NCBI GenBank assembly: GCA_033764315.1
Contig: JANRJA010000170.1
Coordinates: 25,885 to 89,884, forward strand
Direction: 5' to 3'
Length of the DNA stretch: 64,000 nt
Origin: Oculatellaceae cyanobacterium bins.114
Lineage (GTDB): Bacteria > Cyanobacteriota > Cyanobacteriia > Elainellales > Elainellaceae
The stretch's first letter is position 1, and the number at the start of each line of letters is the position of its first letter. The notes under the pieces were generated by a model. That model ran no database searches and had not been told where the DNA came from. It was given only the letters and a program-made list of their open reading frames with translations. Shown here piece after piece: positions 1 through 64,000 of the stretch. The position numbers were made by a program, and so were the translations under genes.

Positions 1-362
1 TGAATCATAATACGAGAATGGGGCAAACTCATACGCTTGCCTTTTGCTCCCGCCGCCAACAAAAAGGCACCCATGCTGGCGGCTAATCCAACACAAATCG
101 TACAAACATCAGGGCGAATGTGATTCATCGTGTCAAAAATGCCTAGACCTGCACTGACAGATCCGCCAGGAGAGTTGAGATAGAGATAAATATCCTTCTC
201 AGGGTCTTCCGCTTCTAAAAACAGCAGTTGAGCCACGACCAGGTTAGCGACATCCGCATCAATGGGTTGACCCAAAAATACAATTCGCTCACGCAATAGT
301 CGGGAATAGATGTCAAAGGCGCGTTCGCCACGTCCGGATTGTTCAATAACGGTAGGAATCAT
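1..362 (-). CDS. clpP: ATP-dependent Clp protease proteolytic subunit (3' end runs off window)
   Basis: Minus strand from ATG at 362 reads [32 protein letters not shown]...YLNSPGGSV...[11 protein letters not shown], typical of ClpP. Absent from the ORF track because it is truncated. Confidence 0.95.
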
Positions 363-401
363 GTGTCTGCTGTCTCGACAAATCTTTATCTAATCTAAAT
401 T

Positions 402-752
402 CTACTGATTGACGGAATTCTCGTGTTTGGCGGAGTCCTCTCCATCAGTAAGTTCGGTCAAGAGTTGACTCATGATCGATTGCAGTTTCATGCGAGGAAT
501 ATAGGGCCATCCCCCTTCAGCTTCCATATCTTTCAACATACTGTAAAGGGCTTGACGGTTGTCTGGCAAACAGTCTTGAAACAGCCCATCCCGAATTTCG
601 CGATGGAGTACTTCTAACTGACGCAACAAGGCTAACAATGCTAGTCCATCTCCCTGTCTGTGTTCAGCAGATTGCCAAACGGTAGCTGCGATCGCCTCTA
701 AATCAGATGAATTGGGCGATCGCTTCACCTCATTTTTACCTTGATGACTCAT
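402..752 (-). CDS. Conserved cyanobacterial hypothetical protein
   Basis: 116-aa ORF with LALLRQLE..HREIR and GGWPYIPRM motifs, co-oriented upstream of clpP. Confidence 0.75.
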   Translation of the reverse strand: MSHQGKNEVKRSPNSSDLEAIAATVWQSAEHRQGDGLALLALLRQLEVLHREIRDGLFQDCLPDNRQALYSMLKDMEAEGGWPYIPRMKLQSIMSQLLTELTDGEDSAKHENSVNQ

Positions 753-1217
753 GCGACCTCTCGTTTTTCCACAACCACCCTACCTAAAACCTCAGTAAAC
801 CTATGTACAGCTTTAACATCTTTTTCCATCAGTTCAAAATAAAGGTGACAAGGTCTTGTAAAATTCTGAGATGAGACCTTGAGGCAATTCATTCCAGGCT
901 TCTCTAGTAATAAACCTCTGGTAAAACGTCAGTTAAACTCATTCATTTTGTTTCGTGCATTAACTTCACACTCTCTAGAGGTCTCATTCGCAATTCAGCC
1001 TGGTTAAGAGTCCAACAGGTCTTTTGGGCAGCTTCACCCAGTTATACCGCTTCAAGTGTGCTCTCCAGCCACTTTGAGTTAAAAACAGGGTTATCTACCC
1101 AGCAAGTGACTCAAATGTCACAAAACCGTTATCCGTAGATATTTCTATCTAAACCACCAACTTACATTTTTGAGATAACACTGGCAGGGATTTTTGACAT
1201 TGACATTGAGGTTGACC

Positions 1218-2039
1218 ATGAGGTATCGCGCTCTAATCATCGCATTCCTAGCAATTTGTGTGAGTTTTTTGACAGCTTGTAGTGAAAGCGTATCGGCTGC
1301 AACCGGTCCTTTGACCTATGAGCAAATTCGGGGCACGGGTCTTGCAAATACCTGTCCCCAATTAGGTGAGACTAGCCGGGGTTCAATTCCCATTGATTCC
1401 AGCAAAACTTATGTGATCAAGGGCCTGTGTCTAGAACCTACAAGCTACTTCATCAAAGAAGAACCAACCAATAAGCGCCAAACTGCTGCGTTTGTTCCCG
1501 CTAAAGCACTCACCCGCTACACTTCTTCCATCGATCAGGTGATGGGCTCGTTAAAGGCTAATTCCAAAGGAGGTTTAACCTTCGTTGAGGAAGACGGCTT
1601 TGACTTCCAAGCAACCACTGTGCAACTGCCCGGTGGCGAACGAGTTCCTTTCCTCTTTACAATTAAAAACTTGGTTGCTACCGCTCAAACAGCAGACAGC
1701 ATCAACACTTCAACTGACTTTGAAGGTGATTTTAAGGTTCCTTCCTATCGGACTTCTAACTTCCTAGATCCAAAGGGACGGGGCTTAACGACGGGGTACG
1801 ACAACGCAGTAGCTCTGCCAGCACAAGCTGACAGTGAAGAGTTAGTGCGAGAAAATTTCAAAACGTTTGATATTGGTCAAGGCAAAATTTCTCTCCAAGT
1901 TGCCAAAGTTGATAACACCACTGGTGAAATCGCAGGTACCTTTGAGAGCATTCAACCATCTGATACCGATATGGGCGGTAAAGAGCCTGTAGACGTTAAG
2001 ATTCGCGGCATCTTTTATGCTCGCGTTGAGCCAGCCTAA
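1218..2039 (+). CDS. psbO: Photosystem II manganese-stabilizing protein
   Basis: MRYRALI.. signal peptide, TYEQIRGTGLANTCP, PSYRTSNFLDPKGRG, FESIQPSDTDMGGK. Confidence 0.97.
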   Translation: MRYRALIIAFLAICVSFLTACSESVSAATGPLTYEQIRGTGLANTCPQLGETSRGSIPIDSSKTYVIKGLCLEPTSYFIKEEPTNKRQTAAFVPAKALTRYTSSIDQVMGSLKANSKGGLTFVEEDGFDFQATTVQLPGGERVPFLFTIKNLVATAQTADSINTSTDFEGDFKVPSYRTSNFLDPKGRGLTTGYDNAVALPAQADSEELVRENFKTFDIGQGKISLQVAKVDNTTGEIAGTFESIQPSDTDMGGKEPVDVKIRGIFYARVEPA

Positions 2040-2099
2040 CCTGATATCTAGGTCTTTGACCCAGTAGGTCTTCAAAACCAGACAAGAATATTGACCTGT

Positions 2100-2140
2100 A
2101 GCAGCACTGTCCTTAATTAGGATAGTGCTGCTTCTGTTTT
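2100..2140 (+). terminator. Intrinsic terminator after psbO
   Basis: AGCAGCACTGTCCT-taatt-AGGATAGTGCTGCT hairpin followed by TCTGTTTT. Confidence 0.7.
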
Positions 2141-2496
2141 GTAAAGGTCAGCATGTTTCAAGCCTACCCCCTCATCTTTAACCCAGCCTTAAAAAACGTC
2201 TTCTTCATATTTTTTTTCTGTGAATACACCGATAAACACTAACAAGAACGAACTTACCTATGCCAATCTTGATTTAACCAGCTCTCAGGGTTACTGCAAG
2301 GTCACTGACTTCGTCGGAACTGCAGCCTTCTACCAAAACCTGTGCTCATAAAGCAGTTGGCTTGGCGATACAAAGCTGTTTCCCCTTGGGGAGAATCGCC
2401 CACTCAACCCATAAAGCCAACCTAAAGCAACTACCAGGTCTACGTATTTGACTGCCAGCCTCCCTCACAGTGATCAACCCCAACAGGAGAGAAAAA

Positions 2497-3801
2497 ATGA
2501 AGGAAAATCGGCTCCAGATGACTGTAAACCGTGAATCAACGGTCATCAGCCTAGCCTTTGCCACTCCCCACTCTGATCTACCTGACAGCAATTTAGTAGG
2601 AGCAGATTTACATAATGTCGATTTGAGCGGTGCTGATTTAAGTGGCGTTGACTTAAGAAACGCCAATCTGCGAGGAGCCGATCTGCGGGGCGCAAATCTT
2701 GTCGGTGCCGATCTCAGAGGTGCCGCACTGACAAACGCTAACTTAAGAGGAGCCAACCTCGGTCGTGCCATGCTCAGCGGTGCCACATTGAGCGGCACTA
2801 ATCTAACAGGAGCTGACTTGAGCAACACCATTCTCAGTGGTGCTAACTTGTGGGATGCCAATCTGAGCGGTGCTACTCTCGATCGCGCCAATTTATGGGA
2901 CGCCAACTTGAGTGGTGCTGACCTGAGCGGTGCCAATCTCAAAGGAGCCATTCTCAGTAGCTGTGATTTGAGAAGTGCCAACTTGAGCCGGAGCAGCCTT
3001 TGGGGAGTCAATCTTAATGGAGCCAACTTGAGCCGCGCTAAACTTTCTAACGTTGACTTTAGTAGTACTGACCTCAGTGCGTCAAATCTCTGGAACGCTG
3101 ACTTGACTAGCTCTGACTTGAGTTCGGCTTTAGTACAAGACACCCGGTTTGGTCAAAATCAGGGGCTGACTGAACCAACCAAGGTTGATTTGAGACAGCG
3201 TGGCGCAATCTTTGTCAATACCCTAGCAGACCGTAAACCTGCAACTGGTTCTCAATTTGCTAGCAAAAATGAAGTGAGCCAAGTTGATTCAATACCAGAA
3301 TCGGCACCGAGTGAGCTACCGCAACAAGTTCTCCTACCCAGCAAAGCAGCTTCGATCTTAGTGGCGACAGAAAACCTCCACAAAGCCCCTGTATCGATTG
3401 CAGTATCAGCATCAAACAAGATAGCCCACCCGATTAGGCATTCCGAGGTGCACTACGCACCTCAGTCACAGCCACTACCAGACACAGACATTGATATATT
3501 CCTTGGCTCCTCTGCTTCGATCACCGTTGAGTTAAACAGTGCGGCAACCGAAGCACCTCAGGAAACCCAATATAACGAACCCAACTGGATACCAGAATAT
3601 GATGACCTAAACTCAGAGGAGCCAACGGAAAGCAGCTCATGGGCAACCGAGGCAGAAATTGAATCTACAGATCGCTATGTCTCTCCCATTGCTCGTACAG
3701 CCGCCGAAATTCGTAGCCGTCGCGCGAGATTACAAGCAAAAAATGGTAAGCAAAATTGCAAAATCGAGCACTCTACGATGAACTTTAGTTATCGGTTTTA
3801 G
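2497..3801 (+). CDS. Pentapeptide repeat protein with long low-complexity C-terminal tail
   Basis: Many A(D/N)LxG repeats over about the first 220 aa, followed by an S/E/P-rich tail. Confidence 0.85.
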   Translation: MKENRLQMTVNRESTVISLAFATPHSDLPDSNLVGADLHNVDLSGADLSGVDLRNANLRGADLRGANLVGADLRGAALTNANLRGANLGRAMLSGATLSGTNLTGADLSNTILSGANLWDANLSGATLDRANLWDANLSGADLSGANLKGAILSSCDLRSANLSRSSLWGVNLNGANLSRAKLSNVDFSSTDLSASNLWNADLTSSDLSSALVQDTRFGQNQGLTEPTKVDLRQRGAIFVNTLADRKPATGSQFASKNEVSQVDSIPESAPSELPQQVLLPSKAASILVATENLHKAPVSIAVSASNKIAHPIRHSEVHYAPQSQPLPDTDIDIFLGSSASITVELNSAATEAPQETQYNEPNWIPEYDDLNSEEPTESSSWATEAEIESTDRYVSPIARTAAEIRSRRARLQAKNGKQNCKIEHSTMNFSYRF

Positions 3802-4438
3802 CAAGTCAGGTCGATTAACTTGTATATTACCGAGTCAAATTCATCATGAAGCGACTCCAAGATTCGGATTGATGGTGAATATCAAATAGTGAATATCACA
3901 TATTACATGAGGTAGTTCACTTGTATGGGGTCATTAACTCATACCAATTATTGTGATGAACATGATGTGACGTGCATCAATGGCATGGAGGTCAGAATAT
4001 GTAATTGTTTTAATGTTGAGTTTTGAAAACTGATAGTCAGTGTATGTGCTTAGATGCACTATCACCCACTGAAACATCTCAATGACTTAATAAGTTTTTG
4101 CAATACCCTATCGCTAAGTATGTTGATTTGATGAAGCAAAATCGATGTGAGTTAGAGAGATGTCCAGTTTTCGATATAGTTTCAGTAAAAATGCCGTTGT
4201 TACTAACCTCTCTGACCGAATAAGTTGAACTTGCGAATTTATAAAGTTGGTTTAGTAGCATTTTCCCTGCTTAAACCTTCCTCGTCCAAGACTACTTGTG
4301 TTAGTTCAAATTTCATTTTTAATGAACACTAGATTCGTACTATCAACTGATTAATCCGGTTATTTATGCCGGGGATTTGATTAAGAGCCAATTCATTGTT
4401 CCGTTCAAGTCACGTACTTTTTTTACCTGAATCTCGTC

Positions 4439-5212
4439 ATGTATACCCCGATCGCCAGTGAACTCAAGAGTGAAAGCTTACAGTTGTTGCGGGAATATCA
4501 AAAAACTCCCTCCGCTGAAATTCGCAATCAGTTAGTCCAACTCAATTTTGGTCTGGTTCGGAAAGAGGCTCATCATTGGGTTAATCAATGTACTGAGAGC
4601 TACGAAGATTTATTGCAAGTGGGTAGCTTGGGTTTAATTCGCGCGATCGAACGGTTTGATATGTCAAAAGGACATGCCTTTAGTTCCTTTGCAATTCCCT
4701 ATATTCGAGGCGAAATTCAACATTATTTACGCGATAAAGGGGCTCCTGTTCGGATTCCTCGCCGTTGGCAAGCGTTACGCCATCAAGCAACTGGTGTGAT
4801 TCGAGAGCTACAAGTCGAGTTAAACCGCCCACCCAATGATGCCGAGATTGCGGTTGCCCTCGAAATTTCGTTAGAAGAATGGCAAGAGATTAAATTAGCT
4901 TGTCGCAATCGGGCTCCCCTCAGCTTAGATGCGCCGATGCGTGATGAAGAAGAAGGCTCGACTTCTCTAGGAGATTTGCTGCCCGATACACAATATCGCA
5001 GTTTTCAGCTGGCTCAGGAAGACCAAATTCGCTTACAGCAAGCGTTAGTGCAACTAGAGCAACGCACCCGCGATGTCTTAGAGTTTGTCTTTTTGCATGA
5101 CTTGACTCAAAAAGAAACCGCCGAGCGTTTGGGCATTAGTGCTGTTACTGTTTCGCGCCGAGTCAAGAAAGGCTTAAAGCTTTTGAAAAAGTCTATGATT
5201 GGTGTCTCATAG
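4439..5212 (+). CDS. sigF: Group 3 RNA polymerase sigma factor (SigF type)
   Basis: RNQLVQLNFGLVRKEAHHW, EDLLQVGSLGLIRAIERFD, SSFAIPYIRGEIQHYLRDK, and a region 4 HTH LTQKETAERLGISAVTVSRR. Confidence 0.88.
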   Translation: MYTPIASELKSESLQLLREYQKTPSAEIRNQLVQLNFGLVRKEAHHWVNQCTESYEDLLQVGSLGLIRAIERFDMSKGHAFSSFAIPYIRGEIQHYLRDKGAPVRIPRRWQALRHQATGVIRELQVELNRPPNDAEIAVALEISLEEWQEIKLACRNRAPLSLDAPMRDEEEGSTSLGDLLPDTQYRSFQLAQEDQIRLQQALVQLEQRTRDVLEFVFLHDLTQKETAERLGISAVTVSRRVKKGLKLLKKSMIGVS

Positions 5213-5260
5213 CCCTCAATACTCTTGAGTGAAGACTTGAGTGAAGAGCATCCCGCTTTG

Positions 5261-5310
5261 ATCAATCATTGACAGTTCTATCAATCATTGACCCTCTTAT
5301 CAATCATTGA
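5261..5310. repeat. Three copies of ATCAATCATTGA at 19-bp period
   Basis: Copies at 5261, 5280 and 5299 with 7-nt spacers CAGTTCT and CCCTCTT. Confidence 0.85.
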
Positions 5311-5326
5311 AGGGAATGGCAAGCGT

Positions 5327-5360
5327 AAGGTCCCCGAATTCTTTAAGAAATCGGGGACTT
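5327..5360. repeat. Palindromic dispersed repeat (TCCCCG...CGGGGA type), possible terminator
   Basis: AAGGTCCCCGAATTCTTTAAGAAATCGGGGACTT; related hairpin at 49636-49668. Confidence 0.6.
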
Positions 5361-5479
5361 TGGTCGTCAAGCTCTAGCCACTAATTAATCTGCCACACCA
5401 GAGGTCAAACATCATTTATCCAGGTAAGCACTGAACAGATGGTAATTTTCTAAGATAGAGGTAGTTTTTATTCGCCACA

Positions 5480-7378
5480 ATGTCAGACTCTCCTTCACTG
5501 CGCGATCGCTACTTAGAACTGATTGACCAGATTGTGCAAATGACGCTCAAGGGTCAAATTCGTTCTAAAGAACAGGTTTTTCAAATGCTGTCCGATAGTG
5601 TTGCTGTCGGCACAGGGGAAATCTTTGAGCGATGTTTGGGCGATCGCCTGGAAACCTTTCAGCAACAGAGTAACACTCAAGATGAGTTGAAACAGGCAAA
5701 AGCTGCTCGAAGCCTGCGAGCCCTACAAACTATTCGAGGCGAGTGGGAGCGGTGGCAACAACAAAATCAGGCGAGTGCCATTCTATTAACTGCCGTCAAA
5801 GAGGTGCTGGGGTCGGGGACGGGGGATGATGCTGCTGGGCGTCTTCAGGCATTGTTGCGGGTCTTAGACCCCAATCGTCCTCATCCTCTAACCTTGCCTC
5901 AATGTCAACAACTCGCGAAATTGCTGCCTCAACAGGTTCTACAACTGGCGATCGCGACTCCAGAGTTGCAGGTTGAGATTCAAGATATTGCTCAGGGAAT
6001 AACCCAGGGCTTAGACAACTGGCATCGATTAGAAAATCATCTAGTCAGTTGGATTTATGAACAAGGGCAGGGACAACTGGGGTTTGGCGGAGTTCCGGGC
6101 GATCGCGGTCCTTGGGCACTGTGGGCAAAACAGGTGAATAGCCCCCTCCTAAAAGCCTTCTTTCAACAGTTAGCCCTGGAGCAGTCGGTTACTGACTGGA
6201 TTGGCCATACACCTGACTTTGGCGTTGCTTCGTTGGTTGAGTGGGTGGTGGTGTTGCGCTGTTTGCAGCAAGGGTTAGTGACTTGGTTTGACAAGCTGGT
6301 GTATGACTCAAAAGTGGGAGCAAAGCTTTCCATTTCAACCTTTTTGGGTTTTGCGGTGATTTGGTCACAGTTGGGGCATGGGCTGACCCGCTCCACTCAC
6401 TTAAATTCGGTCAATCGCAGTCGTTTGGCAGATGGATGCCTGCAAGTGACGTTGCAGATTTTGCGGACGTTTGCCCAGCGGGATTATTTTCCTCTGTATG
6501 GTGGAATTTTTGCCTCCTTCTCAGGGCAATTTCTCCGAGATGCACTCAATTATCTGGATGAACCTCTAAAGCGAGCTGAGGGGACTCAAGAAAAAGCCCG
6601 GATTCTAACTTTGTTGGGCTACTCACAACGGGCACAAGGACGAACTGAACAGGCGATCGCCTTTCATCAACAAGCCCTGATCATTGCCAGAGAAGCAGGC
6701 GATTCTGTCTGTGAGATTGCCAGCCTCAATCACCTCAGTCGTACCTACGTAGCACAATCAAACTACAGTGAGGCGATTAACTACAGCCAGAGAGCTTTGA
6801 TTTTGAGCCGTCAGACAGGCGATCGCCCCGGTGAAGCCAATGCTCTAGCCAATTTGGGGTATAGCGAAGTCTTTCAAGCGCAGCAGCTAGAGGCAGAGCC
6901 AGAGATTTACGAAATGGCCGTGAGCTATCTGCAACAGGGATTGCAGTTGTCAGAACGGTTGGGCGATCGCCAGAGCCAAGCCCTTTGTCTCAGCAGTTTG
7001 GGCATTGCCTATGTGGTTTTAGAGCAATTAACCGAGGCGATCGCTGGTTTAGAAAAAGGGGTTCAAGCGGCTCAGTTTTCAGGTGATTTGTACCTCCAGG
7101 GCATCAGTCTGGCATACTTAGCCGAAGCCCATTATCGGCTGCAACACCATCCTCAGGCGATCGCTTTTGGCTGTATCGGCATGTACTTACTAGAACAAAT
7201 CATGTCTACCAGTTGGCGACAACCTGCCGGATTACTCACCGTGTTGCGAGGTCAATTGGGAGATGAAGCGTTTCGCACGCTTTTAGGACAACAGCGATCG
7301 CAAATCATCACGGTGATTGGGGTCGATGGGTATGATTATTTGCCGGAGTTGCTAAAGCGATATCAACAGGAGGGATGA
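5480..7378 (+). CDS. Tetratricopeptide repeat protein
   Basis: C-terminal TPRs (AIAFHQQALIIAREAGD..EIASLNHL; AINYSQRAL..RQTGDRPGEANALANLG). Confidence 0.85.
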   Translation: MSDSPSLRDRYLELIDQIVQMTLKGQIRSKEQVFQMLSDSVAVGTGEIFERCLGDRLETFQQQSNTQDELKQAKAARSLRALQTIRGEWERWQQQNQASAILLTAVKEVLGSGTGDDAAGRLQALLRVLDPNRPHPLTLPQCQQLAKLLPQQVLQLAIATPELQVEIQDIAQGITQGLDNWHRLENHLVSWIYEQGQGQLGFGGVPGDRGPWALWAKQVNSPLLKAFFQQLALEQSVTDWIGHTPDFGVASLVEWVVVLRCLQQGLVTWFDKLVYDSKVGAKLSISTFLGFAVIWSQLGHGLTRSTHLNSVNRSRLADGCLQVTLQILRTFAQRDYFPLYGGIFASFSGQFLRDALNYLDEPLKRAEGTQEKARILTLLGYSQRAQGRTEQAIAFHQQALIIAREAGDSVCEIASLNHLSRTYVAQSNYSEAINYSQRALILSRQTGDRPGEANALANLGYSEVFQAQQLEAEPEIYEMAVSYLQQGLQLSERLGDRQSQALCLSSLGIAYVVLEQLTEAIAGLEKGVQAAQFSGDLYLQGISLAYLAEAHYRLQHHPQAIAFGCIGMYLLEQIMSTSWRQPAGLLTVLRGQLGDEAFRTLLGQQRSQIITVIGVDGYDYLPELLKRYQQEG

Positions 7379-7557
7379 GGAGGAGAGAAATATAAAGGCT
7401 GAAGAATAATAAAAAGAAAAAATAAAGGGTGAGAAGAGACGCGATTAATCGCGTCTGTACGGCAAGGTGGCAATATCTAATGAAGGCAGAAAGCTGAGGG
7501 GAATAGGTATCGCCCTAGAGCGGCGAATCCGGCAAATTGAGCCAGATGAGAATTGAA

Positions 7558-8337
7558 TTAATTCCTACTGTTGGGTAGAGCTGTCATGCAGCCATAGTCT
7601 GAAAGGGCTTGAGTGACCTGCGGGATGAGGGATTCCGGTAATTCAGCAGGCACCGTAGGAGGCGACGTGGCGGCAACCGTGCGAATAGTGCCCTGATTAT
7701 CTATCACACTCATGAACAATACTGGGTATGGTTCACTACCCACGGCATATCGTGCCAATGCTGTAGCCGATCCGACAGAACGAATTTGGTTGCTCCGCAG
7801 TTGCCCACCTTGCACAGTGGCGATCGAAACCGACAGGATTTGCTCACTAATCACATCCGTGCCGTACTCCCCTGTGACCTCATTCAAAATCTGGAGGCTC
7901 CATTCAGGCTTAAACTCCAGGACACACACTTGGTCTGGCGTGTTGGCAGGGAAAATCGTTAAGGAATAGGGGTAGGCTTCATCATTGTGCCACGACCCGA
8001 CGAAGGTAGAGACATCGGGGTTGACAGCGGCCCACACGGCTCGATAATCCTGAAGTGCTTCTGAAAAGGGTGGAGGAGCCGGTACTTTATCAAGTCCAGC
8101 CAACCCAAACCAGGTATCAATACCTAAAGTTAATTGGGTCTGTAGGGTTTCGACCTCAGCCTCAGACAATGGAGGCAAGAGAGAAGCGGTGCTGATTGGC
8201 AAAGAAGGCTCCTCCACTACTGGTTCTGTTCCCACAGTTGGGGTTGAGGAATTTTCAGCGGGACTGGGTTGACACACGAAAAGCCCAATAGCCAGTAAGC
8301 TGAGGCTAGCCGAAACTCGCAATATGTTGACTTTCAT
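7558..8337 (-). CDS. Exported hypothetical protein
   Basis: MKVNILRVSASLSLLAIGLFVC signal-like N-terminus and a long ORF. Confidence 0.7.
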   Translation of the reverse strand: MKVNILRVSASLSLLAIGLFVCQPSPAENSSTPTVGTEPVVEEPSLPISTASLLPPLSEAEVETLQTQLTLGIDTWFGLAGLDKVPAPPPFSEALQDYRAVWAAVNPDVSTFVGSWHNDEAYPYSLTIFPANTPDQVCVLEFKPEWSLQILNEVTGEYGTDVISEQILSVSIATVQGGQLRSNQIRSVGSATALARYAVGSEPYPVLFMSVIDNQGTIRTVAATSPPTVPAELPESLIPQVTQALSDYGCMTALPNSRN

Positions 8338-8622
8338 AAGAGACAGAGAAGGCAAAGGGCAGACCGTGAACAATAATCACTGTTTCTATTTAAGACACTA
8401 CGAAGGATGCTTTCGAGTTTTCGTACAGCCTGGATAATAAATCTCCTCTCAAAGGGGCGATCGCAGAACCCATCAATCGCAGAATCCATGAAGAGATAAC
8501 TAACACCCTCCCTCATTTCCTCCCTCTCTCTCCTTCTCATGACGCTCTGGGAAGTGGCACAGATGCACATCTTTCTAAAATTGGCAACGATAGGATATGA
8601 AGTAACAAAAGTTATATAAGAG

Positions 8623-9039
8623 ATGGAGAGTATGAACGCTCGTCGTTGGACTGTTATTCCCGCTGCACTGACTATCGCATTGGCGATCGCTACCTCTGCC
8701 CATGCTGATACCGTGCGAACCCCTCTCCAGTCTGCGGTGGTCGTCACTGGAAGTTCTGGTGGTTCTCAATCTAGTGCTTGTGGATTTATCTCAGGTACAC
8801 CCAGCCAGGTTGTGGTTGTTGACCAACCCACTCCACTGCGTTTTGTGGTTGAAAGTCAGGGACAACCCACTCTGTTGATCACTGGTTCAGGTCAAAACCG
8901 CTGTGCTATGGCAGATGCTTATTCTGGTGGTACGGTGCAGATTCCTGGTGTGTTAAATCCAGGCACCTATTCGGTGTTTGTAGGCGATCGCGACCAGGGT
9001 AGTCATTCTTATACCTTACGCATCACTCAAGGCAACTAA
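8623..9039 (+). CDS. Small secreted protein (PPC-like beta domain)
   Basis: Signal peptide ending AHA, a Cys pair, and PGTYSVFVG...YTLRIT. Confidence 0.7.
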   Translation: MESMNARRWTVIPAALTIALAIATSAHADTVRTPLQSAVVVTGSSGGSQSSACGFISGTPSQVVVVDQPTPLRFVVESQGQPTLLITGSGQNRCAMADAYSGGTVQIPGVLNPGTYSVFVGDRDQGSHSYTLRITQGN

Positions 9040-9060
9040 TCTCTCCCTGATCGGGGGCAG

Positions 9061-9441
9061 CTAGTCTTCAATTTGCCGAGCAGGTACTTCTACCGCCTCA
9101 ATGTCTACCGTCCCCGGTGGAGTAAGGCGGTGGATTTCCCCTTTTTCCACTTTAAGCGGTTCACTGCAATTGGGGCATCGCAGTTGAGTGCCATTAATCC
9201 CTGCTAACTCATAGTGGCAAACGGGACAGGCTTGCTCAACCAGATTGCGTTTGAGCCACCAACGAAAGCCCAAAAAACCGATGATGGGCGCGATGATGAT
9301 GAAGCCAATTACGATAAAAAAAGATTTAACCAACCAGCCCAGACCAATGGAACCCAGGAGCCACGCGATCGCCAATAGAGTGATCCAAAAACTTAACCCT
9401 GACAGGTTCAATTGCCAGCTTCTGTAACTGTTTTGATTCAT
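9061..9441 (-). CDS. Membrane protein with C-terminal zinc ribbon
   Basis: Two TM segments, then CPVC...CPNC. Confidence 0.8.
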   Translation of the reverse strand: MNQNSYRSWQLNLSGLSFWITLLAIAWLLGSIGLGWLVKSFFIVIGFIIIAPIIGFLGFRWWLKRNLVEQACPVCHYELAGINGTQLRCPNCSEPLKVEKGEIHRLTPPGTVDIEAVEVPARQIED

Positions 9442-9554
9442 AGCAATCTCCTACAAGGCTTCAGGAATTGAATTTAAAAAAATGCTCCATTATTGGGATC
9501 ATACCAACTACAGCGGCTCCTGTGCCTATCTGCCCTGAAGACGAACAATTTTTA

Positions 9555-10733
9555 TCAACTGAAGAGCTGCTCTAACCGTTTGACAAACGCATCTCGACCA
9601 AAGTGTGAAATAGCTTGTTGACGCAGCCAAGAGCCATCAGTGCGGCGAGATAGGGCACCTTCTTGATGAGCAGTTGCTGCAGCAGTGCTTAATTCCTGCA
9701 AAATTTCGATGCAGGCTTGAGCCACAGCATCAGGGTCACGATGAGGTACTCGCCACCCCAATTGACCATCCTGAAGCGGGTCAGCCGAACCATCGGTATC
9801 TCCCGCTAAAACAGGTTTGCCACATGCCATCGCTTCTAAATAAACAATTCCAAATCCCTCTTGCGACGGCATGACATAGACATCGGCCAGACGATAATGA
9901 TCTGCTAAATCGTCGGTCGCCACATAACCAGCAAAGACAACGCGATCGCTTACTTCTAAATCAACGGCTAACTGAGCCAATCGGGGTTGGTCATCCCCCC
10001 GACCAATCACCAAATATTTCACTTGAGGAAAAACTTGGGCGATCGCAGGCAACGCTCGAATCGTGACATCCACCCCTTTATAAGCGTCTCCTGCCCATAG
10101 CCGAGCGACAGTCATCAACACGGTGGCTTCAGCAAGACCATATTTTTCAACCCAGTGGGTGGGTTTAGTCCCAGGGGTAAACCGATCGCCATCGACAGCA
10201 CACGGCAAGACCTGAAACAAGTGAGAGTCAAGATCGTTAGAGGTACACGCTTGATCGCGGCTAAAGCGGCTAATTGTCCAAATGGTGGTTGCCCGTTGTA
10301 AAGCACGAAGACTGGCTGTTGGCAGCGATGTCCACACTTCTTTGCCATAGGTCAACACCGTGTAGGAAATTCCCAAGGGTTGACACAGCATTTGCACTAG
10401 GGGGGCCAGTTTGACGTGACCACAAAAGACTCGTTGAGGGCGATATTTGAGCAAATAGAACAGCAGGGCGATCGCCAGTCGAATCCGATCTAAACGAGCA
10501 GACTTGGTCTTGAAATAATGAAACTGAAATGAGGGAGACGACTCAAATGGGTTTTGACAATGAGGCTCGTCTCGCAACAAAAAAATATCAGCCAGAGGTT
10601 GATGCTTCAGGGCAGAATATCCCTGTAACACGTCTTTGATATAGGATTGGATGCCTCCCTCGCTGCTAAAGATTTCTAGAAAAACAAAGCAATAGCGCGA
10701 TTGAGTAGGAGAGTGGGTTGCAGAATGTGACAT
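9555..10733 (-). CDS. Glycosyltransferase family 4
   Basis: GGIQ N-terminal loop, YKGVD, MPSQEGFGIVYLEAMACGKPV. ATG overlaps the gmd stop (TAATG). Confidence 0.9.
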   Translation of the reverse strand: MSHSATHSPTQSRYCFVFLEIFSSEGGIQSYIKDVLQGYSALKHQPLADIFLLRDEPHCQNPFESSPSFQFHYFKTKSARLDRIRLAIALLFYLLKYRPQRVFCGHVKLAPLVQMLCQPLGISYTVLTYGKEVWTSLPTASLRALQRATTIWTISRFSRDQACTSNDLDSHLFQVLPCAVDGDRFTPGTKPTHWVEKYGLAEATVLMTVARLWAGDAYKGVDVTIRALPAIAQVFPQVKYLVIGRGDDQPRLAQLAVDLEVSDRVVFAGYVATDDLADHYRLADVYVMPSQEGFGIVYLEAMACGKPVLAGDTDGSADPLQDGQLGWRVPHRDPDAVAQACIEILQELSTAAATAHQEGALSRRTDGSWLRQQAISHFGRDAFVKRLEQLFS

Positions 10734-11728
10734 TAGGGTTGCTGGGGGACAGCGGGGGTAATGGTTCCTGATTTCAAACGTTCTAAGTCGGTCAACACCA
10801 TTTCTTCGATCAAACTGGCAAAGGTCACTTGGGGTTGCCATCCTAAATGACGCTTTGCTTTGGCAGGGTTAGCCACCAGGTGAAAATGTTCATCTGAGCG
10901 AATCAGCTTTAAATCGACCGTGACATATCGAGTCCAATCTAAATCCAAACAGCCAAATGCGGTTTCAACTAAATCTTGAACACTGTGCAACTGCCCTGTG
11001 CCAATCACGTAATCTTCAGGGGTTTCGGCTTGTAACATGCGCCACATTGCCTCTACATGGTCGTTTGCATGTCCCCAGTCTCGCTTGGCCTGAAGGTTGC
11101 CCATCTCTAGGCGATCGCTCAACCCCAGCTTAATCGAAGCGGCTGCTACCGAAACTTTGCGAGTGACAAAGGCGGGTAAGCGCATGGGCGACTCATGATT
11201 ATATAAAATGCCACTGCAAGCAAATAATCCATACCGCTGACGATGATGCACCATCATCCAGTGAGCATGGAGTTTGGCCGCTGCATAGGGATTCATCGGG
11301 CGAAACGGGGTATTTTCATCCTGAGGAGATTGATCCACCTGACCAAACATTTCAGAACTGCTCGCCTCAAACACCCGTGTATTTAGCCCTAACTGATGAA
11401 TGGCTGCCAATAGCCGAGTGGCACTGCCAGTAATCAAATCCAAGGTGCCGAGCGGGTCATTCCACGAATCAGGGACAAAGCTAGGAGCCGCTAAATTGTA
11501 GATTTCATTGGGGCAAAACTGCTCAACGAGTTCTAACAGTGCTGTGGCATCCGTCAAAGCAACTGGATAAATTTCAATTTGCTCAATTAGATTACCGAGC
11601 TTGACTACATTATTCCGACGGTGCGGAGCCACCAGGCCAATGACGCGATATCCTTTTTTTAATAAAAATCGGCTCAAATAATATCCGTCTTGTCCTGTAA
11701 TGCCTGTAATTAAAGCCGTTTTGATCAT
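10733..11728 (-). CDS. gmd: GDP-mannose 4,6-dehydratase
   Basis: ALITGITGQDG, YNLAA, ASSSEMFG, PYAAAK, GILYNHESP, FVTRK, RDWGHA. Confidence 0.92.
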   Translation of the reverse strand: MIKTALITGITGQDGYYLSRFLLKKGYRVIGLVAPHRRNNVVKLGNLIEQIEIYPVALTDATALLELVEQFCPNEIYNLAAPSFVPDSWNDPLGTLDLITGSATRLLAAIHQLGLNTRVFEASSSEMFGQVDQSPQDENTPFRPMNPYAAAKLHAHWMMVHHRQRYGLFACSGILYNHESPMRLPAFVTRKVSVAAASIKLGLSDRLEMGNLQAKRDWGHANDHVEAMWRMLQAETPEDYVIGTGQLHSVQDLVETAFGCLDLDWTRYVTVDLKLIRSDEHFHLVANPAKAKRHLGWQPQVTFASLIEEMVLTDLERLKSGTITPAVPQQP

Positions 11729-11867
11729 GTGTAAGCTCTAAACCCATTACTCTTGAAACTGCCTTACTCAAAAGGAATTGCCCAATGTCACGGCTATGGC
11801 GTGTTCGTTGCTGGCAACCCTATATCAGATGTTTTACTGAGGGAATGGTAGAAGCTCCGAGAAGAGT

Positions 11868-13025
11868 TTATGTTTTTTGGAAAAACTTTTCTAAATGGTT
11901 TGCGAGTCGTTGCTTAAAGCGATCGCGCCCATAGGCGTCAATCATTTTTTGACGCAACGCTTCGGGTTGATACATCAACGGATTGGGATACTGTTTCTGC
12001 AAAATCTGAGTGATGGTTTGGGCTATTGCGTTGACATCATCCGGATCAACCAATGCACCCAGTTCACCCTGACACAAGGCATCAATTGCCCCATCTTGAT
12101 TACCACCTAAAACGGGTTTGCCACACGCCATCGCTTCCAGATAAACAATCCCAAACCCCTCCAGTTTGCTGGGCATGGCAAAGATATCGCAGAGATTGTA
12201 GTAATCACACAGCTCTTCATCGGGCACAAACCCTGCCAGCGTAACGCAATTTTGTAGCTGTTGAGTTGCTATGGCGTGCTCCAAACGGGGGCGATCGTCT
12301 CCTTTGCCGACAATAAGAAACCTTACATCGGGCAACGTTTGACGAATCAGGGGCATGGCCTCTAAAACTTTGTCGTAGCCACGATAGGTTTCACTGGCAG
12401 AGAGCCGATTAACGGTCAAAATAACGGGCTGATCCGCTTTGAGGTGATAGCGTTCGAGCAAATGAACAGGTTTAGGTTTAATGGCAAAGCGGCTCGTATC
12501 AAAGGTATTGGGTTGTAGCGTCACCTTTGCTGGGTCGAGGTGCTGTTCTTTGAGCAGGCGATCGCGGGTGTAGTGGCTGACTGATAAAATCTGATCCGCT
12601 GCATGCAGGGCAGCTTGCATCGAGGGCTTTTGGATATTCCAGGCTTCAACCCCGTGGGCGATCGCCCAATAGGGAATCCCCGTCAACCGCTTCAGCCAAT
12701 GTGCCGCAGGCAGGTAATTCAAATGAGTGGTAATCACCAGGTCTGGACGTTGCACAACGCCACTGGCGACAAGTTGTGCCGCAAACAGAGGGGTTCGCAC
12801 AGAGGCAGGATACTGTCCCGCAAAATGCAATGTTGTATGGGGCGCAAAAGAGCGATCGTGGGGATACTGAGTATCGTTTTTTAGAAAAACGTCGTAGCGC
12901 AGATCTGGATACAACGCCTGCATTGTCTCTAACAAAAAGCCGGAGTAAACCTGGATTCCACCCTTAAACTCAAATATATCGGGAACCCAGAGATGAATTC
13001 GGGTGGAGTCGATGGCGGCTGGCAT
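11868..13025 (-). CDS. Glycosyltransferase family 4
   Basis: KGGIQ and MPSKLEGFGIVYLEAMACGKPV; paralogous to 9555-10733. Confidence 0.9.
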   Translation of the reverse strand: MPAAIDSTRIHLWVPDIFEFKGGIQVYSGFLLETMQALYPDLRYDVFLKNDTQYPHDRSFAPHTTLHFAGQYPASVRTPLFAAQLVASGVVQRPDLVITTHLNYLPAAHWLKRLTGIPYWAIAHGVEAWNIQKPSMQAALHAADQILSVSHYTRDRLLKEQHLDPAKVTLQPNTFDTSRFAIKPKPVHLLERYHLKADQPVILTVNRLSASETYRGYDKVLEAMPLIRQTLPDVRFLIVGKGDDRPRLEHAIATQQLQNCVTLAGFVPDEELCDYYNLCDIFAMPSKLEGFGIVYLEAMACGKPVLGGNQDGAIDALCQGELGALVDPDDVNAIAQTITQILQKQYPNPLMYQPEALRQKMIDAYGRDRFKQRLANHLEKFFQKT

Positions 13026-13180
13026 AAGTAATATTCAAAAAGGCTGGAGCAGAGTTAAATTGGTGTTGCAAAACAGCTTCTCAAAGAGAGAAATCGCAAC
13101 TGATTGACCAATATTGCCCCAAACCAGACAGATTGGAACTTGCGTCAGCTTAACTCAATATTTTTGAGGTGTCGAGGTGT

Positions 13181-13633
13181 CTAAGAGGGCACCTGTGACT
13201 GGAACGGTTGTTTAACCCGATGTTTCACAATTAGCAGACAATTACGACCATCGGCACTGCGATCATAAACCACCTGATCGGCTAATCGCCTCAACAAAAA
13301 CCAGCCATATCCACCTTTACGCAACGTCCCTGGCTGTGGCTCTTCGATCAAATCAGGGTTAAACGGTTGTCCCTGATCCCATATGCGAATTTCAATCCGC
13401 TCTTCCCAGAGGGATAAGTCAATGTCAATAGTTGTTTCTGAAGGTAGCTCGTGGTGAGCATGACGCACAGCATTGGTAAACCCTTCTGCCAATGCGAGGT
13501 TAAGAGGATAAAGTTGACTCTGTAACCAGAGGAGTTGGGAACTATTTTGTAAACAAAACAGCTTAAACCACTCCTGTACCTGATTGAGGACAGTTAAGTC
13601 ACTCCTAACAGTTAAGTAGGCTCGCTGTAACAT
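13181..13633 (-). CDS. Anti-sigma regulatory factor / RsbW-like HATPase (PmgA-like family)
   Basis: LALAEGFTNAVRHAH (N box), IWDQG (G1), GGYGWFLLRRLAD (G2). Confidence 0.85.
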   Translation of the reverse strand: MLQRAYLTVRSDLTVLNQVQEWFKLFCLQNSSQLLWLQSQLYPLNLALAEGFTNAVRHAHHELPSETTIDIDLSLWEERIEIRIWDQGQPFNPDLIEEPQPGTLRKGGYGWFLLRRLADQVVYDRSADGRNCLLIVKHRVKQPFQSQVPS

Positions 13634-13770
13634 ACACGTCGCCAGGAATTGACCCAACTGAAGGTACGCAAGATTACCCGAAATACACGAGATAGACATG
13701 ACCCTGTCTGACTCAGCATACCCATCAATCGTAACTAGTAGTTGCACCAACACCTTAAAAATTCATGATT

Positions 13771-13840
13771 AAAAACTAACACCCGTGTTGATATTCCAAT
13801 GATGCACCGGCATACCTGGAAAACCAACACGGGCGTCAGA
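13771..13840 (-). terminator. Long stem-loop plus U-tract downstream of petD
   Basis: Minus strand CTGACGCCCGTGTTGGTTTTCCA...TGGAATATCAACACGGGTGTTAG-TTTTT. Three mismatches are G-U pairs in this orientation. Confidence 0.7.
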
Positions 13841-13851
13841 AAAAACCACAT

Positions 13852-14334
13852 TTAGAACAAGCCAAGTGTCAAAGACTTGTCAATCGGAAAGGTTGCACCG
13901 ATTCCAAGCCATAGGGTTGCTGCGGTGCCGATCAAAAAGACGGTCGTAGCGACTGGACGGCGGAAAGGGTTTTGGAACTTGTTAACGTTCTCGATGAAGG
14001 GAACCAACATCAAACCCAGAGGAATAGCCGTTTGAAGAGCAATTCCCAATAGTTTGTTGGGAACAATGCGAAGAATCTGGAAAGCAGGATATAAATACCA
14101 CTCTGGCAGAATCTCTAACGGGGTTGCAAAGGGGTTGGCAGGTTCACCAACCACGGCAGGATCGAGCACTGCAAGCGACACACAGCAGGCGATCGTGCCT
14201 AAAATAACGACTGGAAAGATATAGAGCAAGTCATTAGGCCAAGCGGGTTCACCGTAATAGTTGTGACCCATGCCCTTTTTGAGCTTCTCACGTAAAACTG
14301 GATCGCTCAGATCCGGCTTCTTAATGGTTGCCAT
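13852..14334 (-). CDS. petD: Cytochrome b6-f subunit IV
   Basis: [37 protein letters not shown]. Confidence 0.99.
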
Positions 14335-14464
14335 AATATTCGAGTGCTCTCCTTAGCAACAAAAATCGAGGTGGCTTCAGGCTAGTGCTAGGTATTAATT
14401 AAAGCTAGTGTAACGGGAATTAGAGTATCCCGCACCTAACAGGTGGACTAAATCTGGCGATCGC

Positions 14465-15133
14465 TTACAAAGGACCAGAGATACCCTGCTTGCGAATCAT
14501 CAAGAAGTGCAACAGCATGAAGACGGCGATCGCCCAGGGCAACACAAAGGTGTGCAGACTATAAAAGCGAGTCAGAGTAGATTGACCTACACTTTGACCG
14601 CCTCGCAGTAGCTCTACCATGAAAGAACCGACCACAGGAATCGCTTCGGGTACACCAGAAACGATTTTAACCGCCCAATAGCCAACCTGATCCCAGGGCA
14701 GCGAATAGCCAGTTACACCAAATGACACGGTGATGACTGCCAAAATGACACCCGTAACCCAGGTCAACTCACGAGGCTTTTTAAAGCCACCGGTTAAATA
14801 AACCCGGAAAACGTGCAGGATCATCATCAGCACCATCATGCTGGCAGACCAACGGTGGATGGAGCGAATTAACCAGCCAAAATTGACGCTGGTCATCAAG
14901 TACTGTACTGATTCAAAGGCTTCAGTCACAGTGGGTTTGTAATAAAAAGTCATCGCAAACCCAGTGGCAAATTGGATGAGGAAGCAGGTTAGCGTGATCC
15001 CACCCAGGCAATAGAAGATGTTTACGTGAGGGGGAACATACTTGCTGGAGATGTCATCAGCGAGTGCCTGAATCTCCAACCGCTCCTCGAACCACTGGTA
15101 TGCTTTTGAATCAGTTACCTGCTTAGTAAACAT
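14465..15133 (-). CDS. petB: Cytochrome b6
   Basis: [39 protein letters not shown]. Confidence 0.99.
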
Positions 15134-15378
15134 GAAGCGAGAGTTCCAAAAAAATGTATTGCTGTCAATAAAAAATGTAACATAGCCTTTATCCACATTT
15201 CATAATGAAACCCTTTAATTACCAGGGTGTTTGTGTCGTGTTGGCTCCTAAATATCGGTTGCGATGCTTTACAGCCTTGGTTGAGCTTGAAACTCAGCTC
15301 TTGAGGTTGCTGATCAGATAAACGAGGAAAATGATTGGGAATGGTATTTAGCCTTTGCCAATGTTTAAGATATGTATC

Positions 15379-16623
15379 ATGACAAAGCGTTTTTTTCAGA
15401 TTGGGTTGTTGCTCATCGTCTCTTTGGTATTGGTGCTGAACAGTTGGGTTCCGGCAGCATACGCCTTTACGGATGAGCAAAAGTTGCTGAGTGAAGTTTG
15501 GCGAATTGTGGATCGAGCCTATATTGACGACACGTTTAACCATCAAAACTGGTGGTTTGTGCGCCAAAGGGCACTGCAACAGAATTTGCAGAACCGGGAA
15601 CAAACCTATACCGCCATTCAGAAGATGTTGGCGAGTTTAGATGATCCCTTTACTCGGTTGCTGAAGCCAGACCAATATCGCAGCCTGCAAACCAACACCT
15701 CTGGAGAACTGACCGGAGTGGGGTTACAAATTACACAAGATCCTGAAACAGGGGAATTGCGTGTGATTGCCCCCATCGATCGGTCTCCCGCTGATGAAGC
15801 TGGAATTCAACCGCGCGATCGCATTCTTAAAATTAATGGGGTATCCACCTTTGATTTCACCTTAGACGAAGCCGCTGAACGGATGCGTGGGCCGATTGGC
15901 AGTCAGGTGACGTTGACCATTGCCCATGATGACGAAGTGCCTAAAGACGTTTTATTAGTCCGCAACCGGATTACGTTGAACCCCGTCTACGCCGAACTGC
16001 GTCCTCAATCAGAAGGCATGAAGGTGGGCTATGTTCGGCTGACTCAATTTAACGCCAATGCCGCTCAGGAACTGGCTCATGCCATTCATCATTTAGAAGA
16101 TGAAGGAGCAACAGCATATGTGCTAGACCTCCGTAACAATCCAGGAGGGCTGTTGCAAGCTGGGATTGAGATTGCTCGCCTGTGGCTAGACCAGGGCACT
16201 GTGGTCTATACCGTCAACCGTGAGGGCATTCAAGACAGCTTTGTGGCAAATGGACCCGCGTTGACGGATGATCCACTCGTGGTATTGGTCAATCAAGGCA
16301 CTGCCAGTGCTAGCGAGATTTTGGCAGGAGCTTTGCAAGATAATGGTCGGGCTCGATTAGTAGGTGAGAAAACGTTTGGCAAAGGCTTGATTCAGTCGTT
16401 GTTTAACCTGTCTGATGGATCTGGATTAGCCGTGACGATCGCCAAGTATGAAACACCTGACCACCACGACATCAACCGCCAGGGAATCGTCCCAGATGTT
16501 GTGGTTTCTACGGAACCCATCAGTCGTGATCAAATGGGCACCGCAATCGATCCCCAGTATCAAGCTGCATTAGAGGTCTTGCATCAGCCACTCGTGGTAG
16601 CTGACATGGATGCAGGGGAATAG
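15379..16623 (+). CDS. ctpA: C-terminal processing peptidase (S41, PDZ)
   Basis: LDDPFTR, GVGLQI (PDZ), LDLRNNPGG, TASASEILAGALQD, TFGKG; divergent from petB. Confidence 0.92.
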   Translation: MTKRFFQIGLLLIVSLVLVLNSWVPAAYAFTDEQKLLSEVWRIVDRAYIDDTFNHQNWWFVRQRALQQNLQNREQTYTAIQKMLASLDDPFTRLLKPDQYRSLQTNTSGELTGVGLQITQDPETGELRVIAPIDRSPADEAGIQPRDRILKINGVSTFDFTLDEAAERMRGPIGSQVTLTIAHDDEVPKDVLLVRNRITLNPVYAELRPQSEGMKVGYVRLTQFNANAAQELAHAIHHLEDEGATAYVLDLRNNPGGLLQAGIEIARLWLDQGTVVYTVNREGIQDSFVANGPALTDDPLVVLVNQGTASASEILAGALQDNGRARLVGEKTFGKGLIQSLFNLSDGSGLAVTIAKYETPDHHDINRQGIVPDVVVSTEPISRDQMGTAIDPQYQAALEVLHQPLVVADMDAGE

Positions 16624-16699
16624 GGCTGTACTCATCATTTAGTCAGGAGTAGACGGAGTGGAAGAGCGAAAGAGCCACTCTCATGCCCATTGATCGACT

Positions 16700-16975
16700 T
16701 CACTCATCTTCATTACTCATCGTCTCTGGAGAATCGGGTTTGACCAAGTTAGTGGGGGGGCGATCGCTGCTCCATGCCCACCAGACGATGTCACACTGAC
16801 ACTCGTAAAATTCTTGCCATTTGCGACGGTGGTCTTCTGTAAAGACAGGCGATCGCCGATTAATCCAAACTCGTTTTGCTTCGGTACACAGCGAGCGACA
16901 GTTAGGGCAACAAAACTCCCAGGCATGAACTGCCGATTGAGTCCAGGCGGGAGGGGTTGGATCAAATGCATTCAT
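16700..16975 (-). CDS. Conserved hypothetical Cys/Trp-rich protein
   Basis: FCCPNC...VWINRRSPV...KWQEFYECQC..WWAWSSDRP. Confidence 0.75.
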   Translation of the reverse strand: MNAFDPTPPAWTQSAVHAWEFCCPNCRSLCTEAKRVWINRRSPVFTEDHRRKWQEFYECQCDIVWWAWSSDRPPTNLVKPDSPETMSNEDE

Positions 16976-17234
16976 GCAGCAAGAAATGGTGGCGTCTACT
17001 CACTATCCTACTCCTTCAAGATTAGTGAATTGGGAAGCGATCGCTTGAAAATGGGGTCTTCAAATGATCAAAGCGTTAAGTTCGGGTAAAAAATACGATT
17101 TTTAATCTAAATTCACGCCTGAGTTGCACCAAAACCGCTATTTTTAAGTACTGTCTTGTATAAATCCCAAAATCGATCTCGATTTGATCGCTCCTACTTC
17201 TAAACCCCCGGTCTGTCAGGGAGGACTAAATCTA

Positions 17235-18803
17235 ATGCCATTGAACATTATTTCCTTTGTCGGCATTTTCGCGTTGTGCGCGATCGCCTGGTTCTTCTCT
17301 GAACGGCGCGATCTAAAGTATTTTCCCTGGCGTGTGGTGATCTGGGGAATTGTGTTGCAGTTAATCTTGGGGTTTCTAGTCTTTTGGTTTCCCCCCACCA
17401 AGTTTATTTTAAATGCGTTTAGCCAGCTGTTAAACAGCGTTTTTGCAGCGACTGACGTTGGGGCTAACTTCGTCTTTGGTCATGTGCTGGTTCCTACCCC
17501 GCTCAATCCTCCGCGCAACCCAATTGACCCCCTATTAGGGCCGTTAGCTGGAATATTTGCCTTTCGAGTATTACCCGCTGTCATTTTCTTTGGCGGTCTG
17601 ATGTCACTGCTCTACAACATTGGTGTGATTCAGCCCGTTGTCAATTTCTTTGCAAAAATTTTCTATGCATTCATGCGGCTGAGTGGAGCCGAGTCACTCA
17701 GTGGAGCTGCCAATATCTTTGTCGGCATTGAAGCGGCGATCGTCGTTAAGCCCTTTTTACCCAAGATGACCCGCAGCGAACTGTGTGCCATCTTAGCCTG
17801 TTGCTTTGGCACAGCTGCTTCTTCGACATTGGCGATTTATGTAGGGGCACTAAGAGATGTTTTCCCCAACATTTTGGTGCATCTCGTATCGGCATCCATT
17901 ATTGCCATTCCTGCCTGCTTCGTCTTATCAAAAATTCTTGTCCCAGAAACCGAAATTCCTCTCACAGCAGGGGGTATTCCAGCAGAAGAAACGGTTGTTG
18001 AACGCGATGAGTACGGAGTATCGAAAGAAACAGTCGGTGGAGAAGTCATCGAACGAGTTAGCCCTGTAGATGCGGCGATTTTAGGAACCATCGATGGCAT
18101 GAAAATGGCAGTGACGATCGCCGCTGTCTTAATTTTTATCGTGGGGTTTGTCTCTCTGATCAACCAACTGTTTCAAGGCTTAGCAGGACTGCAAACCTCA
18201 GAGATTTTGGTTTTGCAACCCATCGGTCAATTTTTTAGTGTCGTCACCTTAGAAAACATCTTAGGAGCGTTGTTTCTGCCATTGACCGTGTTGACAGGGG
18301 TTTCATTAGACTGGAACGAACTGTGGATATCATCTGTGTTGATTGGTAGCCGTCTGTTAAAAACAGCAATTCCCTCCTACATCCAATTGGGTCAACTGGC
18401 AGGACAAGGAGCCATGAGCGATCGCGCTATTTTGATTATTAGCTATGCGCTCTCTGGTTTTGCTCATCTCGCATCGGTTGGCATCTTTGTAGGTGGCACG
18501 ATCGCATTAATTCCCTCACGTCGCAAAGATATCTCTGAGTTGGGTTGGAAGGCTCTCTTTATCGGCACGCTTGCCACGATTATGATTTCGTGTGTAGCAG
18601 GTGTATTTGACACAGGCGACCCCAGCATTTTGGGTGAGCCTCCAGCACAGACTGCTCCTGCGGCAGCTCCTGCCAGCCCAAATCCGGCGGCGACCACAGT
18701 TCCGGCTCCCACAACAACTACCGCTCCGGCTCCCACAGCGACCACAGTTCCGGCTCCAGCAGCAACCACAGCTCCCGCTCCAACAGTGAGTCCTACTCCC
18801 TAG
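17235..18803 (+). CDS. Concentrative nucleoside transporter (CNT/NupC family) with Pro/Ala/Thr tail
   Basis: FAFRVLPAVIFF, GAESLSGAANIFVG, MTRSEL, YALSGFAH; multiple TM segments. Confidence 0.9.
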   Translation: MPLNIISFVGIFALCAIAWFFSERRDLKYFPWRVVIWGIVLQLILGFLVFWFPPTKFILNAFSQLLNSVFAATDVGANFVFGHVLVPTPLNPPRNPIDPLLGPLAGIFAFRVLPAVIFFGGLMSLLYNIGVIQPVVNFFAKIFYAFMRLSGAESLSGAANIFVGIEAAIVVKPFLPKMTRSELCAILACCFGTAASSTLAIYVGALRDVFPNILVHLVSASIIAIPACFVLSKILVPETEIPLTAGGIPAEETVVERDEYGVSKETVGGEVIERVSPVDAAILGTIDGMKMAVTIAAVLIFIVGFVSLINQLFQGLAGLQTSEILVLQPIGQFFSVVTLENILGALFLPLTVLTGVSLDWNELWISSVLIGSRLLKTAIPSYIQLGQLAGQGAMSDRAILIISYALSGFAHLASVGIFVGGTIALIPSRRKDISELGWKALFIGTLATIMISCVAGVFDTGDPSILGEPPAQTAPAAAPASPNPAATTVPAPTTTTAPAPTATTVPAPAATTAPAPTVSPTP

Positions 18804-18868
18804 AACAGGATGAAGGATAACTGAACTCTTGTATCTTGCTCACTCGAATCCGTTGCGGGCTAATCCTT

Positions 18869-18990
18869 AAAACCCATTGATAAAGGTTAAAAATTGATTT
18901 GGTAAAAGAAGTGCAAACATCTCGCTCATGGGCAATATGCCCGCACTGCGGAATTGCCAAATTATTTCCTTACCTTCCATCAATGGGTTA
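18869..18990. mobile_element. Degenerate MITE-like element (copy 1)
   Basis: Terminal IR AACCCATTGAT...ATCAATGGGTT. The core is similar to 29937-30031. Confidence 0.5.
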
Positions 18991-19218
18991 AAGTTCCTTC
19001 GTTCAAGGATTTTAGTCTGTCTCAATGAATTTTGCTGAGTCAGCCTACCTTTAGTCACAGGTCGGCGTTGAAACAGCGATCGAGAGAAGATGCTTTAGAG
19101 CTAACGAACTTATTCTCAAAATGAGAAGTGCTGGACGCAAGATAACAATTCCCGAATGGCAATGAAACAGATAGAATGGTTGGTTCTACTCTACACAACC
19201 GATCCTCTCTGCTGAGCC

Positions 19219-19602
19219 ATGAATCAAACGACTGAGTCCCTTACCGCTTTGGATGACAAACTTTCCAAGCGATTTATTGAACTCGACCCTCAAGGCTATT
19301 TCATCATTTATCTAGACCGAGAGGCAAAACTGATTTGCGCGAAACACTACAGCAACGTCATTAACGACAAGGGGTTAGCCTGTGATCCGGCAACTGGAGA
19401 GGTGTTGTCTGTTCGCAGTCCGGTTGAACGCATTCCCACAGCCATTTTTGCAGGCAGAACGGCGAAGGAACTGTGTATCAAAATCTTTGAAGAAACCAAA
19501 CCTTGCCCCATTAGCTATTTAGATCACGCTGCTTATTTAGGGCGAGAGTTTGTTAGAGCAGAGATCGCGTTAGTGCAGGGACAAACCTATGTTCAAGATT
19601 AA
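19219..19602 (+). CDS. DUF4346-type protein
   Basis: LDPQGYFII, GRTAKEL, LDHAAYLGRE..RAE, YVQD. Confidence 0.85.
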   Translation: MNQTTESLTALDDKLSKRFIELDPQGYFIIYLDREAKLICAKHYSNVINDKGLACDPATGEVLSVRSPVERIPTAIFAGRTAKELCIKIFEETKPCPISYLDHAAYLGREFVRAEIALVQGQTYVQD

Positions 19603-20152
19603 AGAGCGATCGCCCATCTCGCAAAGATTCTCTCTAGGTCGTCCGCTGCGGTGTCTATCCGTGGTGTTAACAACAGTGCCCCTGCTGTTTGCAACGGCAT
19701 GCACTACGACCGATACAACCCAGTATGAAGCCACCGCATTGACCACCTATACCTGGCAGGTCGATTACACCACAACGGTTGGGGGAGGAGACGATCGCCC
19801 GCCTCGTATCGAAGAGTTTGAGTCTACGTCATTGCTCAATCGCAATGGACAGCCACCCGATGGGGCGGTGACTGGACCTGATGACCAGGGTTTGTGGTGG
19901 GCTGAGTTGCCACCTCGCCCTTCATTAGAGGAAATGGAAGCCCAGAAACAAGCTTCTGAACGCTTTGGCACTCCTCGCTTAAACAAAAGCGTAGACTATT
20001 CCCTCACCTTTGATAAAGCAGGAGAAACCGTGACACTTCCTACTAATTACTCGGTTTACAGTCAAATTGCTCGTTTATATCCAGATCAGCCACCGTTGGA
20101 ATTAACACTGGGAGTGGAGGAATCGTCTGTGGAGAAGGCAGAACCAAAGTAG
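19589..20152 (+). CDS. Putative lipoprotein
   Basis: Hydrophobic stretch ending ATAC; overlaps the upstream gene by 14 nt. Confidence 0.7.
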   Translation: MFKIKERSPISQRFSLGRPLRCLSVVLTTVPLLFATACTTTDTTQYEATALTTYTWQVDYTTTVGGGDDRPPRIEEFESTSLLNRNGQPPDGAVTGPDDQGLWWAELPPRPSLEEMEAQKQASERFGTPRLNKSVDYSLTFDKAGETVTLPTNYSVYSQIARLYPDQPPLELTLGVEESSVEKAEPK

Positions 20153-20163
20153 AGAAACCCAAA

Positions 20164-20191
20164 GTAGGGACATAGCTTGCCATGTCCCTAC
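20164..20191. repeat. GTAG-type REP palindrome
   Basis: GTAGGGACAT-agcttgcc-ATGTCCCTAC between convergent genes. Confidence 0.7.
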
Positions 20192-20230
20192 AGGTCTCTT
20201 CGCTTTGCAAGTGATTTAATACAAAATCCC

Positions 20231-23200
20231 CTATGCAAAGTAATTGGCGACAGTAAGCACTCCTGCTCTGGCATCGCCCGGTTGTAGCCCAATGCGAGTG
20301 ACATTGACCACCAAATCACTGGTTGCTGAGAAGCCTGCCCGATTGTCGTTAACTGACAGGTAGGTGCCGCCTCGCCAGCTAAACAACACCGCTTCGTTGC
20401 GACGCAAGCCTTGGTTGCCAGTGGTGCGCTGGTCTTTGTCAGCATAGGCAGAACGAGCGGCATCCACTAAGAGACTGCTGTTTTCTCGACCAGAGTTAAA
20501 TAAACCCCGTGGCAGGTTGGCAGTCGCCAATCGGTTATCAAAGTCGAGCACAATGCGATCGCCCTCTCCCGGTTTAAAGTCAAAGATTTGATCGGGTGCC
20601 GTCACCAACGAGTTTGCCAGGGCTGCCTGTTGGGTGCGACCAGAGTAAATAAAGCGATCGGCTCCCCTACCGCCAGCCGTCACATCCGATCCTAAACCAC
20701 CATTCAAGCTATCATCGCCGCCCAGCCCTAACAGGCGATCGTTACCCGCTAGCCCTAACAACAGATCACCTGTATTACCTCCTCGCAGGCGATCGTTTCG
20801 TCCCGTTCCTCGAACGGTGATCAAATCGTTGTCGGCGATCGTCAATGTAGCGATGTCTTGAGCGGCTAAAACAGCTCCATTCGTTGGACTAGCCAACGCT
20901 AATGACACAGTCTCTGCGGCTTCAGAGATCGCATCATCTGTAATGGCGAGGTTAGCCGTAGCCGTAGTTTGTCCATCCGCAAAAGTAACGGTAATAGGAG
21001 TTCCAGTAAAGTCTGTAGTGGCAGTGGCAGTGCCTCCAGTTGCGGTTAAGTTGACGCTTAAATTTCCCGATGACCCACCCGTGCGAACCAAATTTATGGC
21101 GATCGCCCCCCCATTTTCAGCCACAGTATAGGTTGCCGCCCCAAACGCCACTGCCCCAACAGGAGCTTCTGCGGCGGTTAGACCTGCGGAACCAGCGGTG
21201 CCTGCCCCAATGGCACCCAATAGCGTTGCGGCTCCTGTACTCAGCTCAATGGCATAGAGATTATTCACACCTCCCACCGTCAATGCTGCCAATCCCCGTC
21301 CTGTGGCTGGTGTGTTAGAGGTCGTTACCTGCACCCCAGAAGGAATGTCAAAGCCATTCACCGCCGTAAAGTCCAACGATGTGCCGTTCAAGGTAACGGC
21401 AAGTGCAGCGGTTTGAGTGCCGTTATTAGGCGGGTTTTGAATCAGCAACCGATTACTGACAGAGTCAAGCGTATACTGTGTAGTGGTTGTGGCACCCCCA
21501 AAGTTGTTGGTATAAGCCGTCGCATCTACTCCTGTAGCTGCACCATTGACTCCAGAATCAGGGTTAATGCCTGCGGTGACAACATTCCCATCTACAGGTG
21601 CTCCTGTAATCGGGTTGAGCCGGAAGTTTAGACCTGAGCTAGTGACAACCCGAATACGATCGACGGTGGGGTTAAAGTCGATGCCATAGCCAGCCGTAGC
21701 TGGGTCGGGTAAATCAATCGGAGCTCCTACCCCATCAACAAAGGCGACTTGTCCTGGTGTGCCCACCACGGTCGCAGCTCCCGTTTGTGGATCCAGAATG
21801 AGAACGCTCCCTGTATCAGCAGTTGCATTGACACTCAGGGCAAAGAGCTGCCCCGTTGCTGGACGAAAGTCAATACCAACAACTGTTTCACCTGCTGGCA
21901 CACCCGTAATCGCTGTTGTCACAACCGTTCCTGGAGTGGCACTGCTAAACCGCAAGAGGCTTGCTCCGTTACTAGACAACGAAATTAGAGGAGTGCCCGT
22001 GGTGGTCGTATCGTTTTGGATAGCAAACCCTTGCACAGGTAAACTCCCTGTGCCGAGCGTTCCAAGGGCAGTCGCAACTCCAGTAGATAGCTCAATGCCA
22101 TACAATCCGGTTGTACCGCCGACCGTCAAAGCGGCGATCGCCCGTCCAGTCGCAGCCGTGTTCGACGTTGTCACATTCACCCCAGCCGGAATGTCAAACC
22201 CATTCACTGCCGTAAAGTCAAGCGGGCTGCCATTTAAGGTGACAGGCAGTGGAGCCGTCTGCGTGCCATTGTTAGGTGGGTTTTGAATCAACAATTGATT
22301 GCTAACCGCATCCAGGGTGTATTGGGTTGTGACAGTAACGTTAGGTGCATTGTTGGTGTAGGCGGTTGCATCCACAGTGGTGCTTGCCCCACTAATCGTG
22401 CCATCGGGATTGACCCCCGCCAAAACTGCATTGCCGTCAATCAATGCTCCAGTATTGGGATTCATGCGGAAATTAAACCCGCCATCCGTGACTACCCGAA
22501 AGCGATCGACCGTGGGGTTAAAGTCCACGCCAAAATTGGTGCCTGTAATCGGGGCAGGGTTAACTCCATCCACGGTTAATTGCACAGGAGCAGCGGTTAG
22601 AGGAGTAGCCACCCCCGTTTGAGGACTGATGGCATACAGCCTCACAGCTCCAGCCCCATCCCGTGCCAATCCATATAACCTGCCATTTTGAGGACGGAAA
22701 TCGATGCCTACCAAAGATTCGCCCGCCACGACACCAGTGATTGGAACAGCCGCATTCGGGCTATCAGGATTCGTCGTATCAAAGGTAATCAAGCTGTTGT
22801 TGCTGAGGACGTAACCGATGGCAAATGTGCCCGTATAACTCTGTTGTAATGCTGGCGTAAAAGCAACCGTGGCTTTCACGTTGCCCAAACTGCGATCGAA
22901 ATTCCATTGACCATTGCCCACCGTTTGACTCGATGCTGCGATATTAGCTCCGGTTAGGTTCTGGAGGATATGTGAAAACGCATTCCACCCTTGCTCTGCC
23001 AATCGACAACCATACAACACTAAATCCGCGCCTTGAACCAACACCTGCCGCCATTGGCTCAAGGAAGTTGCATAGTGTTGAAGATTAGCAAGATTGATTT
23101 GAGTATTGCCGAGCTGTAGACAACCAGGGCTACCATGCGCGACAACATGAACCTCTGTCACGTCGTAGCTGGTTTGCAAAACCTCACTGATTTGGGTGAT

Positions 23201-23335
23201 GCCATCGCGATCGCTCTCTAACACAACCGCTTGATAGCCCGGTTTGAGGTGAGCCACCAGGGTTGAATAATCCTGAACAGCGCGATCGATAAAAACGTAT
23301 GCAGTTCCGTTCACTTGCAAATTCTCCTTAACCAT
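20231..23335 (-). CDS. Large secreted protein: DUF4347 + 2x DUF4394 + Calx-beta + RTX repeats + C-terminal bluetail-like domain
   Basis: VFIDRAV..HVVAHGSPG..LYGC..ASS (DUF4347); two GIDFRP..DFNPTVDR.RVV repeats; TVTFADGQTTA..ITDD..E..E (Calx-beta); GGDDSLNGGLG (RTX); TYLSVND..GFSATSDLVVNVT. Confidence 0.85.
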   Translation of the reverse strand: MVKENLQVNGTAYVFIDRAVQDYSTLVAHLKPGYQAVVLESDRDGITQISEVLQTSYDVTEVHVVAHGSPGCLQLGNTQINLANLQHYATSLSQWRQVLVQGADLVLYGCRLAEQGWNAFSHILQNLTGANIAASSQTVGNGQWNFDRSLGNVKATVAFTPALQQSYTGTFAIGYVLSNNSLITFDTTNPDSPNAAVPITGVVAGESLVGIDFRPQNGRLYGLARDGAGAVRLYAISPQTGVATPLTAAPVQLTVDGVNPAPITGTNFGVDFNPTVDRFRVVTDGGFNFRMNPNTGALIDGNAVLAGVNPDGTISGASTTVDATAYTNNAPNVTVTTQYTLDAVSNQLLIQNPPNNGTQTAPLPVTLNGSPLDFTAVNGFDIPAGVNVTTSNTAATGRAIAALTVGGTTGLYGIELSTGVATALGTLGTGSLPVQGFAIQNDTTTTGTPLISLSSNGASLLRFSSATPGTVVTTAITGVPAGETVVGIDFRPATGQLFALSVNATADTGSVLILDPQTGAATVVGTPGQVAFVDGVGAPIDLPDPATAGYGIDFNPTVDRIRVVTSSGLNFRLNPITGAPVDGNVVTAGINPDSGVNGAATGVDATAYTNNFGGATTTTQYTLDSVSNRLLIQNPPNNGTQTAALAVTLNGTSLDFTAVNGFDIPSGVQVTTSNTPATGRGLAALTVGGVNNLYAIELSTGAATLLGAIGAGTAGSAGLTAAEAPVGAVAFGAATYTVAENGGAIAINLVRTGGSSGNLSVNLTATGGTATATTDFTGTPITVTFADGQTTATANLAITDDAISEAAETVSLALASPTNGAVLAAQDIATLTIADNDLITVRGTGRNDRLRGGNTGDLLLGLAGNDRLLGLGGDDSLNGGLGSDVTAGGRGADRFIYSGRTQQAALANSLVTAPDQIFDFKPGEGDRIVLDFDNRLATANLPRGLFNSGRENSSLLVDAARSAYADKDQRTTGNQGLRRNEAVLFSWRGGTYLSVNDNRAGFSATSDLVVNVTRIGLQPGDARAGVLTVANYFA

Positions 23336-23630
23336 AAACGAGATTTAAACGGGTTTTTGAGAAGGGTTTTTGAGAACAAGGCTCTGCCTACCAATCTCAA
23401 TGAATGGCAGAAAACACTAATTCCATTGGTTGAGGGAAATAACGGTAAACCTAAAATGTTGCTGGAGCGTCACGAGTAGTGATTGTTGAAGGTATTACGC
23501 CAGAGCAACCCATCTAGATGCACTTCCATTCAAAAATGGCGATCGCTTTGCTATAGATCTGATCAAGGCGATCAAGAAAGTGTATTCAGTAATACTAATT
23601 GAAAAGGCTTTAAATGGAATCGCTTGAGCA

Positions 23631-23659
23631 CAAAAAGGGACTGAAATTACTCAGCCCCT
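23631..23659 (-). terminator. Intrinsic terminator
   Basis: Minus strand AGGGGCTGA-gtaatt-TCAGTCCC-TTTTT, downstream of the 23722 ORF. Confidence 0.6.
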
Positions 23660-23721
23660 ATCAGAGAATAATGAGTTTCTAAAAAAATAGGTCTTACCAA
23701 CGCGATCGCAAAAAACCTAAA

Positions 23722-24000
23722 TTACGCCATAGACCAAGACGACTGACATGTCTGAAGGCAAACTTTAGCGAGATCACGGCAAAGAGGGGCGATCGCAACT
23801 GGAAATGAGGTAGCAATCCGCTCAATGCGATCGTCTAAAGTCAGGTCTGCAACGTCGTGAGATTGCTTGTGAATCAGCACAATCAAATCTGTAATGGCTC
23901 GAAAGATTAACGCCGCATCATTGTTGTTAACGGGATATTGCACTGCCATCTCCAACCAATACTGCTTAAAAGTCGCTAACGCAAGGGGTTGAGCATTCAT
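23722..24000 (-). CDS. Hypothetical protein (92 aa)
   Basis: ATG at 24000 preceded by GGAAG, helical-looking ORF, terminator downstream. Confidence 0.5.
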   Translation of the reverse strand: MNAQPLALATFKQYWLEMAVQYPVNNNDAALIFRAITDLIVLIHKQSHDVADLTLDDRIERIATSFPVAIAPLCRDLAKVCLQTCQSSWSMA

Positions 24001-24694
24001 CTTCCAATCTCCATGAAGAACTTGAGTGAGTTTCAAGGGAGCGCAAGCAGAGCTAGATAGGTTTCTTTTGCTTGCTTCTTCAGGGAATACGGAGACAACC
24101 CGCGCGATCGCCATCAAGAGGAGATGAACGATTGTAAAGCTTTTGTAAAAAGTGCTCTCATCATCTACCACTAGCCCATGACTTCGGTGTAGTGTGCTTT
24201 TACTGACTCAGTAATTTTTCTCTCAAAATAGGGCAAAGCTGTGACCGATCGGTTCTATCCTTTGGGAGATAGCGTATGAGCAGATGGAATGATGAGAATA
24301 GCAACAGCAGATTGGAGAATTAAATGTAACTTCAATTTTGATAATATCTTTCAGGTCGCATCCCCATTTTAATAATTCGGCTTTGTTGTAAACACCTATG
24401 TTTGAAGTTTCTGCTCTTGCGCTGTGGCTCGCTTTGTTGACCGTTCTCTCATCTCTTCCAAAAGACTGTGGCATTAAAAGCAATTATCCCAATGGAGAAA
24501 GTGCTTTACATCCCCTGCCTGTTACTCCCTCTAAGTCAAGAGCACAATAACCCCTTTCTCTAGAGTGATTCACACCTTAAGGATGAAATCTTAGGAAGAG
24601 TTAGGTTCCTATATATGCTGTACAAATTTTCAAATAAGCTCTAATGTGGCAACGGCACCCTTTAAACTGCCGTTTATGCTACAGGAGAGACGCA

Positions 24695-25492
24695 ATGTTG
24701 ATTAGTCTGATTGCAGACTACGGTACAGGCGATCCTGCCTTTATGGAGGTCACTCAGCGTCTTCTAACTGCTTTACCTGAAGCGCGAGTTCACTGGCTTT
24801 CGGTGCCTCCATTTAGCACCCTAGCAACTGGATTTTGGATCGCTCAATTAGGGCTGAACCCGGGCCCTCAGGAACGGTTAGTTTATCACAACTGTGCCCC
24901 TCGTCAAGACGACCCAGAGGCACGCCGCGATAACGAAGGCGAAGGATTAACCTATGCGTTGTTATCTAATGGAGTCAAAGTGGTTGGCGTGAATGCAGGC
25001 TTTACCCTTTCATTTATCAAACACCACGCCAAACAGTTGCACACCATCAACGTCTCACGCGGGGGTTCCCAGTTTCGTTCGCGTGATGTGTTTCCGGTGG
25101 CGGCAACTGCGATCGCCCAAGATGACTTTAACCTTTTAGGCAATGCCTTTAGCCCAGACCAAATTCCTGATGCTCCGCTCGATCGGGTTGCCTGGATCGA
25201 TGGCTATGGCAACATTAAAACTACCATTCCTGCCCATACTGTCAACTTAGAACCCGAAAGAAAAGTGGTGATTCGGATTGGGGATGTCGTCAGTGACGCG
25301 ATTTACTCTGACGGTAGTTTTAAAGTCTCTGAAGGCACCCTTGCCTTTTCTCCCGGTAGTTCTGGTTGGACTGCCCCCGATGGCACTGAACTGCGCTGGA
25401 TGGAATTATTTTTGCGCGGTGGCAATGCCTGGGAACGCTTTGCCCGCCCCAAAGTCAATCAACGAGTTGCCATCATTCCCAACGCCGCTTGA
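24695..25492 (+). CDS. SAM hydrolase / SAM-dependent halogenase family (DUF62)
   Basis: ISLIADYG..D, SQFRSRDVF, WIDGYGNIKT; RBS AGGAG upstream. Confidence 0.8.
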   Translation: MLISLIADYGTGDPAFMEVTQRLLTALPEARVHWLSVPPFSTLATGFWIAQLGLNPGPQERLVYHNCAPRQDDPEARRDNEGEGLTYALLSNGVKVVGVNAGFTLSFIKHHAKQLHTINVSRGGSQFRSRDVFPVAATAIAQDDFNLLGNAFSPDQIPDAPLDRVAWIDGYGNIKTTIPAHTVNLEPERKVVIRIGDVVSDAIYSDGSFKVSEGTLAFSPGSSGWTAPDGTELRWMELFLRGGNAWERFARPKVNQRVAIIPNAA

Positions 25493-25627
25493 GGAAAAAT
25501 GAGAAGATAGGGATTGGTTAATGGTCAGTGGTTAATAGTCAATAGTTGATGGTAGGGTGGGCAATGTCCACCATCTTTAAGTCTGCCACTCTCTTCTTTT
25601 TTCCTTCTTTTTTCTCCCTACTCGCCT

Positions 25628-26578
25628 GTGTTCTTCAGCATCGTTATTCCTACTTATAATCGCAAGCCGATCCTAGAGAAGTGTTTGAAAGCTCTAGAGC
25701 ATCAGCACATCACTTCGAGCAACTTGATTTTGGGTTATGAAGTTGTCGTAGTTGATGATGGCTCCACCGATGACACTATAGAGTGGTTGCGATCGCATCC
25801 CTCTGAGTTTGCCCATGTCCGATTATTTGAGCAAGCCCACCAGGGACCTGCGGCAGCCCGAAATCTAGGAGTTGAGCAAGCAAAAGGAGACACGATCATC
25901 TTTATTGACAGCGATTTAGTGGTGACAGATCAGTTTTTGCAGGCCCACGCCCATGCCTTACAGGAAGGACAACAGCGACTGGGAAGCGATCGCCTCTTTA
26001 CCTACGGTCGAGTCATTAATACCTGCAATTTCGATGACCCCACCCGTGAGCCATTCAAAGTCACGGATTTTTCAGCGGCCTATTTTGCTACGGGCAATGT
26101 GGCGATCGCCCGTCACTGGTTAGAACAAGTCGGGTTATTTGACACCCGCTTTCAACTCTATGGTTGGGAAGATTTAGAGTTGGGCGTTCGACTCAAGCAA
26201 TTAGGCTTAACGCTAATCAAGTGCCCAGATGCAGTGGGATATCATTGGCACCCCCCCTTTGCGCTGAGCCAGGTTCCTAAACTGATTGACCAAGAAATTC
26301 AACGAGGACGCATGGGGGTGCTGTTTTATCAAAAACACCCCACCTGGGAAGTGCGGATGATGATTCAAATGACCTGGTTGCATCGGGTGCTGTGGGGGGT
26401 TTTGTCCCTGGGTGGTAGCTTAAACGAGCGCACAATGGCACCTCTGCTGCAATGGCTGATCAATCGTGGCAAACCCCAACTGGCCTTGGAAGTCGCTCGC
26501 ATCTTTTTAAACTGGTACAACGTTCAGGGCGTCTATGAGGCTTATTCAAAGGCGACAGTGCTACCTGGTAAGAGTTGA
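25628..26578 (+). CDS. Glycosyltransferase family 2
   Basis: SIVIPTYNR, VVDDGSTD, FIDSD, YGWEDLELG. Confidence 0.92.
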   Translation: MFFSIVIPTYNRKPILEKCLKALEHQHITSSNLILGYEVVVVDDGSTDDTIEWLRSHPSEFAHVRLFEQAHQGPAAARNLGVEQAKGDTIIFIDSDLVVTDQFLQAHAHALQEGQQRLGSDRLFTYGRVINTCNFDDPTREPFKVTDFSAAYFATGNVAIARHWLEQVGLFDTRFQLYGWEDLELGVRLKQLGLTLIKCPDAVGYHWHPPFALSQVPKLIDQEIQRGRMGVLFYQKHPTWEVRMMIQMTWLHRVLWGVLSLGGSLNERTMAPLLQWLINRGKPQLALEVARIFLNWYNVQGVYEAYSKATVLPGKS

Positions 26579-26662
26579 GGCGATCGCTCAAATTAAGCTT
26601 TTATTGGGTGTGATCTCGTGGTGCAATGGAAACAGCAACGTGCTGATAGGGTATAGCAAGCC

Positions 26663-27073
26663 ATGATCCGAATCGTTTTAGCGGTAATTCTTATGACCGT
26701 GTTGACGGCCTGTAGTTTTGGTAGTCCGACTCAAACTGTGGTTGAACAGGCGATCGCCCTGCAACTCAACCAAACTCAGCAAGAGTTAGGGCAATTACTC
26801 TATGCCGATGCGCCTGAGACACCCGCCACTACGATCAACCACATTAAAGTCGTTCGCCGCGATCCCCTGATGATTCAAGGTTTAAATGCCTATCATCTAC
26901 AGGGCACTTATGACTTGACTCTCAATTTTTCAGATCACCACATTACTCAACGACAAAATCCCTTTGAGATTTATCTCCAGCAAATCGGTGACAAGATGTG
27001 GAGCCTAGCCCGACCTAAACGCAATAGTGAAACTGAAGACTGGGCAATCACAGCGATCGATCCCCAAACCTAA
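26663..27073 (+). CDS. Putative lipoprotein
   Basis: Lipobox LTAC. Confidence 0.75.
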   Translation: MIRIVLAVILMTVLTACSFGSPTQTVVEQAIALQLNQTQQELGQLLYADAPETPATTINHIKVVRRDPLMIQGLNAYHLQGTYDLTLNFSDHHITQRQNPFEIYLQQIGDKMWSLARPKRNSETEDWAITAIDPQT

Positions 27074-27540
27074 CTCAATTTCGCCATACACTCTAACAGC
27101 AACCGCTGATTCTCAATCGCGTAGGGTTGAATCTCCAGTGCCCTCCGAAAGGCTTGAATGGCAGCGGTATACTCTCCCAATGCTAAATAACACAACCCCT
27201 GCCCATGAATTGCCCCAAAGTGAATTGGGTTCAAATCAAGCACTTGTTCACAATCCGCCAAAGATTGCCGATACCGCTTTTGTAGATAATAAAGGACAGC
27301 ACGACGATTCCAGGCTTCTGCAAAATCAGGTTGATCTTGAATCACCTCTGTTAATAATTCCTCAGCCTGATTGACTGCCCCTGATTCTAAGAGGGTTTGA
27401 CTACGACCCAACAACGCCAATCCATAAGCTCCTTTTTGCTGAAACCAAAGTTGCCAGAGGTCGTGGGTTGCTTGCTGCCGCACAGTCTCATCAGGGTTTT
27501 TCAAATTTTCTAACAGCGATTCAATTGAAGTCTCATCCAT
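27070..27540 (-). CDS. TPR protein
   Basis: PDFAEAWNRRA, LNPIHFGAIHGQG, AFRRALEIQP. Confidence 0.88.
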   Translation of the reverse strand: MDETSIESLLENLKNPDETVRQQATHDLWQLWFQQKGAYGLALLGRSQTLLESGAVNQAEELLTEVIQDQPDFAEAWNRRAVLYYLQKRYRQSLADCEQVLDLNPIHFGAIHGQGLCYLALGEYTAAIQAFRRALEIQPYAIENQRLLLECMAKLS

Positions 27541-27689
27541 ACAGTGCTAAGAAACTGAGAACTTGAGCGTTCTATAAAGAGCATTTCTATTCTGTATTCT
27601 GTCATGAGATTCGGCTGTTGATTGGGATCAAAGGAATTTTTGCTGATCCCCGACGTTTGAGGGTAATTAAGCCTACTGATTTCTAGGAA

Positions 27690-27989
27690 TTAAATGTAGG
27701 CTCCGATGTCTTCGCCGCACACATCTGCTAGGTAACACAGTGCACGGAATCGCAACCCAACCAACTGATCGTAGAGGGGGTTGAATTTGCAAAGAGGGGG
27801 AATGTGGGCGATCGTGCGACCCAAAATTTTGACATCACGCTCAAAAGGACATTGAGCCGGAATTAATGTAGCGATACGGTGAGCAATTTTAGAATCTTGA
27901 ACTTCAAACTGGTCTAACCATTGACGAACAGGGTTGAGAATATCTGCGGAAGACCTGTTGTTTGATGGGCGTAATGACGAGTCGTTCAT
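27690..27989 (-). CDS. Mo-dependent nitrogenase C-terminal domain family protein (not a nitrogenase)
   Basis: IPAQCPFERD...IPPLCKFNPLYDQLVGLRFRALCYLADVCGEDI. Confidence 0.85.
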   Translation of the reverse strand: MNDSSLRPSNNRSSADILNPVRQWLDQFEVQDSKIAHRIATLIPAQCPFERDVKILGRTIAHIPPLCKFNPLYDQLVGLRFRALCYLADVCGEDIGAYI

Positions 27990-28591
27990 AGTCTCAGAAC
28001 AGGGCAATCTAGCGATCGCCGTTAGGTTGATGTTTTCAGGATACAAACGAAATTAAGGGTTTTATTAAAGGAATGAAGAAAAGCATTAAAGGTTCCCTAA
28101 AGTTGGGATGAATTATTACTTGTAACGCTCTTAAATGTCACTCAAGACAGCTCTGGAATAGGTAGAGCCTGGTTGAATTCAGAATTTTTATCACTATTTA
28201 TTAGCGTGATGATCAAGATGATATCGCGAACTTAAAACGCTGGCATCATCCCCTTAGCATCATCCACTTGGGTGAATCGTGAATACAAATTTAAGCCAGC
28301 TTTATGACTGTCCTAAGTAGTTTTTAAAGTCACGCAGTTCTTTCTATGACAATACCAAGTGAAAACAAATTTATTTCGTATCCCTCACTACAATCCTAAC
28401 TACCAAATCTACAAATGGGGTCGCAAAAATGATGAGTTTACACACACTTCATCATCTCAAAAGTCTCCCTACCAACGTGATAGAAAGTACTAGAAAAAAG
28501 TAGCATAAAACACACATTTAGTTGTTCTAAATAGTTCGCAAAAGTTCTATATCTTTTGATTGCAAATCTTTATATGTTGCTTTTAGGCAGC

Positions 28592-28852
28592 CTAGAACCA
28601 CCGAGATCCGACTCCAAGTTTGCCCATAACTCGCGATCGCTTCTGTGTCGATGAGGGCGATCGCTTGAATTGCTGATGCAGGTGTACAAACAACACGCTG
28701 CAAAACAACAGCAGCGCAATCCAGGCAATGCAGAAATAGGGATAGCTACTTTTCCACAAATATTGAAACGCTTTGATGCTTCTGTCCACTGGATAAAGCA
28801 ACCGAGACGGATGAATAGTCTGAAAAGGGTTAGCTCGTGTAGCGATGGTCAT
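28592..28852 (-). CDS. Small hypothetical membrane protein
   Basis: ATG-initiated 86-aa ORF with one hydrophobic segment, divergent from the Rrf2 gene. Confidence 0.4.
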   Translation of the reverse strand: MTIATRANPFQTIHPSRLLYPVDRSIKAFQYLWKSSYPYFCIAWIALLLFCSVLFVHLHQQFKRSPSSTQKRSRVMGKLGVGSRWF

Positions 28853-28992
28853 TGATGCAAATTTTTATAGAGGAGTGGTGGCAAATACTACGGTAAACCT
28901 ATCAAGTTACTGTATATTTGTAGCAGAAGTATGACATAGTCTTCTTCTGAAGGCAAGCGAAACAAGTACTTTTCCGATGCAATACAACTCTT

Positions 28993-29424
28993 ATGGAACT
29001 TTCTGCCAAAGTTGAATATGCCCTGATCGCTCTATTGGAGCTAGCCAGCCAACCCAGCCAAAATGGGCCAATGCAAATCAAACAAATTGCTGAACGACAA
29101 AAGATTCCAGATCGCTATTTGGAACAGGTGTTTGCTATTTTGCGTCAAGCTGGAATTGTCTATAGTCAGCGAGGCAACAAAGGGGGATACATGCTCGCTC
29201 GTGAACCCTGGCAAATTACTCTATTAGAAATTTTTAGCTGCTTAGAAGAATTAAAGGGTTCAAAACGACTTCAAGCCAATGCCCCTTCAGATTCTCTTTT
29301 AGTTCAAGATGTTTGGAAGGAAGCTCAACAAACGGCAAGAGAGGTATTGCAGCGATATACCTTGAGGGATTTGTGTCAGCAACGAGAAGCTCGACAACGG
29401 TTGGGTGGCATGTATTACATTTAA
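28993..29424 (+). CDS. Rrf2 family transcriptional regulator (lacks the IscR Cys triad; CymR-like)
   Basis: MELSAKVEYAL, IAERQKIPDRYLEQ, SQRGNKGGYML, MYYI end. Confidence 0.92.
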   Translation: MELSAKVEYALIALLELASQPSQNGPMQIKQIAERQKIPDRYLEQVFAILRQAGIVYSQRGNKGGYMLAREPWQITLLEIFSCLEELKGSKRLQANAPSDSLLVQDVWKEAQQTAREVLQRYTLRDLCQQREARQRLGGMYYI

Positions 29425-29936
29425 GGCTGCTGGGTATACACGTCTTTGTTGAACAAGGATGTACCCCTAATTTTTGCCCTAAAACACTAGGCTCTCAAGG
29501 GAATGGATTTTCCTTGATAGAGTGTAGTTGCTCCCCGCTTGCCGTTTATGGGGCGTGAAGATTCCCATACCTTTGCTGATCTTTTAGCAAGTTTCGGATT
29601 TGATCAGACTTCATTATTACAAAGCCATTTATGATACTGGCAAGATATTCTTAAAGCCGTCAATCTTGATTTGGTCATTACGGATCACGCACCGGGGTTA
29701 ATCTTAGCTGCACATGGATTGCTACTAACCATTGTGGTTGGCAGCCATTTTGCAGTGCTCTCTTCGATTGAGATAGAGCAACAAAGCAATCAACCTTTCA
29801 AAATTTTTGTCAGTCAAGCAGATTTAATCTACAGTTCATTTCATTCAGCAATTTGGGGACTGTGAATTCAATACCCTCTTCCATCATCCCTACAACACTC
29901 CTATTTGAACTGTGAACAGACAAAGGGTGTATGAAT

Positions 29937-30031
29937 GTTAAAAAATTAATTTGGTAAAAGAAGTGCAGGCATCTTACCCACGGACAAGACATTCAAACTA
30001 CAGAATTGTCAAATTACCTGAACTTCCTTAA
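29937..30031. mobile_element. Degenerate MITE-like element (copy 2)
   Basis: GTTAAAAAATTAATTTGGTAAAAGAAGTGC...GAATTGTCAAATTA matches 18886-18964. Confidence 0.5.
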
Positions 30032-30229
30032 GCCTCTGGTTCCTGACTGCCGTTTAGACTTAGTTTTACCGAGAGCTAGAAATCTTCAGTGCAAAGTAAT
30101 GATCAAGCTTGAGATAGGCTCTAAGCTAGGAGAACTAGTACTAGTGCATTTCTTTCCCCTAGCTGTCTACAGTGTTTTAGTCAACTTCTGTAGTGCTTAC
30201 ATACCGAATTCTTTGCCCTGATTCAGTCT

Positions 30230-31855
30230 ATGAAGCGATTTACACTTCTTTTTCAACAAATTGATGAAACCACCTCTACTAATGAGAAAGTCAGTGCATT
30301 ACAGCACTATTTTCAGGAGGAAGAACCTGCTAATGCTGTATGGGCACTTTATCTATTGTTGGGCAAGACACGTAAACGATTAATTACCTCTAACACTCTA
30401 CGAAAGATTTTTTTGCAGATTTCAGACATTCCAGAGTGGTTATTTGAAGATTGTTATGCCCATGTTGGAGATACAGCTGAAGTTATTTCGTTGTTACTCA
30501 CAGACACAGCTTTGACTGTCAAAACTGGTTCTGACATTCCACTAAGGGAGTGGATGGAAAAAATTATTCCAGTTGTCAAACAGATTGAGTCAGAGGATGA
30601 ATTGACACAATTAGTTGTCTCCTGGTGGTCTTCTCTAACCGCATTTGAGGTGTTTATTCTCAATAAACTTCTCACTGGGGCATTTCGTGTCGGTGTCTCA
30701 GGAAAGTTGGTGATTAAAGGACTTTCAGCCGCATTCAATATTTCCGAACCCGACTTAACCCACCGTTTAATGGGTGACTTTGAACCCACAGTTGAGTTCT
30801 ATCAGCAACTGATTCAAGATGAGCATATTACTCACTCACCCAGTAGACCCTATCCCTTTTTTCTAGCTTCTCAATTAGAAGAAGATCGATTTCAAACGGA
30901 AGATTTTGTGGCTTGGCGAGCCGAGTGGAAATGGGATGGCATTCGGGCGCAAATGATTCGTCGCGCCAATCAATTGTTTATCTGGTCACGCGGTGAGGAT
31001 CTCATTACTCATCAATTTCCAGAGTTTGAACACGCTTTTGCTGACATTCCCAATGGCTATGTGCTAGATGGTGAGATTTTGGGGTGGGAGGATAATCACC
31101 CCATGAACTTTAATGCGTTGCAAAAACGATTGGGACGTAAGCGTGTGACCCCTAAGATGATTGAGCAAAACCCCACTCGGTTTATTGCCTATGATTTACT
31201 GGAGCATGACGGGCAAGACATTCGAGACAAACCCCTGAGCGATCGCCGCGCACTACTCTTAGAGTTGCTTCAAGTTTATACCTCTCCCTTAATCGGCACA
31301 TCAGATTGGCTCAATTTTGCCTCGTGGGAGGAGTTGACTCAGTTAAGGGAAGCCTCCCGTGAACAGGGTGCTGAGGGATTGGTGATCAAAGCGGTGGATA
31401 GTCCCTATTTAGTCGGTCGTAAACGGGGCTATTGGTGGAAATACAAAGTTGATCCGATGTCGTTGGATGCAGTGCTGATTTACGCCCAAGCCGGAACTGG
31501 TAAACGAGCTAATCTTTTTACAGATTATACGTTTGCTCTGTGGAATGGTGAGGCATTAGTTACTTTTGCCAAAGCTTATTCAGGATTGGACAACACAGAA
31601 ATTGAAGAACTGGATAAGTGGATTCGTAAACACACGGTTGAGAAATTTGGCCCGGTGCGATCGGTGGAGCCTATCCAGGTGTTTGAAATTGCGTTTGAGG
31701 GCATTGCCGAATCCAAGCGTCATAAATCAGGCATTTCGGTGCGGTTTCCTCGGATCTTGCGGTGGCGTAAAGACAAACCTGCCGCAGAAGCAGACACCCT
31801 TGAAACCGCACAAACTTTATTGCGCGGTCATTCCTCCATCAGCAGAGATGATTGA
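30230..31855 (+). CDS. ATP-dependent DNA ligase (ligase-associated damage response cluster)
   Basis: EWKWDGIRAQ (KxDG), LDGEI, YDLLE, EGLVIK, WKYK, VRFPR. Confidence 0.95.
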   Translation: MKRFTLLFQQIDETTSTNEKVSALQHYFQEEEPANAVWALYLLLGKTRKRLITSNTLRKIFLQISDIPEWLFEDCYAHVGDTAEVISLLLTDTALTVKTGSDIPLREWMEKIIPVVKQIESEDELTQLVVSWWSSLTAFEVFILNKLLTGAFRVGVSGKLVIKGLSAAFNISEPDLTHRLMGDFEPTVEFYQQLIQDEHITHSPSRPYPFFLASQLEEDRFQTEDFVAWRAEWKWDGIRAQMIRRANQLFIWSRGEDLITHQFPEFEHAFADIPNGYVLDGEILGWEDNHPMNFNALQKRLGRKRVTPKMIEQNPTRFIAYDLLEHDGQDIRDKPLSDRRALLLELLQVYTSPLIGTSDWLNFASWEELTQLREASREQGAEGLVIKAVDSPYLVGRKRGYWWKYKVDPMSLDAVLIYAQAGTGKRANLFTDYTFALWNGEALVTFAKAYSGLDNTEIEELDKWIRKHTVEKFGPVRSVEPIQVFEIAFEGIAESKRHKSGISVRFPRILRWRKDKPAAEADTLETAQTLLRGHSSISRDD

Positions 31856-32581
31856 ACCTGTGATAAAGGAGGCTTCATCAGAAGCTAGAAACAAGGCAAG
31901 ATGAGCAATTTCTCGCGGCTCACCGGGACGACCAATGGGTTGAAACGAATCGATCGAGGCATAGATTTTGTCTAACCCACCCATCATGTCGGCATGGGCA
32001 TAGTTAATAGGAGTATCGACCCAGCCCGGACAAATTGCGTTACAGCGGATCCCCTGTTTGGCATAGTCGAGAGCAATGCCGCGAGTGAGCATAACGACAC
32101 CTCCTTTAGATGCTGAATACACGGCTAAAAACGGCTCAGATACCAATCCATTAACGCTAGAGATATTGACGATCGCCCCTTTTCCAATTCGCAACATATA
32201 GGGAATTGCTGCACGGCACCCATACATCGTGCCTTTGAGGTTGACATTCAGGGTTTTATCAATCACCGCATCAGAGACTTCATGAAACACTCCTGGAATG
32301 TTGACTCCAGCATTGTTGACCAATACATCAATTTGTCCATAATGCTCGACGCAAAATGCCACAAATGCATTGACCTGCAAAGGGTCACTGACATCGGCGG
32401 CAAATGCCTCAGCCACACCTCCGCTCTTTTGAATGGTTTCCGCTGTGGCGATCGCCGTGTCCTGGTTTAGATCAACACAGATGACTTTGCCCCCTTCTTC
32501 TGCCAATCGTTCAGCGATCGCCCGCCCAATGCCTGACCCTGCCCCTGTCACTACACAAGCTTTCCCCTCGACTCGTCCCAT
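31817..32581 (-). CDS. SDR family oxidoreductase
   Basis: VTGAGSGIG, NNAG, YSASK, CPGWVDT. Confidence 0.93.
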   Translation of the reverse strand: MGRVEGKACVVTGAGSGIGRAIAERLAEEGGKVICVDLNQDTAIATAETIQKSGGVAEAFAADVSDPLQVNAFVAFCVEHYGQIDVLVNNAGVNIPGVFHEVSDAVIDKTLNVNLKGTMYGCRAAIPYMLRIGKGAIVNISSVNGLVSEPFLAVYSASKGGVVMLTRGIALDYAKQGIRCNAICPGWVDTPINYAHADMMGGLDKIYASIDSFQPIGRPGEPREIAHLALFLASDEASFITGSIISADGGMTAQ

Positions 32582-32968
32582 CGCTGTCGCTATCCTTGAT
32601 TTAATCGCACTGCTCAATGTCTACTGTAGTCGTTGGGCTATGCTTAAGCTAGATCAACTGGAGTAGAATCGGGATGACTGAAGCCCGACTCAAAATGCAT
32701 TAGCTCAAACTAAACTGGCTCCAGCAGGATTGCCCCCTCCATTTCTTGACCACACACAGCTACGCATACAGCTACACACACAGTTACCAGAGTCAGGGGG
32801 ATGAAGACATTCGGCGATCGCCCCAAAGCAATGCGCTGAAACCGCAGAAGAAAAAGTAAGCAGATTAGCAGCGGTTGGAAGAATTGGGGGTTGACCCGAT
32901 TTGGTGTAAGTTTTTTGTGGCCTGTAGAATCAGTATTAGGGGGTTGTGCCGCTCTTTGAGGTTTCTGT

Positions 32969-35428
32969 GTGCCACGTCATCGCAAAAAAGAGCCTGTTCT
33001 AAACGCTGATCTGAGCTGTTTGCAGCCGATTCTGGCTTGGTTTGAGACTCAGGGGTGGCAACCGTTGCCATTCCAACTGGAGGCGTGGCAAGCCGTTCTA
33101 GCGGGTGAGAGCGGCATGATTCAGGTGCCTACAGGGTCGGGCAAAACCTATGCTGCTGTGATGGGGGCGATCGCCGCTATGCTCGATACCCCTAAGACTG
33201 GATTGCAACTCCTCTACATCACACCGTTGCGGGCACTATCTCGTGATATTGAGCAAGCCATTCTGCGTCCCATTCAAGAGATGGGTTGGAAGCTACGAGT
33301 TGAGTCTCGTACCGGAGATACCACCTCTTCGCGCAAAACTCGACAACTCAAAAACATGCCCGATATTCTGATCACGACCCCTGAGTCGCTTTCAGTGATG
33401 TTGTCTTACGAAGGCAGTCGGGAGCGGTTCCAATCACTGCGAGTGGTGATTTTGGATGAATGGCATGAGTTGCTTAGCTCTAAACGGGGAACTCAAACCG
33501 AATTGTGTCTGTCCCAGTTGCGATCGCTTCAACCTAACCTGCAAACCTGGGCAATTTCGGCAACGTTGGGCAATCCCGTTGAGGCAGCACAGGTTGCCGT
33601 GGGGTTGGGAGTAACACCCACCATTATTCAGGCTAATTTGCAGCGTCAGACTGTTATTAAGAGCGTCTTACCAGAGTCGGTAGATAGCTTTCCGTGGGCA
33701 GGGCACTTGGGTCTAAGGATGCTTGATGAACTGGTGGAAGCGTTGGATATTGAAGTCTCTACGTTGATTTTTACCAACACGCGATCGCAATCTGAACGGT
33801 GGTATCAAGCACTTCTGTTTGCAGTTCCAGAGTATGGCGATCGCATTGCCTTACATCATGGATCAATTGATGTCAAAGAACGTGAGGCGATCGAGGCTGG
33901 GGTCAAAGCGGGAGTCATCAAGTGGGTCGTTTGCACCTCATCTCTAGATTTGGGAGTGGACTTTCAGCCTGTTGAGCGGGTAGTACAAATTGGCAGTGCC
34001 AAAAATTTAGCACGTTTATTGCAGCGGGCAGGGCGATCGGCACATGTTCCCCAAGGAACCTCTGAGATTTTGTTTTTGCCGACCAATGCCCTAGAGTTGC
34101 TAGAAATTTCAGCCATACGACATGGGTTAGAAGCCGGAGAGATTGAAGTTCGACGTGCCCTTAATAAACCTTACGATGTACTAATTCAGCATTTAGTCAC
34201 GTTATCGTGTGGCGATGGATTCAAAGCAGAAGATATTTTACAAACTATTCAAAAAACAGTCTCTTACCGTGAGATTACAGAGCAAGAATTAAAGTGGATT
34301 TTAGAATTTATCACGACTGGGGGAAAGTGTTTAAATGCTTATCCTCGCTACAAAAAAGTGATTTTAGAGAATGATATCTATAAAGCTGCCGATGCCCAAA
34401 TCATCAAAATGCATCGAATGGGAGTGGGTACGATCGCCTCCAATCAAGCGGTTCGGATTGTCTACACCAATCGCAAAGAGATCGGTACTGTCGAAGAAAA
34501 CTTTGTCTCAAAGCTCAAAAAAGGAGATGTCTTCTTCTTTGCTGGAAAACAACTAGAATTCTTCATGATGAAGGACATGGTAGTTTACGTCAAAGGAAGC
34601 ACTAAGAAATCTACTGTCACACCCATTTGGTATGGGGGCAACTTAACTATCTCTGACACGCTTAGTCATCAACTAAGACAAGAGATTACCGCCGTTAAAC
34701 AGCACACTAAATTGAACACAGAACTGGAGTGCATTCAACCTATTCTTTCGGCTCAAGCGCGGATCTCCCAGCTTCCGGCTCAAGATGAATTGTTGATTGA
34801 GTGCTGCAAGACCCGCGAAGGGCAACATCTCTATATCTTTCCATTTGAAGGACGCTTTGTACATGAAGGGTTGGGGCTATTGTGGGGCTATCGCTTTGCC
34901 CACCAAAAACATGCCACGTTTACAATTTCAGTCAATGATTATGGGTTTGAAATTTTGGCACCCAAAGACTACCCCTTCAAAGATCTGTTCTCTCGCGAGT
35001 TTTTTGACCTGGAACAACTCCAAGAAGATATGAAGGCTAGCTTGAATTTATCTGAACTGACAAGCCGCAAATTTCGGGGCATCGCTCAAGTTGCAGGACT
35101 GGTGTTTAAGGGTTATCCATCGGCTCAAAAAACATCGAGTCAGCTTCAGGTGAGTTCCTCATTGATTTATGATGTTTTTTCAAAATACGAGCCTGATAAT
35201 CTGTTATTGAAACAAGCTGAGAAAGAGGTGCTTGAGGATCAATTAGAAGTTCACCGTTTAACCAAAACCCTCAACCGCATGAGGCAATTGGCGATCGCCT
35301 GGAAAGATACCAAACGTCCATCCCCCTTTGCTTTTCCGTTGTTGGTCGAGCGGCTCAGCTCTCGCATGTCAAATGAAAGCTTGTTAGAAAGAATTGGGCG
35401 TCTCAAAGATCTCTGGGTTAACAAATAA
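32969..35428 (+). CDS. Ligase-associated DEXH-box helicase (Lhr-core)
   Basis: PTGSGKT, YITPLRAL, TTPES, DEWH, SAT, LHHGS, QRAGRS. Confidence 0.93.
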   Translation: MPRHRKKEPVLNADLSCLQPILAWFETQGWQPLPFQLEAWQAVLAGESGMIQVPTGSGKTYAAVMGAIAAMLDTPKTGLQLLYITPLRALSRDIEQAILRPIQEMGWKLRVESRTGDTTSSRKTRQLKNMPDILITTPESLSVMLSYEGSRERFQSLRVVILDEWHELLSSKRGTQTELCLSQLRSLQPNLQTWAISATLGNPVEAAQVAVGLGVTPTIIQANLQRQTVIKSVLPESVDSFPWAGHLGLRMLDELVEALDIEVSTLIFTNTRSQSERWYQALLFAVPEYGDRIALHHGSIDVKEREAIEAGVKAGVIKWVVCTSSLDLGVDFQPVERVVQIGSAKNLARLLQRAGRSAHVPQGTSEILFLPTNALELLEISAIRHGLEAGEIEVRRALNKPYDVLIQHLVTLSCGDGFKAEDILQTIQKTVSYREITEQELKWILEFITTGGKCLNAYPRYKKVILENDIYKAADAQIIKMHRMGVGTIASNQAVRIVYTNRKEIGTVEENFVSKLKKGDVFFFAGKQLEFFMMKDMVVYVKGSTKKSTVTPIWYGGNLTISDTLSHQLRQEITAVKQHTKLNTELECIQPILSAQARISQLPAQDELLIECCKTREGQHLYIFPFEGRFVHEGLGLLWGYRFAHQKHATFTISVNDYGFEILAPKDYPFKDLFSREFFDLEQLQEDMKASLNLSELTSRKFRGIAQVAGLVFKGYPSAQKTSSQLQVSSSLIYDVFSKYEPDNLLLKQAEKEVLEDQLEVHRLTKTLNRMRQLAIAWKDTKRPSPFAFPLLVERLSSRMSNESLLERIGRLKDLWVNK

Positions 35429-35439
35429 TCTTTTAAAGC

Positions 35440-36087
35440 ATGGAATTGAGTATCTGTAATTTTGATCTAAAGCTGTTACCTGAAAAGGCCATTTATATCA
35501 AACAGTTCAATAGTTTATTAGTCTCTGATATCCATCTCGGCAAATCAGAAACCTTTCAACAGGCAGGTATTCCCATCCCAAATAGCATCAACGCTCAAAC
35601 ACTCGATCGCCTACAAAAATTATGCTCTCAACTCCAGCCCGATCATCTGTTTATCCTGGGTGATCTATTTCACTCTCGTTTTGCGTTGGTTGATGAGGTA
35701 TTAGACAGTTGGCTTAACTTTCTTAATGGTGTGAAGATAGGCGTGACACTCATTATTGGAAATCACGATCGCTATTTGACTCAACAATTAGACACCTTAT
35801 CAATTCACTATTCAATTCATAAAATTCAAATCGACGATCTGATTTTGAGCCATGAACCCTCTCCACAAACCGATTGTTTGAATATTTGTGGACATATTCA
35901 TCCCTGTCTTAAGATTAAGACGAAATTGGATAGCTTGCGATTACCCTGTTTCTATTTCAACAAAACTCAAAACCTTTTGATACTGCCTTCTTTTGGAGAA
36001 TTCACAGGAGGATATGAAATGGAACTAACCTCTAACTCGACTGCTTATGTCATCGCAGAAGATGCGATCGTTCCATTTCAGGGGTAA
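35440..36087 (+). CDS. pdeM: Ligase-associated metallophosphoesterase/endonuclease
   Basis: SDIHLGK, GDLFH, GNHD, HEP, GHIHP, LPSFG.FTGG; directly follows the helicase. Confidence 0.9.
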   Translation: MELSICNFDLKLLPEKAIYIKQFNSLLVSDIHLGKSETFQQAGIPIPNSINAQTLDRLQKLCSQLQPDHLFILGDLFHSRFALVDEVLDSWLNFLNGVKIGVTLIIGNHDRYLTQQLDTLSIHYSIHKIQIDDLILSHEPSPQTDCLNICGHIHPCLKIKTKLDSLRLPCFYFNKTQNLLILPSFGEFTGGYEMELTSNSTAYVIAEDAIVPFQG

Positions 36088-36101
36088 AGTTCTCCAGACC
36101 G

Positions 36102-36407
36102 CTATCTTGCTGCAAAACCAAAGCGGCGACGAATTTCATCTGTAATCGGTTCTACCTCAGTTGGGTTTGGGCAAACAGGCATAATTCGATTTTGACACGT
36201 GTGCATTACAACGTAGGGATGTTCCCAAGTACAACAGGGATAAACCTCTAAGTTTGAGAACGGATCAATCTGGTCTTCTTTTGGTTTACAATTCGCCAAA
36301 ACTAGCAACTCTCTACCCTGTTCATTTAATTGATGAATAGCAAAGCCAGGGTAAGCCGTGTGACGGTCAAAAAAATAGATTGGTTTTGCTTTTAATGGTG
36401 TTTTCAT
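36102..36407 (-). CDS. Hypothetical protein
   Basis: ATG-initiated 101-aa ORF convergent with pdeM. Confidence 0.55.
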   Translation of the reverse strand: MKTPLKAKPIYFFDRHTAYPGFAIHQLNEQGRELLVLANCKPKEDQIDPFSNLEVYPCCTWEHPYVVMHTCQNRIMPVCPNPTEVEPITDEIRRRFGFAAR

Positions 36408-36465
36408 AACAGTTTTAACTAAAATTTTAGAATCAAGTAGTGGGTGTTATTAATTGTAAGACGCA

Positions 36466-36537
36466 TTTCGACTCGCTCAAAACAAGCCGCTCAACCCACT
36501 CAATCTCCCTGACAGCAGGTTGAGTGGAGTCGAAACC
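36466..36537. repeat. REP-like inverted pair (TTCGACT..GCTCAA / TTGAG.GGAGTCGAA)
   Basis: TTTCGACTCGCTCAA ... GGTTGAGTGGAGTCGAAA. Confidence 0.55.
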
Positions 36538-37007
36538 CGAATTCTGAACTGAGTTTAATGAATTAGGGTCTCCTCCTTATGACTCATTAAAGAGTGACAC
36601 AGTTAGAGATCATACTGAATTCAGCAAAGCATCTCTAAAGATTCTTTGCATTACTTAAGATGTCAGGCAGATGCTTAAGCACGTTATTTCTATAGCACTT
36701 ATTCCCGATATTTTGTGAGTTCAACAAATGGACAACCCACTCACCTCACAACTGATTTATAACGGCTATACATTGAGATATTTTTAGCTTAAGGGGATGG
36801 AGTTTCTCAGTCAATCTATCTGTTAACAGATGTCTTAAGAAACAAGCTTTGGAGCTATTTTGATAACCGCTCTTAATGGTTGGCAAAACGAATGGTTAGC
36901 ACGACGGGTCTCTGTTCTCGTGTCATGGGTACTCAATTAAACGCTCTACTTAAATAAACGCTTCACTTAAATGAAAGTTAAGACGCTTGCGTTTAATAGG
37001 GCTATTC

Positions 37008-37523
37008 TTAATGATTGTCAATCTTTAAGCCGACAATAACCAGATCTTTCATTTGGTTGTCTAACTCCGCGATCGCTGGCAAAAACCCCCATTGGTTAAA
37101 TCCAAGTTTTTCTAGCATTCGCAGACTGGGGGTGTTGTGACCAAAGACAAATCCTAACAGAGTCGTGACTCCAAAATCAGAACAGCGGCTGATTAGAGTT
37201 CGCACCAAATGGGCACCGATTCCCTGCCCTTGATAGTCAGCATCCACATAGATGCTCACCTCGGCAGTGGCATGATAGGCAGGACGACCATAAAAAGAGC
37301 TGAGACTAATCCAGGCAACAATGTTGCCATTGCGCTCTAGCACCCAAATTGGGCGCGTCTTCAGGTCGTGTTGCTGAAACCAGGCAACCCGACTAGCAAC
37401 TGTTACAGGTTCTGTGTCGGCAGTTGCCATGCGTCCGGGAATTGAGCCGTTGTAAATCTCAACAATTCTGGGTAAATCAGCTGCGGTTGCATCACGGATA
37501 ACATCAGTTGTGGTCATGCTCAT
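37008..37523 (-). CDS. GNAT N-acetyltransferase (phosphinothricin/YncA-like)
   Basis: IVEIYN, FYGRPAY..TAEVSIYV, QGQGIG, N.PSL. Confidence 0.9.
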   Translation of the reverse strand: MSMTTTDVIRDATAADLPRIVEIYNGSIPGRMATADTEPVTVASRVAWFQQHDLKTRPIWVLERNGNIVAWISLSSFYGRPAYHATAEVSIYVDADYQGQGIGAHLVRTLISRCSDFGVTTLLGFVFGHNTPSLRMLEKLGFNQWGFLPAIAELDNQMKDLVIVGLKIDNH

Positions 37524-37704
37524 ATCATCACAAATGTCCCTAAGCGATCGCTCAGTTTTTGAGAAAAGGATCGGATGAGCCGTCGTCCTGCTGCATCAGA
37601 TGAAGCTTCAGCTTTTACAAAAATGGGAGTGCTGGTGAACAAAGGCTGCCTTAGGAAATGAGGGTTCAGCCAGAATTATAGAGGGTTGGATATGAAAATT
37701 TGAA

Positions 37705-38274
37705 TCAAAAGCGACCTAGCCACTTAAACAACCCTAATGCAGTGATAGTTCCCACAAAATGGGCTGTAATGCCATTCACATTGGCCATCGCCACAAAAAT
37801 ATCGAGCGACCGAATGAGCCGTTGTGGATCGTAAATCGCGACCCCTTGGGGTTGGGTAATCGACTTTGCTAGTAGCACCCCCAATGTCGCACCACTCCCC
37901 AAAATGGTGAACAGCATACCCGCTACGCCTGTCATAATCACCAGTTGCAAAAATTGCATGACCGTTGCTCTTGAGGGGTGTCTTGCGGGATCAGGATGGC
38001 GGAGTTGTCTGGCAAATCGAGTCAAGCGAAACGCCAAAAACAAGCTAAATAGCAAGGCGGCAATCCCAGCGATCGCCCAAAAAATTCCAATGCCAATGCC
38101 CGGTGACCCTCCCTCAGTGACATTGCGCCCAGAAATGACAAACACCAGACAAAAGCCCGCAGCCACCCCTAACCCCAACTGCACCCAAAAACTCAACCAG
38201 CCTGTAATTTTTAAGACGGTTGCGATGCGCCTCAGGGTTAAATCAGGCGATCGCTGTTCTGTCTTCATTTCCAT
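37705..38274 (-). CDS. DUF3611 family membrane protein
   Basis: GWLSFWVQL, LLAKS, IRSLDIFVAMAN...AHF. Confidence 0.8.
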   Translation of the reverse strand: MEMKTEQRSPDLTLRRIATVLKITGWLSFWVQLGLGVAAGFCLVFVISGRNVTEGGSPGIGIGIFWAIAGIAALLFSLFLAFRLTRFARQLRHPDPARHPSRATVMQFLQLVIMTGVAGMLFTILGSGATLGVLLAKSITQPQGVAIYDPQRLIRSLDIFVAMANVNGITAHFVGTITALGLFKWLGRF

Positions 38275-38446
38275 CGTTTTATTAGCCTGTCAACAGGTTC
38301 TGCTAGGAAAGTAATCAACTTTGACAGGATTCACGCCCCTCTATAGAAGGAAAAACCTGACCTGACGAGAATTTAAACCTTAAGGTAGGGGATCTTTATG
38401 CCTCAGCCCTTTAAGGTGACGGTGTTCTTTAGGTTTGAGAAATGTC

Positions 38447-38638
38447 ATGTCTAGCGATCGCCCTTTATCAAAATCGGCTCAATCTTCAGAGGCTTCATCT
38501 GAAAAGCAGCCCCAAACTAACACAGACCCATCTACCAATTCACAAACCCAACCTCACAAGCAAACCGATCACCCAGAAACCAACTCTGAGACCCATCATG
38601 GGCGCACAGGTTCAGAAGCGGTAGACGAGCCAGAATAA
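38447..38638 (+). CDS. Small hydrophilic hypothetical protein
   Basis: 63-aa S/Q/T/E-rich ORF ending HGRTGSEAVDEPE. Confidence 0.45.
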   Translation: MSSDRPLSKSAQSSEASSEKQPQTNTDPSTNSQTQPHKQTDHPETNSETHHGRTGSEAVDEPE

Positions 38639-38728
38639 ATCGCTTTACAAAACGGAGGTTGTCGAATTAAATCATTTGAGTCTTTATCTGGCATACTCAA
38701 AATCAACTGTTGTGATGAGGCAGATTTC

Positions 38729-40030
38729 ATGGTGCGACGAATTTTAAAGGTCATAGAGAACACCGTCTTTAAACTCCGTCCTGAATTATCGTCAGAGCTG
38801 ACCCCCGAAGAAATTTATGAAGTAGCGGCTGGCACCACCTTTGAAATTCAATCCTATGCATACGCTAACGCCAACGGAGACTTTGATGGTCACATCAAAT
38901 TTGCACTTGCTGGTAGTGCCATTCGTGGCTTAAACACCTGGTTTGTTTACAGTTTGCATGTTCAGGTGGAGTTCGATGGGGTTGTTGTTTATCCCCATGA
39001 AGACCAGGAAAACCTGCCAATTTTGAGAATATCGGAAGATACCACCTTTAAGCTGCGACCCATTCAAGCTTCTATTTTGTCTCCTAACGAAATCGAGCAA
39101 ATTACTAAGGGGCGATCGTTTCTGTTGCATTCCTATGCTTATGCAGATTCTCAAGGAGATTTCAGTAGTCACATCAAATTTGCCCTACGCGATCGCAAAG
39201 ATTTCATTCGTGGCTTGAGTACCTGGTATGTCTATGACCAACATGCCTATGTTGAGTTTGACGGAGAAATTGTTTATCCAGCCGAAGACCCCAACCCTCT
39301 GATTTTGCGAGTCACCAGAGACACCGTGCTAAAGCGTCGCCCGGTTGATAGTGCTCAACTGGCTGCCAACGAACGGGTTTCTGTGCAACAGGGAACAACT
39401 CTTGTTTTAGAATCTTATGCCTACGCTGACAATAAGGGTGACTTTAACGATCACATTAAATTCGCCATTAAGTACGCCAAAGATTACATTAATGATTTGA
39501 GTACCTGGTATGTCTATGAGTTACATGCTCGCATTGAGCGAGAAAACAAGGTACTATACCCTATTCCAAAACCAACGCCGACACCGACACCAACCCCTCA
39601 ATTTAATGGTAGAAGCTTTAAGCTGCCTGGGAATAGCAGCACCTTCTTCACCGACCAACCTATTATTCCGGGGGGCAGCTTTACCTGGGGAGAGGCAACT
39701 AAAAACGCCACTCGCATCCCCCCTACGGTTGAAATTGTTAATAACATTATTGCCCTTGCTAGAGAGTTACAAAAGGCAAGAAATCAGATTGGCAGACCCT
39801 TTAAAATCAATTCTTGGTATCGTCCTCCTGCCATTAATCAAGCGGTTGGGGGTGCCTCCCGGAGCCAGCATCTAACGGGCAGAGCTGCAGATATTCAGGT
39901 GTCAGGTTATAGCGGTAGACGAGCCGCTAATGCCTTAATGGCTTGGTGGAATGGAGGCATTGGCATTTACAGCAATTTGCCAAATGTTCTGCACTTAGAT
40001 GTAGGCCCCCGCCGCTATTGGGGCTTTTAG
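38729..40030 (+). CDS. Peptidase M15A (D-Ala-D-Ala-type Zn peptidase) with three N-terminal repeats
   Basis: SWYRP..N..VGGA..SQH..G.AAD and HLD; three ~95-aa SYAYA/HIKFA repeats; PT linker. Confidence 0.88.
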   Translation: MVRRILKVIENTVFKLRPELSSELTPEEIYEVAAGTTFEIQSYAYANANGDFDGHIKFALAGSAIRGLNTWFVYSLHVQVEFDGVVVYPHEDQENLPILRISEDTTFKLRPIQASILSPNEIEQITKGRSFLLHSYAYADSQGDFSSHIKFALRDRKDFIRGLSTWYVYDQHAYVEFDGEIVYPAEDPNPLILRVTRDTVLKRRPVDSAQLAANERVSVQQGTTLVLESYAYADNKGDFNDHIKFAIKYAKDYINDLSTWYVYELHARIERENKVLYPIPKPTPTPTPTPQFNGRSFKLPGNSSTFFTDQPIIPGGSFTWGEATKNATRIPPTVEIVNNIIALARELQKARNQIGRPFKINSWYRPPAINQAVGGASRSQHLTGRAADIQVSGYSGRRAANALMAWWNGGIGIYSNLPNVLHLDVGPRRYWGF

Positions 40031-40369
40031 AAAAACTGGAAAATGGGCGTTACTGCTCACATGTAACCCCTTACGCGACTATTCCAACTCCCTGGTTTCT
40101 AGTGGATGTCGCTAAATAAAAGGCAGAACAGAAGTTCTAGCTCCCTTCTCTCTAAAGCTCTGTGTCCACTCAAGAGCAAGGTTGGGGATGAGAACAATTC
40201 ATCTCTGCATCCAGCAACGTTTTTCTTGAATGCTTTAGCCTTTATCCCTCATCCCTGAGCCTTCTTTCTAGCTCTGTCCTTTGGTTCACCCGATTCTCTG
40301 CCTTAAGTGGATGATGTTTTGTCATGAATAGCTAACCATATAAAGAAAAGCAAAGAAGATAAAAAATTC

Positions 40370-41497
40370 ATGCAGAGCAACCTTGTTAAGCCTTTGGGCT
40401 TGGCCTCACAATCTTTGATTCCTTCTACTCAACTCTCTCTTACACCCTATGATGAAGCGGAACTAATCTTTGCCAATCTCATAGAGTTAGATGGTTTAGA
40501 CACCCAGCTACAAGCTTATCCATCTGAGGTGCGCTACTTTGAGACAGCTTTGAATCTGGCTCTTAAGGAAGCCTACCAGTCGTCAGAGGGTTCAGATGCA
40601 GCGCATCGTTTTATTCAACGGGTGCTCTATCGGATCAACCGTTTGAACCTATTTTGGTACGACGCTCTGAGCCATTACACCAATGAGCGATCGCCCTATT
40701 TACACCAGATTCGCGATCAAATCGAACGGGTTTGGCAAGCCTGGGAACTGCAACAAATCGATGTCGAAGCCCTGAAACAGTTGGATGTAAAACAAGCTCT
40801 CAGCGATCGCGGTGCAGCGGATCTTGATCCACCCCTATCTCCTGAAAGTCGCTACATTCAAGAGCAGATGAGTCGTGAAGGGTATCGCTATTTATTGGCG
40901 ATCGCGTCCTTTGATGGGTTGGTTGAAGCCAGTCGCCTCTCCCGCATTTTGGGAGGAGCCGCCAACGAAGTCCAGGCGACCCTAACCAAAGTGTTACTGG
41001 AAGAGTATGGCAACGGTCGTCTCAACCGCAAACACTCCACTTTCTTTGCTCAAATGATGACCGAGTTAGAGCTAAGTGCTCAGCCAGAGGCATACTTTGA
41101 TTTGGTACCCTGGCAGGTGTTAGCTAGCATTAATCACAACTTCTTGCTGACAGAGTGCAAACGTCATTTCCTGCGATATAACGGTGGATTGGCTTATTTT
41201 GAAGTCGTCGGCCCTTCTATCTACAAAACGTACTTGGCGGCAGCTCAACGACTCGAACTCTCAGAAGGAGCAATGGGTTATTGGGATTTGCATATTCGTG
41301 AAGACGAGCGGCACGGACGCTGGATGATTGACAATGTGGTATTGCCCTTAGTGGATATGTATCCTCAACAGGCATGGCAAATCGTGTTGGGCTATGACCA
41401 GGAAAAACGGTTGGGCGATCGCGCTGGCGTTGCTGTCGTTGACTTAATTCAGCGGAGTGAACATTCAGAGCCATTACCTATCGTTTCTCAGCATTAA
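40370..41497 (+). CDS. Heme-oxygenase-like diiron (iron-containing redox) enzyme
   Basis: LLEEYGNG....HSTFF, YFE and HIREDERH iron-ligand pattern. Confidence 0.85.
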   Translation: MQSNLVKPLGLASQSLIPSTQLSLTPYDEAELIFANLIELDGLDTQLQAYPSEVRYFETALNLALKEAYQSSEGSDAAHRFIQRVLYRINRLNLFWYDALSHYTNERSPYLHQIRDQIERVWQAWELQQIDVEALKQLDVKQALSDRGAADLDPPLSPESRYIQEQMSREGYRYLLAIASFDGLVEASRLSRILGGAANEVQATLTKVLLEEYGNGRLNRKHSTFFAQMMTELELSAQPEAYFDLVPWQVLASINHNFLLTECKRHFLRYNGGLAYFEVVGPSIYKTYLAAAQRLELSEGAMGYWDLHIREDERHGRWMIDNVVLPLVDMYPQQAWQIVLGYDQEKRLGDRAGVAVVDLIQRSEHSEPLPIVSQH

Positions 41498-41588
41498 AAA
41501 AGTCTCAGGTTGTTCCCTTTAAACTCGGCTTAAACTCGCACATCCTGTGAAATCCGCAAAACTCACCTCTATAAAACCTTAACCATTG

Positions 41589-41662
41589 GGTAGTCCTAAA
41601 CGAGTAAGGATATGCCGCGCGGCATATCCTTACTCAAAAATCATTACTTTTAGAGGACTACC
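41589..41662. mobile_element. 74-bp MITE with 9-bp TIRs and 8-bp target duplication
   Basis: GGTAGTCCT...AGGACTACC flanked by AACCATTG at 41581-41588 and 41663-41670; internal 34-bp palindrome. Confidence 0.8.
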
Positions 41663-41800
41663 AACCATTGAACCGGATTTCACGTTAAATCACCCTGAAC
41701 ATTAAAACCCCAGTAGAGATGTAGCCATGCCTATGTCTTTACCTAAAGAAACGTAATTTTTTCAACTCATTAACCCTTATTAAACTGCGAGGATAATACC

Positions 41801-42577
41801 TTGACTGGAACTTTGTTGCGCTCTCAAGAGCAAATTAATCTCTCTTCTCAAGCGACATCATCCATCTCACATGATTGGTCTGAAGATGATGTCTTTTACT
41901 GCCCAGAGGAGTCTCAATTCTATTCTCACTGTTTAGAAAGATTAGTTTTTAACCGCTGCAAATCATCTGATGTTGTCGTTGAGTTTGGCTGTGGAGATGG
42001 TAGCCCAGTCATTAATGCTTTACTCAGAACTCAGTTTTCAGGAGTCATTCATGGGTATGAATTAAACCCCTCTGCTCATGCTGTTGCTCAGTCTAGAGTG
42101 TCTCATTATCAACTCAATCAAAAATATACTGTCCACAATCGTTCTTTCTTTGAGGTAGATCATTCAGAGGCTCAGTATTTAATTGCTAATCCTCCTTATT
42201 TGCCAGCGTTAGATAACAATATCTGTATGCCACTCCTACACGGAGGAACTGATGGAGCAACCATTACCAATCGTTTACTAACGTTGAATTATCCCAGTGC
42301 TATGATGCTGATTTCCAGCTATTCCAACCCGGTCGGCACGATCGCCCATGCACTCGAACAGGGCTACAACGTTACTGATTTTATGGTGACACCTCTAACA
42401 TTTGGCTACTACAGTTCAGAACCTAAAGTGAGAGATCAAATTGCCAAGCTTAGAGGCGATCGCAAAGCATTTTATTCCAACAATCTCTATTTCTTAGCAG
42501 GGGTGCTATTTCAAAAACAGAGCATCACAACGGCAGATTGGTCAACAGAGTTGATTCGCATACTAACCGCGCTATAA
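41801..42577 (+). CDS. Class I SAM methyltransferase (HemK-like, NPPY)
   Basis: EFGCGDG, ANPPY, GG.DG; TTG start after the RBS GAGG. Confidence 0.85.
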   Translation: MTGTLLRSQEQINLSSQATSSISHDWSEDDVFYCPEESQFYSHCLERLVFNRCKSSDVVVEFGCGDGSPVINALLRTQFSGVIHGYELNPSAHAVAQSRVSHYQLNQKYTVHNRSFFEVDHSEAQYLIANPPYLPALDNNICMPLLHGGTDGATITNRLLTLNYPSAMMLISSYSNPVGTIAHALEQGYNVTDFMVTPLTFGYYSSEPKVRDQIAKLRGDRKAFYSNNLYFLAGVLFQKQSITTADWSTELIRILTAL

Positions 42578-42637
42578 GCAGGTGAAGGCTAAAGGATGAC
42601 CGTAAAATGTGCAGTGTCTGTTTCATCCTTTTAGTCT

Positions 42638-44290
42638 TCATCCCTGTTCTAAGTTCTCTAATGCAAATTGAATCAGTTGAATCTGATAGTGCTGTTGAGA
42701 GTCTTGAGCTGGCGGATCAGGAATCGGGCAACTGATGATAGGGGTGGCGATCGCCTCATAGCGTTGCAAAGCAGACACAGCAGTGGTACTAAACCGTTTG
42801 AGGTAATCTTGAGCAGCGTTACGATAGAGTTGCTCAACCTGGTAGCTCAAAGCATCTGCCGAGATAGGATTGCCCACCTCCGTGCCGCCCGACTTGTTAA
42901 TTAAGTAACTGGCTCCACCCAACACGGCTGCTCCGATAGGGCCGCCAAACACCCAACCCAACCCAGTGGCGATCGCAACGGGAGCAACATCTCCAGAAGA
43001 GGCTTTGGGAGTTTGGGGTGAGACATCGGGCAGCACCACGGTTGGTTCTTCGGGAAACATCACCCAGAGATCGGCAGGTCGTGCTTGCCCAAAAAAATCA
43101 CAGGCTTTATAAACCCAATCCACAACGGCTTGTTGGTGTAAAACCCAGTCAGGCTTGAGGGACAGAGTCACCCAGTTGGCAAACTCAAATTGTTGGAGAG
43201 CGACAGTGGCAGCAGCGTGATAGCGATCGAGCAAATTAGGCAGGGCAAGCCAGGTTTGCAACTCAGCAATGCTTTTAGAAAAGCCCTGTTGAATCAATCC
43301 TTGCGCTTTGCGTTTAATGTGAACTCGCTGTAATTCTTTTTCGTCGAATGTGGGTGCGGTTGCTGCGATCGCCGTCATCTTGTCTCGCAACGCTTGCTGC
43401 ACTTGAGTAGCGATCGCTTGGAGTCGTGGCAGACGGGTTTCACTGGGTTGTCCTTGTAAGCTGTGCACCACGTGCTGTAGTGCTGTTTCAAACATGGGCA
43501 ATCCAGTTGCCTGTGCCTGTGCCAGATCTCCTTGAAGACGCGATCGCAGAGCAGGTAAGGCATCCACTCGATAGAGATTGCTAACTCCAGCAGGCAGCTT
43601 TGCCCGAAAGCTTTCGGCGACAAATCGCAGGCGATTATAGACCTGTTTTTGGTCTTCCGGCTCCAGTAAGTTCAAAAAATTGACGACAAAAATAACGGTG
43701 GTAATACCGCGATCGAGCAACCAGTCGCGCAGATGTTCCCGTTCGCCCAGAGTCATCAACTTGCGACCATCTAGCACTTGTACCACTAAGTCAGCCGTCA
43801 ACAATTGCTCTCGCACCAGGGCATCCTGAGCGTCTTGATCGTCGGTTCCAGGGAGGTCGATCAATTCAACTCCCATCTGCAAAAACGGATGGGGACAGGT
43901 GACTTCGACAGATACCACATCTTCGCGCATACGGCGATCGCCATCTAACACCGCAAATTGTTTCAAGATGTCTGTACCCGCCTCATCGATGGTCGTTCCA
44001 TCTTGAAAGACGATGCGACTGCGTAACTCGCTGCCATAACGAACGGCGATCGCGGCTCCGGTCGTGGGAATCAGGTCAATGGGTAGAGTACGCTCTCCTA
44101 ACAAGGCGTTTAGCAGCGTGGATTTGCCGTAGTTAAACGGAGCAAAAACAGCAATCCGAAAGCTCGATCGGTTGACTACGTTAGCCAGCAGGTTCACCTC
44201 CCGTCGCAAGGGAGTGTCGGCAGACAGTTCTAACAAACTGACTGCCGTCTGGAGATGATTAAGTAGAGTCTGGCAGGTATCTTGCTCCAT
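42638..44290 (-). CDS. Dynamin-like protein (divergent GTPase motifs)
   Basis: APFNYGKSTLLNAL, PTTG, DLPG, VNFLN. Confidence 0.85.
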   Translation of the reverse strand: MEQDTCQTLLNHLQTAVSLLELSADTPLRREVNLLANVVNRSSFRIAVFAPFNYGKSTLLNALLGERTLPIDLIPTTGAAIAVRYGSELRSRIVFQDGTTIDEAGTDILKQFAVLDGDRRMREDVVSVEVTCPHPFLQMGVELIDLPGTDDQDAQDALVREQLLTADLVVQVLDGRKLMTLGEREHLRDWLLDRGITTVIFVVNFLNLLEPEDQKQVYNRLRFVAESFRAKLPAGVSNLYRVDALPALRSRLQGDLAQAQATGLPMFETALQHVVHSLQGQPSETRLPRLQAIATQVQQALRDKMTAIAATAPTFDEKELQRVHIKRKAQGLIQQGFSKSIAELQTWLALPNLLDRYHAAATVALQQFEFANWVTLSLKPDWVLHQQAVVDWVYKACDFFGQARPADLWVMFPEEPTVVLPDVSPQTPKASSGDVAPVAIATGLGWVFGGPIGAAVLGGASYLINKSGGTEVGNPISADALSYQVEQLYRNAAQDYLKRFSTTAVSALQRYEAIATPIISCPIPDPPAQDSQQHYQIQLIQFALENLEQG

Positions 44291-44379
44291 CCTGATAGCC
44301 CTGAATTCTGAATCTTTGCAGCAATGCTCGACGTACGGAAGTCAGAGTTTTTGAAAAGCTCCAACTTTTCAGCGATCGA

Positions 44380-46434
44380 CTACACCAACAACGTTTGATA
44401 GGTTGCCTCTAGCTTACGACATTCATCCGAGACGATCGCCTCTACCCCTTGCAACCGCTTCAGTTCCATCTCCCGATTAATTTCGTGGGATTCTTTCTGC
44501 TTCAACAGGTTGTTTAACTCAGCTTGGCGGGAGTGAATATCATCGTTGATCCGCTTAATCACCTCTCGTTCATAAGTATCAAAGCACTCCTGAACAGCAC
44601 TATAGATCGGTTGCCATTGGTCTTGGGCAATTTTGGGCAAGTATTTCACCAGTTCTTTTTTGATGGCTTTCGCAAATTGCTTGCGGGCGTGATCGGCTTG
44701 CAATGCCCCAACTCCCAAACTGGCGACGATGATCCCAAAGGGACCAAGAATGGAGCCAAACAGAATGGCAATGCCAGTGGTGGCAAACAGATTCAACAAA
44801 ATGCTTTTGAAATCAAACCCAGAGACAGCCAGGGCAGCCCCGGCAAAATTGCCTGATGCCAGGGAAAACAACCCCATTGCCCACTTTGCCCAACCTGGAG
44901 TGCTATCATCTCCCGTTGCCGTATCGGGTCGGGGATGCAGGGGTTGCCCCGTGAGTTTAGCACTGATTTGATCGGTGATTTGAGCATAGGATGCCCCATA
45001 CTTTTCGGCACTCTTCGATAGCTCCCCAAAGGCAGCCGTTAAATCTTTTTCAGCCGTCAGTGTCCAGGCAAAAAATTTATCGTTGACGTATTGCTCAAAC
45101 CCTTGCTGAGCCGCTGCATTGAATTGCTGCCGTTTGCTCTCGCTAAAGAAGTCAAAGAATTGCATATCTCCAGGCTGATAGCGCAAAAAGTCTTGCTCAA
45201 ACGTTGCCTCTAGCCCAAACACATAGCTACGAAAGGAATCGGCGATCGCCCGTGCTTTGCGATCGCGCAGGGAACGAATCTCGTCCCGAAACTGATCGCG
45301 AATCTCGGACAGTTGAGCGAATTGGGGTTCAACTGATTGAATGCGTTGCTTTAGTTCTTGCACCGTCTGATTGAGCAAGGGAATGCGCCGTTCGATCGCC
45401 TCTCGCACCCGCACATGCGCCTGTCGTGCTAAGGTTCGTCCTTGTCGTAACTCAGCGATCGCCCGTTCTTGGGTCAAGAAGGTGTTGAGAGCTTGAATGA
45501 ATCCAGGAAACCCAGTTCCCTCAAGGTCGGCATTAGCGTCTTTGATGCGTCGTCGCAAAGCACTGATGGCAGAAATCTCAAACACTCGCTCGTCATAAAG
45601 ATCAACGCCATCCACAACGCAATACTCTGCTAGATTAGCGTGAAACACTTTACGGAGTTTGGTTTCTGCCTCTGCTAACTCCGCTGCATCATCCGGGTCA
45701 ATCAATCCTTCTTTTACCTGATCCCAGGCGTTGATCAAGAAGAAAATCGAGAGTCCTCGATCTTTGATGTAGTTCTCCAGATATCGCCGCTCTGCCATTG
45801 TGCAAGGTTGAGAAGCCCGCAACACAAACAGGATGGCGTGACAATTGGTGATGTAGCCCAGAGAAAGTTCATTACGGGCTTCGGTATCATTCAATCCTGG
45901 ACTATCGACAATCTCAACGCCCTTCTCTAGCAACGGCAGGGGATATTCCACTACCGCATGGCTGACATCGGGAAATGCCTGTTGCTTCTTCTGCTCTAGC
46001 TCTTTGGCTTCTTCTGGTGGAATCGTGTAGCGTTGCTTAAAGTGTTGAAAGTCAATGCGTTCAGGGGATTTGCCATCGTTGAAGTGAATCGTCACCGTCT
46101 TCTCAGAACCATACTTCAAGATGGTGAGCAGAGCAGTACAGGGATTGACATCGCTGGGCAACAGGTTCTCGCCAATTAACGCATTCAAAAAGGTGCTCTT
46201 GCCACGCTTCATATCACCTAACACCAGCAACCGAAACACACCCTTTTGCAGGTTTTTGCTAGCGGTGCTGATGTCTTCAATTTCCCGCTCTAGCCCCAGT
46301 TTGCCAGAGGTGGCTTCGCCTTCTGCCTCGGCTGTAAACAAGGTATCCGCAATGGTTCCAAGATGGTGGGCGATCGCCTGACGGGTGCGGCTAATGCGAT
46401 CGAGGTCGTTGAGAAAGTGAGTAGAGGAGGTCAT
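44380..46434 (-). CDS. Bacterial dynamin-like protein (BDLP)
   Basis: GDMKRGKSTFLNAL, PCTA, DSPG, INAWD, and a hydrophobic paddle near the C-terminus. Confidence 0.92.
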   Translation of the reverse strand: MTSSTHFLNDLDRISRTRQAIAHHLGTIADTLFTAEAEGEATSGKLGLEREIEDISTASKNLQKGVFRLLVLGDMKRGKSTFLNALIGENLLPSDVNPCTALLTILKYGSEKTVTIHFNDGKSPERIDFQHFKQRYTIPPEEAKELEQKKQQAFPDVSHAVVEYPLPLLEKGVEIVDSPGLNDTEARNELSLGYITNCHAILFVLRASQPCTMAERRYLENYIKDRGLSIFFLINAWDQVKEGLIDPDDAAELAEAETKLRKVFHANLAEYCVVDGVDLYDERVFEISAISALRRRIKDANADLEGTGFPGFIQALNTFLTQERAIAELRQGRTLARQAHVRVREAIERRIPLLNQTVQELKQRIQSVEPQFAQLSEIRDQFRDEIRSLRDRKARAIADSFRSYVFGLEATFEQDFLRYQPGDMQFFDFFSESKRQQFNAAAQQGFEQYVNDKFFAWTLTAEKDLTAAFGELSKSAEKYGASYAQITDQISAKLTGQPLHPRPDTATGDDSTPGWAKWAMGLFSLASGNFAGAALAVSGFDFKSILLNLFATTGIAILFGSILGPFGIIVASLGVGALQADHARKQFAKAIKKELVKYLPKIAQDQWQPIYSAVQECFDTYEREVIKRINDDIHSRQAELNNLLKQKESHEINREMELKRLQGVEAIVSDECRKLEATYQTLLV

Positions 46435-46570
46435 AGGGGAAAGGAGAAAGAAGAAAGGATGAAGGATGAGGGATGAAGGATAAAAAAGAAAAAAGAAAAA
46501 AGAAGAGAGGAAAAATAAAAAAGAAGAGGGAAAAAAGAAGAAAAAGAGAGGAAAAGAAGAAAACTAAAAG
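46435..46570. repeat. Purine-rich low-complexity tract with GGATGAA heptamers
   Basis: GAAAGGATGAAGGATGAGGGATGAAGGATAAAAAAG..., almost no pyrimidines. Confidence 0.7.
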
Positions 46571-46696
46571 ATGATTTTGCAGGGTGCTGTTAGCGGAGCG
46601 TAACGCACTGGGAAGAGTCAACAAGATAATGGCGATCGCTTATTAGATGAAACTGATTCCTCTGACTCTCTCACTCTCTCAATTGCGTGTCGTAGA

Positions 46697-47227
46697 TTAA
46701 TCACGGCTGTCTCCAACAATCCAGGATTGCTGTATGACATATTCAAAGTGATAGAGAAAAACGGCAATGACGAGACGCACCACGCTAACGATGGCGATGA
46801 AGACCCCTGAGTTGAATGGGACGGAAAGCAGTGTTGTGAGCGAAAAGGATGGCATGACCATGCCTAAGACAAAGTAGCTGGTAAGCATCGACAAAAGGCT
46901 GACAGTCCAGCCATACAACCCTTCCCACCAGCTCAATAGTCCGGGTAAAATGCCTGACTCACTCCCAGCTTTGGGCGATCGCCCCTGGGGATCAATCTGG
47001 TCGAGCCATTCCTGAGAAAAATGATGCACCACCGCAATCAACACAATCGGCGAGAGCATCGCTAACACCCCCACCAAAAACCCCAGTCGCGGCGACCAAG
47101 GAATCACAATGCCAATGATCTGCCAGATAAAGCCAATGCCTACCTGCAAGCCCCATGTCAAGACGACGAGGGCGATCGCTCTCACCCATGAACCCCCATT
47201 GGGAAACCAGGAAATAGAATGGTTCAT
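46697..47227 (-). CDS. Hypothetical membrane protein
   Basis: Four hydrophobic segments; SWWEGLYGW motif. Confidence 0.75.
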   Translation of the reverse strand: MNHSISWFPNGGSWVRAIALVVLTWGLQVGIGFIWQIIGIVIPWSPRLGFLVGVLAMLSPIVLIAVVHHFSQEWLDQIDPQGRSPKAGSESGILPGLLSWWEGLYGWTVSLLSMLTSYFVLGMVMPSFSLTTLLSVPFNSGVFIAIVSVVRLVIAVFLYHFEYVIQQSWIVGDSRD

Positions 47228-47229
47228 GG

Positions 47230-47580
47230 TTATTTATCGTCTTCAAACAAAATCTTGTACGCTAACCAGGCAATGCCCGCAATGATGACCACTGTGGCAA
47301 GCCAGGATGCCACTCGCACTGCGACGACAACCGCCACCACGATCGCCAAAAACTTGCCCACTGTAGTCAGCTTTTTCATCCAGGTTTTGACCTTACTGGG
47401 CGGAGCTTCGTGCTTAGTGGGGTGCAATAGAGGAGGTTGTTGCGACGAGGGTTGCGATGAGTGTGGCGGTAATTGATGAATCTCCGCCTCCAATTCTCGT
47501 AGGCGCAGTTGCAATTCCCGCTCTCGCAGTTCTTGTTCTCGACGCCGCAATTCTTCCTCGCGGTTATCCTGGGGCTTCAT
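47230..47580 (-). CDS. Hypothetical protein with coiled coil and two TM segments
   Basis: ELRRREQELRERELQLRLRELEAE followed by a C-terminal TM hairpin. Confidence 0.75.
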   Translation of the reverse strand: MKPQDNREEELRRREQELRERELQLRLRELEAEIHQLPPHSSQPSSQQPPLLHPTKHEAPPSKVKTWMKKLTTVGKFLAIVVAVVVAVRVASWLATVVIIAGIAWLAYKILFEDDK

Positions 47581-47734
47581 AGCATGCGATGGGTAATAGT
47601 ATGGGTTTGAATAAGAAATATGTAGTGTTTAGGGAAAACACTACTTTTTGCTCCACCATAACCTTTCAAAATCTGAATGGCGAGGGTATTTTTTAGCGAT
47701 TTAAACCCATGTGCGACTATTTCAGTCACAATCC

Positions 47735-47767
47735 GATTTTAGATTTTAGATTTTAGATTTTGGATTG
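47735..47767. repeat. 7-bp short tandem repeat (GATTTTA, STRR type)
   Basis: GATTTTA x3, GATTTTG, GATTG. Confidence 0.75.
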
Positions 47768-47770
47768 AGC

Positions 47771-48000
47771 AGCGATTTTCTGTAGGGTGGGCATCGCCCA
47801 CCATGTCTCATGTTCATTAGCGATTTTCTGTAGTGGGCATCGCCCACCATGTCTCATGTTCATTAGCGATTTTCTGTAGGGTGGGCATCGCCCACCATGT
47901 CTCATGTTCATTAGCGATTTTCTGTAGGGTGGGCATCGCCCACCATGTCTCATGTTCATTAGCGATTTTCTGTAGGGTGGGCATCGCCCACCATGTCTCA
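47771..48000 (+). repeat. Tandem array of 48-bp units each carrying a GTAG REP hairpin
   Basis: Units start at 47771, 47819 (46 bp, GG deleted), 47865, 47913 and 47961 (40 bp, partial); core GTAG-GGTGGGC-ATC-GCCCACC. Confidence 0.92.
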
Positions 48001-48108
48001 AAAGCTTGTTCAATAGATATTGGTGGACGGTGCCTGCCTATCGAGAAGACGGATTTCTGCCTACGCGGGAATGAGAGGTCATGTTCTAATGTGTCTATAT
48101 GATGGATA

Positions 48109-48128
48109 GTGGGCAATGCCCACCCTAC
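48109..48128 (-). repeat. REP copy, inverted relative to the array
   Basis: GTGGGCAATGCCCACCCTAC, reverse complement GTAGGGTGGGCATTGCCCAC. Confidence 0.85.
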
Positions 48129-48230
48129 GGTTTTTCCAAGCTGATTTCAGTACTAAGGGCATATCATTGGCTTGCCTTTAAACCCCCGATCGCCCATATC
48201 CACAGCATCAAAAACGAAGTTGCGGAAGCA

Positions 48231-48354
48231 ATACCAACTTGATTTGAAAACAGTGCAAACGGTGAAAATGCGACCCCTCCCAACCTCCCCTTGCCAAGGG
48301 GAGGTGCCGTAGGCGGTGGGGTCAAGTGCAAGGGTCACTGTTTCAATTGGTATA
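48231..48354. mobile_element. MITE-like element with internal hairpin
   Basis: Imperfect IRs ATACCAA..TTGAAAACAGTG / CACTGTTTCAATTGGTAT. The core 48272-48343 recurs at 53951-54022. Confidence 0.65.
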
Positions 48355-48471
48355 ACAAACGAGGCCTCAGAAGTAACAAACGAGGCCTCAGAAGTAACAA
48401 ACGAGTCCCCAAAAGCAACAAACGAGTCCTCAGAAGTAACACATGAGGTCGCAGAAGTAACAAACGAGGTC
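48354..48471. repeat. 21-bp tandem repeat, about 5.6 copies
   Basis: Consensus AACAAACGAGGCCTCAGAAGT at 48354, 48375, 48396, 48417, 48438 and 48459. Confidence 0.9.
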
Positions 48472-48508
48472 TTATCTCCTATTCTCTACGTCCTACCACC
48501 TACTCTTC

Positions 48509-48795
48509 CTACTTTCCCAAAACCGCCTCTTGAATCTTCCGGCAAATCTCCGCTAACACCTTATTCTGCTCTGAGGGACTAAGGCTATCGAGCGGATGAG
48601 CCACATCATGAGCCGCTTGATACTCCACAATCTTGCTGGTTTCATAGAGGCAATGGCTCAATAACACCCACGCGATCGCCAACCCCTCTTGCTCCGCTGC
48701 CTTTAACAATGGGGGCAACTCATTTTCATGGATAAAGTCGGAGTTGAGGAAGTCAGGGCTGACCAAAAACACGGCTACCTTTGCCGATGCCAGAC
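48509..48795 (-). pseudogene. 5'-truncated TIR (TIR_2-like) domain gene
   Basis: AKVAVFLVSPDFLNSDFIHENELPPLL...YQAAHD..PL is the C-terminal part of a TIR domain. The N-terminal FISY strand is absent and the frame runs into a REP. Confidence 0.75.
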
Positions 48796-48804
48796 ATGAT
48801 GGAT

Positions 48805-48825
48805 GGTGGGCAATGCCCACCCTAC
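48805..48825 (-). repeat. REP copy directly upstream of the Y1 nuclease gene
   Basis: GGTGGGCAATGCCCACCCTAC. Confidence 0.85.
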
Positions 48826-48862
48826 GGTTTTCAACTTTATTTCATTACCATTCCTAGCATCA

Positions 48863-49630
48863 GTGTCTCGTCAACCCCGTGAACTTAAGCCCGAATATGG
48901 CTATCACATCACGACTCGATGCAATAATCGCGAGTTTCGTTTAATTCGCGATGAGTGCCGTGAACTATTGCTGTATGCAATCAATAGATGTCAGGAGAAG
49001 TATGGCTTTAAGCTCTATGCTCTATGCATCATGAGCAACCATGTGCATTATCTGCTAGAGCCACAAAAACCCGATGACTTGCCTAAAATCATGCACTGGT
49101 TAAACTGGTTCACAGCCATGTGCTTTAACCGAACGCTCAATCGCACCGGGCACTTTTGGGAGAAACGGTATCACAGTACTGGGTTCCCAATGAGTGACAA
49201 ACGCCGAGCCTTGAATACACTGCGCTATATTCATGCCAACCCCAAAGCGGCGAATATGCAGCAAGGATTCTTCTATGATTACAGCAATTACGGTAGCTAT
49301 GACCGCTTGACAAATGATGGCATTACGCAATGGCATCCAGCGTTTTTGGCACTCGGCGCAACGCTAGAAATTTGTGCCGCCGCCTATCGCAAGTTTTGCA
49401 AGAAATATAAGCCGCAACCCAAACCTGAGAAAAAAAGTCACTGGGGCAGCAAGCTCTTAGCACAAATCAAGGCAAGAAGTCGGTTGAAGAAAAAGCCAAG
49501 CCCAGGGCAACAGTCGCTTTGGGAGGAGTGGAATGCTCCTGATGAGGAAATTCGCCAGGTGGCTAAGAAATTTGTGTTGGCAAACTGTTTTGATCCCAAG
49601 ATTGCTGGTTTGAAGTTTACGATTCCTTGA
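48863..49630 (+). CDS. HUH/Y1 tyrosine transposase-like nuclease (RAYT/TnpA-REP-like, IS200/IS605 superfamily)
   Basis: YHITTRCNN, MSNHVHYLL (HUH), GHFWEKRY, RYIHANP (catalytic Tyr), YSNY; GTG start at 48863; no tnpB. Confidence 0.9.
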   Translation: MSRQPRELKPEYGYHITTRCNNREFRLIRDECRELLLYAINRCQEKYGFKLYALCIMSNHVHYLLEPQKPDDLPKIMHWLNWFTAMCFNRTLNRTGHFWEKRYHSTGFPMSDKRRALNTLRYIHANPKAANMQQGFFYDYSNYGSYDRLTNDGITQWHPAFLALGATLEICAAAYRKFCKKYKPQPKPEKKSHWGSKLLAQIKARSRLKKKPSPGQQSLWEEWNAPDEEIRQVAKKFVLANCFDPKIAGLKFTIP

Positions 49631-49635
49631 TTGCC

Positions 49636-49668
49636 AGATCCCCGGTTGCTTGAAGCAACCGGGGAACT
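49636..49668. terminator. Hairpin between the convergent Y1 nuclease and NACHT-GUN4 genes
   Basis: AGATCCCCGGTTGCTT-G-AAGCAACCGGGGAACT. Confidence 0.6.
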
Positions 49669-49775
49669 AAAAAGCTGGGGTGCCAGGTAACAGATCTCTA
49701 AAAGGACGCAAAATCGTGTAGAAAGACTCTATTTACAAACTTTAAAAAAAGCTCAGGACTGTCTCGTGCTACAGT

Positions 49776-52040
49776 TTACAAGTCTGTGCGCGAGAAAAGA
49801 GAACCTGCCCACACCGTATCCCACCTGTAACCCATCGGTAATTCTCCAGTAGGAGATTTTTGAAGATGAAATTGCAGTTGGTCGGAGTCCACGTAGGCGG
49901 TTGCGGAGGTTTTCCATCCTACTTTAACGCAAAAGCGATCCCACTCCGCTCCTGTTGAGGTGGGGCTCCCACAATCCTGCCAAATCTTCTTTTGCACACT
50001 AAAGCCAAATTTGCCCTTGCTGTATCTGACCCAAAGTTGGTCGAGCGTTTTTAGATCGTCACAGGGAAAGTTTTCGAGATCAGAACGGCTAAACCCTTGC
50101 CCTTCATCTTTGCCAACCGTGGTGATCATCAACCGATAGGTTTCCTGGTCTGCCTCACGCCATCGCTGCACTTTCAATAGTTCTTCTAGGTTTTGATACT
50201 TTGAGTCTTGAGCAACCGTTTTGAGCGTTTGGAACAATGCCATCAGTTCAGGATTGACTTTCTCAGGGCGAGGATATTCTTTGAGACAGACCGCTGCCAG
50301 TTCTGCGGCTTCGCTACCCAATTCACACGCTTTGCGAATGACCTGATCGAGCAATTTGGGGCTGAGTTGTGCAGTGTAGAGCAAAACGGTTTCTCGCCAT
50401 ATGGCTCCATTCCAGTTTTGCAAGACGAGTTGAGCATTGGTTCTGATACCCTCTGCATCCTGGGGTTGTGCCAGTCGCATGGCGGCAAAAAAGCCCTGAA
50501 AACTAAGATGCGGAAACTCATATTCTCCAGGCTCACGCTCGACTAACAACTCACTGACTTCTACCATCTGCTTTAGCCAGCTTGCGGGTTCGACTTCCTC
50601 TCGTTGAAACACAGTCTGCTGGGTCAAAAATTTCACCAGTCCTTGATGTTGCACCTTGGCTCGATTGACTTTCGTCATTTCTAACGCCAAAGTTTGCAAA
50701 ATTCCCAGGCTTTGCTCATAGGGCAACACCATGCGAATCAAACGAGCACGAGGACGATCATCGAGCTGAAGTTTACAAATGCCGCGATAGAGATCAATCC
50801 GTTGTCGAGGCAGTTCGCGGGAGGGGTCAAACCGATGAAACGTCACCAGCATGTTAAGCAACAATGGGTTTTCAGCCATGTAACCCAATTCGTCTTGACG
50901 CTGCTTTAATTGGGTAATGAGTTGGTTTGAGCGGTCTTGAGCGACTCGTTTAGCATGGCGCAATTGCTTTTCGCTGCGACAACACTTTTCCTGACAGAGA
51001 TACCAGCGGCGAATAAATTGCTCTTGCTGAGTTGGGGTAAACTTGTTGACAAAAATCGGCACTGCCGGACGCTGAGCCGTGTAGTCCTTAAACCCTGCCG
51101 GACGGGATGTGACAATAAATATAGTTTCACTATATTCACGCATTTGGGCACTTAACCAGTGGCTTACCTGATGCCGCTTGTCTTCGGGCACTTCGTCAAA
51201 CCCATCAAACATGATCAGTGCTCTTCCACTGGCTAACAGCTTTTCTGCCCACTTCAGCGGTGGAGTCAGAGGTTGATTTCTAGACAGACTGGGGACATGA
51301 AACTCACTCATCAACTTGGGCAAGCTGGGGGGCTGAGGCTGGGTCAGTGAGTCAGACCAATCACGCAATCGCAGCAACACAGGAACCAGTTTGGGGGCAC
51401 GATATCGCCGTTGTTTGCGTTGACCATAAATCAGAGCAATGTGTCGCAACAAGGTGGTTTTGCCCATGCCGCCTTTTGCCTGAATACTCATTTGACGAAA
51501 CTTGCGATCGCGCTTTGAGCGGGCTAATACATTCCAAATGCTGAGGTTTTCAGAGTATAAGACCGCATCACGCTGTGACCAAACTTTTTGAGGTTTATTG
51601 CTCTGAGTGAATGCATCACTTGCCAAGATGCCTTGCAACTCTAGCGGCACAAACACGTCTTCTAATAAGGGAATTGCCGTGCGATCGGGATTGAAGCCCT
51701 CCGAGGTAAACTCTTCACACAGCCTCGCCTGTTGTTTGAGATAGTGCCCCTCAAAGTCGGAGCGCAGTGTAGACCAACTCTCTAATAGGGATTGCTCTAC
51801 AGTGGCGATCGCCCAATCTATTACCTGATCAATCTTGGGTGCAATCCTTTTGCCAACTTTGATGGCAATCCACATGCCAGCGGCTCCTGCAAAATACCAG
51901 GCAGCTTCCGTCCACTGGTTATCCCTAGCTTTGGTGATGCCGACAAAGCTTAGTGCCCCTGGAATGCCAAAGGTGATCAGTTTGTTATCAAGTAACTCAA
52001 AAACCTTTTCGATCGAGGTGGGCGAGTAGGGATCTGACAT
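49776..52040 (-). CDS. NACHT NTPase with C-terminal GUN4-like domain
   Basis: AKGGMGKTT (Walker A), FDGFDE (Walker B), VTSRP, NPLLL, EFPHLSFQ; then WREADQET, FPCDDL.TLDQLW..YS.GKFGFSVQK.IW, GELP (GUN4-like). Confidence 0.9.
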   Translation of the reverse strand: MSDPYSPTSIEKVFELLDNKLITFGIPGALSFVGITKARDNQWTEAAWYFAGAAGMWIAIKVGKRIAPKIDQVIDWAIATVEQSLLESWSTLRSDFEGHYLKQQARLCEEFTSEGFNPDRTAIPLLEDVFVPLELQGILASDAFTQSNKPQKVWSQRDAVLYSENLSIWNVLARSKRDRKFRQMSIQAKGGMGKTTLLRHIALIYGQRKQRRYRAPKLVPVLLRLRDWSDSLTQPQPPSLPKLMSEFHVPSLSRNQPLTPPLKWAEKLLASGRALIMFDGFDEVPEDKRHQVSHWLSAQMREYSETIFIVTSRPAGFKDYTAQRPAVPIFVNKFTPTQQEQFIRRWYLCQEKCCRSEKQLRHAKRVAQDRSNQLITQLKQRQDELGYMAENPLLLNMLVTFHRFDPSRELPRQRIDLYRGICKLQLDDRPRARLIRMVLPYEQSLGILQTLALEMTKVNRAKVQHQGLVKFLTQQTVFQREEVEPASWLKQMVEVSELLVEREPGEYEFPHLSFQGFFAAMRLAQPQDAEGIRTNAQLVLQNWNGAIWRETVLLYTAQLSPKLLDQVIRKACELGSEAAELAAVCLKEYPRPEKVNPELMALFQTLKTVAQDSKYQNLEELLKVQRWREADQETYRLMITTVGKDEGQGFSRSDLENFPCDDLKTLDQLWVRYSKGKFGFSVQKKIWQDCGSPTSTGAEWDRFCVKVGWKTSATAYVDSDQLQFHLQKSPTGELPMGYRWDTVWAGSLFSRTDL

Positions 52041-52204
52041 AGAGATTTTTGAGGAGTAAGGACAGGCAATTAGAATTGGGCAGAATAAAATCTGGCTTGA
52101 TCTTAAACGACCTTTGCTAATTTAGGTTCTTACATCCGTCAATTAGGACGTAGGGGTGGTTCGCAAACCATCCCGACAGGTTAGTGATAGGTTTCAAAAC
52201 GCCC

Positions 52205-52744
52205 CTATGGGCAGCCCAAAGATTCGCGAGTCTCTACCCCCGTGACTGGATTTACACCACTAGCCGACTCACACAACCGCATTGCCTGATCGCGATCGAG
52301 CACCGCATAGCTAAAGTCTGCGCCCGTCACATTGGCACCGCGAAAACTCGATTTGAGCATCATGGCAGACGTCAACACAGCATCCGTTAAATCGGCTTCT
52401 GATAAATCACTAATGTAGGCAATGCCATCACTAAAATCGACCCCATGCAAGTTTGCACCCTTTAAGACCGAGCCATTAAAAACGGCACCCCGCAAATCGG
52501 CATTACTAAAGTTTGCGCCTTTGAGTTTGGCATTGCTAAATTCGGCTCTAACTAAGCTTTGACCTGAAAAATCTTTTACCGTTGCCTCAACATCATCGTA
52601 GGCACGAATCGCAGCAGAACTGGCAGCATACGCAGGCAAGGGCACGATGAAAACGAGGAGGGCGATCGCCAGTCCAACCAGGGTCAGTCTAACCAGGGTC
52701 AGTCCACCTGTTGCCAATCCAAACCAGTGTCGAAGTACATGCAT
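52205..52744 (-). CDS. Exported/lumenal pentapeptide repeat protein
   Basis: Signal ending [42 protein letters not shown]. Confidence 0.88.
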
Positions 52745-53097
52745 AGCTAGATAGAGATGATCCAATCGCTTGACTCCATCAAACGTAACATTTTTTAAAT
52801 CACTAACCCGCTGACATAACTAGCTTCTATCGATTCTCGTCGGGTTTTGATAGTTGTCCAGTCTCCAGATCTCACCCTTTAGACCTGTGGCGATCGCCCA
52901 TCTCCAGGTAGACGTTGGTGAGGTTTAAGACCGTTAACGTGAGTAGTAAATCAAAGCATCACGGACACGAATAGTCTTGCTTCAAATTATTTGCAGCAAG
53001 AGGAACAGGTTTTGGATTGCACTCTATTGACAACCAGTGAGTGCAGTGAGCTTACTTCCATCAACCTTTTTGAAGCACTTATTAGGATTGGAACATC

Positions 53098-53910
53098 ATG
53101 ACAACGAATTATTTGACCAAAACCCTTTGGGCAGGTGTCTGTACGATGAGTCTGGCGACTCTTGTTTTAGGGCTGCCTGCCTTGGCTCAATCGGGTAGCA
53201 CTACGGGAGGTTCTACCGGGAGTTCTACTGGGAGTTCCACGGGTTCTGGTGCAGTCACAGGTGGCAGAACTGGCGCCACGGGCGGTTCTACCGGAACGAC
53301 AGGCGGTTCCACCGGAGCTGGAGCAACTACAGATACCCAAGTTGTTCCAGGCGGCACTCCAGGTGGCATACAACAGGGTGGCACTGGAAACACGGCTCCA
53401 GGAAATACGGGAGGTTCCACCAACGTACCCAATACAACCGGTGGTAGCACATCCAGCCCTGGTAGTGTCAACAACGGCACAACCGTTACTCCGGGCACTT
53501 CTGGTGGCACGTTGATCATTCCTGACAGCGGTGCAACCCAAATTCTTCCAGGTAACACGGGTAGCGGCAACACGACTGTTACTCCAGGAACAACTGTCAT
53601 TCCTGGCACCACTGGCGGCACAGCGACTCCAGGAACTACAACAACTCCAGGTACAGGAAATACAACGACTCCAGGTACAGGAAACACAAATGGTAGTCGA
53701 GTTCCGGGTGGCATTAATTCAGCACCTCTACTGAATCAGGGTGCAGGTGGTTTTACTGGCAACTATGTAGATAGTGCGGACAACGACACCGACTGGAGTT
53801 GGTTAGGTCTATTGGGCTTAGCAGGTTTGGCAGGCTTGAGTCGCAAACCTAGCGATCGCGTTGAGCGAGATACCATCGTGGATGATCGCACCACCACAAA
53901 CCGCTACTAA
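53098..53910 (+). CDS. Gly/Thr-rich secreted protein with WGxxGxxG-CTERM-like anchor
   Basis: Signal ending PALA, G/T/S/P low-complexity body, DWSWLGLLGLAGLAGL-SRK. Confidence 0.8.
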   Translation: MTTNYLTKTLWAGVCTMSLATLVLGLPALAQSGSTTGGSTGSSTGSSTGSGAVTGGRTGATGGSTGTTGGSTGAGATTDTQVVPGGTPGGIQQGGTGNTAPGNTGGSTNVPNTTGGSTSSPGSVNNGTTVTPGTSGGTLIIPDSGATQILPGNTGSGNTTVTPGTTVIPGTTGGTATPGTTTTPGTGNTTTPGTGNTNGSRVPGGINSAPLLNQGAGGFTGNYVDSADNDTDWSWLGLLGLAGLAGLSRKPSDRVERDTIVDDRTTTNRY

Positions 53911-53950
53911 GGAACGCGAATTAAATAACATCGATTTTTTTCGTTAAACT

Positions 53951-54022
53951 GACCCCTCCCAACCTCCCCTTGGCAAGGGGAGGTGCCGTAGGTGGTGGGG
54001 TTAAGTGCAAAGTTCACTGTTT
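53951..54022. repeat. Dispersed repeat, second copy of the 48272-48343 core
   Basis: GACCCCTCCCAACCTCCCCTTGGCAAGGGGAGGTGCCGTAGG...AAGTGCAA.G.TCACTGTTT. Confidence 0.85.
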
Positions 54023-54094
54023 AAAGGGGTGTACTCCGTGCGGTGGGGTGCACCCTTTCTGCAGGCGTATTACTTTTAGAGCACCATCTAGTAA

Positions 54095-55240
54095 TCAAGT
54101 CCAGTAAAGGATTTTGGCTTGAGGAAAGCGTTGGGCGATCGCCTGCTCAAAGAAACGACGCAACTGTTTCATCGTATCTGCATCATAGACATACTTGGTA
54201 CCGCCAAACTTATTGCGTTTTACGCTCCGTGTAGACTCATCCATCTCCAGCTTGCTGTTGGGATACCAGGTATTCAACACCTCCTTAGAACCGGGGGTAA
54301 AGCGATGTGAAATCAGCTCAACCGTCAGGTCACAGTCAAAATCAAGGGCAGCACTGATGTCATCCAACAAGGTTGTGTAATGAGTTTCCCAATCTTCGAT
54401 AGGCATGATGGGGGCGATCACCAAACCCACCGGATAGCCACCCCCACCCCGCTCTACAGGCAGGGCTAAACGACGTAGAGCTTGCAACCGTGCTGCAACA
54501 GATGCTGTCCCACCTTCAAACCGTCGCGAAACAGGAGCAGCATTCACACTGATGCGGCAACGGGTGTGACCGTTATGAGGCAAACCGAGCAACGGCTCCA
54601 CAGTGTCAAACTTAGACACCCAGCGCAGATAACCCACTTCACGGGTGCCAAAGTAGCGAATGCACTCGGCTAAACTCCCGGTCAAATGCTCAATCCCTAA
54701 CGGATCGGTGTAACAACTCACCTCAAACGAGGTTGGCTCATCGGCCCGCTCATAGCTCGCCAGATTCTCTAAAATTTGCGGTAAGTTGGCAAACACACGA
54801 ATCACGGGTGGCCCCTGTAAACTTCCAGCTAGATAGCAATATTGACAATGGGCAGGGCACCCTTCTGCAATGTGAAACTGCCAATCGGCTGATGGAGGAA
54901 TGGGGCTGAGCTTGAGACTGCTAGGAGCCGCTGTCACCACGGCTAGAGTGCGTTTGGAAATATCGTAAGTCTCGCGATCGCTCTCTCCTCGCAACCCGGT
55001 TAGCCGATTGCGGGGAAGTTCTTGAATGGGCAAATTGAGCGATCGCACCCGGTCTAGAATCTGCTGTCCCCATGGTTCGGCGAGTGCCGCAGGGGTGACT
55101 AATACCTGCTCTGGCATCCACAAGCGGGTCTGGGGAGTGTTGGATTGGGGCAAATGGGCTGGAGGGGCGATCGTCGTAGAAGTCGATGTAGCGATAGACA
55201 AAATCTCTCTCCCTATTTCTCTACTTCTATTGTGAGTCAT
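54095..55240 (-). CDS. Spore photoproduct lyase family radical SAM protein
   Basis: GCPAHCQYCYL (CxxxCxxC), FEVSCYTDPL, IAPIM, HRFT, KYVY, YWT end; start codon uncertain. Confidence 0.88.
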   Translation of the reverse strand: MTHNRSREIGREILSIATSTSTTIAPPAHLPQSNTPQTRLWMPEQVLVTPAALAEPWGQQILDRVRSLNLPIQELPRNRLTGLRGESDRETYDISKRTLAVVTAAPSSLKLSPIPPSADWQFHIAEGCPAHCQYCYLAGSLQGPPVIRVFANLPQILENLASYERADEPTSFEVSCYTDPLGIEHLTGSLAECIRYFGTREVGYLRWVSKFDTVEPLLGLPHNGHTRCRISVNAAPVSRRFEGGTASVAARLQALRRLALPVERGGGGYPVGLVIAPIMPIEDWETHYTTLLDDISAALDFDCDLTVELISHRFTPGSKEVLNTWYPNSKLEMDESTRSVKRNKFGGTKYVYDADTMKQLRRFFEQAIAQRFPQAKILYWT

Positions 55241-55483
55241 CTAAAATAGCTGGAGAAGGTCTTGAGGATGGGATTTCACTCCATCTTAAGTAGGGCTTAC
55301 CTGCGTATTTCCTGAGTCATGTTTGTGAGTTAGGGTTGGCGATCGCCCCTACAGCACATGCAGGGGACGTAAATCAACAACAACTTTTGGCGGCAAGCTT
55401 TCAAGTCCACTTATTCACGTTGAATTAGTGTAATTTTGCGACAATCAGACACATTCAGCGATGGATCTGCTAAATTTTTAATC

Positions 55484-55670
55484 ACTTAGTAGCGCGGAAC
55501 TTGAGTTAACCCTATTTCAGACCTGCTGCCCCCTTGTGGACTGTAGAGAATTGGGACGTAGAGCCAGGGTCAATTGACCCAATCGAGAGAGGTCAAAATC
55601 TCTATTCCACTCTCTCACCTGTTTTGAATCTTGCCCATTGGGTACAGTTTGACCTTGACATGCTAAGGTG
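55484..55670 (+). ncRNA. ssrS: 6S RNA (cyanobacterial SsaA type)
   Basis: About 187 nt with paired ends ACTTAGTA.../...TGCTAAGGT. Motifs GCGCGGAAC, GACTGTAGAGAA and CACCTGTTTTGAATCTTGCCC..TGGGTACAGTTTGACCTTGACA match my recollection of cyanobacterial 6S RNA. Extended -10 TGcTAAATT lies just upstream. Confidence 0.85.
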
Positions 55671-55764
55671 TTTTAGCTTGAATTAGCCCAATCAGGTGCA
55701 AGACTACCGATCGCAGCCCAAATCACAGCCCAGATCGCAGCCATAGTCATTTAGCTAGCTACCT

Positions 55765-56826
55765 ATGTCTCAGAATGTGACAACTGATCCATCAGTTTTA
55801 GAGCCTGATCATCTTTCTCAGTCATCAACCCCATCCTCTGAGGTTGATGTAACAGAGGGGTCGGTGCCACCTCAAGAATCCGGTTTTTCCGCCAATTCCT
55901 ACGCCGAACGCTTAATGGATGAGCTGTTTGAAGAAGTGGAAGGCATGTTAGACCGAGGGGCTAAAGCTCCTGATGAACCTGCTAAACCAGAGTTTATTTC
56001 GCTGCAATCTCTGGCAATTCCCAAAATGGTGCTGCCTTCACTGGCTTCATCTCGTCCACAGCCTGAAGAGGTCTCTGAACCCGATTTAGATAGTCTGGCG
56101 TTGGCGATCGCGGCGGAGTCTGCCAGTCATCGCCCTAACTCAACCAAATCTGTCGATCGGGTCTTGCTCGTTGCAGCTTTTGCGTCGCTGGTTGCCACGG
56201 CTGGTCTCTGGTTTGCCTTTCAAAATCGTTGGCAACAGGCAACCCCGATCGATCCCGCAACGGCTGTTGCCACGAATCCTGATTCTGAGGCAAATCGGAT
56301 GTTTGGGGAATACATGCAGCGATCGCTAGCGGTGCTTGAGCAACAAGGCGAGACCAATCAGCAAACCGCTGCTGTCCCGCCAACGGCTCCCCCCAGTGCG
56401 ACTAATCTCCCATCGGTGGGCGTTCCTGGCAATCCGGTAGCAGCCACCACGACGGTTCCAGAACGGGTTTACATTCCGGTTTATCAGCCTCCTCAAGCGT
56501 CTGCTCTGCCAGGAGTGGCGATCGCTCCTTTGCCACCCAATACCGCTGCGGCTGCAACAACGGCTCCATCAGTTCCAGTCGCACCAGCGGCCAGATCTGT
56601 ACCCAATATCTCTTCTGCCAATGCCAGCCATGTCTTAGTAGGGTTGTTGGAATTGGGAGGCGATCGCTCAGCCGCGTTATTTGAGATCAATGGCACAACT
56701 CAGCGCATTCGCATTGGTGAAGGCGTCGGCTCCAGTGGTTGGACGCTAGTATCAGTCGATAACGGTGAGGCGATCGTTCGCCGCAACGGAGAAGTGCGAT
56801 CGATCTTTGTAGGACAGAGTTTTTAG
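55765..56826 (+). CDS. Single-TM protein with C-terminal GspC/PilP-like beta domain
   Basis: Acidic N-terminus, one TM, Pro/Ala linker, LVGLLELG..SAALFEING..RIGE.VG.SGWTLVSV. Confidence 0.75.
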   Translation: MSQNVTTDPSVLEPDHLSQSSTPSSEVDVTEGSVPPQESGFSANSYAERLMDELFEEVEGMLDRGAKAPDEPAKPEFISLQSLAIPKMVLPSLASSRPQPEEVSEPDLDSLALAIAAESASHRPNSTKSVDRVLLVAAFASLVATAGLWFAFQNRWQQATPIDPATAVATNPDSEANRMFGEYMQRSLAVLEQQGETNQQTAAVPPTAPPSATNLPSVGVPGNPVAATTTVPERVYIPVYQPPQASALPGVAIAPLPPNTAAAATTAPSVPVAPAARSVPNISSANASHVLVGLLELGGDRSAALFEINGTTQRIRIGEGVGSSGWTLVSVDNGEAIVRRNGEVRSIFVGQSF

Positions 56827-56969
56827 ACTCCGAGCCTCGCAAAAGACTGGACAAGAACTAAATATGAGATACTCTAAAAGACGTTTGGGTAGTGGTCATT
56901 GAGCTAAATCACCATGACCCCCTCGTTTGTGTGACCGTTAGACGTATCTCCAGGGAGTGAGACAAGGCA

Positions 56970-58430
56970 ATGAAACTGTGCAAAGTTGCAGATATTGCAG
57001 ATTGGCAAAATCCTGATTTTCAAGCCACTGCTGCCTTGTTAAAGCTCAATGGTAAAAATCGCAAGGCATGGGAGTTTATTCATGTCTACACGGGCTTAAA
57101 GCAATTGGGCTGTCTTCAAGCAGATGCCAGAGCGTTGGGTCTAGGTGTAGGACGAGAGCCACTGGTCTATGCCCTGACCAACACCTGCAAGGAAGTGGTT
57201 GCCACCGATCTATACAACTCGGATACGTGGTCTACTGCCTCTATGGCTCCAACCGAGGTCTACAACAAAAATCGCTTTGACTATCACCCAGAGCGACTGG
57301 TCGTTCGTCATATGGACATGACCAACATTGAGTTTCCAGATAACAGCTTTGACTTGATTTGGAGTTGCTGTGCGATCGAGCATGTTAACAACTTTCGCGA
57401 TCTCCACAAGGTCTATCAAGAGATTCACCGGGTTCTTAAACCGGGTGGCATTGCCGCTCTCACCACTGAAACCAACAAGACCGATACCCCCCTCTATGAA
57501 CCCAATCTGCTCTACACCGATCAACTGTGGGTCGATCACTGGTTGCTTGGAGATGATCCCCTGATTCAAGGGTTTGAGCTACTCGATCCGCCTGATTTCT
57601 GCTTAACTCCTGCCCCTGAAAATAATCCAATTCCGCGTCGAGAACCGCTCAAACTGATTCAGGTCTATACCAAAGACATCATTAGCAGCAGCATTGCTTT
57701 TTTCTTACGCAAATCAGGCGAGTTTTCTAAAGCCTATGATGAGAGTTGGTTGCCCCATTTTTGGAGTCAATATCTTGCAGGGTGCGATCGCCTGACCGAA
57801 GGCAAATTCTTTGAAGCTGAGCAGATCTTAAAACAAATCTTACAAGACTCAACATTAGAACCGCGCCTCAAAGTTCGGGCAACCCGTCGCTTATTAGTGG
57901 CATTAGAGGCACAACACGAACGCGACCAAATGGTTGCTATTTGCCAGGACATTTTTGCAGACTGCCAAGCCACCGACGATCAAGATCAAATCATGCCGAT
58001 CGCCCACTTCTGCGAAAATTTGGGATTGTGGACAGAGGCAAAAGCATTGTATGAACGGGTCGAAAGCTTGCGAGGCTCTACTATCAATCAGGTGATTGAT
58101 AGCGTCGTTGGACAGTCTCGATATTATCAACATCACGGTCAGCACGGGAAAGCCCTAACGCTGCTTAACACCATTCAGCAACCCACCCTCACAGGGGGTA
58201 CCCGCACCGAAAAAAGCACCTATCCCGTCTTCTGGAATCTGGGCTTGTGTTGTGAACGCCTCGGCAACTTTGATGCCGCTGTTGAGCATTACCAAATTGC
58301 TGTTAATGCTGCCGACCCTCGTTCTAAAGAACATTTGCATGCCTCACTCAAGCTGCGATCGTGCCAGTTTGAGCGACGCTTACCTGTGCGATCGACCTGG
58401 AAAAAACTGAAGCAGATGCTAAAAAGCTAG
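56970..58430 (+). CDS. Class I SAM methyltransferase with C-terminal TPR-like region
   Basis: LGLGVGRE, FPDNSFD, IEH, RVLKPGG; WNLGLCCERLGNFDAAVEHYQ. Confidence 0.85.
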   Translation: MKLCKVADIADWQNPDFQATAALLKLNGKNRKAWEFIHVYTGLKQLGCLQADARALGLGVGREPLVYALTNTCKEVVATDLYNSDTWSTASMAPTEVYNKNRFDYHPERLVVRHMDMTNIEFPDNSFDLIWSCCAIEHVNNFRDLHKVYQEIHRVLKPGGIAALTTETNKTDTPLYEPNLLYTDQLWVDHWLLGDDPLIQGFELLDPPDFCLTPAPENNPIPRREPLKLIQVYTKDIISSSIAFFLRKSGEFSKAYDESWLPHFWSQYLAGCDRLTEGKFFEAEQILKQILQDSTLEPRLKVRATRRLLVALEAQHERDQMVAICQDIFADCQATDDQDQIMPIAHFCENLGLWTEAKALYERVESLRGSTINQVIDSVVGQSRYYQHHGQHGKALTLLNTIQQPTLTGGTRTEKSTYPVFWNLGLCCERLGNFDAAVEHYQIAVNAADPRSKEHLHASLKLRSCQFERRLPVRSTWKKLKQMLKS

Positions 58431-58506
58431 GCGTTACTGAAGGCAAAGATCAACAGCCCTCAGCACCCAACTGTTACCATAAAGAAACACACCCGAGAGA
58501 ACGGTT

Positions 58507-59088
58507 ATGGGCTTGTTTGAAGACCTGAGCAGTTTTTTAGAGTCTCGTCTAGAAGAGTTTTTGCGAAACAATCCGCATTTAGAATTACAGGCTCTAGCCG
58601 AAAAACTGCGAGAACAAGAAGAGGAAACCATTCGGCTGTTAGCTGATTTGCAACGCCGTGAAAAAACGTTGCAGGATGAAATCTTAGAAACAGCCCAAGA
58701 AGTTCAACGCTGGCACATCCGCATTGAGAAGGCAAAGTCGGTGGGCAGACTCGACTTAGCAGAACCCGCAGAAGCTCGTGAAGCCGCTTTGTTACGCCAG
58801 GGAAATCAACTCTGGGCGCAGATGGAGTTGGTCAAAAACCGAGTTAAACAGACCAAAGACCTGTACCAGCAAATTCAACAAAAACGGCAGGAAGTCAAAC
58901 AAAAGCTGCTAGACGTACAAGCTCAGGCTGCCAAGACTACCGCTCAACCCAACCAACAATGGCAAACGAGTGGTTGGACTCAGTCCGGTTATAACTTGCG
59001 TGATCCCTCTGACGCACTAGAGCAAACCTTTCGGCGTTGGGAGATGGATGAGGAACTAGAGCAACTGAAGCGCAACATGGGTAAGTAA
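58507..59088 (+). CDS. TIGR04376-type PspA/Vipp1-like coiled-coil protein
   Basis: MGLFEDLSSFLESRLEEFLRNNPHLELQAL; C-terminal F.RWE.DEELEQLK. Confidence 0.8.
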   Translation: MGLFEDLSSFLESRLEEFLRNNPHLELQALAEKLREQEEETIRLLADLQRREKTLQDEILETAQEVQRWHIRIEKAKSVGRLDLAEPAEAREAALLRQGNQLWAQMELVKNRVKQTKDLYQQIQQKRQEVKQKLLDVQAQAAKTTAQPNQQWQTSGWTQSGYNLRDPSDALEQTFRRWEMDEELEQLKRNMGK

Positions 59089-59128
59089 AAAAAGACGAGT
59101 AGATGGGTTTTGGGCGATGGGCCGTGTT

Positions 59129-59893
59129 CTACACCATACTCAACGACATCAACTCATCTGCCATATCAAAGTTGGCGGTGACGCTTTGCACATCCTCTAA
59201 ATCTTCTAGGGCATCCATTAATTTCAACAATGCCTGGGCCTGCTCAGGGTCAGTCACCTCTAGCGTGTTGTTAGGAATCCAGCGCAGATCTGTTTGCACA
59301 ATGCGATAGCCTTTGTCCTTCAAGGTTTGTTGTAAAACCTCCAGATTAGCAATGTCGGTGAATACATCGGCAATTGGTTCATCGTCCTCTTCGGTCATGT
59401 CATAGGATTCTGCTCCTCCCTCTAGCGAAGCCTCTAGCAGGGCATCTTCATCGACGACATCTGCGATGGTGACGACTCCTTTTTGTTCAAACATCCAACC
59501 GACACACCCAGTCTCACCCAAATTGCCGCCCCGCTTGCTAAAGGCGGCTCGCAGATCGGCAGCCGTGCGGTTGCGGTTGTCGGTCAGTGCCTCAATCAAA
59601 ATGGCGACTCCACCGGGACCGTATCCCTCATACCGAATTGCTTCCATCGCGTTGTCTGCCCCTAACTTGCCAGACCCTTTGGCGATCGCCCGTTCAATGT
59701 TTTCATTGGGAATTCCTGCGGCTTTAGCCTTATCAATTGCAGTTCGTAGTTGAAAATTCCCCGCCGGATCGGGAACTCCACTGCGAGCGGCAACAATAAT
59801 TTGCCGCGAAATTTTTGCAAACATCTTGCCCTTGACAGCATCAACCCTTGCTTTCTGCCGCTTGATATTTGCCCACTTACTATGTCCAGCCAT
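59129..59893 (-). CDS. yebC: YebC/PmpR family protein
   Basis: MAGHSKWANIK, YEGYGPGG, TDNRNRT, LEDLEDVQ. Confidence 0.95.
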   Translation of the reverse strand: MAGHSKWANIKRQKARVDAVKGKMFAKISRQIIVAARSGVPDPAGNFQLRTAIDKAKAAGIPNENIERAIAKGSGKLGADNAMEAIRYEGYGPGGVAILIEALTDNRNRTAADLRAAFSKRGGNLGETGCVGWMFEQKGVVTIADVVDEDALLEASLEGGAESYDMTEEDDEPIADVFTDIANLEVLQQTLKDKGYRIVQTDLRWIPNNTLEVTDPEQAQALLKLMDALEDLEDVQSVTANFDMADELMSLSMV

Positions 59894-59927
59894 GACTCCT
59901 AAAGGTGTACTAAATAACGTCCCAAAA

Positions 59928-61184
59928 CTAGGATAGGTCATCCCCGCAGGATTGCCGAATACGAGTCTGTTGACTAAACCAAACGGCACCCACAATACAA
60001 AATCCGCCCCCGATCGCGATGGTGACTGGGGCACCAATCCAACTGGCGAGCGATCCAGCTACCAAGTTACCCAAAGGAACCATTCCCATAAACGACATAA
60101 TATACAGACTCATCACCCGACCTCGTTTGTCGTCTTCAACCAGCGTCTGAATAATGGTGTTGCTAGAGGCAAATTGCAATAAAAAACTAAAGCCCACGAT
60201 CGCCATCATGACAATTGAAATCCAGACCACTCGTGATCCGGCAAACCCGATCAACCCCAACCCCATCAACGCAGGAGCAACTCCAATCAAACTGCTCAAG
60301 CCCCTCAACCCTTGCCGCAAACTGAGATAGGCACCTGCCATCAAAGCTCCAACCCCTGCCCCAGACATCAATAACCCCAAGGTAGAAGCACCCCCTCGCA
60401 AAATCTCATCCGCAAAAATAGGGGCTAGGGCAAGGTAAGGCATCCCCATAAAGCTAACAATCGCCACCAACATTAAAATCGGGCGAATTGAGGCGTCGTT
60501 CAGCGCATACTTCAACCCTTCTCGAAACTGTTGATTAATGCTGGCAAAAGAAATGGGATCACTTTTAGAAACAGTTTTGGGTTTGACTCGCATGGCCAAA
60601 AATGCGGCAATTACAGGGATATAACTCAACCCATCAATCAAAAAACAGTAGCCAACTCCCGTTGCTGTAATGATCAGTCCGGCGATCGCGGGACCCACCA
60701 ACCGCGCCCCATTAAACAAAGACGAATTGAGGGCGATCGCATTTGGTAACGCCGCGCGATCGTCAACCATTTCTGAGACAAACGCCTGTCGTAAAGGAGC
60801 ATCAAAGGCATTAATACAACCTTGAAACAATGAAAGGGCAATAATATGACTGATTTGAATGGTTCCTGATAGGGTTAACACGGCTAATGCCAGAGATTGC
60901 ACCATCCCCAAAGCCTGAGTTAGCACTAGTGCGTGTTGGCGGCTATACCGATCAACCAGGACACCACCAATGGGAGCCAACACAAAACTTGGAATCTGAC
61001 TGGCAAACCCCACGGCTCCTAACAAAAAGGCAGAATGACTAAGATGATAAACCAACCAAATTGTGGCAATTCGAGTCATCCAGGTGCCAATCAAGGAAAT
61101 GCCTTGCCCTGTAAAAAAAAGACGATAGTTTCTAAATTGAAACGCGGGAAGGTTGAACTTACGAACGATAGTAGGCTGCACCAT
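59928..61184 (-). CDS. MFS transporter
   Basis: NYRLFFTGQGISLIGTWM, GGVLVDR, FDAPLRQA, RGRVMS; about 12 TM segments. Confidence 0.9.
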   Translation of the reverse strand: MVQPTIVRKFNLPAFQFRNYRLFFTGQGISLIGTWMTRIATIWLVYHLSHSAFLLGAVGFASQIPSFVLAPIGGVLVDRYSRQHALVLTQALGMVQSLALAVLTLSGTIQISHIIALSLFQGCINAFDAPLRQAFVSEMVDDRAALPNAIALNSSLFNGARLVGPAIAGLIITATGVGYCFLIDGLSYIPVIAAFLAMRVKPKTVSKSDPISFASINQQFREGLKYALNDASIRPILMLVAIVSFMGMPYLALAPIFADEILRGGASTLGLLMSGAGVGALMAGAYLSLRQGLRGLSSLIGVAPALMGLGLIGFAGSRVVWISIVMMAIVGFSFLLQFASSNTIIQTLVEDDKRGRVMSLYIMSFMGMVPLGNLVAGSLASWIGAPVTIAIGGGFCIVGAVWFSQQTRIRQSCGDDLS

Positions 61185-61609
61185 GATCACTTGAATACAT
61201 TGAGTTAACGAGAAATTACTGAGATTGATTAAATTCTGATCTACGTGGAGATGACACTGTAAATTACGTAGTGTCTACGTATTACGCCTTAAGTGAATTC
61301 CTCATTAAATTCCCGTAATGTTTCTTTTTGAAAACGGAAACTACTCTACTCTCCAAAAAGTTTTGAAGTTACAATGAACCTACAAATAATTACTGTTCGT
61401 GTAACTTTTGTCAGTTAAACTCTTTTTAATGAGAAAATCATTGATGCTCATTAAATCCACTGAAACAACGTCTGAAATATGTGATTTCTGATTTGATAGA
61501 TGTATAGATAAACCTCTTTAAATAACTTACTTAATTTAAGATATTTAACTAAGTGAAAAAAGGGGAATCCTAGTAAATATGAAAAGTTGAATTTTAGAGA
61601 TTTTGACTA

Positions 61610-64000
61610 ATGTTCCCCAACTTTGAATCGCAGAGTTTATTAAGCGATGAAGGTAAAACAAAGGAACAACTGATGCGTGAACTCGCAGAGACGCGATCGC
61701 GCCTTTTAGAGCTTGAAACGACTCAAGCAAATCGCATGCAAGCTAACATCGAATTGCAGGAAAATTGCGATTTTTTGCAAAAAATCTTTAACAGGCTACC
61801 TCACATTCTCTACATTTTTGATCTATCTCAAGGTCGTATTAATTATATCAATGCTCAAATTAAAGAGGTTTTAGGATATCATCCTCAAGAGCTTTATAAC
61901 TCAGGGTTAGAGTGGATGGCTCAACACATTCACCCTGACGATCGCTATCTATTGCATGAAATTTCCCGACGATTTCTGCATCTGCCTGACCAAGAAATCT
62001 TGTTATCAGAATATCGATTACAACACAGCAATGGCGAGTGGCGTTGGATGAGCAACCGGGAGGTGATTTTTAGCCGCAGCGAAGACGGCACCCCCAGGCA
62101 AGTCTTAGGATGCGTCACTGATATTACAGAGCACAAGCAAGTAGAGACAGCCCTCCGACAAAGCTCAACCAAGCTGCGAGAGGCACAACATCTTGCCCAT
62201 GTTGGAAGCTGGGAGTTTGACACGGCTACCTACGCTATGCGGTGGTCAGAAGAGACCTTTCGGATTTTTGGGTTTAATCCTACTCAGCCAGAACCAACCC
62301 ATCCCGAATTTGTGCAATGGATTTACCCCGAAGACCGCCCTTCCTTTGAGCGTTTCTTAGATCGAGCGATGAAGGATGGCATTTTTAGTGAAATTGAGTA
62401 CCGTTTGGTGCGCCCCAATGGGTCGATTCGTCATATCAACCTGCGGGTCGAGGGCATCTTTAATTACGAAGGACAAGTCAGAGGGCTGTTTGGGGTAGTG
62501 ACCGATGTCACCGAACGCCGACGCTTAGAGCAACTGCTGCGATCGCAAGCTGAGCGAGAACAACTCCTGGGGCTAGTCACTCAACGCATTCACCAATCCT
62601 TGGACTTAGATGAAATCTTAACAACGGCTGTCACCGAAGTGCGGCGAACCCTGCATGTTGATCGCGCCCTGATTGTGCAGCTTCATTCGCAGGGGACAGG
62701 TTCAGTGATTAAACAAGCGATTTTGCCCAACTATCCCCTGGCGGTGCAAACGATTTTATTAAAAGACTGTCAGTCACTGGAGCACCCTGATTTTTATGGC
62801 GATCGCCAACCTCAGGTGATTGATGATGTCACGATGCATGAGTGGGCATCTTGTTTAGCAACCTTGACGCAAGACACAGCCGTAAAGTCAGAAGTGATTG
62901 TGCCTATTGTTCAAAATGCCAATGGCTCCACTCAGATCTGGGGCTTGCTTATTGTTCATGCTTGCTCTCAGCATCGTCACTGGCAACCCGCCGAGGTTGA
63001 GTTGTTGCAACACATTAGTGAGCAATTGGCGATCGCCATTCAACAATCTGAGCTATATCAACAAGTTCAACACTTTAACCTCAACCTTGAGCATCAAGTT
63101 CAACAACGCACTGTTGAGTTACAAGCCGCGCTATATTTTGAAGCCGTCCTCAAACGGATTACGGACGCTGTGCGAGATTCACTGGATGAGGCGCAAATCT
63201 TGCAGACTGCTGTCGAAGAACTGGCCTTTGCATTGAGAGTGACCCATTGCGATACGGCACTCTATAGTCACGACAAATCTACTTCCACTATCTTTTACGA
63301 CTGCACTCCAAAATCACAATCTGCCAAAGGAAAAATCATTCAGATCAGTGACTTTCCAGACATTTATCAACAACTCTTAGCCGGACATCACTTACATTTC
63401 TCAAACCTGATTATTCGTCCAGAGATCCGCCCTGATACCCAGTATTCCACCGTTCTGGCATGCCCTATTTTGAATGATCGGGAGGTGTTAGGTGATTTGT
63501 GGTTGCGCAAATCACCTAATGAAGTATTTGATGAACAAGAGATTCGTCTGGTGCACCAGGTAGCCAATCAATGTGCGATCGCCCTGCGTCAATCTCGCCT
63601 CTATCAGGCTTCTCAGGCTCAAGTCCAGGAACTCGAACAGTTAAACCGGCTCAAAGATGACTTTTTGAGCACCGTCTCTCATGAACTGCGTACTCCGCTC
63701 ACCAACATTAAAATGGCGACCCAAATGCTCGAACTTTTGTTAAAGCAATTGGGCATTTTGAGTACGGCTACCAATCCGGATGCCAATGCTCTACCCTCTC
63801 AAAACAACGTCGATCGCTACTTTCAAATTTTGAAAACGGAGTGTCAACGAGAAATTGGTCTGGTCAATGATTTGCTCGATCAAAATCGGCTAGAGGCGAA
63901 TATAGAACCAATAACCCAGGCAAAAAAAGACATACAAAAGATTATTCATCTGATAATCAAAAAATTTACAAAGATGAAAAACAGAAAAAAAAAAAAACAT
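61610..64000 (+). CDS. PAS-PAS-GAF-GAF sensor histidine kinase (runs off window)
   Basis: From ATG 61610: MFPNFESQ..KTKEQL; IHPDD and IYPED PAS motifs; SLDLDEILTTAVTEVR...WGLLIVH..C..R.W GAF; FLSTVSHELRTPL H-box. All translated segments are in one frame. Confidence 0.9.
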   Translation, partial: MFPNFESQSLLSDEGKTKEQLMRELAETRSRLLELETTQANRMQANIELQENCDFLQKIFNRLPHILYIFDLSQGRINYINAQIKEVLGYHPQELYNSGLEWMAQHIHPDDRYLLHEISRRFLHLPDQEILLSEYRLQHSNGEWRWMSNREVIFSRSEDGTPRQVLGCVTDITEHKQVETALRQSSTKLREAQHLAHVGSWEFDTATYAMRWSEETFRIFGFNPTQPEPTHPEFVQWIYPEDRPSFERFLDRAMKDGIFSEIEYRLVRPNGSIRHINLRVEGIFNYEGQVRGLFGVVTDVTERRRLEQLLRSQAEREQLLGLVTQRIHQSLDLDEILTTAVTEVRRTLHVDRALIVQLHSQGTGSVIKQAILPNYPLAVQTILLKDCQSLEHPDFYGDRQPQVIDDVTMHEWASCLATLTQDTAVKSEVIVPIVQNANGSTQIWGLLIVHACSQHRHWQPAEVELLQHISEQLAIAIQQSELYQQVQHFNLNLEHQVQQRTVELQAALYFEAVLKRITDAVRDSLDEAQILQTAVEELAFALRVTHCDTALYSHDKSTSTIFYDCTPKSQSAKGKIIQISDFPDIYQQLLAGHHLHFSNLIIRPEIRPDTQYSTVLACPILNDREVLGDLWLRKSPNEVFDEQEIRLVHQVANQCAIALRQSRLYQASQAQVQELEQLNRLKDDFLSTVSHELRTPLTNIKMATQMLELLLKQLGILSTATNPDANALPSQNNVDRYFQILKTECQREIGLVNDLLDQNRLEANIEPITQAKKDIQKIIHLIIKKFTKMKNRKKKKH

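Follow-up and report, generated by a model that had tools for sequence, protein, structure and literature searches.

A domesticated Y1 nuclease facing hypervariable GUN4 gene ends in cyanobacteria is a probable trigger of segment rewriting

Few targeted diversifiers are known in bacteria, and those covered by Laurenceau et al. (bioRxiv 10.1101/2020.03.09.984088), namely recombination, inversion, DGR and integrons, copy or rearrange existing sequence. The same preprint described tnpA-REP genes facing procA in marine picocyanobacteria with the geometry reported here, held this association to be unique to that group and suggested a diversifying role for prochlorosins only. That role was later doubted, the authors stating that the evidence speaks strongly neither for nor against causation, and we count this against a causal reading of our own locus. 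Cyanobacterial DGRs act on kinase, caspase or vWA-MoxR proteins, and remote targets occur (PMC7517822; PMC7159879). Among RAYT-like enzymes, E. coli TnpA-REP cuts DNA at a place far removed from where it binds and also carries out strand transfer (PMC3333891), while the TnpA-Y1 subclass 2.1 (RAYT group 1) has a length of ~238 aa and no typical REPs (PMC6006769). Finally, cyanobactin clusters carry a "transposase between E and F", which in the accessible text of PMC6162287 and PMC4663559 is given no role and no tie to core hypervariability.

Here we describe a locus of Oculatellaceae cyanobacterium bins.114, found in a window of 64,000 nucleotides (the whole stretch of DNA analyzed), in which a bounded segment of a GUN4 domain is replaced by sequence without detectable donor (Table 1). 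The Y1 and NACHT-GUN4 genes are convergent with a gap of 145 nt (49631-49775), the tail-to-tail arrangement that a first-pass annotation had noted. Three features of the tnpA-REP/procA association were found here, namely a convergent pair, fixed spacing and variability restricted to the end of the gene that faces the enzyme; the target, however, is a NACHT-GUN4 protein and not a lanthipeptide precursor.

Table 1. Features of the Y1-GUN4 locus, in window coordinates.
Feature	Position	Strand	Basis or remark
GTAG REP-like repeats, upstream of Y1	47782-48128 and 48806-48825		
Y1/HUH nuclease gene, 255 aa	48863 (GTG)-49630	+	open ORF, Pfam, homologue alignment
Hairpin of REP type, belonging to a different RAYT family	49637-49668	.	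fold, genome copies
Fixed-length cis element, 122-123 nt	49679-49800	+	spacer comparison across loci
GTGCCAGGTA motif, 5' edge of cis element	49679-49691	+	common to all target classes
Three-frame tail	49753-49802	-	same DNA yields a protein end and stop in each frame
Extended -10-like box TGnTACAGT, antisense into variable segment	49767-49775	+	putative; overlaps stop codons (confounding)
Target gene, NACHT NTPase with C-terminal GUN4 domain, 754 aa	49776-52040	-	ORF, Pfam
Hypervariable segment, 33 nt here	49803-49835	-	replaces residues ~209-221 of canonical GUN4
G-E-L-P codons, fixed right boundary (canonical GUN4: GHLP)	49836-49847	-	

The Y1 gene was confirmed as an intact reading frame with NHVH and RYIHA motifs and a basic C-terminal extension. 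Its product matches PF01797 (Pfam Y1_Tnp, E 3e-18) and combines an HUH motif (49040-49048, within the NHVH at 49037-49048), a single predicted catalytic residue (Tyr122, codon 49226-49228, within the RYIHA at 49223-49237) and a Y1 fold, with E. coli TnpA-REP (4ER8) as the best Foldseek match (E 6.5e-7). The extension is Lys-rich, and no tnpB-sized ORF follows the gene. Homologues share the start position, and the catalytic residues show no variation among 53 sequences. Motifs of subclass 2.1 (NHVH, W[EQ], Y[IV]HxNP) are present when compared with Table 1 of PMC6006769, and the protein fits this subclass; a conserved GQxxLW near 49505-49522 may be clamp-binding-like by analogy with the QL[SD]LF consensus of that study. 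The C-terminal HTH or DnaA-like domain of subgroup 2.1.2 gave no Pfam match; the structure model contains plain helices along with stretches of low confidence, and the Atlas match to Bac_DnaA_C reaches only 0.80. Among relatives dN was 0.06-0.10 and dS near saturation (the out-of-register L005/L006 pair was left out), and the gene is under purifying selection. A second copy in this genome is 82% identical and faces GUN4 too, a pattern foreign to a multicopy insertion sequence. An IS200/IS605 element was rejected, as there is neither tnpB nor near-identical copies in unrelated contexts. Many copies of the family are broken, and no relative was found among viral contigs.

We found that Y1 relatives lie opposite a GUN4 3' end in 74/75 evaluable genome loci and 52/56 evaluable metagenome loci, far from the random contexts that would have spoken against a partnership, whereas an ordinary RAYT of the same genomes, used as control, does so in 4/30. 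Target proteins carry various N-terminal domains (n = 34: caspase 13, NACHT 9, TIR 6, kinase 2, none 4), so the linkage is to the GUN4 3' end. A MoxR-linked GUN4 gene on a plasmid, recalling the vWA-MoxR targets of DGRs, lies opposite a Y1 of the same family. As far as these comparisons reach, linkage and fixed geometry of enzyme, element and target are clear. The target motif is present in 48/50 genomes holding the Y1 family and in 99/251 sampled cyanobacterial genomes. Several observations nevertheless count against Y1 as trigger: 51 of the 99 motif-bearing genomes have no family member (E<=1e-20), 48/91 sites chosen by motif have no Y1 inside 1.5 kb, and segment C+A content is 0.77 in enzyme-free genomes versus 0.80 with an intact enzyme (p 0.2). 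No third conserved gene such as an RT or polymerase is linked across 160 loci; the lack of a linked polymerase gene, and of any same-species allele of the NACHT-GUN4 locus, weighs on the same side.

The target domain matches canonical GUN4 (PDB 1Y6I; PMC1084334) up to the GHLP motif. Canonical proteins (19 genes parsed of 20 fetched) have a nearly invariant L[ST]NQLRGVR loop, whose Arg214 is required for porphyrin binding, and in the target the variable segment stands in its place; a single-sequence fold of the domain reached a pLDDT of 32. The proposed hypervariability of this segment, which directly adjoins the cis element, was substantiated by near-identical loci: L095 and L096 show 1 difference in ~3,970 bases outside the segment and differ throughout it, and in five groups of such loci the segment is replaced with near-unchanged flanks. 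Segments have a median length of 54 nt, fall in all three frames, differ in length and frame between alleles and vary in all four bases. The tail provides stops at 49776-49778 (used here), 49769-49771 and 49753-49755. At the right boundary the Pro wobble base is already variable, and the His codon is CAC in 97/101 cases versus CAT in 15/19 canonical GUN4 genes, a weak DNA signal because other columns reach 0.92.

Composition and origin of the segments were then considered. C/A richness is the same at codon positions 1-3 and at fourfold sites, and segments of distant lineages share one composition. In-frame stops occur in 11/195 segments where ~55% would be expected, which argues firmly for selection of an open frame. 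Stop-codon avoidance was rejected as the source of the C/A bias (55% versus 57% expected stops). In 19 sister pairs segment sharing was 8.0, compared with 7.8 +/- 0.3 in run-shuffled controls. Searches for a template in the own genome gave chance-level results for 4/5 segments tested, and no donor was found for those 4. Internal repeats of at least 8 nt occur in 34/181 segments (10.6 expected), and some segments contain copies of their flanks, with errors in L009 and L061; flank copies of at least 8 nt were not enriched over shuffles overall, the cases being single long matches. Judged from sequence comparison, a sharply bounded segment is wholly replaced by non-homologous sequence with a bias at the DNA level.

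The expectation of a conserved spacer between Y1 and GUN4 held for the cis element, which has near-fixed length and A/T phasing near 10.5 bp. In its plus strand a consensus RNA fold yielded zero pairs, Rfam gave chance-level matches only, and a hidden ORF was open in at most 24/54 sequences in any frame. A hairpin is the usual binding site of Y1 enzymes, and the lack of a conserved hairpin in the element counts against the Y1-trigger reading. The hairpin noted by the first-pass annotation does fold (spacer z -3.8), but its suggested role as recognition site was not upheld, with a perfect stem of at least 9 bp downstream of Y1 in 7/70 homologous loci. It occurs at 19 places in this genome, including all 5 GUN4 variable ends, and is rare in other genomes. 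GTAG REPs lie upstream of Y1 relatives in 11/75 loci (background 1.4%) and flank a different RAYT in this genome, and the hairpin flanks the RAYT used as control, of which it is a REP; on these grounds a REPtron was rejected, and the proposal that Y1 merely serves the adjacent REPs is very improbable. The TG of the -10-like box is present at 135/195 sites, a count confounded by the stop codons, and a promoter scan of the window found no -35/-10 pair there; cyanobactin sister loci have a clear one.

In a quick tree, GUN4-facing Y1 proteins grouped with subclades facing other targets (SH-aLRT 100). A sister subclade lies opposite cyanobactin precursors in 25/27 cases, mostly 36 nt apart, and further subclades lie opposite Nif11 precursors and unnamed variable-tailed proteins. 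The Nif11-facing relatives (45-50% identity, same clade and motif) appear from context to be the proteins of 10.1101/2020.03.09.984088. All these unrelated target classes have a variable segment within ~100-160 nt of the GTGCCAGGTA motif (the follower-motif match of G210, a chance match, was left out), and duplicated units in peptide arrays start 0-10 nt ahead of it. Against the Y1-trigger reading, 23 in-frame cyanobactin cores and small-genome targets lack the C/A bias, so that a single uniform writing chemistry is not established.

Given that its members almost constantly face rewritten gene ends, this Y1 clade is probably the engine of an uncharacterized generation of protein diversity, and we consider it likely that the domesticated enzyme triggers segment rewriting. 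The module would be reverse-transcriptase-free and consist of enzyme, cis element and convergent target gene. Y1 may recognize the element at its GTGCCAGGTA end and nick the Y1-sense strand near a purine-GA junction (~49802), once a fork or antisense transcription had made that strand single-stranded. HUH chemistry would leave a 3'-OH on the element side, from which some polymerase could add C/A-rich DNA that is largely untemplated but now and then includes a stutter copy of one or the other flank; the old segment would be lost, the strand would be resealed where the G-[HE]-[LF]-P codons lie, and segments of any length would be rescued by the three-frame tail. We put forward this nick-and-extend detail tentatively. 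Sensors of the NACHT, caspase, TIR and kinase types would thereby come to display a library of ligand-binding loops, and targets without an enzyme of their own may be supplied in trans or frozen.

Alternatively, a host pathway could write the segment, either through repair at a lesion induced by a promoter or a G-quadruplex or through an RT acting in trans. The role of Y1 would then be confined to duplicating and moving the unit of element plus gene, and this would explain the linkage. The equally biased segments of enzyme-free genomes agree with this, as do duplicated peptide units that begin at the GTGCCAGG motif as a mobilization end would, the RTs of this genome (two of DGR type, two of group II intron type), and the A/C-rich untemplated DNA produced by AbiA, an RT relative (PMC11077055). 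Nevertheless, the similar distance of the motif from variable segments in unrelated target classes, the lack of a linked RT or third gene and the finding of neither DGR template nor length conservation make it unlikely. Still less probable is Y1 alone as a recombinase, cross-joining unequal cuts in two chromosome copies or ligating short fragments, that is, shuffling without new synthesis: strand exchange by E. coli TnpA-REP (PMC3333891), the excess of internal repeats and the flank copies fit, but sister alleles have no detectable common ancestry, some flank copies carry errors and distant lineages converge on one composition. That Y1 is a passenger or ordinary REP-servicing RAYT, the segment varying by slippage and protein selection, is very improbable despite the enriched GTAG REPs, the hairpin at all five variable ends and the many broken copies, being already largely refuted by the linkage, the control RAYT, a bias independent of codon position and the whole replacement of segments that are not simple repeats, with both repeat types flanking other RAYTs.

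If Y1 is the trigger, domesticated RAYT-like enzymes gain a concrete host function, where the hypervariable cores of prochlorosins and cyanobactins come from becomes directly testable with one catalytic mutant, and a compact module of ~1 kb becomes available for in vivo peptide-library generation. It is possible, if less likely than not, that cyanobacteria possess in this one domesticated HUH clade a general, template-free diversity generator, which would nick at a programmed junction and have been recruited separately to GUN4 immune-type sensors, cyanobactin cores and prochlorosin-type cores; this would explain hypervariability in two ribosomal peptide families. Its largely untemplated writing would recall the addition of N nucleotides to antibody genes.

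Among known systems, tnpA-REP/procA resembles the present module in its convergence, its conserved spacing, its arrays with C-terminal fragments of the enzyme, a variation confined to the facing end and a proposed role in diversification. What is targeted here, in contrast, is a GUN4 sensor domain, whose variable segment is internal and bounded, shows a C/A bias and is followed by a three-frame tail. Cyanobacterial DGRs (PMC7517822; PMC7159879) likewise vary a C-terminal ligand-binding domain of multidomain proteins, but the Y1 module has no linked RT, Avd or template repeat, and its changes, affecting length, frame and all four bases, are neither adenine-specific nor length-preserving; a DGR was therefore rejected. 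REPtrons and TnpA-REP (4ER8; PMC3333891; subclass 2.1, PMC6006769) are alike in fold, NHVH/WE/YIHxNP motifs, low copy number and domestication, whereas the Y1 gene lacks flanking cognate REPs, is tied to a protein-coding 3' end and has an NCBIfam score of 68, under the cut-off of 80. The E <- Y1 / F order, known from cyanobactin clusters whose transposase lies between E and F (PMC6162287, PMC4663559), recurs in the present clade.

The first-pass annotation had described an intact Y1 gene with its motifs, a 145-nt gap to a convergent GUN4 gene and a hairpin between them. All are present in the window, the convergent gene being of the NACHT-GUN4 type, and the feature is genuine and out of the ordinary. 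Its HIP1 repeats and relatives place the DNA in a cyanobacterium. TnpA-REP 4ER8 was the best structural match of the Y1 model, catalytic residues were unchanged across 53 Y1 homologues, and six comparisons against the window gene gave dN of 0.06-0.10 with near-saturated dS. Related features are listed in the table.

Coordinates of the Y1-GUN4 module and associated features
Feature	Location	Strand	Remark
GTAG REP array	47739-48128		48-nt period; copies elsewhere in genome
Tandem repeat	48333-48489		21-nt unit; copies elsewhere in genome
Remnant resembling TIR domain fragment	48509-48820	-	103 codons, directly upstream of Y1; no Pfam match
Y1 gene	48863-49630	+	255 aa
Hairpin	49637-49668		
Element	49679-49800		5' edge motif 49679-49691
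NACHT-GUN4 gene	49776-52040	-	
Variable segment	49803-49835		
Second Y1 copy (L298)	G000:C134:39396-40159		82% identical; frameshifted near codon 199
TIR-like-GUN4 genes (L296, L297)	G000:C15 ~31000; C209 ~35270		no adjacent Y1
DGR-like cassettes (L272, L273)	G000:C102; C236		RT, Avd-like gene, FGE-sulfatase-like targets
Y1 of cyanobactin-side branch (L291)	G125:C3:126300-132300		element motif inside gene

We fetched the best 80 of 362 genome matches and the best 80 of 228 metagenome matches, two sets overlapping by a few records. Among loci with enough downstream DNA (5 genome and 24 metagenome loci were too short), Y1 relatives faced a GUN4 domain in 74/75 and 52/56 cases, respectively. Of the 68 facing proteins extracted, 34 were scanned for a second domain, which was caspase (13), NACHT (9), TIR (6), kinase (2) or none (4) at E<=1e-8; the constant partner of Y1 is thus the GUN4 3' end. 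The control RAYT, a second and ordinary family of the same genomes (29% identical, long hairpins on its flanks), faced GUN4 in 4/30 loci (3 by tblastn, 1 by eye). The earlier idea of a two-component system, in which Y1 may act on the GUN4 variable end, survives all genomic tests.

Several side observations concern the same partners. The second Y1 copy of this genome still faces a NACHT-GUN4 gene with its own segment. The two TIR-like-GUN4 genes are candidate targets in trans: each has a variable segment and the hairpin, along with the element's 3' part. The control RAYT and its hairpins lie at or inside the element more than chance would suggest (L309, L310, L314, L334, L311, L338), with one locus beside the element motif and one directly upstream of a Y1 family member, as if this family targeted Y1-GUN4 modules.

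A cis role for the hairpin, also part of the first-pass proposal, was not borne out. We counted 19 occurrences of the hairpin in this genome, among them one beside each of the five GUN4 variable ends and others on either side of the control RAYT, and a comparable stem was present in only 7/70 homologous loci. We take the hairpin for a REP belonging to the control RAYT family, one that may still have a role in this lineage; the GTAG repeats are found around yet another RAYT (contig C187). The proposed cis element was moved from the hairpin to 49679-49802. The conserved part of the spacer is a 122-123-nt element, GGTGCCAGGTA through GAGAAGA, whose length is kept in 65/67 loci with both ends located. 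We found no consensus fold, no constant reading frame and no Rfam match for it. Of 11 periods tried, 10.5 bp gave the best phasing of its A/T content, suggesting that the element is bound by protein as double-stranded DNA.

The variable segment (median 54 nt), bounded by the element on one side and by the G-[HE]-[LF]-P codons on the other, occurs in all three frames, and the DNA past it offers a protein end and stop in each. On the Y1 strand, the composition of 181 segments was C 0.435, A 0.33, T 0.135 and G 0.10. In 109 segments this bias was equal across the three codon positions and fourfold sites and therefore arises at the DNA level. In-frame stops occurred in 11/195 segments versus ~55% expected with a parser that favours open frames, which points to selected function. 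According to the canonical loop and the residue numbering in the available portion of PMC1084334, the segment replaces GUN4 residues ~209-221, among them two arginines of the porphyrin site, Arg214 and Arg217.

Loci L032, L095, L096 and L119 carry four unrelated segments in surroundings that are ~99% or more identical; apart from the segment, L095 and L096 differ by one base in ~3,970. Four further groups behave likewise. Locus pairs sharing a segment had identical or nearly identical flanks, and in 19 sister pairs sharing was no higher than in run-shuffled controls. No donor was found in the source genome for four segments. Internal repeats were enriched (34/181 vs 10.6 expected), and some segments contain direct, sometimes faulty, copies of either flank. 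At one locus (L062) the assembly has only N in place of the segment, with both flanks intact, perhaps a gap caused by within-population variation.

The GUN4 target motif was present in 99/251 genomes (control, 0). The Y1 family, counted as intact or fragmentary at 55% identity or more, occurred in 50 genomes, 48 of which carry the motif, leaving 51 motif-bearing genomes without it at that threshold. Among 91 motif-chosen sites, the family was adjacent at 35, another or faint Y1 at 6 and none at 48, with 2 too short. Segment composition did not differ in enzyme-free genomes (p 0.2), and broken Y1 copies were common. Similar segments in enzyme-free genomes speak against Y1 as the trigger. They fit frequent loss of a mutator; they fit equally well a host mechanism that writes the segments.

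If Y1 triggers segment rewriting, every step beyond linkage and sequence pattern is one that we infer. HUH cleavage yields a 3'-OH on one side and a 5'-phosphotyrosine on the other; TnpA-REP is able to exchange strands and cuts at a long distance from where it binds (PMC3333891, in the part available). As the element is on the Y1 strand, nicking at the junction would make the element side the primer, and the strand extended in this way is the C/A-rich one. Untemplated synthesis by AbiA, an RT relative, can be almost purely A/C, as stated in the accessible text of PMC11077055. No such gene was found linked in 160 loci, and the Pfam-detected RTs of this genome are DGR and intron types by context; the two DGR-like cassettes were likewise read from context.

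Within cyanobactin clusters, relatives with 59-61% identity face precursors of the anacyclamide/piricyclamide type (TIGR04446). Precursors were located solely by their follower motif, in sets of 401 and 201 genomes; 25/27 (14 genomes) face Y1 or its C-terminal tip, mostly at 36 nt, and six genomes have a full-length Y1 there. At these loci the 3' end of Y1 contains the element's 5' edge motif, and duplicated units start 0-10 nt before that motif. In genome G081 a -35/-10 pair with TG, at 10 of 12 matches, is directed into each core, and such a pair matched at 18/27 precursor sites. The base beside the follower Pro codon is fixed in 25/26 with a variable residue, giving a purine-GA junction like that of GUN4. 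The 23 in-frame cores have no C/A bias; one frameshifted precursor carries a long C/A-leaning insert that opens with a stutter of the flank. A further locus (L418) faces a LAELSEE-type precursor, and opposite L291 lies just an unassigned ORF of 45 codons.

In small-genome cyanobacteria (family f2), relatives with 45-50% identity face Nif11 precursors and an unnamed protein family with variable C-terminal tails; the element's motif is present and the C/A bias absent. The unnamed proteins (~320-380 aa; L278, L284 and L277 in G180 and G097, many copies facing the Y1 clade) have R[DN][VI]RVHD near the end and, after it, hypervariable tails in which Cys is frequent; they had no match in Pfam or NCBIfam and look, in our impression, like an outer-membrane barrel. 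A quick tree (63 rows, midpoint rooting only) placed GUN4-, cyanobactin- and Nif11-side groups in one clade (SH-aLRT 100), control RAYTs outside. Four divergent metagenomic members of the clade (P0005, P0006, P0010, P0011; 48-54% identical) had no match among 241 phylum genomes; the tails of most contain Q-x-x-[LI]F-like stretches.

No publication on a Y1-GUN4 module was found in the literature searched, most subscription journals being outside its scope. As far as the available sections go, GUN4 figures as a sensor domain of conflict or DGR proteins, no Y1 module being described (PMC7159879, PMC7517822), a transposase is placed between cyanobactin E and F genes with no role given (PMC6162287, PMC4663559), and 19 different cores from one bloom are reported together with frameshifted precursors (PMC3428304). 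The invariant GQxxLW of Y1 resembles the clamp-binding consensus quoted in the consulted part of PMC6006769. The closest precedent in subject, a preprint (10.1101/2020.03.09.984088) that is only cited in the accessible part of PMC10783134, describes in its available text tnpA-REP facing procA, calls the association unique to marine picocyanobacteria, and proposes diversification with an added note of doubt.

What the first reader, a model, noticed from the sequence alone, without database searches (positions are those of the whole stretch)
49753..49845. GUN4-like domain ends in a tail readable in all three frames after a G-rich segment: candidate indel-based diversification target
Seen: after GELP the gene has a 33-nt segment (49803-49835; 16 of 33 nt are G on the coding strand) followed by TCTCTTTTCTCGCGCACAGACTTGTAAACTGTAGCACGAGACAGTCCTGA. 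Frame 0 gives SLFSRTDL* (stop 49776), frame +1 gives LFSRAQTCKL* (stop 49769) and frame +2 gives SFLAHRLVNCSTRQS* (stop 49753). The same LFSR tetrapeptide is encoded in two frames. Recalled, unverified: cyanobacterial GUN4-fusion proteins end in these three kinds of tail (..FSRxDL, ..FSRxxTCKL, ..LAxRLVxC) after a variable W/G-rich stretch. Inference: the tail is a frameshift-proof constant region, so the upstream loop can change by any number of nucleotides and still give a folded protein. That would be a hypervariable binding loop, analogous to DGR-diversified C-terminal domains but varying by indels. No reverse transcriptase is visible in the window.
Basis: partly seen in the sequence, partly recalled or inferred. 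Interest (0 to 1): 0.9.

Follow-up and report, generated by a model that had tools for sequence, protein, structure and literature searches.

The report
Frame-proof tail behind hypervariable GUN4 loop
A cyanobacterial immune-type sensor gene ends in a fast-changing G/T-rich loop followed by a conserved DNA piece that gives a usable protein end in all three reading frames, which looks like a previously undescribed way of varying a sensor by insertions and deletions.

Summary
The NACHT-GUN4 gene (49776..52040, minus) has GELP, a 33-nt loop with 16 G, then 50 nt that read SLFSRTDL*, LFSRAQTCKL* and SFLAHRLVNCSTRQS*.

Among 263 relatives the three tail types are used about equally (62, 77 and 59; 65 unclassified). 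Tail type has no phylogenetic signal in 86 orthologues (41 changes against 39.6 when shuffled).

- **Tail DNA:** it is conserved whichever frame is used, including at synonymous sites.
- **Loops:** they run 20-123 nt, cannot be aligned between sister proteins, are G/T-rich even at synonymous sites, and are enriched in short tandem duplications.

- **Conserved element:** the tail is the 5' end of a fixed-length 123-nt conserved element (49680..49802) that runs 75 nt past the last stop.
- **Y1 gene:** a RAYT-like Y1 (HUH) transposase gene (48803..49630) lies convergent downstream. It occurs in 13 of 23 element-bearing loci, behind at least five different N-terminal domains, and next to the element in 4 of 5 plasmid records found by searching with Y1.

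There is no reverse transcriptase, template repeat or Rfam family. Seven literature searches found no description of this. The mechanism and any within-population variation remain untested.

The parts
49776..52040 (-). NACHT-GUN4 gene, 754 aa (stop codon at 49776-49778)
   Evidence: ORF listed. Pfam finds NACHT at residues 183-346 and GUN4 at 611-746. The AlphaFold2 model of residues 601-754 has pLDDT 90 and matches solved GUN4 structures with TM 0.73-0.79.
49836..49847 (-). GELP codons, the last protein-conserved anchor of the GUN4 core and the 5' border of the variable segment
   Evidence: The Pro column is invariant in 53 aligned domains. The Pro codon's third base varies freely (four codons, 1.96 bits), so this border is conserved as protein, not as DNA.
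49803..49835 (-). Variable loop (33 nt, MGYRWDTVWAG), G 0.48 and T 0.24, with a weak imperfect 11-nt tandem array that starts in the anchor
   Evidence: The matching segment in relatives is 20-123 nt, cannot be aligned, and is G/T-rich.
49753..49802 (-). Three-frame tail: frame A SLFSRTDL*, frame B LFSRAQTCKL*, frame C SFLAHRLVNCSTRQS*
   Evidence: Synonymous-site conservation is far above that of the domain body.
49680..49802 (-). Fixed-length 123-nt DNA-conserved element. Its first 50 nt are the tail and it ends in TACCTGGCAC.
   Evidence: In 20 of 28 tail-bearing sequences the 3' motif lies 121-124 nt from the tail start. A profile search finds the element in 23 of 71 sources. Similarity to loci lacking the Y1 gene ends at 49679/49680. 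No Rfam match and no consensus fold on either strand.
49636..49668 (.). 16-bp hairpin between the element and the Y1 gene's stop
   Evidence: It occurs once in the window. Related hairpins follow the element in L001, L007, L011 and L024.
48803..49630 (+). RAYT-like Y1 (HUH) transposase-family gene, 275 aa, convergent with the GUN4 gene
   Evidence: Pfam Y1_Tnp, E 3.3e-18. NCBIfam REP-associated tyrosine transposase scores 68 bits, below its cutoff of 80, and the IS200 model scores 23.5 bits. Homologues of 65-85% identity sit in the same position in 13 of 70 loci. The HVH and RYIH(A/G)NP motifs are kept in 8 of 8 aligned copies.

Best explanation
The 3' end of this family of GUN4 sensor domains is a hypervariable cassette.

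**Shown by comparison**
- The segment between the G(E/H)(L/F)P anchor and the last helix turns over much faster than the rest of the protein. It changes by insertions, deletions and whole replacement.
- About half of the loops carry footprints of short tandem duplications whose unit length is mostly not a multiple of three.
- The segment is driven towards G and T on the coding strand.
- The DNA directly 3' of it is held constant. It is built so that each of the three frames gives a short hydrophobic, helix-prone peptide and a stop within 8-16 codons.
- A loop of any length therefore still yields a complete protein, and the three frames are in fact used about equally.

**Inferred**
- The turnover is caused by a local, strand-asymmetric DNA process acting on the segment 5' of a 123-nt cis element.
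- The best candidate actor is the RAYT-like Y1 (HUH) single-strand DNA nuclease encoded convergently downstream. It would nick or process the element, and the break would then be resected back towards the anchor and refilled by slippage or duplication-type synthesis.
- The varied loop would tune what the sensor domain recognises in NACHT, caspase, TIR, kinase, trypsin, CHAT and MoxR-linked conflict proteins.
For: **Equal use of frames and no phylogenetic signal**
- 263 proteins: A 62, B 77, C 59, other 65, with chi-square p = 0.24.
- 86 NACHT-GUN4 orthologues: 41 changes of tail class on the tree, against 39.6 +/- 2.4 for shuffled labels. 771 of 1000 shuffles were at or below the observed value. 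Only 9 of 29 sister pairs share a class.

**Loop turnover**
- Of 18 sister pairs with domain-body identity 0.62-1.00, 16 have loop-plus-tail identity of 0.14-0.56. The exceptions are P0178/P0185 and the identical pair P0234/P0235.
- Two tandem paralogues in one genome (L029) align at 81% identity over 540 columns overall. By my reading of that alignment the bodies are about 85% identical and the 150 nt downstream about 97%, while the loops cannot be aligned.

**DNA-level constancy of the tail**
- 16 conserved degenerate columns of the domain body have a mean top-codon share of 0.49 and 1.69 bits of entropy.
- The six matching tail columns have 0.67-1.00 and 0-0.99 bits.
- All three canonical tails are kept off-frame.

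**G/T bias as a DNA property**
- G/T-only synonymous codons, loop against body: Gly 77% vs 36%, Leu 50% vs 17%, Cys 92% vs 40%, Val 84% vs 57% (Fisher p from 2e-12 to 2e-4).
- Several loops contain no A and/or no C.

**Tandem duplications**
- 13 of 28 loops have a tandem array, against a mean of 3.4 and a maximum of 6 in shuffles. Examples are a perfect 22-nt x2 array that includes the anchor codons (L046) and a perfect 12-nt x2 array (L028).

**Cis element**
- It has a fixed length and sharp ends.
- L030 and L041 differ at 2 of 123 positions, although their domain bodies are only 84% identical.

**Y1 linkage**
- 13 of 23 element-bearing sources have the Y1 gene or remnants of it, against 1 of 48 others (Fisher p = 2e-7).
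- These lie behind NACHT, caspase, trypsin, TIR and kinase fusions.
- A search starting from Y1 in plasmids found 5 records, 4 of them with the element and a convergent GUN4-ending gene.
- The catalytic motifs are intact.
Against: - **No population data.** The time scale is bounded only by pairs at about 0.1 substitutions per site.
- **Loops are not frame-proof in general.** Off-frame stop triplets are as frequent in loops as in the body (0.0387 vs 0.0386). Only 9 of 28 loops have no stop in any frame. 2 of 28 loci, and several proteins, end inside the loop. Only changes near the tail are guaranteed to be harmless.
- **Tail constancy may not reflect triple-frame protein selection.** Conservation runs 75 nt into non-coding DNA, so it may owe more to a cis function.
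- **Structural equivalence is unproven.** AlphaFold2 is confident for the class C tail helix (about 90) but not for the window's class A tail (about 68).
- **The Y1 role is weakly supported.** 10 of 23 element-bearing loci have no Y1 gene within about 1.4 kb. No conserved hairpin or other structure was found in the element. Nothing shows that Y1 acts on it.
- **No gradient.** G/T content is flat along the loop, with no rise towards the tail.
- **Some loops are not G/T-rich.** L002, L032, L047 and the plasmid copy L072 have a conserved tail without a G/T-rich loop.
Confidence: 0.6

Rival explanations
1. Passive instability. The G/T-rich low-complexity tract, possibly prone to G-quadruplex formation, mutates by ordinary replication slippage with no dedicated machinery. 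Selection on a tail that keeps being read in a new frame preserves all three readings. The Y1 gene is a selfish or hitch-hiking element that happens to prefer this conserved DNA.
For: - Short tandem arrays are enriched in loops (13 of 28, against 3.4 in shuffles).
- Some loops carry long G runs.
- 10 of 23 element-bearing loci lack a nearby Y1 gene.
- G/T-rich loops also occur where the tail DNA has diverged, for example L008, L031, L035 and L036.
Against: - Slippage alone does not explain the near absence of C, or why synonymous sites are driven to G/T.
- It does not explain whole-loop replacement between close sisters.
- It does not explain the 75 nt of conserved non-coding DNA of fixed length.
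- It does not explain the repeated Y1 linkage across at least five gene architectures and in the search that started from Y1.
- The window's own loop has no simple-sequence tract. Its only array is a weak 11-nt one scoring 30-32.
Confidence: 0.22
2. Mobile 3' cassette. The 123-nt element is the end, or a miniature derivative, of a Y1-mobilised single-strand transposon that lands in GUN4 3' ends and brings its own three-frame terminator. The loops are junction or target sequences, and their diversity is a by-product of repeated insertion and excision. Y1 spreads cassettes rather than mutating them.
For: - The element has a fixed length and sharp, conserved ends.
- It is 98% identical between two genera whose flanking gene is 84% identical.
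- Its downstream part is near-identical in two paralogues of one genome.
- L011 carries an extra partial copy of the element's 3' end.
- Partial tail duplications are seen in L012 and in the two-tail proteins P0191 and P0206.
- Vallota-Eastman 2020 reports IS200/IS605 transposases as the most widely distributed family near variable proteins of cyanobacterial diversity-generating retroelements, and suggests they disperse them (PMC7517822, passages read).
Against: - The class C reading of the tail corresponds to the native last helix of the GUN4 fold. AlphaFold2 models it confidently, and the class A model aligns to solved GUN4 structures over 139-149 columns.
- The tail is alignable with the tails of non-variable Nostoc-type GUN4 genes.
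- No conserved second end lies upstream of Y1.
- The window holds one copy of the element and one of Y1.
- No terminal hairpins are conserved.
Confidence: 0.1
3. Reverse-transcriptase-based diversification acting in trans. This would be a diversity-generating-retroelement-like system, or one that adds untemplated bases, encoded elsewhere in the genome and using the 123-nt element as its homing site.
For: - The same protein architectures carry retroelement-diversified C-terminal lectin-type domains in multicellular cyanobacteria (PMC7517822, PMC10907252, PMC7159879; passages read).
- A conserved DNA block directly 3' of the variable region resembles the layout of such targets (the comparison with that layout is recalled, not from a call).
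Against: - No reverse transcriptase was found among the 55 window ORFs.
- There is no second, template-like copy of the tail or element in the window or in the loci.
- The variation is in length and G/T content, not adenine-specific substitution at fixed length.
- The only reverse transcriptase seen near any locus is a group II intron type in L038.
Confidence: 0.04
4. Decay. Class C is the only working form. Classes A and B are slightly damaged alleles tolerated because the last helix is dispensable, and the tail DNA looks conserved only because the frameshifts are recent.
For: - AlphaFold2 is more confident for the class C helix than for the class A tail.
- Some genes end inside the loop.
Against: - Class C is not the commonest class (59 of 198 classified).
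- Use of the three classes does not differ from uniform.
- Synonymous sites of frame C are themselves frozen. Selection on frame C alone would not produce this.
- Stops and Leu-type C-termini are kept in the unused frames.
Confidence: 0.04

Closest known systems
C-terminal lectin-type (FGS) sensor domains diversified by diversity-generating retroelements in cyanobacterial conflict proteins
   Same: - The N-terminal partners are the same (NACHT/STAND, caspase, TIR, kinase, trypsin, vWA-MoxR systems).
- The variable region sits at the extreme 3' end of the gene.
- A conserved DNA block follows directly 3' of it.
- Transposases of the IS200/IS605 family were noted near such targets.

Sources: PMC7159879, PMC7517822, PMC10907252; passages read.
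   Different: - There is no reverse transcriptase and no template repeat.
- The variation is in length and G/T composition, not adenine-directed substitution at fixed length.
- The fold is GUN4, not lectin-type.
- The frame changes and is buffered by a three-frame tail.
Contingency loci (simple-sequence-repeat phase variation)
   Same: Indels in a repetitive tract inside an ORF change the reading frame. Some relatives have G runs and short tandem arrays.
   Different: - In classic loci, as I recall them, two of the three frames switch the gene off. Here all three frames give a complete protein and are used equally.
- Most loops, including the window's, have no regular repeat tract.
- Loops are replaced wholesale.
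V(D)J junctional diversity (resection plus untemplated, G-biased addition at a cut next to a recognition signal)
   Same: This is a works-like analogy only, and the comparison is recalled, not from a call. Both have a length-variable, G-rich junction next to a conserved cis signal, in a receptor of an immune-type protein.
   Different: - No cutting has been shown here, and there is no relationship of the proteins.
- Here the constant part tolerates every frame, whereas out-of-frame V(D)J joins are non-productive.
RAYT/REPIN systems and IS200/IS605 Y1 transposons
   Same: - The neighbouring protein has the Y1 fold family with NHVH and YIHxNP motifs of class 2 (TnpA-REP-like) enzymes (classes from PMC6006769, passages read).
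- It appears to be low in copy number.
- A hairpin lies next to its 3' end.
   Different: - It scores below the curated RAYT cutoff (68 vs 80 bits) and far below the IS200 cutoff.
- It has a conserved C-terminal extension of about 130 aa.
- The hairpin is not repeated in the 64-kb window.
- There is no conserved second end.
- It is tied to one kind of gene end rather than to dispersed repeats.
Bona fide GUN4 (Mg-chelatase cofactor, tetrapyrrole binding)
   Same: Same fold, with TM 0.73-0.79 to 1Z3X, 4XKB, 7E2R and 1Y6I. The GHLP-type motif is followed by a loop and a last helix.
   Different: - Here the domain is a C-terminal module of a NACHT protein.
- The sequence match to solved GUN4 proteins stops at the anchor.
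- The loop behind the anchor is hypervariable.

Membership tests
GUN4 domain (PF05419) | Profile match above the curated cutoff, and the GUN4 fold | tested here: met
   122 bits against a cutoff of 29.2. The AlphaFold2 model matches solved GUN4 structures with TM 0.73-0.79.
GUN4 domain (PF05419) | Tetrapyrrole binding | not testable with these tools
Tetrapyrrole sensing is only predicted for such fusions (PMC7159879 and bioRxiv 10.1101/2022.07.19.500537, passages read).
NACHT / STAND NTPase | NACHT profile match above the cutoff | tested here: met
   52 bits against a cutoff of 26.7, residues 183-346.
Diversity-generating retroelement target | Reverse transcriptase in the locus | tested here: not met
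   None among the 55 ORFs of 90 aa or more in the 64-kb window. A gene elsewhere in the genome cannot be excluded.
Diversity-generating retroelement target | A template repeat matching the variable region, with adenine-specific differences | tested here: not met
   The tail and element occur once in the window. The variation is in length.
Contingency locus (simple-sequence-repeat phase variation) | A regular homopolymer or short-unit repeat tract inside the ORF | tested here: not met
   The window loop has only a weak 11-nt array of 2.2-2.8 copies scoring 30-32. Some relatives have G runs or 4-8-nt arrays.
Contingency locus (simple-sequence-repeat phase variation) | On/off switching, with most frames non-productive | tested here: not met
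   All three frames end in canonical tails and are used at 62, 77 and 59.
IS200/IS605 transposon | Y1 transposase matching the IS200 model | tested here: not met
   The NCBIfam IS200 model scores 23.5 bits against a cutoff of 55. Pfam Y1_Tnp is met at the superfamily level.
IS200/IS605 transposon | Two conserved ends with subterminal hairpins, and several copies | tested here: not met
   There is no conservation upstream of the gene, a single copy in the window, and no consensus fold in the element.
RAYT / REPIN system | Match to the REP-associated tyrosine transposase model at its cutoff | tested here: not met
   68 bits against a cutoff of 80. The class 2 motifs NHVH and YIHANP are present (PMC6006769, passages read).
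RAYT / REPIN system | Flanking palindromes that recur many times in the genome | tested here: inconclusive
   One hairpin lies next to the gene and is not repeated in 64 kb. The whole genome was not available. L011 has the same palindrome on both sides of its Y1 gene.

The most novel reading that the evidence does not exclude
A domesticated Y1 (HUH) single-strand DNA nuclease and a 123-nt cis element make up a reverse-transcriptase-independent diversity generator for bacterial immune-type sensors. The DNA is opened at the border between loop and tail, resected back to the GELP anchor, and refilled with G/T-biased, partly duplicated sequence of arbitrary length. The constant region behind it is readable in all three frames, so no event is wasted. 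This would be a prokaryotic counterpart of junctional diversification in antigen-receptor genes.
Probability: 0.2. Interest if true: 0.97.

Novelty: categorically new. Interest (0 to 1): 0.9.

Why it matters
The only well-understood targeted protein diversifiers in bacteria are retroelement-based substitution systems, DNA inversion or cassette systems, and on/off repeat tracts.

This pattern is different. A large family of sensor domains (5111 relatives at E <= 1e-3) sits on NLR-like, caspase, TIR, kinase and MoxR-linked conflict proteins. It varies by length at one loop and is buffered by a gene end that works in every frame.

If an enzyme drives this, it is a new mechanism of programmed variation and a new job for HUH nucleases. 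If not, it is still a clear natural case of selection for frameshift tolerance.

It also changes how GUN4 fusions should be read. The variable loop suggests varied ligands, not only tetrapyrrole sensing.

It is directly testable in cultured strains that carry the module. By record title these include Trichodesmium erythraeum IMS101, Nostoc flagelliforme CCNUN1 and Cylindrospermopsis curvispora GIHE-G1.

Tried and rejected
- **Rfam:** a scan of 49500-50000 found nothing near any gathering score.
- **Consensus fold:** none for the element on either strand, with 0 predicted pairs.
- **Second copy:** no template-like copy of the tail or element in the window.
- **Second end upstream of Y1:** none found. 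The alignment was uninformative, and blastn similarity stops inside the coding sequence.
- **Hairpin as a dispersed repeat:** it occurs once in the window and in 2 of 70 loci.
- **Depletion of off-frame stops in loops:** not found.
- **G/T gradient towards the tail:** not found.
- **Partial tail copies inside loops:** 2 weak cases among 28.
- **Pfam profile end as a guide to the ancestral frame:** uninformative, because matches mostly stop at the anchor.
- **First regex classification of tails:** the class C pattern was faulty. It was replaced.
- **DNA search of plasmids with the GUN4 end:** 1 partial hit only.
- **Neighbourhood scan:** no polymerase, deaminase or reverse transcriptase found.
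- **Within-cluster variants:** The listing of cluster members could not be run because the database was off.
- **Supplementary files:** none were consulted. Tables S4 and S5 of PMC7517822, on transposases near variable proteins, may bear on the Y1 link.
Full report
**1. The observation**

The minus-strand ORF 49776..52040 encodes a 754-aa protein. It has a NACHT NTPase domain (residues 183-346) and a C-terminal GUN4 domain (611-746). After the GELP codons (49836-49847) comes a 33-nt segment with 16 G (49803-49835). It is followed by 50 nt (49753-49802) that read SLFSRTDL*, LFSRAQTCKL* and SFLAHRLVNCSTRQS* in the three forward frames.

The LFSR coincidence arises from a TC-rich pyrimidine run. 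The Cys-x-Leu-stop ending recurs in frame B and in the short frame C forms because two TGTA words lie 7 nt apart (read).

**2. The recalled pattern in relatives**

One scan of one-genome-per-species contigs gave 70 cyanobacterial loci. A 35-nt core of the window's tail matches 27 of the 62 other loci that have an anchor and a stop, at 25-33 of 35 positions. Shuffles gave a mean of 16.8 and a maximum of 20.

- Frame use in these 28 sequences, window included: frame A 7 times, B 12 times, C 7 times, and 2 genes stop inside the loop.
- Unused frames still spell the canonical tails. The A stop is at +24 in 26 of 28 and the B stop at +31 in 27 of 28.
- An exhaustive profile-free search found 5111 relatives at E <= 1e-3. 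A second search gave 120 mostly NACHT-GUN4 orthologues.
- Across the 263 proteins retrieved, window's own excluded, permissive patterns class 62 as A, 77 as B and 59 as C. They leave 65 unclassified: truncated proteins, proteins ending in the loop, divergent tails, or GUN4 not terminal.
- The three classes do not differ from equal use (p = 0.24).

**3. Rate of change**

I built a FastTree tree from 86 NACHT-GUN4 orthologues using only sequence up to the anchor.

- Tail class needs 41 changes on this tree. Shuffled labels need 39.6 +/- 2.4, and 771 of 1000 shuffles are at or below the observed value.
- Only 9 of 29 sister pairs share a class. The frame is therefore randomised faster than about 0.1 substitutions per site of protein divergence.
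- In 16 of 18 sister pairs examined, the loops are unrelated in length and sequence, although the last 150 residues of the domain are 62-89% identical.
- Two tandem paralogues in one contig (L029) align at 81% over 540 columns. By my reading of that alignment the bodies are about 85% identical and the 150 nt behind the tail about 97%, while the loops cannot be aligned.

**4. The nature of the loop**

Loops of the 28 sequences are 20-123 nt long, with all remainders mod 3.

- **Composition:** G 0.40, T 0.34, A 0.17, C 0.09, against A 0.30, C 0.21, G 0.27, T 0.23 in the domain body. Several loops have no C and almost no A.
- **A DNA property:** the bias is seen at the DNA level. G/T-only synonymous codons are strongly preferred for Gly, Val, Leu and Cys.
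- **Link to the tail:** G/T content is higher where the tail DNA is conserved (median 0.73 against 0.57, p = 1.3e-4). It is not exclusive to those loci.
- **Distribution along the loop:** it is uniform from anchor to tail.
- **Tandem arrays:** 13 of 28 loops contain short arrays, against 3.4 in shuffles. Units are mostly not multiples of three, and in L046 and the window they begin in the anchor codons.
- **Against full frame-proofing:** off-frame stop triplets are not depleted in loops.

**5. The tail is more than a coding trick**

Conserved degenerate amino-acid columns of the domain body have saturated synonymous sites (mean top-codon share 0.49, 1.69 bits, 16 columns). The frame C columns of the tail are nearly frozen (0.67-1.00).

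- **Extent:** conservation continues beyond all three stops. In 20 of 28 sequences a TACCTGGCAC-type motif lies 121-124 nt from the tail start. This defines a 123-nt element (window 49680..49802).
- **Boundary:** similarity to loci that lack the downstream gene stops exactly at the element's end.
- **Between genera:** L030 and L041 differ at 2 of 123 element positions, while their GUN4 bodies are 84% identical.
- **What it is not:** the element has no Rfam match and no consensus fold on either strand. There is no second copy in the window.
- **Asymmetry:** the 5' border (GELP) is conserved only as protein. The cis information is therefore on the 3' side only.

**6. A linked Y1 gene**

The ORF 48803..49630 (plus strand, convergent) is a Y1_Tnp protein. 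It is closest to REP-associated tyrosine transposases but scores below their cutoff. It scores far below the IS200 cutoff.

- **In the loci:** homologues of 65-85% identity, or fragments of them, lie in the same position in 13 of 70 loci. All of these carry at least part of the element: 13 of 23 element-bearing sources against 1 of 48 others (p = 2e-7).
- **Partner domains:** these GUN4 genes have NACHT, caspase, trypsin, TIR or kinase N-termini. The link is therefore to the GUN4 end itself.
- **Search starting from Y1:** annotated plasmids gave 5 records. Three intact genes, annotated 'transposase', are each convergent to a gene ending in GUN4 plus the element. Those genes are CHAT-, AAA-like- and MoxR-adjacent. 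A fourth record is the same arrangement cut by an ISL3 element, and the fifth is a bare fragment.
- **Enzyme state:** the HVH and Tyr motifs and a C-terminal extension of about 130 aa are conserved in 8 of 8 copies.
- **Transposon features:** no second transposon end is conserved.

**7. Structure**

AlphaFold2 models of the window domain (class A) and of L007 (class C) both reach pLDDT about 90. The class A model matches solved GUN4 structures.

- The class C tail is a confident 17-residue helix, and its loop is poorly defined.
- The class A tail is a 7-residue helix at pLDDT about 68.
- The tail therefore encodes the native last helix of the fold. Whether the three readings are equivalent is open.

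**8. Interpretation**

- **Best reading (0.6):** a hypervariable indel cassette buffered by a three-frame gene end. Y1 is a candidate driver, not a shown one.
- **Rivals:** passive slippage (0.22), a Y1-mobilised 3' cassette (0.10), a trans-acting reverse transcriptase (0.04), and decay (0.04).

Statements about IS608 targets, RAYT recognition, untemplated G-biased addition, and the layout of retroelement targets are my recollection, not tool results.

**9. Literature**

Seven searches found GUN4 named as a predicted tetrapyrrole sensor in cyanobacterial conflict proteins. The sources are PMC7159879 and bioRxiv 10.1101/2022.07.19.500537 (passages). It also appears as a rare N-terminal partner of retroelement targets in PMC7517822 (passages).

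- PMC10907252 has no occurrence of GUN4, indel or frameshift (passages).
- PMC6006769 gave the Y1 class motifs (passages).
- PMC3733652 and PMC5581495 were seen only as search listings.
- None describes the three-frame tail, the G/T loop, the element, or the Y1 link.

Noticed in passing
window 47771-48000: A 48-nt tandem repeat, 4.8 copies at 97% matches, open in several frames on both strands. A 7-nt array lies just before it at 47735-47766.
   Followed up: no
window 48353-48469: A 21-nt tandem repeat, 5.6 copies, lying between the repeat region and a 103-aa ORF (48512-48820, minus) that has no Pfam match.
   Followed up: no
window 30230-36084: A cluster of ATP-dependent DNA ligase, Lhr-type helicase and metallophosphoesterase genes, 14-20 kb from the finding. 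These are DNA-end processing genes, and no link to the loop was shown.
   Followed up: no
window 42641-46434: Two adjacent bacterial dynamin-like genes.
   Followed up: no
L029 300-480 and 1880-2060: Two GUN4 genes 1.5 kb apart in one contig. Their downstream DNA is near-identical, their loops are unrelated, and similarity in the bodies is patchy (100% then about 85% by my reading of the alignment), which suggests gene conversion.
   Followed up: partly
L011 2162-2199: A second, partial copy of the element's 3' end lies about 85 nt behind the first. The same palindrome is found on both sides of the Y1 gene.
   Followed up: partly
L012 loop; proteins P0191 and P0206: A partial tail copy is embedded in a loop, or two tails follow one another with new loop sequence between them, as if an older junction had been kept.
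   Followed up: partly
P0001, P0002, P0003, P0013, P0058, P0066, P0128: These proteins have two to four GUN4 domains. In some (P0001, P0003, P0013) internal domains also have G/W-rich loops behind the anchor. In P0001 the third domain is followed by a class-C-like tail that reads through into the next domain.
   Followed up: no
L074 (Nostoc punctiforme pNPUN02) 3001-6495: The Y1 gene is reduced to a fragment and the CHAT-GUN4 gene is cut inside the GUN4 domain by an ISL3 element, while the 123-nt element survives.
   Followed up: yes
L038 1466-1927: A group II intron-type reverse transcriptase/maturase fragment lies downstream of one GUN4 gene. It is the only reverse transcriptase seen near any locus.
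   Followed up: no
L019 1913-1983: Only the 3' half of the element is present. The GUN4 ORF reads on for 63 residues past the anchor, and an intact Y1 gene follows. This is a locus where the tail itself seems to have been lost.
   Followed up: no
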